Positions 1 through 32,000 of a DNA stretch of 32,000 nt are shown piece by piece. The translations under genes and the position numbers were made by a program. Source of the stretch: Desulfobulbus propionicus DSM 2032 (GTDB taxonomy: Bacteria; Desulfobacterota; Desulfobulbia; Desulfobulbales; Desulfobulbaceae). Below the pieces are notes generated by a model. It had not been told where the DNA came from. It was given only the letters and a program-made list of their open reading frames with translations, and searched no databases. The stretch covers positions 1,110,001 through 1,142,000 of the forward strand of contig NC_014972.1 of the NCBI RefSeq assembly GCF_000186885.1, given 5' to 3'. Every line of letters starts with the position of its first letter. Position 1 is the first letter of the stretch.

Positions 1-735
1 GTCGCAGAACCCCTGGCTCTTGCTGCGGCTGCCCGGCGCCAGCAGCTGGGCCGGCGATCCCTGCTCGACGATCACGCCGCCCTCCATGAACAGGATCTCG
101 TCGGCCAGGGTGGCGATGAGGCTGATCTGGTGGGTGGCCATGATCATGGTCATGCCCTTGGCCGCCAGGGCGCGGATGACCGCGATCACCTCGCCGATCA
201 GCTCCGGGTCCAGGGCCGAGGTCGGCTCGTCGAGCAACAGGGCCTTGGGGTCCATGGCCAGGGCGCGGGCAATGGCCACCCGCTGTTTTTGGCCGCCGCT
301 CAGCTGGGCCGGATAAAGATCGGCCTTGTCGGCCAATCCCACCTGCTCCAACTCCAACCGGGCGCGGGTTTCGGCCTCCTGTTTGCCGATTTTTTTCACC
401 TTGCGCAGGGCAATGGTGATGTTGTCCAGGGCGGTGAGGTGATCAAAGAGGTTGAATTCCTGAAAGATCATGCCCACCTCCTGGCGCAGCCGATAGAGAT
501 CGGCCTTGCGGTGCAGATCGATCCGCTCGTCGCCGAGATGAATCTCGCCCGAATCCGGATGCACCAGGCAGTTGATGCACTGCAACAGGGTGGATTTGCC
601 GCCGCCCGAGGGGCCGATCAGCACCTTGATTTCGCCCTTGCGCAGGCTCAGGCTGACGCCCTTGAGAATGCAGGTGGCGCCGAAGCATTTGGAGATGTTG
701 TCGACCCGGAGGATGGGGGTGGTGTCGGTGATCAT
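1..735 (-). CDS. Amino-acid-type ABC transporter ATP-binding protein (C-terminal end runs off the window)
   Basis: Own translation of the minus strand from ATG at 735: MITDTTPILRVDNISKCFGATCILKGVSLSLRKGEIKVLIGPSGGGKST (Walker A), LSGGQKQRVAIARAL (ABC signature), LLLDEPTSALD (Walker B). The start overlaps the permease stop (ATGA at 732-735). It is absent from the ORF track because no stop lies in the window. Confidence 0.9.
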   Translation of the reverse strand, partial: MITDTTPILRVDNISKCFGATCILKGVSLSLRKGEIKVLIGPSGGGKSTLLQCINCLVHPDSGEIHLGDERIDLHRKADLYRLRQEVGMIFQEFNLFDHLTALDNITIALRKVKKIGKQEAETRARLELEQVGLADKADLYPAQLSGGQKQRVAIARALAMDPKALLLDEPTSALDPELIGEVIAVIRALAAKGMTMIMATHQISLIATLADEILFMEGGVIVEQGSPAQLLAPGSRSKSQGFCD

Positions 736-1412
736 GGCATCGAGTGGTGGGTGTAGCCGGGGATGCGGAGCCGCTGCTCCAGTTTGCGCAGGCCCCAGAC
801 CCCGAGCCAGGTGAGGAGAAAATAGAGCAGGCCGGCGGTGAGGTAGAGGGGCAGATGCTGGTAGGTGCGCGAGGCCACAAACTGGGCGCGGGCCATGATC
901 TCCGGGGCGCCGATGACAAAGGCCAGGGCCGAATCCTTGAGGATGATCGAGTATTCGTTGGACCAGGCCGGAATCGACAGGCGCAGGACCTGCGGCAGGA
1001 TGATCGAACGGATGGTCTGGACATCGCTCATTCCCAGGGCGCTGGCGGCCCGGAACTGACCGCGCGGCAGGGAGAGGATCGCGCCCCTGAAGATGTTGGC
1101 CTGGTAGGCGCCGGTGGTCATGCCGAGCACCACGGCCACCGAGAAAAAGGCGTTCAAGGGCAGGTTCAAGTAGGTGAACAGGCCGAAATAGAAAAGAAAG
1201 AGCAGCACCAGCACCGGCACGCCGCGAAAAAACCAGACATAGAACCCGAGCAGCAGGCGCAGCAGCCGGTTGCCGTAGACCAGGCCGATCGCGATGACAA
1301 TGCCCAGCGCCAGGCCCAGCAACATGGCCAGGACAACGATACCGGCGGTGTTGATGGCCCCCGCAAGGAGATAGGGCAGGGAATCGGCGATGACGGCCAG
1401 GGAAGCGGGCAT
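732..1412 (-). CDS. Amino-acid ABC transporter permease (HisM/GlnP-like)
   Basis: 226-aa track ORF with multiple hydrophobic helices. It has the EAA-like loop region typical of polar amino-acid permeases (AASALGMSDVQTIRSIILPQ). It is translationally coupled to the ATPase gene. Confidence 0.9.
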   Translation of the reverse strand: MPASLAVIADSLPYLLAGAINTAGIVVLAMLLGLALGIVIAIGLVYGNRLLRLLLGFYVWFFRGVPVLVLLFLFYFGLFTYLNLPLNAFFSVAVVLGMTTGAYQANIFRGAILSLPRGQFRAASALGMSDVQTIRSIILPQVLRLSIPAWSNEYSIILKDSALAFVIGAPEIMARAQFVASRTYQHLPLYLTAGLLYFLLTWLGVWGLRKLEQRLRIPGYTHHSMP

Positions 1413-1549
1413 GATAGGGTCAGAGGAACAGCAAGGGTTGGCGGTGCAGGTTGCCGTGGATCGATCGGTTCAATGAAGCCGGGAGAAACCATCCGTTTCC
1501 CGGCCTGCAAACACGGCGGGCGGAGCAGCCGCTCCGCCCGCCGGAATGG

Positions 1550-2296
1550 TTATTTTTCCAGCTCGTATTTCTTTTTCAGCGCTTCCCAGTCGGGAGAAGC
1601 CATCAGCTTCTTGAGGCTGGCGTTGACCTTGTCGAGCAGCTCCTGATCGCCCTTGCGCACCGCATAGCCGAATTCCTCCTGCTCCATGCCGAAGGTGCCG
1701 AGCACCTGTACCTCCTTCTTGGCGGCGGCATCCTTGGCCGGGGCGTCATCCATGGCGGCGGCGTCGATGCGGCCGTTGAGCAGGTCCTCCACCGCCAGCG
1801 GCGAGGAGTTGTAGTAACGCAGCTCAAAGTTCCATCCCTTGGCCGCGGCCTGTTCCTTCAGCCACTTGGCCTCGGAGGTGCCCTGCTGGACGCCGAGAAT
1901 CTTCTTGCCGCTCAAGATGGCGTCGATGGTCAGCGGCGAACCCTTCTTGGTGACCATCACCTGCTTGATCACCCAGTAGGGAAGGGTGAAGTTGACCTGC
2001 TTGGCGCGGTCCGGAGTGATGCTCATGCCCGAGGCGATGATGTCGATCTTCTTGGTGAGCAGGCTGGTGATGATGCCGTCCCACTCGATTGGCTGGTGAC
2101 TGACCGCAACCCCCATGTCCTTGGCGATCCAGTTCATGGCCTCGACATCGAAGCCACTGGGCGCGCCGGTTTTGTCGATGAAGGCGAAGGGCGGGAAGTT
2201 GGCGTCGATGCCGTTGACCAGTTTGGTGGCCGCCGAGGCGGAGCCGGAGAAGAGCATCAGGGCACAGGCCAGGATGAGCAGAGCGTTGCGGAGCAT
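1550..2296 (-). CDS. Amino-acid ABC transporter periplasmic substrate-binding protein (family 3)
   Basis: Track ORF 1550..2491 trimmed to ATG at 2296, which gives a signal peptide MLRNALLILACALMLFSGSASA. The body (GIDANFPPFAF, DIIASGMSITPDR) is typical of polar amino-acid binding proteins. Same strand as the permease and ATPase genes. Confidence 0.87.
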   Translation of the reverse strand: MLRNALLILACALMLFSGSASAATKLVNGIDANFPPFAFIDKTGAPSGFDVEAMNWIAKDMGVAVSHQPIEWDGIITSLLTKKIDIIASGMSITPDRAKQVNFTLPYWVIKQVMVTKKGSPLTIDAILSGKKILGVQQGTSEAKWLKEQAAAKGWNFELRYYNSSPLAVEDLLNGRIDAAAMDDAPAKDAAAKKEVQVLGTFGMEQEEFGYAVRKGDQELLDKVNASLKKLMASPDWEALKKKYELEK

Positions 2297-2424
2297 TGAT
2301 CGTATCCTAATCACAAAAGAATTGCCTGGACGACACTTCCAGGAACATGCACCGAGTGGTACCAGGGGACCCCTCGGCACGGTTGTTGTCACCGCCGTTT
2401 GTATAGTGAAAATACCGGGGGGTG

Positions 2425-5400
2425 TCAACGGGATTTCCAGGCGGCTGCCGGTGCAGCGGCCGCGGCCGGAGGACCGGAAAGCGGCTGCCATGGCGGTTGC
2501 AGGAGCTTGCTCACCGCCTTGGCCAACGTCTGCAGGGAGTAGGGTTTTTGCAGATAGCCGCCCACTCCCAAACGCAGGGCGGCGCGGACCTCGTCGCTTT
2601 CCGAGAACCCGCTGGCGATCAAGGCCTTCTGGCCTGGATGGCGGACGATGATCCGTTCATAGGTCTGGCGGCCGTTGATGCCTGGCCCCATGAGCATGTC
2701 CAGGAGCACCAGATCCACCCGGCAGCCCTGCAGATACTCGACCGCCTCCTCGCCCGAGGCCGCGGTTGCCGTCTGGTAGCCGAGGGATTGGAGGAGCTGA
2801 CTGGCGATATCCCGTTGCAGCGGTTCGTCATCGACAATAAGGATGGTCTCTCCGTTGCCCCGCACCGCATGGGTATCCCGTTGTTCGGCAGTGCCTCCAG
2901 GGTTCTGTTCCGAGGCCGGGAAAAAGAGGGCGAAGGTCGTCCCCTGGTCGCTGCTGCTCACCATGACCGCGCCCCGGTGATCCTGGATGGTATTCCACAC
3001 CACGGCCAGACCGAGGCCGGTGCCGCTGCGGCCCATTACCTTGCGGGTATAGAAAGGCTCGAAGATGTGATCGATATCGGCCTGGGCGATACCGGAACCG
3101 GAGTCGGCCACCTCGAGCACCACGTAGCGGCCCGGCTCAACGGCGTGCCGGCGGGCCAGGTCCGGTGCCAGGACTTCGTTGCGGGTACGAATGATGATCC
3201 GGCCCGTATATTCGATGGCCTCGGCACCGTTGGTCATCAGGTTCATCAGGCTCTTTTTGACGTGGATGGGCGAACACGACAGGGGCCAGAGATCAGGGGC
3301 GTATTCGGTCTGACAGCGGACGCCGGGATGGTGGGCGAGCAGGGCCTCATGTTCCGGTGAATGCAGATATTCGTCGATCAGGGTGGTGAGCGCACACAGT
3401 TTACGCTCGCTGCTCACGCCGCGGGCCACGGTGAGCAGATCCGCCACCACCGCTGCGGCCCGCTGCCCGGACTCCTGAATGGCCAGTATCGGCTTGCGCA
3501 GCGTGCTGTCCGGGGCGAGCTGCATCAGCAGCAGATCGGGATAGCTGACAATGCCCGAGAGGATGTTGTTGAGATCATGGGCCACGCCGCCGGCCAACAG
3601 GCCAATGGCTTCCATCTTGCGGGAGCGCTGCAACTGGGCCTCCATGGCGGCCCGTTCCCGTTCGTTCTCCTTGAGTTGGGTAATGTCGTCATAGACAAAG
3701 ACCACCTCGCCGGAGGGAATCCGGTACAGGTGTCCTTGCCGCCAACGGTGGCGGTTCCCGAACTGGTAGAGCATGGGGGGGAGGACCACCGGCTCGCCGC
3801 TTTGCCAGACCTCCCGCATCCGGGCCAACAGGCCGGTGGGCTCGACGCCGGGAAAGTGTTTGACCAGGTGCTGGCCGATCAGATCTTGGCGGGGAAAGCC
3901 CTCGATCCGTTCGGCTGCGGGATTCACATCCTTGATGAGAAAGTCTTGGCCGTCCTCAATCGCCTGCAGAACCCCGACGCCGCTGCTGGTGTGCTCGAAC
4001 AGGCTGCGGTAGATCGACTCGCGCAGGGCGCTCTCTGCCTGCACCTTCTTCAGTTCGGTGAGGTCGAAATGCAGGCTGTACCGTTCGGTACGGCCTTGTG
4101 GCCCGGTCACGGCGAAATAGGAGACATGCACCGGGACCGGATCGCCATGGGCCGACCGAAACAAGGCCTCTTGCGCAGGAAGTTGCCCCGCCCCGGCAAT
4201 CCATTGCTGCAGCCGTTCACCCAGATGGAGCCGCTCTCCTTCGGGGACGATGACGTGTTCGACCTGTTTGCCCAGGGTTTCCTGGGCATTGGTGCCATAG
4301 AGTCGTTCGCAGGTCCGGTTCCAGAAAAGGATGTTCCTGTGGTCGTCAAATCCGATGATCCCCACGGTGGGCAGTTCGTTGGCGATCTGGCGGAAGCGGT
4401 GTTCGCTTTCGCGCAGTTGCAGGGTTCGCTGATCGACCTTTGCCTCCAGATCGTCGACCAACTCTCCGATCTGGGCGCTCATCAGGTTCAGCGTCCGGCC
4501 CAGCATTCCCAGTTCGTCGGCAGGTTGTTCGGCGGCCATGGTGCTCAGCCGGCCCCGCTGCATCTGGGCCGCGCACTCGGTCAACGCGGTAATCCGTTGG
4601 GTGATCTGGCCGGAGATGAAGCGGCTGATCAGCACACCGGCCCAGATCGCCACCAGCGCCACCAGGGTCAGCAGCACAGCGGCGGTCTGGAGGGTGCGGA
4701 TGATGGTGATCTGGGCCTGACCGACCTCGATGCCGGCCTGGTTGATCAGCAGTTGGGCAATCGGCTGGGCGATACCGGTCTGCAGATTGAAATCGTGGAG
4801 CTTGTTCTTGATCGCCAGATCGGTGGCCAGAATCTCCTCGCCTGTGCGCCGCAGCCTGTCAATCTTGTCTCGAACATTTCCGATCGCATCGGCGGAAAGT
4901 TGAGGGGATGCGTCCAACTGCCGGCGCAGGGCGGCCAAGGCGTTGAAGGCCGACTGCATCAGCGGTCGTTGCCGGGTGATGCGGTACTGCTGATAGTCGT
5001 CCAGGAGTTGACGGCTCAAGGCATGCAACGAGGGTGAAGAAGCGATATCGGCTCGCACCCCATGGAGCAGCTGGTCGAAGGTGGCCTCCAGTCCTCGCTC
5101 CGGAGCGGCGAGACGGGTGACCAGGTCGATGGATTCGAGCGAGGTGTCGGCAAAACGTTTGGCCAGGGCAAGGTAGAGGTTCAGGTCGACATGATGCGGT
5201 TGCAGATGCACCCCGATTTCGGACTGGGCGAGCAGCTTTTTCAGTTCGGCGCTGGCGGCAACCGCTTCGGCGATCAACCGCACCGAAGGCTGGGCAAATT
5301 GTTCGCGGGCTTCGGTCAAGCCGATGCGACTGTACTGGAGGAGAAAATCGTTGTGCAGGCGGCGAGCTTTTTCCAACAGCCGGTCCATGTTGAGCGCGGT

Positions 5401-5571
5401 GCGCTCGATGGCCACGGACGCACTGATGGTTTTCCTCGCCTGGTTGGCAAGGAACAGGGAAAACAGCCACGCGGCGAGGATCAGGACGATGAGGAAAAAG
5501 GCGGCGCCAAAGCCCAGCTTGAGTTTAAAGGCGAGGTTGGGGGCGCGTCTGCGGGCGGTGCGGCTCTTCAT
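2425..5571 (-). CDS. Hybrid sensor histidine kinase / response regulator (TM - long sensor region - TM - HAMP-like - 2x PAS-like - HisKA - HATPase - REC)
   Basis: Track ORF trimmed to ATG at 5571 (MKSRTARRR followed by a TM helix). H-box GVAHDLNNILSGI; ATPase boxes DSGSGI and GTGLGLAVV; receiver ILIVDDEP...DLVLLDMLMPG-like. The ATG overlaps the upstream stop (ATGA at 5568-5571). Confidence 0.9.
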   Translation of the reverse strand: MKSRTARRRAPNLAFKLKLGFGAAFFLIVLILAAWLFSLFLANQARKTISASVAIERTALNMDRLLEKARRLHNDFLLQYSRIGLTEAREQFAQPSVRLIAEAVAASAELKKLLAQSEIGVHLQPHHVDLNLYLALAKRFADTSLESIDLVTRLAAPERGLEATFDQLLHGVRADIASSPSLHALSRQLLDDYQQYRITRQRPLMQSAFNALAALRRQLDASPQLSADAIGNVRDKIDRLRRTGEEILATDLAIKNKLHDFNLQTGIAQPIAQLLINQAGIEVGQAQITIIRTLQTAAVLLTLVALVAIWAGVLISRFISGQITQRITALTECAAQMQRGRLSTMAAEQPADELGMLGRTLNLMSAQIGELVDDLEAKVDQRTLQLRESEHRFRQIANELPTVGIIGFDDHRNILFWNRTCERLYGTNAQETLGKQVEHVIVPEGERLHLGERLQQWIAGAGQLPAQEALFRSAHGDPVPVHVSYFAVTGPQGRTERYSLHFDLTELKKVQAESALRESIYRSLFEHTSSGVGVLQAIEDGQDFLIKDVNPAAERIEGFPRQDLIGQHLVKHFPGVEPTGLLARMREVWQSGEPVVLPPMLYQFGNRHRWRQGHLYRIPSGEVVFVYDDITQLKENERERAAMEAQLQRSRKMEAIGLLAGGVAHDLNNILSGIVSYPDLLLMQLAPDSTLRKPILAIQESGQRAAAVVADLLTVARGVSSERKLCALTTLIDEYLHSPEHEALLAHHPGVRCQTEYAPDLWPLSCSPIHVKKSLMNLMTNGAEAIEYTGRIIIRTRNEVLAPDLARRHAVEPGRYVVLEVADSGSGIAQADIDHIFEPFYTRKVMGRSGTGLGLAVVWNTIQDHRGAVMVSSSDQGTTFALFFPASEQNPGGTAEQRDTHAVRGNGETILIVDDEPLQRDIASQLLQSLGYQTATAASGEEAVEYLQGCRVDLVLLDMLMGPGINGRQTYERIIVRHPGQKALIASGFSESDEVRAALRLGVGGYLQKPYSLQTLAKAVSKLLQPPWQPLSGPPAAAAAPAAAWKSR

Positions 5572-6863
5572 GGCCGGTTGGGTCCGGTTGCCGGTGCAAC
5601 GGCCAGTTGCCGCTGGGGCGCATGGGAAAATTGAATGTTGCGCTGCAATCCCGACACCCCGGCAGCCGGGTCGTCCAGGCGGAGGACGTTGAAGACCGCG
5701 GAGGCGCAGTCGCCGAACGGATCGCAACTCAGGCTGCCGGTGACGCCGTCCACGCCGGTCATGGCGTACAGGGTGCGCCGCAACGCCTCGCGGCCCAGGA
5801 GCAGGCTGCCATCGGCCTGCCGCACGACTGCCTGTTCAATGGCGAGAAAGAGCAGGTTGGCGGCATCAAAGCCGCTCTGGTAATAACTGGCCGCGGGCTG
5901 GGCCTTGAAGGTGTCGAGATAGGTTTGCGCCAATTCTTTGCTGCGGGACGTGGCGGCCGGGCCAGGGCCGACAAAGTACATGCCCCGGGCCAGGTCGCCC
6001 ATGGCGGCGAGAAAGGAATGTTCGATCAGGGCGCCATCGCTCATCAGCACCAGGGCACCGAGCTGTGCGTGGTTGCGCGCCTGGGTGAGCAAGTGGTTGC
6101 CTTCGGGTTGAAAGAGCGGGAAAAAGAGCAGCTCTGCCTGTGATTGGCTCACGGCGTCCAGGACCGGCCCCATGTTGCTGTCCCCCTTGTTGATGGCGGT
6201 GTCGAGCACGATGGTCCCGCCCAATTTGGTGAAGGTTCGGACAAAGCCGTCCGTCAATCCGCGGGTGTAGATGTCGTTGTCATTGATGGTTGCTGCCCGG
6301 CGGATGCCGAGTGTGTGGTAGGCATAGGTGGCCGCGGTTTCACCGGAATGCTCTTCGTTGGGTGCGGTGCGGAAGTAGCCGGGCTGCCAGTTGGGCGCCC
6401 GTTCGCCGCCGATGGCGGTTAGGAAGGGGGCGCTGTTGTTGCCGGAGATCATGCTCAATCCGGCGTCGGACATGACCTTGGCGGCCGTGGCCGCGGCGCC
6501 CGAGCAGGTGGAGCCGAAAATAGCCACGGTCTGCGGATCGGCCACGACCTTGAGCGCGGCATTGGCCCCGCCCTCGCTGGTACAGCCGTCGTCCTCGGTC
6601 TGCAGGGCCACGGGATGGCCGGCCACCGTGCGTTCCCGGGCATTCAGCGCCAGCTCCAGTCCCCGAAGCTGCTCCTGCCCCAAAGCCGCGACCTTGCCGG
6701 AAAGCGCCTGGATGACCCCGATCTTGACCGGCTCCGCCGGGCCGATGACGACGCAGCCCAGGGGGTCGCTGCAGACTGGCTTGGGGGGCTCATGGTCGCA
6801 GGCGGCGAGCAGGACAGGGGAAAGGAGGAGAATAAGCAGACGGCAAAACCGAGCCAGGGGCAT
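5568..6863 (-). CDS. Periplasmic ligand-binding lipoprotein, type-I PBP fold (Leu/Ile/Val-binding-protein-like)
   Basis: Track ORF trimmed to ATG at 6863, which gives the lipobox signal MPLARFCRLLILLLSPVLLAAC. KIGVIQALSGKVAALG and FGSTCSGAA are typical of LivJ/K-type binding proteins. Coupled to the kinase gene. Confidence 0.83.
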   Translation of the reverse strand: MPLARFCRLLILLLSPVLLAACDHEPPKPVCSDPLGCVVIGPAEPVKIGVIQALSGKVAALGQEQLRGLELALNARERTVAGHPVALQTEDDGCTSEGGANAALKVVADPQTVAIFGSTCSGAAATAAKVMSDAGLSMISGNNSAPFLTAIGGERAPNWQPGYFRTAPNEEHSGETAATYAYHTLGIRRAATINDNDIYTRGLTDGFVRTFTKLGGTIVLDTAINKGDSNMGPVLDAVSQSQAELLFFPLFQPEGNHLLTQARNHAQLGALVLMSDGALIEHSFLAAMGDLARGMYFVGPGPAATSRSKELAQTYLDTFKAQPAASYYQSGFDAANLLFLAIEQAVVRQADGSLLLGREALRRTLYAMTGVDGVTGSLSCDPFGDCASAVFNVLRLDDPAAGVSGLQRNIQFSHAPQRQLAVAPATGPNRP

Positions 6864-6934
6864 GGCGAACTCCTTGAAATGGCGTGGTGCGCACTGATGT
6901 CGGCAAAGGGAAAGCAACGGCTCTTGTGAACTAG

Positions 6935-6963
6935 AGTATAGGCAAAAACAGCCGGCCAACCAA
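6935..6963 (-). promoter_or_regulatory. Possible sigma70-type promoter for the binding-protein/kinase operon
   Basis: On the minus strand, TTGGTT (6963-6958), a 17-nt spacer, then TATACT (6940-6935), about 70 nt upstream of the ATG at 6863. Motif match only. Confidence 0.25.
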
Positions 6964-7035
6964 GCACTCTTTGCCGGTCAGGAACGGGGAACGAAATGCG
7001 ACTGGACTCCGGTGACTCGGGCGCGAGGAGGAAAA

Positions 7036-8871
7036 TCAGCCCTGCCGGCGCTGTTCGAGTTCGTCCCAGCGGTCGTAGAGCTGTTCGGTCTTGGTCTGCA
7101 GTTCCTGCTGTTCTTCCCAGTAGCGGTGCAGTTGGGCCGGGTTGGCCATCACCTCCGGCGAGGCCATCAGGGCTTCCAGCTCTCCCAACCGGGCTTCGGC
7201 GGCCAGGATCCGTTCCTCCATCTGGTCGTATTCGCGCTGATCCATATAGGAGAGCTTGCCGGGCCGTGCCTTGGCCGGGGGTTTGTCCTTGACGGTAACC
7301 GGGCTCTTGGGCGTGTCCCGGCGGTCCCGTTCCTGCATCATGGTCAGCCACTGCTCGTAGTCGGCGAAATAATCCGCTCGTCCTTGGCCGTCAAAGCCGA
7401 GCACCAGGTTGCACACCCGGTCGAGGAGGAACCGGTCGTGGGTGACCAGCACCAGGGCGCCGGGAAATTCGCACAGGCTCTCTTCGAGCACGTCGAGCGA
7501 GGGAATGTCGAGATCGTTGGTCGGTTCGTCGAGCAGAAGGATGTCGGCGGGTTGGAGCATCAACCGGGCAATGAGAATCCGGGCCTGCTCGCCGCCGGAG
7601 AGACGGTAGACCGGGGTTTCCAGTTGATCGGTACGGAAGAGAAAACGCTTGGCCCAGGTGACCACGTGCACACTCTGGCCTTGATAGAGGATGCTGTCGC
7701 CGTCCGGAGCCAGGGCGCGGCGCAGGGTGACCGAGGTGTCCAACTGCTCGCGCCGCTGGTCGAAACTGACGATGCGCACCTTGTCGGCGGTGGCGATGGT
7801 GCCCTGGTCCGGTTTGAGCCCGTCTTCTCGGTCGGCGGCGGCGAGGATCCGCATCAAGGTCGATTTGCCGCTGCCGTTGCGGCCCAGCAAGCCAAGGCGC
7901 GTGCCGGGGGTGAGGGTGAGGTCAAGGCCGGAAAAGAGGGGGGATGCGTCAAACCCCTTGCGCAGGCCGGTGGCCACCAGGAGTTTCTTGGTTTTGCGCT
8001 GGGTGCCTTCAAAGACGATGCCCACCTGACCCACGGAACGGTTTCTGCTGCGGACATCGCCCAATTCTTCCTGCAACCGTCCCGCCTCTTCGATCCGATA
8101 GCGGGCCTTGGTGGCCCGAGCCTTGGGGCCCCGGCGCAGCCATTCGGTCTCGCGCCGCATCCTGTTGCTCAGCCGTTCCTCCAGGCTTTGCCGCTGGAGA
8201 AGGTACTCGGCTTTTTTATCGAGGAAATCGGCATAGGTGCCGCGCACCTGGAACGAACCCTCGGGGTAGACCGGCGCCAGTTCAATCACCCGGTTGACCG
8301 TGTTTTCCAGGAAACGGCGGTCATGGCTGACCAGGAGCACGGCGGACGGGCTTTCGGGCAGGGCGGATCCGAGAAGTTTTTCCAGCCAGAGAATGCCCTC
8401 GATGTCCAGGTGGTTGGTGGGCTCGTCCATGATCAGCACGTCCGGCCGGGTGACCAAGGCCCGGCAGACGGCCAGTCGCTTACGCCAGCCGCCGGACAGG
8501 AGGTGTACCGGTTGCTCGGGATCGGCGAATTGGGCGCGGCTGAGCAGGGCGTGCACCCGATTGTACTGCTCGGCGGCGTCGATATCGAGCGCTCGCACCG
8601 CCGCCGTGAGGTTGTCGGCGCAGCTGGCCGCTTCGTCAAACGCATCCTCTTGGGCCACATAGCTGGTGCGGATCAGTTTTTGGGTGAACACCGTGCCGCT
8701 GTCGGCCTGCTCCAGGCCGCAGAAGATCTTGAGCAGGGTCGACTTGCCCGAGCCGTTGGGACCGATCAGGCCGACCTTGTCGCCTTCGTTGATCATCAGG
8801 GTGACGCCGGAAAACAGGGTTTGGGCCCCGAAGGCCTTGGACAATCCCTGGCAGCTGAGCAATGCACACAT
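7036..8871 (-). CDS. ABC-F family ATPase (Uup-like, two ABC domains plus C-terminal coiled coil)
   Basis: Track ORF trimmed to ATG at 8871 (MCALLSCQGLSKAFG). Two Walker A motifs (GPNGSGKST, GRNGSGKST), two signatures (LSGGWRKRLAV, LSGGEQARILIA), no TM segments, and a charged helical C-terminus. Confidence 0.9.
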   Translation of the reverse strand: MCALLSCQGLSKAFGAQTLFSGVTLMINEGDKVGLIGPNGSGKSTLLKIFCGLEQADSGTVFTQKLIRTSYVAQEDAFDEAASCADNLTAAVRALDIDAAEQYNRVHALLSRAQFADPEQPVHLLSGGWRKRLAVCRALVTRPDVLIMDEPTNHLDIEGILWLEKLLGSALPESPSAVLLVSHDRRFLENTVNRVIELAPVYPEGSFQVRGTYADFLDKKAEYLLQRQSLEERLSNRMRRETEWLRRGPKARATKARYRIEEAGRLQEELGDVRSRNRSVGQVGIVFEGTQRKTKKLLVATGLRKGFDASPLFSGLDLTLTPGTRLGLLGRNGSGKSTLMRILAAADREDGLKPDQGTIATADKVRIVSFDQRREQLDTSVTLRRALAPDGDSILYQGQSVHVVTWAKRFLFRTDQLETPVYRLSGGEQARILIARLMLQPADILLLDEPTNDLDIPSLDVLEESLCEFPGALVLVTHDRFLLDRVCNLVLGFDGQGRADYFADYEQWLTMMQERDRRDTPKSPVTVKDKPPAKARPGKLSYMDQREYDQMEERILAAEARLGELEALMASPEVMANPAQLHRYWEEQQELQTKTEQLYDRWDELEQRRQG

Positions 8872-8920
8872 GGAACCGTGACCCTGCGTCGTGTGGGTGG
8901 TGAATCGTGCCGCAGACCGT

Positions 8921-10024
8921 CTAGGCGATGTCGCCGTTGACGTTGATATCGTCGGCCCTGGGGTAGGAGCCGAGCAGCTCGAAGTAGGCACAGATCTGCT
9001 TGAGGATGTTGCACGCCTCATGGATGACCGGATCCTCAATGTGGCCGATCATGTCAAGGAAGAACAGATATTTCCACTGCTTGTCCTTGGTTGGCCGCGA
9101 TTCGATCTTGGCCAGGTCGATATTCTTGGCCGAGAGGATGGTCAGGATCTCGTTGAGGGCGCCGGGACGGTTGATCAGGCCGATGAGGATCGAGGTCTTG
9201 TCGCAGCCACTCTTCTTGGGTGACTTGCGGCCGATAACCAGGAAACGGGTGGTGTTGCCCTGGTAATCCTCGATGCCGGGCACCACCACCTGCAGGCCGT
9301 AGGTGTTGATGGCCAGCGAGCTGGCGATGGCGCCGACGTTGGGGTTGTTGGCCGCCATCTGGGCGGCGGTGCCGGTGGAAAAGACTTCCAGGGTGGGGAT
9401 CTTGGGCAGGTGCTTCCGCAGCCAGTTGCGGCACTGGGCCAGCGGCTGGGAATGGGAGGCCACGGTCTGGATGTCCTCGACGTTGCCCGAGCGGTTGACG
9501 AGGTTATGGGTAATGGCCAGCTGGATCTCGCCGCAGATCTTGACCTTGTATTTCATGAAGGCGTCGAGCGAATAGGTGACCGCGCCCTCGATCGAGTTTT
9601 CCACCGGGACGATGCCATACTGGACTCGTTCCTTTTCCACCTCCTCAAAGACCTCGGCGATCGACTCCATGGGCAGGTATTCGGCGGTCTGGCCGAAGTA
9701 CTTGACACCCGCCAGGTGGGAAAAAGTCGCCTCCGGGCCGAGATAGGCCACGCTGGCCTTGCGCTGCGACAACCGGCAGGTGGTGATGATTTCGTGGAAG
9801 ATCGAGCGCAGGGCCTTGTAGGGGAAAATATCGTTGTTGTTGGTGCGCAGCCGATCGTAGATTTCCAGCTCGCGCTGCGGGTCCCATTTGGCCCGGTTGG
9901 TTTCGTTCTTCAGCAGGCCGATGGTCTTGGCGCAATCAAGCCGCTCCTTCAGCAGTTCCAGGATGGTGTCGTCGATCTGGTCAATGCGTTTCCTTACCTG
10001 CGGGATGTTCAATTTGTCGTCCAT
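8921..10024 (-). CDS. pheA: Bifunctional chorismate mutase / prephenate dehydratase (P-protein)
   Basis: 367-aa ORF. N-terminal chorismate mutase helix (RKRIDQIDDTILELLKERL), prephenate dehydratase core (VAYLGPEATFSH ... TRF), and a C-terminal ACT-like region (ESRP). Confidence 0.92.
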   Translation of the reverse strand: MDDKLNIPQVRKRIDQIDDTILELLKERLDCAKTIGLLKNETNRAKWDPQRELEIYDRLRTNNNDIFPYKALRSIFHEIITTCRLSQRKASVAYLGPEATFSHLAGVKYFGQTAEYLPMESIAEVFEEVEKERVQYGIVPVENSIEGAVTYSLDAFMKYKVKICGEIQLAITHNLVNRSGNVEDIQTVASHSQPLAQCRNWLRKHLPKIPTLEVFSTGTAAQMAANNPNVGAIASSLAINTYGLQVVVPGIEDYQGNTTRFLVIGRKSPKKSGCDKTSILIGLINRPGALNEILTILSAKNIDLAKIESRPTKDKQWKYLFFLDMIGHIEDPVIHEACNILKQICAYFELLGSYPRADDINVNGDIA

Positions 10025-10411
10025 GGTGCCTGGAAGGTAAAATGGTCGTTGGGCAAGCCGAAGCAGACCGTCGGTGGAACGGGGAGAAACAAGACGTTAT
10101 CCGTCGGTTCGTTCGCTCACCATCGGTTGCCATGCACATGAAACGATTACTATAGCATCGTTGTCTGCTTATGCAAACAGCTAAGGCGGCAAGACGCCTT
10201 TTGTTTGCCAATCCGCTTGGTTGGCCTGTTTCGGCAGGTTCTCTTTTTCTCATTGAGAATTATTCGCTTGCGGTCCAGGGAAACAACGTGTATAAAGGAA
10301 ATCTCATCTCATAGAGCATTTTCTTTTTTGATATCCAACGCTATCAATTTCGTATCCTTCGATACCTGAAAAGTTTTTGCTTGCAACCCTTGATGTTAAG
10401 GCAGGATAAGC

Positions 10412-10678
10412 ATGAAACTTTTCATCGGCAGTCTTCCATATAATATAACCGAATCCGAGCTTTCCGAATTGTGCGCTCCGTTTGGCGACGTGGTCAGCGC
10501 CAAGTTGATTCTTGACCAGTTCACGGGGCAATCCAAGGGTTTTGGTTTTGTCGAGATGGCCAATCGCTCGCAGGGGCACAAGGTTATGGACGGTTTGAAC
10601 GGCAAGGAATACAACCACCGCACCCTGGTGTGCAACGAAGCAAAACCACCGGCCAAGAAGGGCCAGAGGCGTCGATAA
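10412..10678 (+). CDS. RRM-type RNA-binding protein
   Basis: 88 aa with RNP-2 (LFIGSL) and RNP-1 (KGFGFVEM) motifs and a basic tail. ATG at 10412. Confidence 0.9.
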   Translation: MKLFIGSLPYNITESELSELCAPFGDVVSAKLILDQFTGQSKGFGFVEMANRSQGHKVMDGLNGKEYNHRTLVCNEAKPPAKKGQRRR

Positions 10679-10924
10679 GGCATCAACCCGTCCGGCCCCC
10701 TCGCATATCACGTGCCACGCAGCAGCCTCTCCCCATCGGCGTTCCTTTTCGAGCCATTTGTTGATCGTTGTCTGCCGCACTTTTTTCCCGCAGTTCCACC
10801 CCGTATCGGCCGGAATTGCACCCACCCTTTTCGCAATCCACTCCCCCAGGCCGTCATGGATCCGCGCTCGCTCTTGCGTGCCGCGCGCCAAGCAAGGCGG
10901 GGCTGGTCGATTGCAGGAGCATGA

Positions 10925-12211
10925 ATGAGTTTTACCGATTTTCATTTCAACGAACACATTACCCACGCCATTTCGCACTGCGGTTTCACCGCGCCAACCC
11001 CCATTCAGCAACAGGCTATTCCTTCGGTTCTTGAACGTCGTGATCTTCTTGGCCTGGCCCAGACAGGCACCGGCAAGACCGCTGCCTTTATTTTGCCGAC
11101 CGTGCAGCATCTCATGCGGACCCAGGCCCATCATGTCCGGGCTCTGATCATTGCCCCGACCAGGGAGCTGGCCGAGCAGATCAATGATTTTACCCGGGCG
11201 ATCATTCGCAACACCCGTCTAAAAAGTATTGCCGTGTACGGCGGGGTCAGCAAGCAGGCACAGATCACCAAGCTGCGCGGCGGCGTCGACATCGTGGTCG
11301 CCTGTCCGGGCCGTTTGCTCGACCTGCTCAACGACAAGGCGGTGGACCTGAGCCGGGTCGACACCTTGATTCTGGACGAGGCCGACCACATGTTCGACAA
11401 GGGCTTTTTGCCCGATATCCGCCGCATTTTGCGCCGGTTGCCCGCTGAGCGGCAATCGTTGGTTTTTTCGGCCACCATGCCCGACGAGATTCGGCATCTG
11501 GCCGAGGACATCCTCACCGATCCGGTGACCGTGCAGATTAATCCGACCCGTTCGGTGCAGTCCATTTCCCATCGGCTCTACGCGGTCGAGCAGGAGCAAA
11601 AGACCGACCTGCTCCTGCAGCTGCTCAAGGATGAGGCCATGGCCACCACCCTGATTTTCACCCGCACCAAGCACAAAGCCAAGAATCTGGCCCAGAAATT
11701 GGCTCAATCGGGCTTCAAGGCCACCTCGCTCCAGGGCAACCTGTCGCAGAACAGACGCCAGCAGGCGTTGGATGGATTCAAGACCGGTGCGTTCACCATC
11801 CTGGTGGCCACCGACATTGCCGCCCGTGGTATCGATGTCAATGGCATTTCGCATGTGATCAACTATGACATGCCCGATACCGCCGAGGCCTATATTCATC
11901 GAACCGGCCGCACCGGCAGGGCCGCCCGCACCGGCGAGGCCCTGACCTTTGCCACCCGCGAGGACAGCCGCATGATCCGCTTGATCGAACGGTCCATTGA
12001 CGGGCGGATGAATCATGGGGACGTGGCCGAGCTGCCCGCGGTTCGCTCCGCAGTGCCTTCGGTCCGGTCCCACGCCGGCAAGCCTGCCGGCAAAAAAATA
12101 TCCGTGACCAAATCGCGTCCGGAGGCAAAGGGGGAATCAGCCCCCAAGGCTTCCCCGCGCAAGCGGTCCACGGCATCCAGTGTTTTCGGCCTTTCGGGCC
12201 GGTCAAAATGA
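10925..12211 (+). CDS. DEAD-box ATP-dependent RNA helicase (RhlE-like)
   Basis: 428 aa with Q-motif region, AQTGTGKT (motif I), DEAD (LDEADHM), SAT, and HRTGRTGR (motif VI), plus a basic C-terminal tail. Confidence 0.92.
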   Translation: MSFTDFHFNEHITHAISHCGFTAPTPIQQQAIPSVLERRDLLGLAQTGTGKTAAFILPTVQHLMRTQAHHVRALIIAPTRELAEQINDFTRAIIRNTRLKSIAVYGGVSKQAQITKLRGGVDIVVACPGRLLDLLNDKAVDLSRVDTLILDEADHMFDKGFLPDIRRILRRLPAERQSLVFSATMPDEIRHLAEDILTDPVTVQINPTRSVQSISHRLYAVEQEQKTDLLLQLLKDEAMATTLIFTRTKHKAKNLAQKLAQSGFKATSLQGNLSQNRRQQALDGFKTGAFTILVATDIAARGIDVNGISHVINYDMPDTAEAYIHRTGRTGRAARTGEALTFATREDSRMIRLIERSIDGRMNHGDVAELPAVRSAVPSVRSHAGKPAGKKISVTKSRPEAKGESAPKASPRKRSTASSVFGLSGRSK

Positions 12212-12332
12212 GACTGGATGACACCAGAACGCTGCCCTGTCTGCGGATCGGGCGGCGGAGTACCCATGGTCCCGCAGCGGGGCCAACCACCAAACCGTGC
12301 GCCCCGCGCACAACCAAAGAGGAGTAGTGACA

Positions 12333-12536
12333 ATGGCTGAAGGAACTGTAAAATGGTTTAATGATTCTAAGGGTTTTGGCTTTATCGCCCAGGATGGCGG
12401 CAAGGACGTGTTCGTCCATCATTCCGCAATCCAGGCTGACGGGTTCAAATCACTCCAAGAGGGGGAACGCGTGAGCTTCAATGTGGTCGATGGTGCCAAA
12501 GGCCCGGCAGCCGCCAATGTGATCAAAAAGCGATAA
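12333..12536 (+). CDS. Cold-shock protein (CspA family)
   Basis: Track ORF trimmed to ATG at 12333, preceded by [26 protein letters not shown] (RNP-1) and DVFVHHSAI (RNP-2). Confidence 0.93.
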
Positions 12537-12554
12537 TCAGCTTGATGGTATAGA

Positions 12555-12584
12555 GAACCCCGCCCCTGGCGGGGTTCGTTGTTG
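12555..12584 (+). terminator. Rho-independent terminator after the csp gene
   Basis: Perfect 10-bp stem GAACCCCGCC / GGCGGGGTTC (12555-12564 and 12568-12577) with a 3-nt loop, followed by the T-rich GTTGTTG. Confidence 0.7.
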
Positions 12585-12627
12585 TGGGCATTGCCCGTGA
12601 TCAGCCACAGAGGGAGGAGGGATTGCT

Positions 12628-12777
12628 GTGAACAAACGCACCAACTACAAGCAGGAAAAGCGGATGAAGGAATTGGAAAAACAAAAAAAGAAGGAAGCAA
12701 AAAAAGAGCGGAAACTCAATAAGGAAAGAATGGAAACCGACGGCGGGGAAATCGCTGGTCAGGAAGAAATGGCGTAA
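12628..12777 (+). CDS. Possible small Lys/Glu-rich protein (49 aa)
   Basis: GTG at 12628, preceded by AGGGAGGAGGG at 7-nt spacing. Own translation: VNKRTNYKQEKRMKELEKQKKKEAKKERKLNKERMETDGGEIAGQEEMA. Below the ORF-track size cut-off. No homology evidence. Confidence 0.35.
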   Translation: MNKRTNYKQEKRMKELEKQKKKEAKKERKLNKERMETDGGEIAGQEEMA

Positions 12778-12833
12778 CCGCCATAAGATAGGCCTGTTTT
12801 TCCCCGTTCCGTTCCCCCTCGTTTCCGCTTCCT

Positions 12834-13841
12834 TCAACCAGGCCACTGTTTCAGGGCCTGGCGCACATCTGTCAGTATTTCCTCCACCGATTCATAAAAA
12901 ACATCCGCTCCCGTGGAAAAGTGCAGCAGGATGTTGTTGAGCGAATCCGGGATGTAGGGAAACAGTTTCTGCAAATTGACCACCCGATTCTGCGACAGAA
13001 GGGAGAAATCGGCAGGGCCAAGCGAGCGCAGCACCGCGTTGCCCATCGTCGGATCGGCCATGATTTCCCGCGGATGATAGTCGCCCCGGGCGGTGAGATA
13101 GATCAGAATGTTGCCCAGCTCAAAGAGATCCAGGGCAAAGGGCTTCTCCGGCAGGTAGAAGTCGTAGTCAAAATCAATCCAGTAATAGAGACCGGTATCA
13201 CGGTCGACAAAGATGTGATCCCTGCGGATGTCGCCATGGCGAAAACCATGGCGGTGAAGAAATCCGATCCCTTCCAGGCAACCAAGAAATTGGTTGAATA
13301 TCCTTGGTAATTCATTGAAGAAATAATCCCGGTGGCTGCTGTCGCTGTGGATGATTTTGTCCAGCCGGTTGCCGCTGACCGGCACCAGCACCCGCACCAG
13401 GTTGCCCGCTGCATCCACCAGGGTCTCGCCCTGCATGAAGTGCGGACGTCCCTGGACCAATTCGAGGATACGCGCCTCCTTGTCGGGGCTGCGGTAGCAG
13501 GTGACCGAGAACTGTCCCAGCCGCATGTCAAAGGTTTCCCGGAATTCCAGTTTGAGGATGTAGTTGGTCATCGTGACCAGATCCACCGCCTTGGGCACCC
13601 AGGGCTTGATCTGCTCGTCCACCCCGAAACGCCCCTCCTTGGTGTAGGAGGTGACGAGAAAGAAGCGGTCTTCCACGGCGATCACGTCGCCGTAATCGAT
13701 CGAGGTGAAGTCGGTGGTGTCGGTATACACCCGCGACGGCCGGCGCATGCTGCGGGTGACCCGGTGCTCGCGAAGATTGCGAGCCACCTCCTCGGGAAGA
13801 CCGGCGATGGTGGTATGGGGCGCCATCAGCCAATCACCCAT
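12834..13841 (-). CDS. Protein-kinase-like fold protein (Kdo/WaaP/RIO-like atypical kinase)
   Basis: 335-aa ORF. HGFRHGDIRRDHIF matches a kinase catalytic loop (HxD...N/H) and is followed by WIDFDY (DFG-equivalent). The start is either 13841 or 13826; the latter overlaps the USP stop as TGATG. Confidence 0.7.
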   Translation of the reverse strand: MGDWLMAPHTTIAGLPEEVARNLREHRVTRSMRRPSRVYTDTTDFTSIDYGDVIAVEDRFFLVTSYTKEGRFGVDEQIKPWVPKAVDLVTMTNYILKLEFRETFDMRLGQFSVTCYRSPDKEARILELVQGRPHFMQGETLVDAAGNLVRVLVPVSGNRLDKIIHSDSSHRDYFFNELPRIFNQFLGCLEGIGFLHRHGFRHGDIRRDHIFVDRDTGLYYWIDFDYDFYLPEKPFALDLFELGNILIYLTARGDYHPREIMADPTMGNAVLRSLGPADFSLLSQNRVVNLQKLFPYIPDSLNNILLHFSTGADVFYESVEEILTDVRQALKQWPG

Positions 13842-14281
13842 ACCGCGATATCGCGGCCATTATGGATCAAGGCATTGGAAATCGAGCCGAAGAGAAATTC
13901 CTCGGCCTTGGAGATGCCCCGTTTGCCGACCACGATCGTGCCGTAATCCTCCTTGGTTTGCAGATCGAGAATGGCGGCGCTGATTGACTGCTGGCCGGCA
14001 ATCTGGCAGCGGGAGGTGATCGCGTGGGGAGCGACGCCGTGGTTCTGGAGAATCTTTTTCGCCTGGGCAAACAGCATCCGCGCCCGCTCTTCCTGTTCCG
14101 AGACGTAGTCGTCCAGGGTGGCCCCTGATTGGTAATAGTCGGGTGGCGGTTCGGGGTAGACATGCAGCAGGCAAAGATGGACATCGGCGAGGTGGCCGGC
14201 GATGCTGCCGACATAGTCAACGGCATTGATGGATCGGGGGGAATCGTCGATGGCGATGATGATCCGTTTCCAGTCACTCAT
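13826..14281 (-). CDS. Universal stress protein (UspA family)
   Basis: 151 aa. IIIAIDDS start, and the C-terminal GTIVVGKRGISKAEEFLFGSISNALI matches the USP ATP-binding G-2x-G-9x-G(S/T) region. GGGAGG lies upstream of the ATG at 14281. Confidence 0.85.
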   Translation of the reverse strand: MSDWKRIIIAIDDSPRSINAVDYVGSIAGHLADVHLCLLHVYPEPPPDYYQSGATLDDYVSEQEERARMLFAQAKKILQNHGVAPHAITSRCQIAGQQSISAAILDLQTKEDYGTIVVGKRGISKAEEFLFGSISNALIHNGRDIAVWVIG

Positions 14282-14407
14282 GGAGAACCTCCCTAATGAA
14301 CAGTGGAAAAGGTGCGCGCCCCAAGTCGAACGGTGCTGGCCTTCGGCTGACCAAACAATGCGTTCCCCCTGTGGGCGGACAACGATGTTTAGCGGCAGGT
14401 CGGTGTG

Positions 14408-14893
14408 TTACGCCTCGACTTGGCCGGCCGCATGGACAAAAAACAGCCGCCAGGCGTCGGTGGCGTTGAGAATGACCGCGCCAATGGTCTTGCCGCCCCA
14501 GCCGGTGTGCTGCCAGCACGGGCGAATCTGGAGCACGGGCAGACCGGGATTGTCGCTGGAATAGACCGTCAGCCGGTTGGCGCTGTGGTACAGTTGCTCG
14601 GGCAGGTCGCACAGGCAGAGCCCCGCAGGTGAAATGTTGCCGATCCGCGCGGTGGCGAACAGACAGCCGTCGGTCACATGCACCGTGGTGTTTTTCAATG
14701 GGATGCGGGGATGACGCCGTTTGTCCGCTCCGGACGGAAAAGTATCGGCGCGATGGGCGTGGGGCTGGGCGGTTGGCGCCAGCAGCAACCCGGCAGACAC
14801 GGACCAGAATCGACGCACAACTCGCCACAACCGCCGCGAAAGCGGCTGGGATGCCGGGGGCTGCGATGGATGCGGTTTTGGAGTTGCGGTCAT
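14408..14893 (-). CDS. PilZ-domain protein (putative c-di-GMP binding)
   Basis: 161 aa. RRHPRIPL (RxxxR) followed about 25 aa later by GNISPAGL (D/NxSxxG), the two PilZ signature motifs. Confidence 0.6.
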   Translation of the reverse strand: MTATPKPHPSQPPASQPLSRRLWRVVRRFWSVSAGLLLAPTAQPHAHRADTFPSGADKRRHPRIPLKNTTVHVTDGCLFATARIGNISPAGLCLCDLPEQLYHSANRLTVYSSDNPGLPVLQIRPCWQHTGWGGKTIGAVILNATDAWRLFFVHAAGQVEA

Positions 14894-15168
14894 GCCACCT
14901 GGATACGATAGGGGTGCGGGTGGTGGGTTTCTTGTCCAACCCTCTATTGTCTTTTATTATTATAAAGGCAGGGATCGTGAACGCAAAGAAAAGAAACAGC
15001 CGGAGAACGAACGAGCCGACGGATGAAGGAAAAATGGGCGTGGGTCGAAACTATTGTCTGGACGATCAGAGGCGCAGACTGGTACCTTGACCGGCTGGAT
15101 CGTCCTCCCTGTTCCGACATGAATGAACGTGCATACATCTCTGGTGCAACCTCGCAAAGGAGTATCCC

Positions 15169-15714
15169 ATGGCCCAAGGATTGCTTATTATTGACATGCA
15201 AAATGACTATTTCCGTGGAGGTGCCATGGAATTGGTCAACATTGACGAGGCAGCTGGAAAGTGTGCCCGGGTGTTGCGCTGTTTCAGAGAAAAAGGCGCG
15301 CCTGTTTTTCATGTTCAACATATCGCGACACGACCAGGCGCCACCTTTTTTCTGCCCCATACACCCGGCTGCGCAATCCATGAAAGCGTGCGGCCCCTTC
15401 CCGGCGAACCCGTGATCGTCAAACATTTTCCCAATTCCTTTCGGGAAACCGGGCTGAAACAACTGCTCGACGCCGCCGGGGTCGATGAAGTCGTCATCTG
15501 TGGAGCGATGACCCACCTGTGCATTGACACCACGGTAAGGGCTGCCTTTGACCTGGGGTTGCAGTGCGTCGTCGTTGCCGATGGATGCGCGACAAAAGAT
15601 TTGACCTTCAAAGGGCATAAGGTCAGCGCCCACGATGTCCAGCTTTCTTTTCTGGCCGCGCTCGGCACGCCTTTCGCTGCGATACGGTCCGCCGAGGAAT
15701 GCATCGCCGCATGA
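15169..15714 (+). CDS. Isochorismatase-family cysteine hydrolase
   Basis: 181 aa. LLIIDMQNDY (catalytic Asp), K in VIVKHFPNSF, and the nucleophile Cys in VICGAMTHLCIDTT. AAAGGAG lies upstream of the ATG. Confidence 0.88.
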   Translation: MAQGLLIIDMQNDYFRGGAMELVNIDEAAGKCARVLRCFREKGAPVFHVQHIATRPGATFFLPHTPGCAIHESVRPLPGEPVIVKHFPNSFRETGLKQLLDAAGVDEVVICGAMTHLCIDTTVRAAFDLGLQCVVVADGCATKDLTFKGHKVSAHDVQLSFLAALGTPFAAIRSAEECIAA

Positions 15715-15824
15715 ACAGGGAGCAGGAGGGCCTTGCGCGCGGCCGGTTTCACGGAAGGTGCCCCGATGGACCGTCCACTCCCGTCTGACCGAGGAGCGTC
15801 GAACATTTTCACAAGCAGGAGCAC

Positions 15825-16385
15825 ATGCACACCGAAGGGACCTTGACCAAATGGAATAGTGAGCGCGGATTCGGCTTGATTACCCCCCGGCGCGGCGGGC
15901 AGGACATCGCTGTCCAAGCCGCCGATTTTCCCCAGGACGGCTGTCCGCCGCAACTCAATGAGCGGCTGTCTTTTAGCATCGAAACGGACGCGGGCGGCAA
16001 GCGCTGGGCCAAGAATGTGGCGCGCGCGGGAGCGGGGAAAGGAAAACCGACAGCCGACCAAAGCGGCCGGCGTTCTTCCCGCCGCAGTCAGCTGGCCACC
16101 CTGCTGGCCCCCTTGGCGCTGCTGCTCGCCATCGGCGCCTATGGATACATCGGGCTTTATGAACCCTCAGCCCCGGATGGCGGCGGAAAATCCGCCAGCA
16201 CCGGCGACAGCGCAACCCAGGCCGTCACAGCGCGTTTTTTCTGCGATGGCCGAACCTCCTGCGACCAGATGACCAGCTGCGAGGAGGCCACCTTTTTTCT
16301 GCGCCATTGTCCCGGCGTGACCATGGATGACGATCAGGATGGGGTGCCGTGCGAAGAGCAATGGTGTGTCGGAGTTTCCCGGTGA
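15825..16385 (+). CDS. Cold-shock-domain-like / TM / Excalibur-domain protein
   Basis: 186 aa. N-terminus GTLTKWNSERGFGLI (CSD-like), a central TM helix (LATLLAPLALLLAIGAYGYI), and a C-terminus CDQMTSCEEATFFLRHCPGVTMDDDQDGVPCEEQWC that matches the Excalibur Cys/DxDxDG pattern. Confidence 0.7.
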   Translation: MHTEGTLTKWNSERGFGLITPRRGGQDIAVQAADFPQDGCPPQLNERLSFSIETDAGGKRWAKNVARAGAGKGKPTADQSGRRSSRRSQLATLLAPLALLLAIGAYGYIGLYEPSAPDGGGKSASTGDSATQAVTARFFCDGRTSCDQMTSCEEATFFLRHCPGVTMDDDQDGVPCEEQWCVGVSR

Positions 16386-16425
16386 ACCGGCCATCCAAGG
16401 AAAAAAACGCCGTTCCGGCGGGTTC

Positions 16426-17034
16426 ATGAAGCAAGACGAAACGATGCGCAGGCGATGCGGCTGGTGCGGCAGCGATCCCCTGTACATCGCCTACCACGAT
16501 GAGGAATGGGGCGTCCCGGTTCATGAGGACCGCCGTCTGTTTGAGTTTCTCCTCCTGGAGGGGGCACAGGCGGGGCTCAGTTGGCTGACCATCTTGAAAA
16601 AGCGGGAGAATTACCGGAAGGCCTTTGACGGTTTTGACTGCGAGCGCGTCGCCAGCTACACGCAGGATGATGTAGCCCGCCTGCTCGCCGATCCCGGCAT
16701 TGTCCGCAATCGCCTCAAGATCGAATCGGCGATCAAGAACGCCCGGGGCGTGCTGGCCATTCGCGAGGAGCACGGCTCCCTCGATGCCTTTCTCTGGCGT
16801 TTCGTGGACGGCATGCCCGTGCGCAATGGGTGGACCAGTTTGGAGCAGGTGCCGGCCCGATCAGCGCTGTCGGACCGGCTGAGCAAGGAGCTGCAACGTC
16901 GCGGCTGCAACTTCGTGGGTTCCACCATCTGTTATGCCTTCATGCAGACGGTCGGCATGGTCAACGACCATCTCGTCGACTGCTTTCGTTACCGGGAGGT
17001 CGGCGACATGCTGCCCGCCTCCCGCCTCCTCTGA
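16426..17034 (+). CDS. tag: DNA-3-methyladenine glycosylase I
   Basis: Track ORF trimmed to ATG at 16426. CGWCGSDPLYIAYHDEEWGVPVHEDRRLFEFLLLEGAQAGLSW and CYAFMQTVGMVNDH are hallmark Tag sequences. Confidence 0.92.
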   Translation: MKQDETMRRRCGWCGSDPLYIAYHDEEWGVPVHEDRRLFEFLLLEGAQAGLSWLTILKKRENYRKAFDGFDCERVASYTQDDVARLLADPGIVRNRLKIESAIKNARGVLAIREEHGSLDAFLWRFVDGMPVRNGWTSLEQVPARSALSDRLSKELQRRGCNFVGSTICYAFMQTVGMVNDHLVDCFRYREVGDMLPASRLL

Positions 17035-17078
17035 GCGGGCAAAGCGCGCTCGATCCTTCGACGACAACGGCACGCGGG

Positions 17079-19343
17079 CTAGCGCGACGGGCCGACCGCC
17101 CAGGAGAGTAGCCGTTCCTTTTTGTCGGCATTCAACTGGTGCAGGCCTGTGCATGCGGGGTCGTCAAGGCGTGTGGTCAGGGCCGCTCCCAATCCTTGCC
17201 GTGACGAGTCCTCCTTCTGATTGGCGATCTGCTGGATGATCCCCCAGGCGACGTGGGGCGAGGCGCAGGCAAGCGCGCTGAGGGCGGCCAGGGTGTGCCG
17301 TCGGAACAGTTCGAGTTCTTCGGGATTTTGCGGATTGGAACGCCGTTCGCAAACAAGGTGGTCAGACTGGCTCAGGCAGGAGCGCAGCTGTGGGCGCGGC
17401 GACTCAGGGGGCGCGTTCAGTCTGTGGATAACGAGCTGGACATGGGCTTTGTCCGGAATCCATCTCCGCGCCTCGACAGTCAGCGCATCCCGCATTTCCG
17501 CCGCGAGAGGATCCCAGGTCACGCCCCTGGCGTCGACCAGTTCCTCCTCCCTGCCATCGATGTTCGCTCCCTGCAGTTGGGCCTTACTGAGATTCGCCGC
17601 CCGGAGAAGGGCGCCGCGCAGATCCGCGCCGCGAAGATCAGCCTCCTGCAGGTCCGCCCCCCGGAGATCGGCGCCGCGCAAGTCCGCCCCTTGTAGTTGG
17701 GCCTTTGTCAAGATCGCTCCCTGGAGACAGGTGCTCGCCAGGTTCGCCCCCAGCAGGTGGGCGCCCCGGAGGTCCGCGCCCTGCAGTCTGGCGTCATGTA
17801 TATCTGCAAAGTCCAGGCGGCTATCCCCCAGGTAGGCACTCTGCAGGTCGGTGTTCTCCAGGCTGACGTTCTGAAGATCGGTGGTGTCAAAAACCGCATT
17901 GTGCAGGGAGGCGTTGTAGAATCGTGCCCCCTGCAGATGAGCCCCCTTCAGGTAGGCCCACTGGATATCGGCTTCCCGCAGGCTCGCGCCAATGAGGATG
18001 GCCTTGTGCAGGTTGGCATGTCGTAACTTTCGGCCATTGAGATTCAATGGCTCGGTCTGTTGCAATGCCTTCTCGCCCGCACCGGAATGGACATGCTGCA
18101 GTGCTTCAGGGCTTGCCGGTTTGGCCAGCAGGACCTGTTCCGTCAGGTTCAGCCGCCGCCGCTCGGTCAGGTAACGGGAGAGTGTGGTTGAACCGTGCGG
18201 AATTCCCTGGATGTGCAGCAGGATCTGTTCGATCCGCTCGCCCTCGACATGCAGGGTCAGCGGCAGCAGCGGGCCGAGGGAGAGGGTCAACAACAGCGCC
18301 AGGCTGCCGCGCGGAGATCGCGGATGCCAGAACATCGCCAACGGCACCAGCAGCCAAGGCACGGCGAAAAGGGCCGCCGTGGTCCACTCGTTCGTGTGCA
18401 AGCCAAAACTTGCCGTGATCAGGGCGATCACCACCAGGAACAGGACGGTGAAATGCAGCCGGCGAAGCGGGGAAACACGCTGCCAGCCGGAGAGCAGAAT
18501 CAGCAGCGCTGGCGACAGCAGGACCAAGCCATACCCGAGGACAAAGAATCCTGTTTGCATCAGGGGATGCGATTGTTGAGCCGTGGCACTGAACGAGAAC
18601 AGCGCCTGGCCGACAACGAGCAGCGCAAAGGCGATCCATATCCGTCGCTGTGGCACAAGCACCGTCAGGAGGTCGTGCCAGTAGCCCCGCCAGTCATCCC
18701 GGGGGTGGAGGATAATGGGCCAGAGAATGGTGACCACCACGATATCGATCCAGACGGCGACTCGCTGCAGCCAGGTGACCGGTTCGCTCTGATAGGCGAG
18801 AAACCAGAACTGGAGGGCGAGGAGGGTGACGAACGGCAACACCAGCATGGTGATCGACACCATCAGTCCAATGAGTCGCCGCATCAGGGTACTCAGGTTG
18901 CCGACGAGAAAATAGGTGTAGGGGAAAATGTGCAGCCGGTCGCGCAGCCCGCCAAAACGTTCCTCCTGCGGGGTGGCGGCGTCGAAGGCGAACAGCTCGC
19001 GCGACAACAGTTGCAGGTGCAGCAGCAGGTTGAAGTGGACCAGCACCACGAGAAAGGGGGCAATGGCGTAAAAACCGACGAGCGGCACGTCCACGTTGAT
19101 CACCGGCAGCTTGACCCCCCGGCCTGTCAACAGGTCGGTGTCGGTGGTGCCGAAGACGATGACCAGGACGTAGACGCAGACCGCCATGAAGGCCATGTGC
19201 TGCCCGGCCACCCGCTCGGATGCGCTGTTGGCCGAGGCAAGCAGGGCCTGGGCGTTCTGCTGTTGCGAAGCCTTCCGGGCTTGGTCCTGACCGCCCGCTT
19301 GCGCCGTCCTGATGCGTCGCCGCTTGATGGGGTGAAAGATCAT
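17079..19343 (-). CDS. Membrane-anchored pentapeptide-repeat protein
   Basis: Track ORF 17079..19436. I prefer ATG at 19343, with AGGAGG 7 nt upstream; 19349 is also possible. The N-terminal ~330 aa hold about 8 hydrophobic helices. These are followed by ~170 aa of A(D/N)LxG pentapeptide repeats (ADLRGADLRGADLQEADLRG) and a ~150-aa unique C-terminus. Confidence 0.8.
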   Translation of the reverse strand: MIFHPIKRRRIRTAQAGGQDQARKASQQQNAQALLASANSASERVAGQHMAFMAVCVYVLVIVFGTTDTDLLTGRGVKLPVINVDVPLVGFYAIAPFLVVLVHFNLLLHLQLLSRELFAFDAATPQEERFGGLRDRLHIFPYTYFLVGNLSTLMRRLIGLMVSITMLVLPFVTLLALQFWFLAYQSEPVTWLQRVAVWIDIVVVTILWPIILHPRDDWRGYWHDLLTVLVPQRRIWIAFALLVVGQALFSFSATAQQSHPLMQTGFFVLGYGLVLLSPALLILLSGWQRVSPLRRLHFTVLFLVVIALITASFGLHTNEWTTAALFAVPWLLVPLAMFWHPRSPRGSLALLLTLSLGPLLPLTLHVEGERIEQILLHIQGIPHGSTTLSRYLTERRRLNLTEQVLLAKPASPEALQHVHSGAGEKALQQTEPLNLNGRKLRHANLHKAILIGASLREADIQWAYLKGAHLQGARFYNASLHNAVFDTTDLQNVSLENTDLQSAYLGDSRLDFADIHDARLQGADLRGAHLLGANLASTCLQGAILTKAQLQGADLRGADLRGADLQEADLRGADLRGALLRAANLSKAQLQGANIDGREEELVDARGVTWDPLAAEMRDALTVEARRWIPDKAHVQLVIHRLNAPPESPRPQLRSCLSQSDHLVCERRSNPQNPEELELFRRHTLAALSALACASPHVAWGIIQQIANQKEDSSRQGLGAALTTRLDDPACTGLHQLNADKKERLLSWAVGPSR
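17601..17690. repeat. Six imperfect 15-bp tandem units inside the pentapeptide-repeat gene
   Basis: Units ccggagaagggcgcc / gcgcagatccgcgcc / gcgaagatcagcctc / ctgcaggtccgcccc / ccggagatcggcgcc / gcgcaagtccgcccc encode the ADLRG-type repeats on the minus strand. Confidence 0.75.
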
Positions 19344-19678
19344 GGGCATGCCTCCTGCGGTCGTGTCCGATGGTGTTGCGATGCCGGCGAACAATCGTGC
19401 CCGTATGTTGAACGAAATCGGGCGTGAACACAACACAAAACACGGTCGGGTCGAAAAGGGGAATTGCCGGCCGGCCAGCCACCGTGAACGTGGACTGCGG
19501 ATGTGAACAAGACACGCATGGGGGCGGGAACCCCTTTTTCAACCACATCGGGAACTTGCTGTTGCCGGTTGAGGAAGTTGTGGTGTATGGAAACGATGGT
19601 TCCGTTGTCCGGGGATCATTCCCGCCCACCACTACATACCTTCTCATTGATTGAGAATTGGAGCGCCAGCGTTTTACC

Positions 19679-20890
19679 ATGAATACAGACGATTCCTACC
19701 AATCCGGTCTTGTCCCTGCCGACGAAATCGCGCAACGCATCGCGCGGCTGCAGGACTTTTTACAGCAACAAGCAGTGGATGGGGCGCTGATGCTCGATCC
19801 ATTGAACATGTATTACTACACCGGGACGATGCAACAGGGGGTGGTGGTGGTCCCGGCAACGGGCGACCCCGTCTTTCTGGTCAGGCGCAGTGTGGAGCGG
19901 GCACGGTTGGAGTCGCCTGTGCAGCAGATTCTCCCCCTGGCAGGGTTCAGCCAGCTGCGATCCACCCTCGCCGACCTGGGCCTGGCCACCGACACCCTGG
20001 GCGTGGCGGAAGCCACCCTGTCTGTAGGCGTTTTCAAGGCCCTGGCCAAGGCCTTTCCAGGCACAGCCTTCACCGATATCAGCGGGGTGTTGGCCATGAT
20101 TCGGGCGGTGAAATCCGACTACGAAGTCGGGCTGATCCGCACGGCCGGGGCCCTGCATGCGCAGGTCTATGGGGCCATTCCCGCCCTCCTGCGCGAGGGG
20201 ATGAGCGAATGGGAACTGGGCGCGGCCATCCACCAAAAGATGATGGAGCTGGGCTACACCGGAATTGCCCGGTTCGCCGGCTCCGGCATGGAGCTGTTTC
20301 TGGGGATCATCAGTTTCGGTGAATCGGGCAACTATCCGACCGCGTCCATTGGGCCGGGCGGCCTCACTGGGCTCTCGCCTGCCTTCCCGCTGGTGGGGGG
20401 CAGGAAGCAACTGGGGCGGGGCGAACCCGTGTTCGTGGATATCGGTTTTGGCTACCACGGCTATTTCACCGATGCGACCCGGGTGTTCTCTCTGGGGCCG
20501 CTGCCTCAGGCGGCCATGGAGGCGCATGCGCTGTGCCTGGACATCCAGGAGGCGGTGCGCTGCCGCCTCAAGCCCGGTGCCATCCCGTCGCGGATCTACG
20601 ACGAGGTCTGGGGCGAGTTCGTGCATTCCCGAGCCTTTACCAAGCATTTCATGGGATTCGGCTCCAACCAAGTTCCCTTCCTGGGCCATGGCATCGGTTT
20701 GGCGATCGATGAATTTCCGGTCATTGCCGCCAAGGTGCACACCCCGCTTGAGGCGAACATGATCATTGCCGTCGAGCCCAAGAAAGGGGTGGCAGGCATT
20801 GGCCTGGTCGGCGTGGAAAATACCTTCCGTGTCACCGCCGAAGGCGGCGAAAAATTAACTCCGGGGACAGACGAGATCACCATGGTGTGA
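19679..20890 (+). CDS. M24-family metallopeptidase (Xaa-Pro aminopeptidase / creatinase-like)
   Basis: Track ORF 19658..20890 (TTG start) trimmed to the first ATG at 19679. It has a creatinase-like N-domain and a pita-bread C-domain with metal ligands in VFVDIGFGYHGYFTDATR, GHGIGL and IIAVEP ... GVENT. Confidence 0.85.
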   Translation: MNTDDSYQSGLVPADEIAQRIARLQDFLQQQAVDGALMLDPLNMYYYTGTMQQGVVVVPATGDPVFLVRRSVERARLESPVQQILPLAGFSQLRSTLADLGLATDTLGVAEATLSVGVFKALAKAFPGTAFTDISGVLAMIRAVKSDYEVGLIRTAGALHAQVYGAIPALLREGMSEWELGAAIHQKMMELGYTGIARFAGSGMELFLGIISFGESGNYPTASIGPGGLTGLSPAFPLVGGRKQLGRGEPVFVDIGFGYHGYFTDATRVFSLGPLPQAAMEAHALCLDIQEAVRCRLKPGAIPSRIYDEVWGEFVHSRAFTKHFMGFGSNQVPFLGHGIGLAIDEFPVIAAKVHTPLEANMIIAVEPKKGVAGIGLVGVENTFRVTAEGGEKLTPGTDEITMV

Positions 20891-21152
20891 TCCGGAACCT
20901 TCCCTTGCCACTCCAGCAGAGGTGAACCTGTGCACTCCAACCTTGTGCTCCGCGATGAGATCGAAACGCTTGCTGTCGAGGGCGTGCCGCCGGAGGTCTT
21001 TTTCGTCTTGCCCTTTGCTACCCCTTGTCCCACGGGCACGGTGCACTTTCACCCAGCCTTCCTGGCCAACGGACCGCAGCAGGGATGAAAGACGGGAATT
21101 CCATAGTGCACCGACGCTTTCCGATCCACACTTTTGTTTTGCTTGTTCTGCC

Positions 21153-21620
21153 ATGACGCCCGCGATCACCGCCCTCAAAAAAGCCAAGGTGCCGTATCGG
21201 CTGCATGCCTACCAGCACGATGCCGGTGCAGCCTCCTATGGCGGTGAAGCCGCGCAGAAGCTTGCCATCGAGCCCGCGCAGGTCTTCAAGACCCTGGTTG
21301 TCGAGACCGACGGCCAGAAGTTTGTGATCGGCATTGTTCCCGTTGCCCATCAGTTGGACCTCAAACTCCTGGCGCAGGCCCTCGGCACCAAAAAAGCCGC
21401 GATGGCCCAGGCGCAGGACGCGGAAAAGATGACCGGCTATGTGCTGGGCGGCATCAGCCCCTTGGGGCAAAAGAGAAAACTGGCGACCGTGATCGATGCC
21501 TCGGCAACCGGTTTTGCCACCATCTTCGTCAGCGCCGGCCGCCGTGGGCTGGAGATCGAGCTTGCGCCCCACGACCTGTGCGCCTTGACCCACGGGACCT
21601 TTGCGGAGATCAGCCGATGA
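21153..21620 (+). CDS. ybaK: Cys-tRNA(Pro)/Cys-tRNA(Cys) deacylase, YbaK/EbsC family
   Basis: Track ORF trimmed to ATG at 21153. MTPAITALKKAKVPYRLHAY, KTLVV, and GYVLGGISPLGQKRKL are typical of YbaK. This is the last GC-rich gene before the AT-rich region. Confidence 0.87.
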   Translation: MTPAITALKKAKVPYRLHAYQHDAGAASYGGEAAQKLAIEPAQVFKTLVVETDGQKFVIGIVPVAHQLDLKLLAQALGTKKAAMAQAQDAEKMTGYVLGGISPLGQKRKLATVIDASATGFATIFVSAGRRGLEIELAPHDLCALTHGTFAEISR

Positions 21621-21934
21621 AGGGTGAAGGAGTTGCAGCGAGGGAGAGTTGGATTTTATTGGAAAAAGTTTGCCCGCTTGGTGCAGCGCCCTGTAGTGCA
21701 AAATGTAAAATTTGGCTTCTGTGACCTATGAATTCCCGGAAATATTCTTGGCGAAAGGACACGCCTTGAAACGTGCCAATAATGCTGCGGGGACTGGAAG
21801 CATGGGTGCTCTCCGAAAACTGGCCATCCTTCCAAATGGAATGATATACAGAAAAGCGGTTATTCCGAACCTATTGATTTTCCAATGACAATCTTCATAA
21901 ATATCGGTAGGCTAATCCAAAATATCTGCTTTAA

Positions 21935-22028
21935 ACACAAGGGTAGAGTATTACAGGAATGAGCCAATCATCCAGGCTCCCTCTACGAGTTTAGATGATA
22001 TACAGATCAGCAGAATAACTTGTTGTGT
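21935..22028 (+). other. attC-like site (degenerate, array end)
   Basis: CTTTAAACACAAG (21929-21941) is inverted relative to CTTGTTGTGTGTAAAAG (22019-22035). The right box is GTTGTGT (22022-22028). The left box ends AAG rather than AAC. Confidence 0.3.
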
Positions 22029-22043
22029 GTAAAAGGCATGTGC

Positions 22044-22589
22044 CTATCTCCCGCGCTGGCACTCGTACTTACACCAGCTCCCTTGCCATTCCGTGCGTCT
22101 GCCGTATTTCCGGTGTAACTTCCCCATATCTTCCAGGTTGTCTGCGCAGATGTCGTCCCAAATATCATGCCACACCATGCCGTACCGCTTCCCTTTTGGC
22201 GGCTTGTAACTGAGTGCGTCGGCACAAACAAACGTCACACGCGGGTCAGCATAGTGCGGGGAAACAAGGTCGATCAGGTCTTGCGATATTTCAACAACCG
22301 TCACATCCGTTACTTCAGGTTTGAGAAGTATATTCTTCAGCACCATGCCAATTCCCAAACCATTTAAAAGGCACGACCCTTTTGCTTTCCATACGGCTGT
22401 GCTGTGGTCGCGCATCTCTGCCGGAGTGTCAGACATCACGAGGTATCCGTTCCGTGTTACCCTCGTGTACGTCTCGCCTACCGGCACGGCGCGGCCTCTC
22501 AGTGCCGAATGAAAATCCATGAAGTCTGTCGTAAAGCGTTCGATCTTCCACGGTCCTTTCTGTCCTTCAGGCAACGTTACTTTTTCCAA
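22044..22589 (-). CDS. Class-I SAM-dependent methyltransferase-like protein
   Basis: 181-aa ORF with a TTG start at 22589 directly after AAGGAGG. Rossmann-like motifs: LLNGLGIGMV (GxGxG), VVEISQD (acidic end of beta-2), and DIWDD. The substrate is unknown. Confidence 0.55.
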   Translation of the reverse strand: MEKVTLPEGQKGPWKIERFTTDFMDFHSALRGRAVPVGETYTRVTRNGYLVMSDTPAEMRDHSTAVWKAKGSCLLNGLGIGMVLKNILLKPEVTDVTVVEISQDLIDLVSPHYADPRVTFVCADALSYKPPKGKRYGMVWHDIWDDICADNLEDMGKLHRKYGRRTEWQGSWCKYECQRGR

Positions 22590-22621
22590 GGTTCCTCCTT
22601 AAAATCAGAATATAAAGGCTC

Positions 22622-22683
22622 ACACAACAAAGCGTTCAAGCCGATGCCGATAAAGCCCGGCACGGCTTAACTAATCGTTATGC
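22622..22683 (+). other. attC-like site
   Basis: ACACAAC-AAAGC-GTT[C]AAGCCGA-TGCCG-ataaagcc-CGGCA-CGGCTTAAC-TAATC-GTTATGC. The arms pair except for one extra C on the left arm. The inner repeats GTTCAAGCCGA / CGGCTTAAC match the aadA-type attC as I remember it. Confidence 0.65.
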
Positions 22684-23040
22684 GCATAATCCCCGCCGCC
22701 GATCGGTATCGTAGCGGAGGAAGTCGCGAAAGCTCTCGAAACAGTCGGCACATTCCAGGTATTCCTGGTATCGCCTTTTGCTCTTGGAAATTTTCGGCGG
22801 AGCCGGGCTATGGAGCGCAACAGCCTCTTTCCCGGCAGGAGTGACGACAAAACAGTGCATGTCGCCCCACAACTTCCTTGTCCCAAGGTCTTTCATTAAC
22901 CCTATCTCGGCCAATTGCTGGCACTTCGCAAAGTCTTTCCCGCCAGGGTCAGTTGCAAAGTGGTTGCGGTATTGCTCGCCATGGCCGTATTGATCAACCC
23001 CGAGCGAGTGCTGCAGGATGTGCAGTAATTCTTTATCCAT
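22678..23040 (-). CDS. Hypothetical protein (120 aa)
   Basis: ATG at 23040 preceded by GGAGGG. The sequence is non-repetitive (MDKELLHILQHSLGVDQYGHGEQYRNHF...). The TAA stop lies inside the GTTATGC box of the attC-like site. Confidence 0.6.
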   Translation of the reverse strand: MDKELLHILQHSLGVDQYGHGEQYRNHFATDPGGKDFAKCQQLAEIGLMKDLGTRKLWGDMHCFVVTPAGKEAVALHSPAPPKISKSKRRYQEYLECADCFESFRDFLRYDTDRRRGLCA

Positions 23041-23063
23041 AATCCCTCCAATGCGTTAAAAAC

Positions 23064-23129
23064 GCATAACAAATCGGTCGAGTTCGGACGCCGCAAACTG
23101 CGCGGCGCCGCTCACCTCAACCATTAGTC
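23064..23129 (+). other. attC-like site (variant right box ATT)
   Basis: Opens with GCATAAC, the complement of the GTTATGC closing the previous site. Arms GGTCGAG / CTCAACC and GCCGCA / CGCGGCG pair imperfectly. It closes with ATTAGTC. A 7-bp hairpin ATGCGTT-aaa-AACGCAT (23051-23067) overlaps the left box. Confidence 0.45.
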
Positions 23130-23300
23130 GTCAGTAATTATTTTTATATTTTTCAGTTCTTCTTTTACAGTTTCACACTGATACCAATCACTCCAGCTAT
23201 CTTCACAACATTTCCCATTATTGTGCTCTCTAGTGCATTTATGGTCGGGCCCTCCATCATGCCAGCCCCACTTTCTATACGGGCACCCCATGTCTTCCAT
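23124..23300 (-). CDS. Small Cys/Trp-rich hypothetical protein (58 aa)
   Basis: The track ORF starts at a TTG (23315). I prefer ATG at 23300, preceded by AAAGGAGGG. Sequence: MEDMGCPYRKWGWHDGGPDHKCTREHNNGKCCEDSWSDWYQCETVKEELKNIKIITDD. Confidence 0.5.
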   Translation of the reverse strand: MEDMGCPYRKWGWHDGGPDHKCTREHNNGKCCEDSWSDWYQCETVKEELKNIKIITDD

Positions 23301-23319
23301 TTTCCCTCCTTTCAACCGC

Positions 23320-23397
23320 GCTTAACCAGTAAATAAACGTGACCTGGACAACTAGCGCTCTTTCAATGGTAGTTCATTCACCTGCACGTTATTAAGC
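23320..23397 (+). other. attC-like site
   Basis: Terminal 7-mers GCTTAAC (23320-23326) and ATTAAGC (23391-23397) are near-complementary. An inner AACGTG (23336-23341) / CACGTT (23385-23390) pair is also present. Central pairing is weak. Confidence 0.4.
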
Positions 23398-23417
23398 CGT
23401 TCGGCGGAGATAAAATT

Positions 23418-24281
23418 ATGAAAGTTGACCATATATCCCTTTCTACGACTCCAGTATTTTTAAGGAAAGGTAGTCAGGTTGTTTCCCAAGGCACAGGATT
23501 TTACTTCTTATCAAATAAAGATAATGGCCAAGTCCTTTTCTTATTAACAAATTATCATGTTCTTACAGGTTCAGCTCCTAGTGAACGGAAAGCGCCTATT
23601 GGTGACAATATCTTTTTCCAATTTCACGAATCAGATACCGAAACAGGAAAAATAAGAAATTCCAATCTTCCTTTATTTACTCCAAGCGGTAAGCCATTAT
23701 GGCTTGTAAGCTCCGACCATCCAGAAGCAGATTTTGCTGTAATCCCTTTGCCCACGCAGTGCTCGAAGGATTGTAAAGTGTTTTGTCTTTCAGAAGAATG
23801 GGCAACTCAAAAAATGAAAATTCGACCAGCAACAGATGTTTCTCTGGTAGGTTATCCCTATGGCTTCTATGATACTTCAAACGCGCTTCCTATTTGGAAA
23901 TCAGGAACACTTGCAAGTGAGCCAAAAGTGAATTTCGAAGGAAAACCTCTAATGTTAATTGATGTATCTGCTTTTCCAGGAATGTCAGGGTCTCCTGTAT
24001 TCGCTATTGCCAACGGGATGTATGAAATGGCAGAAGGAAATTCAGTCACACCTGGTATGGTGAGACAATTCATAGGTATTTATGCAAGCATGCAAATGGT
24101 TAGTAAAAACAAATATTTAGAAGAGATCGTGCATGATACAAAAGTTGGGATTAGGGATCTCGAGTCATTAGAGATCGGTCATGTATGGAAAGGTAGCATA
24201 ATTACCGAGTTGATAGACAATATTGATATTGGAAAATATGAAACGGAAATAATACAAGAATTGAGCCGAACAATCGGTTGA
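23418..24281 (+). CDS. Cytoplasmic trypsin-like (chymotrypsin-fold) serine protease
   Basis: 287 aa with no signal peptide. The catalytic triad is in trypsin order: TNYH47VL, D105FAVIPL, GMS190GSPVF. GGAG lies 8 nt upstream of the ATG. Confidence 0.85.
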   Translation: MKVDHISLSTTPVFLRKGSQVVSQGTGFYFLSNKDNGQVLFLLTNYHVLTGSAPSERKAPIGDNIFFQFHESDTETGKIRNSNLPLFTPSGKPLWLVSSDHPEADFAVIPLPTQCSKDCKVFCLSEEWATQKMKIRPATDVSLVGYPYGFYDTSNALPIWKSGTLASEPKVNFEGKPLMLIDVSAFPGMSGSPVFAIANGMYEMAEGNSVTPGMVRQFIGIYASMQMVSKNKYLEEIVHDTKVGIRDLESLEIGHVWKGSIITELIDNIDIGKYETEIIQELSRTIG

Positions 24282-24288
24282 AGAAGGA

Positions 24289-24317
24289 TTGTTCATTCCG
24301 CTGCGCTACATGAACAA
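24289..24317 (+). other. Stem-loop between the protease and HEPN-like genes
   Basis: TTGTTCAT (24289-24296) pairs with ATGAACAA (24310-24317) around a 13-nt loop. No T-tract follows, so it is not a classical terminator. The stem base TTCAT/ATGAA also occurs at the start of the 159-bp repeat. Confidence 0.4.
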
Positions 24318-24345
24318 CCTCTTAACCTCACCGTTAACTTAAAAA

Positions 24346-25335
24346 ATGAAATCAAGATCACGCGCATTATTGGATAAGTCATTGGGTGCCGTCTTGTCTG
24401 CAATGGAAATTTATAACAAGCCAGATTTCTATTACAGAGAGGAGACTTTTTCAATTTTGATGGTCAATGCATGGGAGCTGTTGCTAAAAGCAAGGTTGTT
24501 GCAGCTTAGTAACAACAAAGTGGCCTCAATAGTCAAATACGAAAAAAGACAAAATGCTGATGGGTCAACTTCTGAGAAACTGTATAGGTCTTACAGTAGG
24601 TCCGGGAATGTAAAAACAGTAAGTCTTTTTGTCGCCTATGATTTAATAATTAATGAGTATGGAGATAAACTTGACAATTTAGTTCGGAAAAATCTTGAAG
24701 CATTAATAGAAATTCGTGACAATTCTGTCCATTTTTTAAACAAAGACTTTGAGTTAAAACGTAAAATATTCGAAATTGGAACGGCCTCACTAAAAAATTA
24801 TCTTAATTTAGTTATTAAATGGTTCGGTGTTGATCTATCTAAATACAATTTCTTCTTAATGCCGATGGCTTTTATCCGTGATTTTCACAAAGCGAAAGTT
24901 GTTTCTTTGACCATCCAAGAAAAGAAATTAATCAAATTTGTTGAAAATTTACAAAGTAAGGTCGAAGACGATGAAACAAAAGATTTCAACCTGGCACTAG
25001 AAGTTTCGGTGCATCTTAAGCGAGCGAGTAGCACTACAACAACAAATACAATAACAATTTCCAATGATCCTAATGCGCCGGTCGTTCGACTTTCTGAAGA
25101 GGATATTCGAGAAAAATATCCATGGGATTATGCTGTATTAACAACAAGGTTAAAGAAAAGATATAATGATTTCAAATGTAACCAAGACTACCATGGAATT
25201 CGTAAGCCGCTTGAATCAGATGAGAAATACTGTAATACACGTCTACTAGATCCAGGTAATCCATCAAGCAGCAAAAAAATATTTTACAACCCAAATATTC
25301 TTAAAGAATTTGATAAACATTATAACAAAAGTTAA
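24346..25335 (+). CDS. HEPN-like (Rx4H) protein; N-terminus resembles the DUF3644 family as I remember it
   Basis: 329 aa. The N-terminus is SLGAVLSAMEIYNKPDFYYREETFSILMVNAWELLLKA. The motif EIR124DNSVH129F (nt 24715-24732) fits the HEPN RNase signature R-[polar]-x3-H. The TAA stop is embedded in the GTTAAC box of the following attC-like site. Confidence 0.65.
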   Translation: MKSRSRALLDKSLGAVLSAMEIYNKPDFYYREETFSILMVNAWELLLKARLLQLSNNKVASIVKYEKRQNADGSTSEKLYRSYSRSGNVKTVSLFVAYDLIINEYGDKLDNLVRKNLEALIEIRDNSVHFLNKDFELKRKIFEIGTASLKNYLNLVIKWFGVDLSKYNFFLMPMAFIRDFHKAKVVSLTIQEKKLIKFVENLQSKVEDDETKDFNLALEVSVHLKRASSTTTTNTITISNDPNAPVVRLSEEDIREKYPWDYAVLTTRLKKRYNDFKCNQDYHGIRKPLESDEKYCNTRLLDPGNPSSSKKIFYNPNILKEFDKHYNKS

Positions 25336-25394
25336 CCACCGGCTTCACGCGGACCCCGCAAAAAGCGCGGGTCCGGTGATCCGGAACGTTATGT
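25330..25394 (+). other. attC-like site (family C, copy 1)
   Basis: AGTTAAC-CACCGG[cttcacgcgg]ACCC-cgcaaaaagcgc-GGGTCCGGTG-atccggaac-GTTATGT. It matches 28687-28750 at all but a few positions (5 substitutions and 1 indel by my hand alignment). Confidence 0.6.
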
Positions 25395-25414
25395 TTTCCG
25401 GAGGTGAGCGCACC

Positions 25415-25960
25415 ATGCTCAAACACTACTTGGAAGAACTTACGGCGCTTGAGTTTTCCGAACGTGACGCAGGGATTCAGAAGGCGGTTACGAGAGAAAA
25501 GGGCGCAATGAATGCGCGTGGGATACTGCACTCTTCAATGACCCTTCAGGCGTTAGCTGAGTTCTTCGGTGCCGAGTTCTCGTTGCGCTGTGATTTCCTA
25601 AAAGAATTCGTTGTTACGCACAGCGCCTTGTGCAAAGAAGAGGATGCCGTAACAACCGCAAAGACCTTATTTCAGACGAAGTCCTTTGAACAAAGGGACC
25701 GACTGAAGGCCGCATATGAGGCCGCGACAAAGCCTATCGTCGCATCACTAAGCAGTGACTTTCCGAAACAGATCGAAGAGGGCTTGCTCGCCACTTTTGA
25801 GACTCGGATAAAAAAGAACAACATGTATGTCGAGATTGCTTACCAGGCAATGGAAGCCGCTAAGCGCGAAAAGACCCCTATGTTCGCACTTAAACCGAAT
25901 TTCCACGGTATTGGAATTGACGTGGAGGAGGTCTGGAGACGATATGTCAAACATAACTAG
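25415..25960 (+). CDS. Hypothetical protein (181 aa)
   Basis: Track ORF trimmed to ATG at 25415, preceded by GGAGGTGAG. Helical-looking sequence with no motif I recognise. Occupies a single cassette. Confidence 0.6.
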   Translation: MLKHYLEELTALEFSERDAGIQKAVTREKGAMNARGILHSSMTLQALAEFFGAEFSLRCDFLKEFVVTHSALCKEEDAVTTAKTLFQTKSFEQRDRLKAAYEAATKPIVASLSSDFPKQIEEGLLATFETRIKKNNMYVEIAYQAMEAAKREKTPMFALKPNFHGIGIDVEEVWRRYVKHN

Positions 25961-26035
25961 CCAATCCACCGGACAAAGAAAAGCGTTGCTCGTTCCTCGC
26001 CCCGCTTTTCTCTGCCGGTGATTGCTGCATTATGT
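25951..26035 (+). other. attC-like site (family C-related)
   Basis: Opens with ACATAAC, the exact complement of the GTTATGT closing the previous site. Arms CACCGG[A]CAAAGAAAAGCG / CGCTTTTCTCTGCCGGTG pair. It closes with ATTATGT. Confidence 0.55.
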
Positions 26036-26091
26036 CGATGCTTCACCATGTACCCGCTACGCGACTACATGGATGAACCACGGGAGGAAAT

Positions 26092-26286
26092 ATGAAAACG
26101 ATTGGATTTGGAATGAACGGAAATACTTGCCTTTCAAATTGTCCGTATAAAAAATCTGATTACACGGTAATAAAAATCGCGTCTCTGTACTGCCAGAACT
26201 GCGACAAGAATAAGGGAATTAACAGGGAAAATAAAACGGTTGATTGTATAGGAGACGAAAGAAACATAACAATCGCTTCAACCTGA
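26092..26286 (+). CDS. Small Cys-rich hypothetical protein (64 aa)
   Basis: ATG preceded by GGGAGGA. Sequence: MKTIGFGMNGNTCLSNCPYKKSDYTVIKIASLYCQNCDKNKG..., with CxxxC and CxxC spacing. Confidence 0.5.
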   Translation: MKTIGFGMNGNTCLSNCPYKKSDYTVIKIASLYCQNCDKNKGINRENKTVDCIGDERNITIAST

Positions 26287-26321
26287 CATCCTAACGGATG
26301 CAGGTTAAGCAAATGTTCATG
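26264..26321 (+). other. attC-like site (58 bp, best-formed example)
   Basis: ACATAAC-AATC-GCTT[C]AACCTG-a-CATCC-taac-GGATG-CAGGTTAAGC-AAAT-GTTCATG. The left box complements the ATTATGT/GTTATGT start of its cassette. There is a single extra C on the left arm. Confidence 0.7.
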
Positions 26322-26473
26322 GCGACTGCGTCGCCATGAATCGCGGTGCTGACTGCGTCGAGCACCTTGCCTGGCGCCTTGCGCCAGAACAAGGTACTCG
26401 ACCGGACACCGCACACCGATCATTCAAACTTCGTTTGCCTGATCGGCGCACGGCGCCGGTCAGCACCGCGATT
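26315..26473 (+). repeat. 159-bp ORF-less structured cassette, copy 1 (identical to 29145-29303)
   Basis: Base-for-base identical to copy 2. It contains the hairpin TTCATGGCGAC-tgc-GTCGCCATGAA. A 15-bp closing stem AATCGCGGTGCTGAC / GTCAGCACCGCGATT encloses two further hairpins. Read as an attC it is CATGAAT (26335) ... ATTAACA (26477). It is GC-rich, unlike its surroundings. Confidence 0.9.
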
Positions 26474-26572
26474 AACAGTGAAAAATGAAAATCACGAAAT
26501 CCAACATACTGAACCTTATAAAGACCGCTTTCGGCTTCGAATGGACGCCTGAAATATCTCAAGAAGCAATAG

Positions 26573-27887
26573 GGAATCTTGAAATTTAGCTTAGCAAGCC
26601 CCGGCACCATTCACCGACAATTTTATTCACAAAGACCATGCTCTTCTGGCTTTTAATCCGATCGGTTTTGCACCTTGGCGGTGCCTCGCTCTGTGCTCGA
26701 TGGCGGTCTTTTGCCAGTTTGCCGCACTCCGGGCACACTTCACCTGCTTGCAGCCAGAAGCATCCCCATTCGGTCAATGTTATACACCAAGTTGCGCAAG
26801 CCGATCTTTGCTCGGGCTCGGGCTATGCCGATCGTGCGCAACAGTACATTCCCCGCTCGCTGCGCCTGTACACCAAAGACATGCTCGATTCGCGAACGGA
26901 CCTTGGATCTGGTTCGGTTGCCCTCCTGTTCTCTGGGCGTCAAGGGACGATTGCGGCTCCCCTTGCGTTGGATGTGTTCACGAAAACCATCCTGGCCGAG
27001 GCGCTCCAATCGATCCGCGGATCGATAGGCCGAATCCGCCCAGACGTCCTTGCTCGTATTGTCGGCAAGGAGTTGCTCGAACACGTTGCTGTCGTGCAGG
27101 GCCGCATCGGTCACGGCATAGCTGCGAATCAACTTGTGCTTCACATCCACCGAGATGTGGTTCTTGTAGCCGTAATAAGACTTGCCGTTCTTCTTGGTCC
27201 AGCGCGCGTCCGCGTCTTTTCTACGCCGCTTGTTCTCGGACCAGTTCTCCGGGATGTCGCCCTCTTTGATCCGGGCATTTTCCTCCCGGCTGTTCCGCTG
27301 TTTGGGCACGCTGACAATGCTGGCATCCACGATCTGCCCTTTCATCGCCATGAAGCCGTTGTCCCGGAGATGCGCATCGAAGGTCGCAAACAGTTCCTCT
27401 ACAATGCCGGCCTTGACGAGGTCTTCCCGAAAACGCCAGATGGTGGTGGCATCGGGAACCTTCTGGCTGATGTGCAGACCAAGAAAGCGCCCAAAGGAGT
27501 GCCGGTCGAGAATCTGAAACTCGGTCGCGTCATCCGACAGATTGTACAACGACTGCAGGATGAGAATCTTAAACAGCAGGATGACGTCGTACCCCTTCGG
27601 CCCGACCGTAGACTGCCGGCCCTTGTCCCTGGCCTTTTCGAGCGCAGGACGAAACATCTCCCAGTTGACCGTCTCGTTGATCTTGGCAAGTGGGTCGCCG
27701 TTCTTGTCGATTTTGTGCAATCGGTCCTGCAAATCAAAAAAGCCGGGCTGGATCATGGCTGATCTCCATCGGGTGATGGTTGGCGGATGCGGCCTTAAAA
27801 CGATGAAGAATGTAACATATTTACACAAAATCAACAATTTGATAGTTAAACTTGTCGCAGGCTACTGCATTTAATTTTCAAGAAACC
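26573..27887 (-). mobile_element. IS5-family insertion sequence
   Basis: Single DDE transposase gene. Terminal inverted repeats GGAATCTTGAAATTTAGC (26573-) and GGTTTCTTGAAAATTAAA (complement of -27887) match at 13/18. Flanked by direct CAATAG (26567-26572 and 27888-27893). GC-rich like the host core. The exact ends are tentative. Confidence 0.75.
26740..27756 (-). CDS. IS5-family DDE transposase
   Basis: Track ORF trimmed to ATG at 27756 (MIQPGFFDLQDRL). YNLSDDATEFQILDRHSFGRFLGL, IVDASIV, YGYKNHISVD, ADSAYRS and RSRIEHVFG align by eye with E. coli IS5 transposase motifs. Confidence 0.9.
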   Translation of the reverse strand: MIQPGFFDLQDRLHKIDKNGDPLAKINETVNWEMFRPALEKARDKGRQSTVGPKGYDVILLFKILILQSLYNLSDDATEFQILDRHSFGRFLGLHISQKVPDATTIWRFREDLVKAGIVEELFATFDAHLRDNGFMAMKGQIVDASIVSVPKQRNSREENARIKEGDIPENWSENKRRRKDADARWTKKNGKSYYGYKNHISVDVKHKLIRSYAVTDAALHDSNVFEQLLADNTSKDVWADSAYRSADRLERLGQDGFREHIQRKGSRNRPLTPREQEGNRTRSKVRSRIEHVFGVQAQRAGNVLLRTIGIARARAKIGLRNLVYNIDRMGMLLAASR

Positions 27888-28397
27888 CAATAGACATTCT
27901 GAACAGATGTGACTCCACAACAGAACAAGTTTATTTGCTTGGATCGGCCTATTATATTGAAGCAATGAGAGATAAATACAATGGAGAACTGTGTGGCCAA
28001 CCTCTTCCAATATCTTGGCACATTGTTACCTACAATCAAGTCAACTATGAAGCCATTTACTTTCAGGAGCCTTGGGGAGGCTGGGCCAGAGGCTACGGAG
28101 CTGGCCCTAGCAGTTGCGCCTTTGTTCCACAGTTGAAATTTCCACATATAAATTACCACCATGACTTTGGATTGTTTTATAGCGCTGACAATGCAGGCGG
28201 TGAATGGGGTTTCCAATGTGCGATAGAAATTGACCCTGAAGAAACGCATAAAGATCGTAAAGATAAAGACGAATATAGAGACAATATAGTTGACTACGAA
28301 GTAATACGTGTTGATGACAGGATACATAGTTGCACAACATGGTTTGAATTAATAATGGACAGAGACGATGCAATTATTGAGGAGCATCTCAAAACAA

Positions 28398-28658
28398 TCA
28401 AAGATGACGACGACACTCAAGATTGGTAGGCTCCCATCCAGGGGTGGCGATAATACGCACATATTTTCTTTCTTTTCCGCGGAAATGCCTATGTCTAAAT
28501 GTGTGGCGCCAGCCTATACCGTCGTCGGTGTCCTCTGTTTCCATATACCCCCAGACTTCCCTACAACATTCGCATTCAGCAACAGGGTCGGCATCTGGCA
28601 ATTTATTAAATGCTCTCTCAAGCTCTTCGCTTTTTTTGTTAAGCCATACAATCTTCAT
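28398..28658 (-). CDS. Hypothetical protein (86 aa)
   Basis: ATG at 28658. Sequence: MKIVWLNKKSEELERAFNKLPDADPVAECECCREVWGYMETEDTDDGIGWRHTFRHRHF.... Its 3' end overlaps the convergent IS-disrupted gene by 32 nt. Confidence 0.5.
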   Translation of the reverse strand: MKIVWLNKKSEELERAFNKLPDADPVAECECCREVWGYMETEDTDDGIGWRHTFRHRHFRGKERKYVRIIATPGWEPTNLECRRHL

Positions 28659-28686
28659 ATAATAACCTTATATAATAATATAAATC

Positions 28687-28750
28687 AGTTAACAACCGGC
28701 TTCACTCGGACCCCGCAAACAGCGCGGGTCCGGTGAGCCAGACGTTGGGC
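28687..28750 (+). other. attC-like site (family C, copy 2)
   Basis: AGTTAAC-AACCGGcttcactCGGACCCcgcaaacagcgcGGGTCCGGTG-agccagac-GTTGGGC. Near-identical to 25330-25394. Confidence 0.6.
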
Positions 28751-28786
28751 CTCGGTCTGCTCCCTGGTCGGTTGAAAACAACCTCG

Positions 28787-28884
28787 GCCCAACCAGTTCA
28801 TCAAGCGGACTAGCCGCTTATGCCGTCCCTACCAAAACCGAGCATTTCGAGAAGGTCCTTAACAGAGATGCTGTCACGTTGGGT
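28787..28884 (+). other. Possible attC-like site
   Basis: Opens with GCCCAAC, the exact complement of the GTTGGGC closing the previous site only 37 nt upstream. AAC-CAG[TT]CATC pairs with GATG-CTG-tcac-GTT. It closes with GTTGGGT. Central pairing is poor. Confidence 0.35.
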
Positions 28885-28962
28885 TGACATCAGGTAGTCT
28901 CGGCATGACAAGATAGTAGACTCTGCATCATCAACGTCTGCGCGGAGATCGTCAATCTCGCG

Positions 28963-29079
28963 TTACAGACGTTGAACCATACACTCTGAACAGCCATCAC
29001 CGTCGAATGGTGCTCCATGTTCGCACGGACCAGGATCTTCGACAATTCCGGAATCAATCTGCATTCTGTAGATATCCAT
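28963..29079 (-). CDS. Possible small protein (38 aa)
   Basis: ATG at 29079 preceded by GGAGAA. Sequence: MDIYRMQIDSGIVEDPGPCEHGAPFDGDGCSECMVQRL. The longer track ORF (to 29253) is translation of the repeat. Confidence 0.35.
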   Translation of the reverse strand: MDIYRMQIDSGIVEDPGPCEHGAPFDGDGCSECMVQRL

Positions 29080-29102
29080 TATGTTCTCCGTCTGGAATTT
29101 TT

Positions 29103-29151
29103 CCCCAACCAGCAGTTTCAGCAGGCCGAGCTGCTGAACTGCGCGTTCATG
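29103..29151 (+). other. attC-like site (family B, copy 1)
   Basis: CCCCAAC-CA-GCAGTT[T]CAGCAG-gccgag-CTGCTGAACTGC-GC-GTTCATG. The left box complements GTTGGGT at 28878 (6 of 7). There is an extra T on the left arm. Confidence 0.55.
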
Positions 29152-29303
29152 GCGACTGCGTCGCCATGAATCGCGGTGCTGACTGCGTCGAGCACCTTGC
29201 CTGGCGCCTTGCGCCAGAACAAGGTACTCGACCGGACACCGCACACCGATCATTCAAACTTCGTTTGCCTGATCGGCGCACGGCGCCGGTCAGCACCGCG
29301 ATT
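29145..29303 (+). repeat. 159-bp ORF-less structured cassette, copy 2
   Basis: Identical to 26315-26473. It starts at the G of the GTT closing the family-B site and ends with ATT followed by GTGG. As an attC it reads CATGAAT (29165) ... ATTGTGG (29307). Confidence 0.9.
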
Positions 29304-29343
29304 GTGGCCGTAGGTGCAGCGTGGTCGGTAGATGCCGGCCTCG

Positions 29344-29388
29344 CCACAACCAGTGCCTTACAGCGGACAATCCGCTGAAGTGTTACTC
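29344..29388 (+). other. attC-like site (family B-related)
   Basis: CCACAAC-CAGTGC-CTT[A]CAGCGGA-caa-TCCGCTGAAG-t-GTTACTC. The left box is the exact complement of (A/G)TTGTGG at 29301, 36 nt upstream. Confidence 0.45.
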
Positions 29389-29637
29389 AAAATATTCCTT
29401 TATCAGATAAAGCTGACTCGCAATTCCAAAGGTGCCTAATGAAACGCCCTCGATCTCCTCAGCCAAGTCGTCAAAATCTTCTGGAAGATCATCGTAAATA
29501 TCTCCTTTTTGCTTTGCCCGAGCCTCACCTGCAGATATCATTTCTGTGGACCTGGACGAAACTACTTTGCCACCCTGGAATATTTCGACTGTTTCGCCGT
29601 CAGCGGTGATTGTGATAACTACCTTGTCTGGATACAT
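29383..29637 (-). CDS. Hypothetical acidic protein (84 aa)
   Basis: Track ORF trimmed to ATG at 29637 (MYPDKVVITITADGETVEIFQGGK...). The longer N-terminus in the track is translation of the attC-like site 29666-29713. Confidence 0.5.
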   Translation of the reverse strand: MYPDKVVITITADGETVEIFQGGKVVSSRSTEMISAGEARAKQKGDIYDDLPEDFDDLAEEIEGVSLGTFGIASQLYLIKEYFE

Positions 29638-29665
29638 GATCACTCCGTTTTTTAAATTTATTCTG

Positions 29666-29713
29666 CCACAACCAGCAGTTTCAGCGGATGAACCGCTGAA
29701 CTGCGCGTTATGC
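29666..29713 (+). other. attC-like site (family B, copy 2)
   Basis: CCACAAC-CA-GCAGTT[T]CAGCGG-atgaa-CCGCTGAACTGC-GC-GTTATGC. Same arms as 29103-29151. Confidence 0.55.
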
Positions 29714-29845
29714 AGCTTCAAACAGGTTGCATGTTTCATGCACGATACATCCCTTTTTCTGGCACCACATGTCGCGGTCTTCGTTTATTGTCAAACAACC
29801 CGTACAATCTTCACACGACGTTTTTTCACTTATTTCTTCATGCAT
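29708..29845 (-). CDS. Possible small Cys-rich protein (45 aa)
   Basis: MHEEISEKTSCEDCTGCLTINEDRDMWCQKKGCIVHETCNLFEAA. The ATG lies inside the GCATAAC box of site 29842-29894, and the TAA stop lies inside the GTTATGC box of site 29666-29713. Confidence 0.35.
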   Translation of the reverse strand: MHEEISEKTSCEDCTGCLTINEDRDMWCQKKGCIVHETCNLFEAA

Positions 29846-29894
29846 AACAAGGTCGCTCCAGCCGACCAAAAGAGATCGGCGATAATGGTTAGAT
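29842..29894 (+). other. attC-like site (family A, short copy)
   Basis: GCATAAC-AAGGTCGCTCCAGCCGAC...GTTAGAT. The first 25 nt are identical to 30197-30221. The left box complements GTTATGC at 29707. Confidence 0.5.
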
Positions 29895-29906
29895 TGCGCT
29901 TGGCCA

Positions 29907-30200
29907 CTACACACCATCTCCGAAGTAAGTACGAGACGCCTTGTCAAGAACATCGTCGACCTCTTGCTCGTCAAACTCACGCCTATACAGCTCTTGCACA
30001 GCGTGGAGCATTTCATGGACCACAGATGTGGTAAATATTTCCTCGAAAGAAATTTCATTTGTTTTATCTGCACAGGCGTTTACCATCGCTTCAATATTTA
30101 CAACAATCTTCGCCTCTGGTTCCGCTACAGATCCAGATAGATATCCAGCAAATGCAGGTATTTCGTTATTGGGCTTAATGCTAAATTTAATTTCCAGCAT
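29907..30200 (-). CDS. Small HExxH protein (97 aa), putative zincin-like metallopeptidase
   Basis: Track ORF trimmed to ATG at 30200 (MLEIKFSIKPNNEIPAFAGY...). It contains VVHEMLHAVQEL, an HExxHxxQ pattern reminiscent of DUF4157-type peptidase domains. That assignment is from memory. Confidence 0.5.
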   Translation of the reverse strand: MLEIKFSIKPNNEIPAFAGYLSGSVAEPEAKIVVNIEAMVNACADKTNEISFEEIFTTSVVHEMLHAVQELYRREFDEQEVDDVLDKASRTYFGDGV

Positions 30201-30287
30201 AACAAGGTCGCTCCAGCCGACACCGGGAATCATCGCTCATCTTATCGGTATCTCAGCGGCCCGGTGCGGCTGATCTTGGCGTTAGAT
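30197..30287 (+). other. attC-like site (family A, long copy)
   Basis: GCATAAC-AAGGTC[GCTCC]AGCCG[A]CACCGGG ... CCCGGTGCGGCTGATCTTGGC-GTTAGAT. The arms pair, with extra bases only on the left arm. The right box is a perfect GTTRRRY. Confidence 0.55.
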
Positions 30288-30327
30288 TTCCCAAGAAAGC
30301 ATTACCTGAACAATAAATAAAGGATAA

Positions 30328-31845
30328 ATGATGTCATTCGCAAGGCCGTCAGAATCAATACAAATGAGCCTATTTCCTCAATCAAAACCGGCAACTAAGA
30401 GCGCTGATCTTGATGTTCCTAAAACTTATACCGGCTTGGCAGGTTTTCATAAATATTGGGGAAAGAAACCGATTGAAAGCTTGTGTTATCTTGTTGAAAA
30501 ATGCACCAAAGAAGAAGATGTCGTGATGGACCCTTTTCTCGGCTCTGGTTTAATATCGCTGGAGTGCGTACTTCGAAATAGACGTTTTGTCGGTATTGAT
30601 ATTAATCCGTTTTCAATCGAACATGCATCATTCCTACTCGATTTACCTACAAGTCAGGAATACTATCAGGCTTTGATAGAAATCGAAAATTCTGTTGCTG
30701 AAAAAATCAGAAATACTTATCTGACTTCGGAAGGAAAAATTGCATCGCACTATCTTTGGGAAGGGGATCAAATCGTCTCTGTATGGATTAAACCTGAAAC
30801 AGGGCGAAGCCGAATTGAACTAGTGCCGTCTGCGCTAGACTTAAATTCCTTTTCCACATACAAAGATTACAAGCCGTTACATTTCAGAAATCTCAGATTT
30901 TTCACTAACTCTAGGATTAACGTAAAGCCGACTATGACTGTCAGTGATGTTTTTACTGGGCGGGCGATGCGAAATATCGATTTACTCATTGAATCATTTG
31001 CCAATTATCCAGCGCACTTGAAACGTGCGCTGCTTCTCACATTAACATCTTCGGCTGGTCAGATGTCCAACATGGTCTTTGCCATAAAAAATCGGAGTGC
31101 AGGGAAGAGAAATGGTAACGGCGACAAAATAGAAGTTGGTAGTTGGGTTATTGGGTTTTGGTTGCCGGATACACATTTTGAAATAAACGTATGGAATTGT
31201 TTTAAAAATCGTGCGAATAAACTTCTGAAGGCGTTGCCAGCGGAAAGGAAATACTATGCAGTTTCGAACGACGCAGCATCTGTTGAGAATCTTGGAAATG
31301 ATGCATGGCTTATAAATTCTGACTGTAGGTCAGCATTGAAAGAAATTCCGCCAGAGTCAGTAGCATTCGTTTGTACTGACCCGCCACATAGTGATCGTAT
31401 ACCTTATCTTGAATTGAGTGAGCTATGGAATTCCTTGTTGGGATATTCCGTTGATTTTGACAGTGAAATTGTTGTTTCGAATGCAAAAGAACGTAATAAA
31501 TCAAAAATTAACTACAATTCGGAGATGACCGAATTCTTCTTGGAAATATCAAGGGTTCTTAAACCAAATGGTTACATAGCATTGTACTTCAATGCTCGTG
31601 ACGAGGAAAGCTGGCAATACTTGAAAAACATCGAAAAGATATCTGGCACATTAAACTTTATTGGATGTTTTCCAATGACGTACTCAGCTACCTCCGTTGT
31701 GCAAGATAATCGGAAAGGGGCCATGAAGAACGACTACATCATTATTTATCAGAAGGGGCAACCCTACACTGGACATCCCTTGACGAGTGCTTTTGTACAC
31801 CTTCCTGGATGGTCGTCTCAATTCCCAGCAAATAAAGGAGAGTAA
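30328..31845 (+). CDS. DNA methyltransferase (N6-adenine or N4-cytosine; motif I before motif IV, alpha-like order)
   Basis: 505 aa. FHKYWGKKP, the AdoMet motif VVMDPFLGSGL with GIDINP near residue 70, and the catalytic CTDPPH near residue 345. The roughly 250 aa between the motifs could be a target-recognition region. Confidence 0.87.
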   Translation: MMSFARPSESIQMSLFPQSKPATKSADLDVPKTYTGLAGFHKYWGKKPIESLCYLVEKCTKEEDVVMDPFLGSGLISLECVLRNRRFVGIDINPFSIEHASFLLDLPTSQEYYQALIEIENSVAEKIRNTYLTSEGKIASHYLWEGDQIVSVWIKPETGRSRIELVPSALDLNSFSTYKDYKPLHFRNLRFFTNSRINVKPTMTVSDVFTGRAMRNIDLLIESFANYPAHLKRALLLTLTSSAGQMSNMVFAIKNRSAGKRNGNGDKIEVGSWVIGFWLPDTHFEINVWNCFKNRANKLLKALPAERKYYAVSNDAASVENLGNDAWLINSDCRSALKEIPPESVAFVCTDPPHSDRIPYLELSELWNSLLGYSVDFDSEIVVSNAKERNKSKINYNSEMTEFFLEISRVLKPNGYIALYFNARDEESWQYLKNIEKISGTLNFIGCFPMTYSATSVVQDNRKGAMKNDYIIIYQKGQPYTGHPLTSAFVHLPGWSSQFPANKGE

Positions 31846-31851
31846 GTCAAA

Positions 31852-32000
31852 GTGAAAGACTTCAACTATTGGAAGAAATTACACGAAAGTGAGAAATTAG
31901 AAGAGTTTAGCACAGATGAGCTAGGGCTTCTTTGGCTCAAAGTAAAATGTATTGTTAGAAAAGAACTGATTTCAGAGTTTCTCACAGCGAATAATATTGA
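31852..32000 (+). CDS. Start of an ORF immediately downstream of the methyltransferase (possible cognate endonuclease; truncated by the window)
   Basis: GTG at 31852, 9 nt after AAGGAGAG. The frame VKDFNYWKKLHESEKLEEFSTDELGLLWLKVKCIVRKELISEFLTANNI stays open to the window edge. The function is purely positional inference. Confidence 0.35.
   Translation, partial: MKDFNYWKKLHESEKLEEFSTDELGLLWLKVKCIVRKELISEFLTANNI

Follow-up and report, generated by a model that had tools for sequence, protein, structure and literature searches.

Extrahelical bases and an unpaired central spacer are listed as features common to all known attC recombination sites, although a VCR site that lacks extrahelical bases still recombines (PMC2727003). 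All characterised integrons are said to share the GTT/AAC triplet (PMC2811028). Mutagenesis indicates that only the identity of the first base between partner triplets matters: in the IntI1 system, a site with G1 changed to A1 is still cleaved, and recombination between attCaadA7-ATT and attI1-GTT falls to 3.1e-3 of wild type, whereas the ATT x ATT combination recombines at 1.0 (PMC2811028). The attCaadA7-ATT site (Frumerie et al. 2009, PMC2811028) is a laboratory construct made in a canonical attC and tested with IntI1, with complementary substitutions in R' (GTT to ATT) and R'' (AAC to AAT).

Paralogous, lineage-restricted non-coding cassettes are known from Vibrio (PMC1382264). These gene-less cassettes combine non-coding cargo with an ordinary attC, and most of them act as promoters. 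Cassette arrays also harbor mobile elements of other kinds, among them the IS1111-attC insertion sequences, which target attC sites. Both these insertion sequences and the group IIC-attC introns (PMC3001079) encode their own transposase or reverse transcriptase, use their own chemistry, and insert within or beside the attC. REP/REPIN sequences and other hairpin MITEs are short, GC-rich, multi-copy elements that form hairpins in single-stranded DNA.

Here, we describe a 159-nt element that occurs twice in a 32,000-nt stretch of the Desulfobulbus propionicus DSM 2032 genome (hereafter, the window). We propose that it is probably an integrase-mobilised, gene-less “attC-only” cassette of Desulfobulbales-type integrons, and a variant of the known non-coding cassettes. 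A first-pass annotation, made from the window alone, had offered this as one of two readings, describing a large attC that has AAT/ATT boxes and whose variable region is branched, and the evidence from the wider family supports it. We found no description in the literature of natural ATT attCs, of attC-only cassettes, or of repeats in Desulfobulbales integrons.

Comparison with described systems

The element has many of the hallmarks of attC and VCR sites. It forms an imperfect palindrome at a cassette 3' end, where the first base of an xTT triplet marks the crossover. Its stems resemble R and L boxes and are spaced by 5 nt, and its variable terminal structure, only 3 nt long in short forms, extends to a branched, two-arm structure of 105 nt in long forms. 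As in attCs, folding is biased to the bottom strand, and a bottom-strand tip triloop resembles the 5'-GAA of attCaadA1 (PMC2727003). Its 3' 90 nt are like the local attCs. It differs from attCs in having AAT/ATT instead of AAC/GTT, a closing stem that has no extrahelical bases and a fully paired spacer, an extra hairpin (H1), and a site that is duplicated, in inverted orientation, inside the same cassette. Furthermore, its sequence is highly conserved across genera, unlike that of most attCs.

Like the Vibrio gene-less cassettes, the element has no ORF, is lineage-restricted, shows high identity between species and occurs in several copies per array, and it raises the same question of a selfish or a regulatory nature (PMC1382264; PMC11014356). 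Unlike them, it carries essentially no cargo beyond hairpins derived from the site, its triplet is non-canonical, and no promoter was detected in it. It shares both complementary substitutions with the engineered attCaadA7-ATT, but here the change is natural and fixed throughout the family. Its copies, contrary to the preference of the engineered site, adjoin GTT sites, and its cognate integrases are distant from IntI1, some having an N-terminal extension of 150-190 aa. The element resembles IS1111-attC sequences and group IIC-attC introns in residing in cassette arrays at attC sites; unlike these, it has no gene of its own, and integrase crossovers form its ends. It shares the general traits of REP/REPIN elements and hairpin MITEs listed above. 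However, it does not have their dispersed intergenic distribution, no RAYT-type gene was linked to it in the loci examined, and integron sites dictate both its position and its orientation.

Two identical copies with cassette borders

The two copies in the window are identical at every position, and their identity ceases exactly at the ends of the element (Table 1). No further copy, full or partial, was found elsewhere in the 32,000-nt window. Both copies open with GTTCATG, beginning at the G of a GTT that closes two different attC sites, and a covariance model of attCs agrees with this placement. Both end in ATT, after which the sequences are unrelated (AACAGTG downstream of copy 1 and GTGGCCG downstream of copy 2). 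By crossover logic, the G at 26315 of copy 1 belongs to the preceding attC, and the TT at 26472-26473 belongs to the next cassette. The ends thus coincide with crossover bases, and relatives of the element occupy dozens of unrelated attC and attI contexts. All of this upholds the first-pass description of the copies and their borders, including its view that they reflect site-specific insertion and not segmental duplication.

The element has a G+C content of 62%, compared with 40-50% in its flanks. It had been characterised as GC-rich within AT-rich DNA; the first part of that description stands, while the second holds only for the cassette array (45% G+C as a whole), as the window's genome core (1-21000) is GC-rich at 61%. 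The AT-richer flanks of the element are cassette DNA. The element had also been said to contain no credible ORF, and indeed no frame is open throughout all 30 aligned family members, which have lengths of 156, 159, 160, 161, 162, and 165 nt. The family is non-coding.

Table 1. Features of the 159-nt element and of the surrounding cassette array, in positions of the 32,000-nt window. Arrows mark crossover points.
Feature	Position	Position in copy 2	Strand	Basis or remark
Element, copy 1	26315..26473		+	Repeat comparison, family alignment, junction logic
Element, copy 2		29145..29303	+	159/159 identical to copy 1
Cassette proper	26316-26471	29146-29301	+	Crossover logic
Hairpin H1, TTCATGGCGAC-TGC-GTCGCCATGAA	26316..26340	29146-29170	+	Predicted folds, covariation
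Closing stem P2, 5' arm AATCGCGGTGCTGAC	26339..26353	29169-29183	+	Pairs with 26459-26473
Closing stem P2, 3' arm GTCAGCACCGCGATT	26459..26473	29289-29303	+	Ends in A↓TT triplet 26471-26473
Arm A of three-way junction	26357..26402	29187-29232	+	Predicted folds, covariation
Arm B, variable terminal structure	26403..26458	29233-29288	+	Covariation
attC-like 3' 90 nt (R'' CCAGAAC ... R' ATT)	26384..26473	29214-29303	+	Covariance model R1
attI-like site opening the array, GATATACAGATCAGCAGAATAACTT followed by GTT	21995..22024		+	Homology to sites abutting the element elsewhere
Canonical attC of preceding cassette (gene 26092-26286)	26264..26317		+	Covariance model, 27.8 bits
attC closing the IS-interrupted cassette after copy 1	28687..28746		+	Covariance model, 46.6 bits
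Canonical attC before copy 2	29103..29147		+	Covariance model, 37.4 bits
Tiny ORF-less cassette right after copy 2	29302..29384		+	Starts TTGTGG

Family members are found in integrons of Desulfobulbales

We detected about 60 copies of the element family in Desulfobulbales genomes and metagenomes. The search combined exact-word scans with nhmmer and recovered 19 genome loci and 44 metagenome loci, plus extra diverged copies. All of the named hosts are Desulfobulbales. A count of copies and contexts, which the first-pass annotation had proposed as a check, shows that almost all of the roughly 60 relatives immediately follow an attC or attI-like site. Plasmids and E. coli genomes yielded no matches, and the element is therefore not a known clinical cassette.

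The left border of the element coincides with integron recombination sites. When 36 related loci were searched with the covariance model, the GTT of a canonical attC formed bases 1-3 of the element in 17 of them. At least 8 further contexts place the element against a conserved attI-like sequence (..AGAATMACTT followed by GTT); the attI of a candidate cognate Desulfobulbales integron integrase (for example that of L042 or L013, or one of Desulfogranum japonicum DSM 18378) reads ..AGAATCACTT followed by GTT. Three loci carry an integron integrase gene close upstream of the element, at 0.2 kb on the opposite strand (L013 and L042) or at 0.1 kb on the same strand (L060). The integrases of these loci score 380-386 bits on TIGR02249.

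Canonical attC matches share the strand of the element in the window and in every locus with a match among the 36 searched. The orientation of the element is fixed relative to the array. Its upstream and downstream neighbours differ in dozens of cases, and the attC types that flank it also occur without it. Frequently, the element occupies the first cassette position behind attI or lies directly upstream of ORF cassettes, and many copies are located 15-40 nt upstream of an ORF start. In other arrays, pairs of element copies sit one cassette apart.

The attI-like site that opens the array in the window is homologous to those abutting the element in related loci, of which some adjoin intI, and the attC of the first cassette has the R'' box ACACAAC, matching the GTTGTGT at that site. 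We detected no intI in the 32,000-nt window, and hence none beside the attI-like site. The canonical attCs preceding the two copies each contribute their GTT as bases 1-3 of the respective copy. The tiny cassette that follows copy 2 has an attC at 29344-29384 (R'' CCACAAC; 25.2 bits under the covariance model), while the attC of the IS-interrupted cassette after copy 1 has the R'' box AGTTAAC versus an expected TGTTAAC. A minus-strand array around copy 2 was considered and rejected, since the attCs all score on the + strand only.

The right end is a cassette boundary with A as the crossover base

At all 9 of the 9 testable junctions, the R'' box of the next attC complements the TTxxxx that follows the A of the element. 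The match covers 4/4 variable positions in 5/9 junctions and 3/4 in the other 4/9, compared with null expectations of 3.9% for 4/4, 16% for 3/4, and 20% for at least 3. The A↓TT right end behaves as a true cassette boundary, at which the crossover base is A and not G. A crossover at G↓ATT (a GAT triplet) was rejected, as the R'' boxes of the next cassettes match TTxxxx and not ATTxxx.

The ATT triplet is a fixed property of the family. It ends every complete copy and is followed by an RRRY-like start. A diverged copy (L049a), whose discovery did not depend on the search word, retains AAT...ATT, has compensatory changes in both H1 and the closing stem P2, and shows the box pair TTCATG/CATGAA co-varying as it does in cassettes. 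Among ordinary attCs of the same loci, GTT is present in 57/61 and AAC in 57/61; ATT occurs in only 3/61, none of them compensated. The element does not have the conserved AAC/GTT triplets, its R' being ATT and its outer R'' CATGAAT, and its inner box, CCAGAAC, keeps AAC.

The fold is maintained by compensatory changes

An 11-bp hairpin and a 15-bp closing stem enclosing two long arms had been predicted in the first-pass annotation, and we find the same arrangement as the minimum-free-energy structure of both strands. The fold z-score of the window element is -10.9 for the + strand and -15.4 for the - strand. Across the family, the 63 pairs of the bottom strand are 98.4% paired, with double changes in 18 pairs. 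This value was reached by 0/500 shuffles, and slid controls gave 3-6. Maintenance of the fold, comprising H1 and a three-way junction, by compensatory changes is thus strongly supported.

Each part of the fold contributes to this pattern. H1 links the cassette start (TTCATG) with the outer R''-like box CATGAAT (26335-26341); it has compensatory changes in three pairs, 99.7% of its cells are paired, and its loop is TNC on the top strand (GNA on the bottom) in 29/30 members. The closing stem P2 represents the attC-type inverted-repeat stem of R''/R' and L''/L', with 14 pairs that are 99.3% paired across the family and a compensatory change in L049a; its 15 bp become 19 bp in the circular form. 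Arm A, which holds the inner R''-like box CCAGAAC (26384-26390) in its 3' half, has compensatory changes in four pairs. Arm B is the most variable arm, with compensatory changes in ten pairs, and its bottom strand is rich in G-T wobble pairs and has a C(GNA)G tip.

The structural departures from attC lie in the stem. No extrahelical bases were found in the closing stem, which is perfectly paired in long forms. Nor was an unpaired central spacer found, CGCGG and CCGCG being fully complementary.

The bottom strand, which is the one that integron integrases recombine, folds better in 29/30 members. Its folding energy is -67 kcal/mol versus -56 for the top strand with DNA parameters, and -116 versus -94 with RNA parameters. 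Wobbles possible only on the bottom strand number 192, compared with 30 for the top strand. GNA triloops occupy three hairpin tips on the bottom strand; C(GNA)G triloops are a hallmark of very stable DNA mini-hairpins and are not known as one of RNA.

In an alternative fold, a canonical-looking attC is exposed that has an extrahelical G and spacers left unpaired. DNA parameters make this fold less stable by 13 kcal/mol. We rejected it as the conserved structure, because covariation follows the three-way junction wherever the two folds can be distinguished. The changes in arm A include G-C/A-T switches at the bulge positions of the alternative fold, where the would-be bulge bases co-vary as a Watson-Crick pair (G-C 15, A-U 12).

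Resemblance to attC and a likely inverted duplication

An energy-based heuristic attC finder was either too strict or, with AAT/ATT allowed, too noisy. It was replaced by a covariance model (R1) built from 21 attCs, all of them outside the window. Within the window, R1 recovers 12 held-out attCs, with scores of 23-47 bits and on the + strand only. The 3' 90 nt of the element score a weak 17.1 bits (E about 0.006 in 22 kb), and three other copies score 18-21.5 bits, compared with 20-49 bits for ordinary attCs. R1 reports only the inner parse (CCAGAAC...ATT), in which the A is taken as an insertion; the outer parse is absent.

The reverse complement of the left half of the element matches the right half at 41/43 positions. 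Judged from its sequence, the element appears to be an inverted duplication of a lineage-typical attC, its 5' half being an inverted copy of the 3' unit. Such a duplication would make the excised circle an almost perfect palindrome.

Possible mechanism of mobility

If the element is an attC-only cassette, IntI would excise and insert it like any other cassette, using the folded bottom strand and cleaving at AA↓T where ordinary sites have AA↓C. A compensated A:T pair replaces G:C in both R' and the outer R''. With its tiny cargo and very stable fold, the element could hitch-hike efficiently and multiply within arrays, which would explain the two identical copies in the window and the pairs that lie one cassette apart elsewhere. 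We consider the element primarily a selfish or structural cassette.

Should the native integrases behave like IntI1, the preferred partner of an element copy would be another copy, and exchange with ordinary GTT sites would be disfavoured, so that inserted copies would be relatively stable. The copies at 26315 and 29145 could then mobilise the entire intervening 2.8-kb block. A bolder extension, which we hold to be doubtful, is that the family represents a natural “second address”, in which the A:T crossover pair is compensated in both boxes and copies are efficient only with each other. Dispersed copies would then be portable orthogonal recombination sites that lock single cassettes and move multi-cassette blocks (in the window, the 2,830 nt at 26472-29301, insertion sequence included). 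In the same extension, the palindromic design of the element, an inverted duplicate of its own attC, may also let it alternate between two states, one a masked three-way junction and the other an attC-like hairpin that is exposed. A counter-point is that nearly every element copy lies beside a GTT site, attI included. The IntI1 data, if applicable, would make insertion at GTT about 300-fold disfavoured, in conflict with these GTT-adjacent copies. It may be that native integrases show greater tolerance; otherwise, the idea of partner preference is wrong.

Alternative explanations

The best-surviving alternative, although an unlikely one, is that the element is a regulatory gene-less cassette that serves as a promoter, as a barrier to transcription or translation, or as an mRNA-stabilising stem-loop between cassettes or after attI. 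Promoter activity is found in most gene-less cassettes of Vibrio superintegrons (PMC11014356). The frequent placement of the element first after attI or directly upstream of ORF cassettes would suit such a role, as would its sense transcript, which is also highly structured (-98.6 kcal/mol). However, there are no promoter-like hexamers within the element, and its G+C content is 62%. Array copies have no T-run after their stems and are therefore not intrinsic terminators; a terminator scan made a single terminator-like call, H1 of copy 1 on the minus strand, and this call reflects the flank. Moreover, a role in sense mRNA leaves the stronger conservation of the antisense fold unexplained. Regardless, a regulatory role concerns the benefit of the element and not its identity, and is compatible with an integrase-mobilised cassette.

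We consider it improbable that the conserved structure acts as RNA, either as an antisense small RNA or as the 5' leader of the downstream gene, carried by the cassette system. This was the second reading in the first-pass annotation, which had suggested a mobile structured ncRNA, and it did not hold up. The fold is very stable and its covariation strong, G-U pairs favour the minus strand, many copies have the spacing of 15-40 nt upstream of an ORF start, and small RNAs have been proposed for gene-less cassettes (PMC11014356). Nevertheless, Rfam 15 gave no match at gathering thresholds in the whole window, relaxed thresholds on the element gave only chance-level matches of at most 21 bits, and a sigma-70-like promoter is absent in and beside the element on either strand. 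The three tips are C(GNA)G triloops, of the DNA type, and the better-folding strand is antisense to the genes that it would supposedly lead. Many copies have lost arm B or carry another sequence in its place, and these derivatives retain the site-like H1 and P2. Finally, the strand bias is needed equally by a DNA recombination substrate that acts from the bottom strand (PMC2727003).

It is very improbable that the element is a MITE-like sequence that targets attC hairpins through a transposase encoded elsewhere, of the IS1111-attC, IS200/IS605, or REP/RAYT type. The element is multi-copy, short, hairpin-rich, and adjoins attC sites, which are targets of other mobile elements (group II introns), and copy 1 has an IS5-family transposase 270 bp away. 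Insertion, however, is always at the integrase crossover G↓TT, including that of attI, which is not a hairpin. The right end obeys the cassette rule, and the co-variation of TTCATG with CATGAA is cassette-like. No transposase is consistently linked, and the IS5 copy lies inside a different cassette. The element has no terminal inverted repeats of the transposon type, and its flanking bases show no target-site duplication. The first-pass annotation had named MITE-like target duplications and a longer duplicated segment as findings that would speak against its cassette reading, and neither was found.

A segmental duplication or assembly artefact without mobility of its own would account for the identity of the two copies, but its probability is negligible given that identity ceases at crossover bases, that the flanks are unrelated, and that about 60 relatives have differing contexts in independent assemblies.

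Implications for integron evolution

If the attC-only cassette reading is true, a natural cassette family with fixed ATT/AAT boxes would be the first natural counterpart found of an engineered change in specificity (PMC2811028). It also gives a testable prediction regarding partner choice and block mobilisation in chromosomal integrons. The predicted circles would measure 156 nt in the long forms and about 50 nt in the short ones, if the latter still move. Such cargo-free circles bear on the minimal size and the “selfishness” of cassettes, and the inverted duplication bears on how new attC sites arise. Attribution to integrons also keeps annotations of Desulfobulbales genomes from mistaking these sequences for small ORFs, small RNAs, or MITEs. 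If the element is merely a neutral hitch-hiker, it would be a modest addition to the list of non-coding cassettes.

Short forms and fragments

Some family members depart from the long form seen in the window, and the short forms include one of 57 nt. In two short forms (L021 and L026), the variable terminal structure is 3 nt and arm B is absent, while arm B has been replaced in two other loci (L008 and L053). Fragments of the element also occur outside an integron context, either after a sulfatase gene (L002, L016, and L056) or in GC-rich DNA (L058); in L002 and L016, the fragment is followed by a T-run. In two further loci (L003 and L014), group II introns abut or interrupt copies of the element.

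The element and its host array

The two copies of the element are identical throughout, and the match ends exactly at their boundaries. Each copy starts at the G of a GTTCATG closing a different hairpin site, and each ends in ATT followed by unrelated sequence. G+C content is 62%, against 45% for the cassette region. Either single strand folds into an 11-bp hairpin at the element start (H1), then a 15-bp stem (P2) closing around two long arms, A and B (fold z-scores: -10.9 for the + strand, -15.4 for the - strand). The description in the first-pass annotation is therefore accurate. Sensitive BLAST within the window found no third copy, full or partial.

The element lies in an integron cassette array that reads on the + strand. 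An attC covariance model, trained on 21 sites exclusively from loci other than the window, detected 12 attCs between 22622 and 30283 (23-47 bits), all on the + strand; the top minus-strand score in the window was 12 bits. At the attI-like junction, GTTGTGT is complementary to the R'' box of the first cassette's attC, ACACAAC. We found no integrase gene between ybaK and the attI-like site, and the array thus has an attI-like site without an adjacent intI. The same attI-like sequence also lacks an adjacent intI in two related loci, L006 (after groEL) and L008.

About half of the window cassettes carry an ORF antisense to the attC top strand, which is unusual for an array and implies promoters internal to the cassettes. 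Directly 3' of copy 2 is a tiny ORF-less cassette whose start, TTGTGG, is complementary to its own R'', CCACAAC; it has no relatives among the fetched loci. Two attCs from different cassettes are 91% identical; L015 also has a similar attC, as does L020, where it precedes the element.

Coordinates of features in the window and in related loci (L numbers)
Feature	Position	Strand	Remarks
ybaK	21154-21620
Gap	21621-21994		attI-like site only ~390 bp after ybaK
attI-like site	21995-22024		..GATATACAGATCAGCAGAATAACTT|GTT; homologous to array-starting sites of related loci, some adjoining integron integrase genes
Cassette ORFs	22044-22589, 22678-23040, 23124-23315, 28398-28658, 28963-29083, 29383-29640, 29907-30233	-
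Cassette-borne or array-adjacent genes	23418-24281, 24346-25335, 30328-31845		trypsin-like peptidase, DUF3644 protein, N6/N4 DNA methyltransferase (505 aa, beyond last detected attC)
attCs with ATT for GTT	23064-23125, 25951-26031	+	23.5 and 27.9 bits; R'' AAC kept
attCs 91% identical	25330-25385, 28687-28742	+
Hairpin site before copy 1	26264-26321
Element, copy 1	26315-26473	+	159 nt
IS5-family insertion sequence	~26640-27880		transposase ORF 26740-27837 (-)
Weak attC-model match	28787-28827		16.9 bits; between two minus-strand ORFs; may be a degenerate attC
Hairpin site before copy 2	29103-29151
Element, copy 2	29145-29303	+	159 nt
Tiny ORF-less cassette	29302-29384		~81 nt; own attC 25.2 bits
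Integrase genes	L013:1887-3392, L042:4485-5870	-
Integrase gene	L060:604-2022	+
Group II introns	L003:2980-4806(-), L014:~1480-3400(+)		array's sense orientation in both
Interrupted arm A	L010:1-95, L025:1-112	-
47-nt fragment	L002:5694-5735, L016:5897-5938, L056:2460-2519		after sulfatase gene

Both ends of the element behave as cassette boundaries

In the window and in 17 of 36 related loci searched with the attC model, the element's first three bases are the GTT of a canonical attC. The attCs are all on the element's strand in every locus with a model match. Longer attCs, missed by the model, were seen by eye before the element in many more loci, and at least eight further contexts place the element immediately after a conserved attI-like sequence. 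An integron integrase gene (380-386 bits on TIGR02249) lies upstream of the element at ~0.2 kb on the opposite strand in L013 and L042, and at ~0.1 kb on the same strand in L060; in L015, a 334-aa IntI lies upstream of the array. The L013, L042 and L060 integrases are 460-500 aa long, with a 150-190-aa N-terminal extension before the TIGR02249 region. The L060 gene, and probably that of L029, is co-directional with the cassettes rather than divergent.

At the right edge, ATT closes every complete copy, and the bases after it are RRRY-like, as at cassette starts. By the rule for genuine arrays, R'' of a cassette's own attC complements a G followed by the cassette's first six bases. We scored four variable positions in the nine cases with an identifiable next attC: R'' matched the cassette start at 4/4 positions in five junctions (null per junction 3.9%) and at 3/4 in four (null per junction 16%). 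All nine therefore match at 3/4 or better, and the A|TT end is a real cassette boundary; the downstream ORF and its attC are, therefore, an independent cassette. There is no target-site duplication at the element, and attC types preceding it in one locus were found without it in others.

Distribution and variation of the family

An exact 21-mer from the H1/P2 junction recovered 19 loci from genomes (one representative per species), and the same 21-mer, degenerate at one position, recovered 44 from metagenomes. A profile search of the fetched loci added more diverged copies. The named hosts (Desulfobulbus alkaliphilus, Desulfogranum japonicum with seven loci, Desulforhopalus, and Desulfocapsaceae and Desulfobulbaceae MAGs) all belong to the order Desulfobulbales; one short element-bearing contig was binned as Marinobacterium. 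Plasmids and E. coli genomes gave no match.

The 30 distinct long forms (156-165 nt) have a mean column identity of 83% when aligned. Short forms (52-58 nt) keep only H1 and P2. Deletion between direct repeats flanking the arms, GTC(R)AGCACC and GTCAGCACC, accounts for these forms, and the two products to be expected were both observed. One form is 113 nt long and some others are interrupted by insertions. Several contigs (L017, L037, L049, L051 and L052) carry two copies one cassette apart.

In L010 and L025, from unrelated assemblies, arm A is interrupted by the same insertion, starting GCCGGGGGAATCTCTCCCCCAGCC.... L057 carries 44 nt inserted between the arms, and in L038 a truncated copy is joined to another attC. 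Group II introns, with Rfam D1-D4 and domain V matches and reverse-transcriptase-like ORFs, lie directly after a short copy (L003) and inside arm A (L014).

Structure is conserved on the bottom strand

The element is non-coding: no reading frame is open in all family members, and members differ in length by numbers not divisible by three. Selection maintains its structure, on the bottom strand. The bottom-strand alignment of long forms (A2) gave 63 RNAalifold pairs, 18 of them with compensatory double changes, and a consensus energy of -108.4 kcal/mol; the top-strand alignment (A1) gave 51, 11 and -73.9 kcal/mol. Of the cells in the bottom-strand structure, 98.4% are paired. In none of 500 column shuffles did the covariation score or the count of covarying pairs come up to that of the real alignment, and a control with slid partners gave 3-6 covarying pairs. 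The bottom strand is the better folder in 29 of 30 members (mean energy with DNA parameters -67 vs -56 kcal/mol), and wobble pairs occupy 192 bottom-only cells vs 30 top-only.

Top-strand TNC, which is C(GNA)G on the bottom strand, occurs at the tips of H1 (29/30), the junction (30/30) and arm B (26/30). Hirao, Yoshizawa and colleagues reportedly found in the 1990s that C-G-closed GNA triloops are exceptionally stable DNA mini-hairpins. The strand bias and triloops are more in keeping with a substrate for DNA recombination than with an RNA. The tip of attCaadA1 is also 5'-GAA on the bottom strand, the strand that integron integrases recombine (PMC2727003).

The element's 3' 90 nt match the attC model weakly (17.1 bits here; 18-21.5 bits in three other copies), with R'' CCAGAAC, an L'' like the local consensus (..CGACCGGACA) and the terminal ATT, whose A this parse treats as an insertion. 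When arm B is ignored and A|TTCATG is joined as in the circle, the left half (CATGAAT...TGGCGC), reverse-complemented, agrees with the right half at 41 of 43 positions; the cassette is therefore an inverted duplication of an attC-like unit. The circular form would be a near-perfect palindrome, centred on the tips of H1 and arm A.

This arrangement permits two folds. In one, made of local hairpins, a canonical-looking attC would lie exposed, its spacers unpaired and one G extrahelical; in the other, a three-way junction, the two attC-like copies pair with each other. The local-hairpin fold is 13 kcal/mol less stable (DNA parameters), pairs specific to it are broken in 8-10 of 29 sequences, and its would-be bulged bases co-vary with each other (G-C in 15 sequences vs A-T in 12). 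We reject it as the conserved structure: it is less stable, and covariation follows the three-way junction wherever the two are distinguishable. The three-way junction, proposed in the first-pass annotation, is therefore the conserved fold.

Matched ATT and AAT triplets

The R' triplet is ATT in every complete copy, and the outer R'' box is CATGAAT. This box was included in the search word; the diverged copy L049a, found independently of the word, keeps AAT...ATT with compensatory changes in H1 (TTCTTGCCGAC/GTCGGCAAGAA) and P2. Of 61 ordinary attCs from these loci, GTT is found in 57 and AAC also in 57. ATT occurs in only three, two in the window and one in L046, none compensated. One L006 attC ends in GAT, and two L023 attCs have AAT in R''.

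Frumerie et al., who noted GTT in all integrons characterised so far, engineered exactly this double change in attCaadA7; the altered site was still cleaved, and recombined at 3.1e-3 of wild type with a GTT attI and at the wild-type level with an ATT attI (PMC2811028). The element is a clean natural counterpart to this engineered specificity change. If native integrases act like IntI1, copies would prefer one another as partners, which we consider unlikely. Single excision would then be hard, and a pair of copies in the same array could release the intervening 2.8-kb block. However, nearly all copies adjoin GTT sites, attI included. Either rare events are enough on evolutionary timescales, or native integrases are less strict.

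Relationship to known systems

Among known kinds, the element comes nearest to the non-coding cassettes of chromosomal integrons, a lineage-restricted, paralogous and conserved group for which selfish and regulatory roles have been considered (PMC1382264). Among known sites, it comes nearest to long attCs whose terminal structure is branched. The element has every cassette feature testable here and lacks three defining attC features: AAC/GTT, extrahelical bases and an unpaired spacer. We therefore class it as an integron cassette with a non-canonical derivative of attC for a recombination site. Loss of the extrahelical bases does not abolish recombination of a site, but lowers its strand selectivity (PMC2727003). 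From anatomy and context, we infer that the element is moved by IntI. It belongs within an already well-understood system, and is possibly the most minimal cassette family described.

Three other readings are not supported. A promoter cassette, as are most Vibrio gene-less cassettes (PMC11014356), is unlike the element, which has no sigma-70-like promoter in or beside it. A MITE does not fit an element without transposon-type ends, target duplication or linked transposase; the IS5-family sequence (transposase domains DDE_Tnp_1 and DUF772) interrupts the cassette after copy 1, and is not in the element. A known RNA fails on the lack of any Rfam match.

A few element fragments lie outside integrons (L002, L016, L056 and L058). 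Three related assemblies share a 47-nt fragment consisting of H1 and one P2 arm, a circular-junction permutation of the element, followed in L002 and L016 by a terminator-like T-run. L058 carries a truncated copy within GC-rich DNA.
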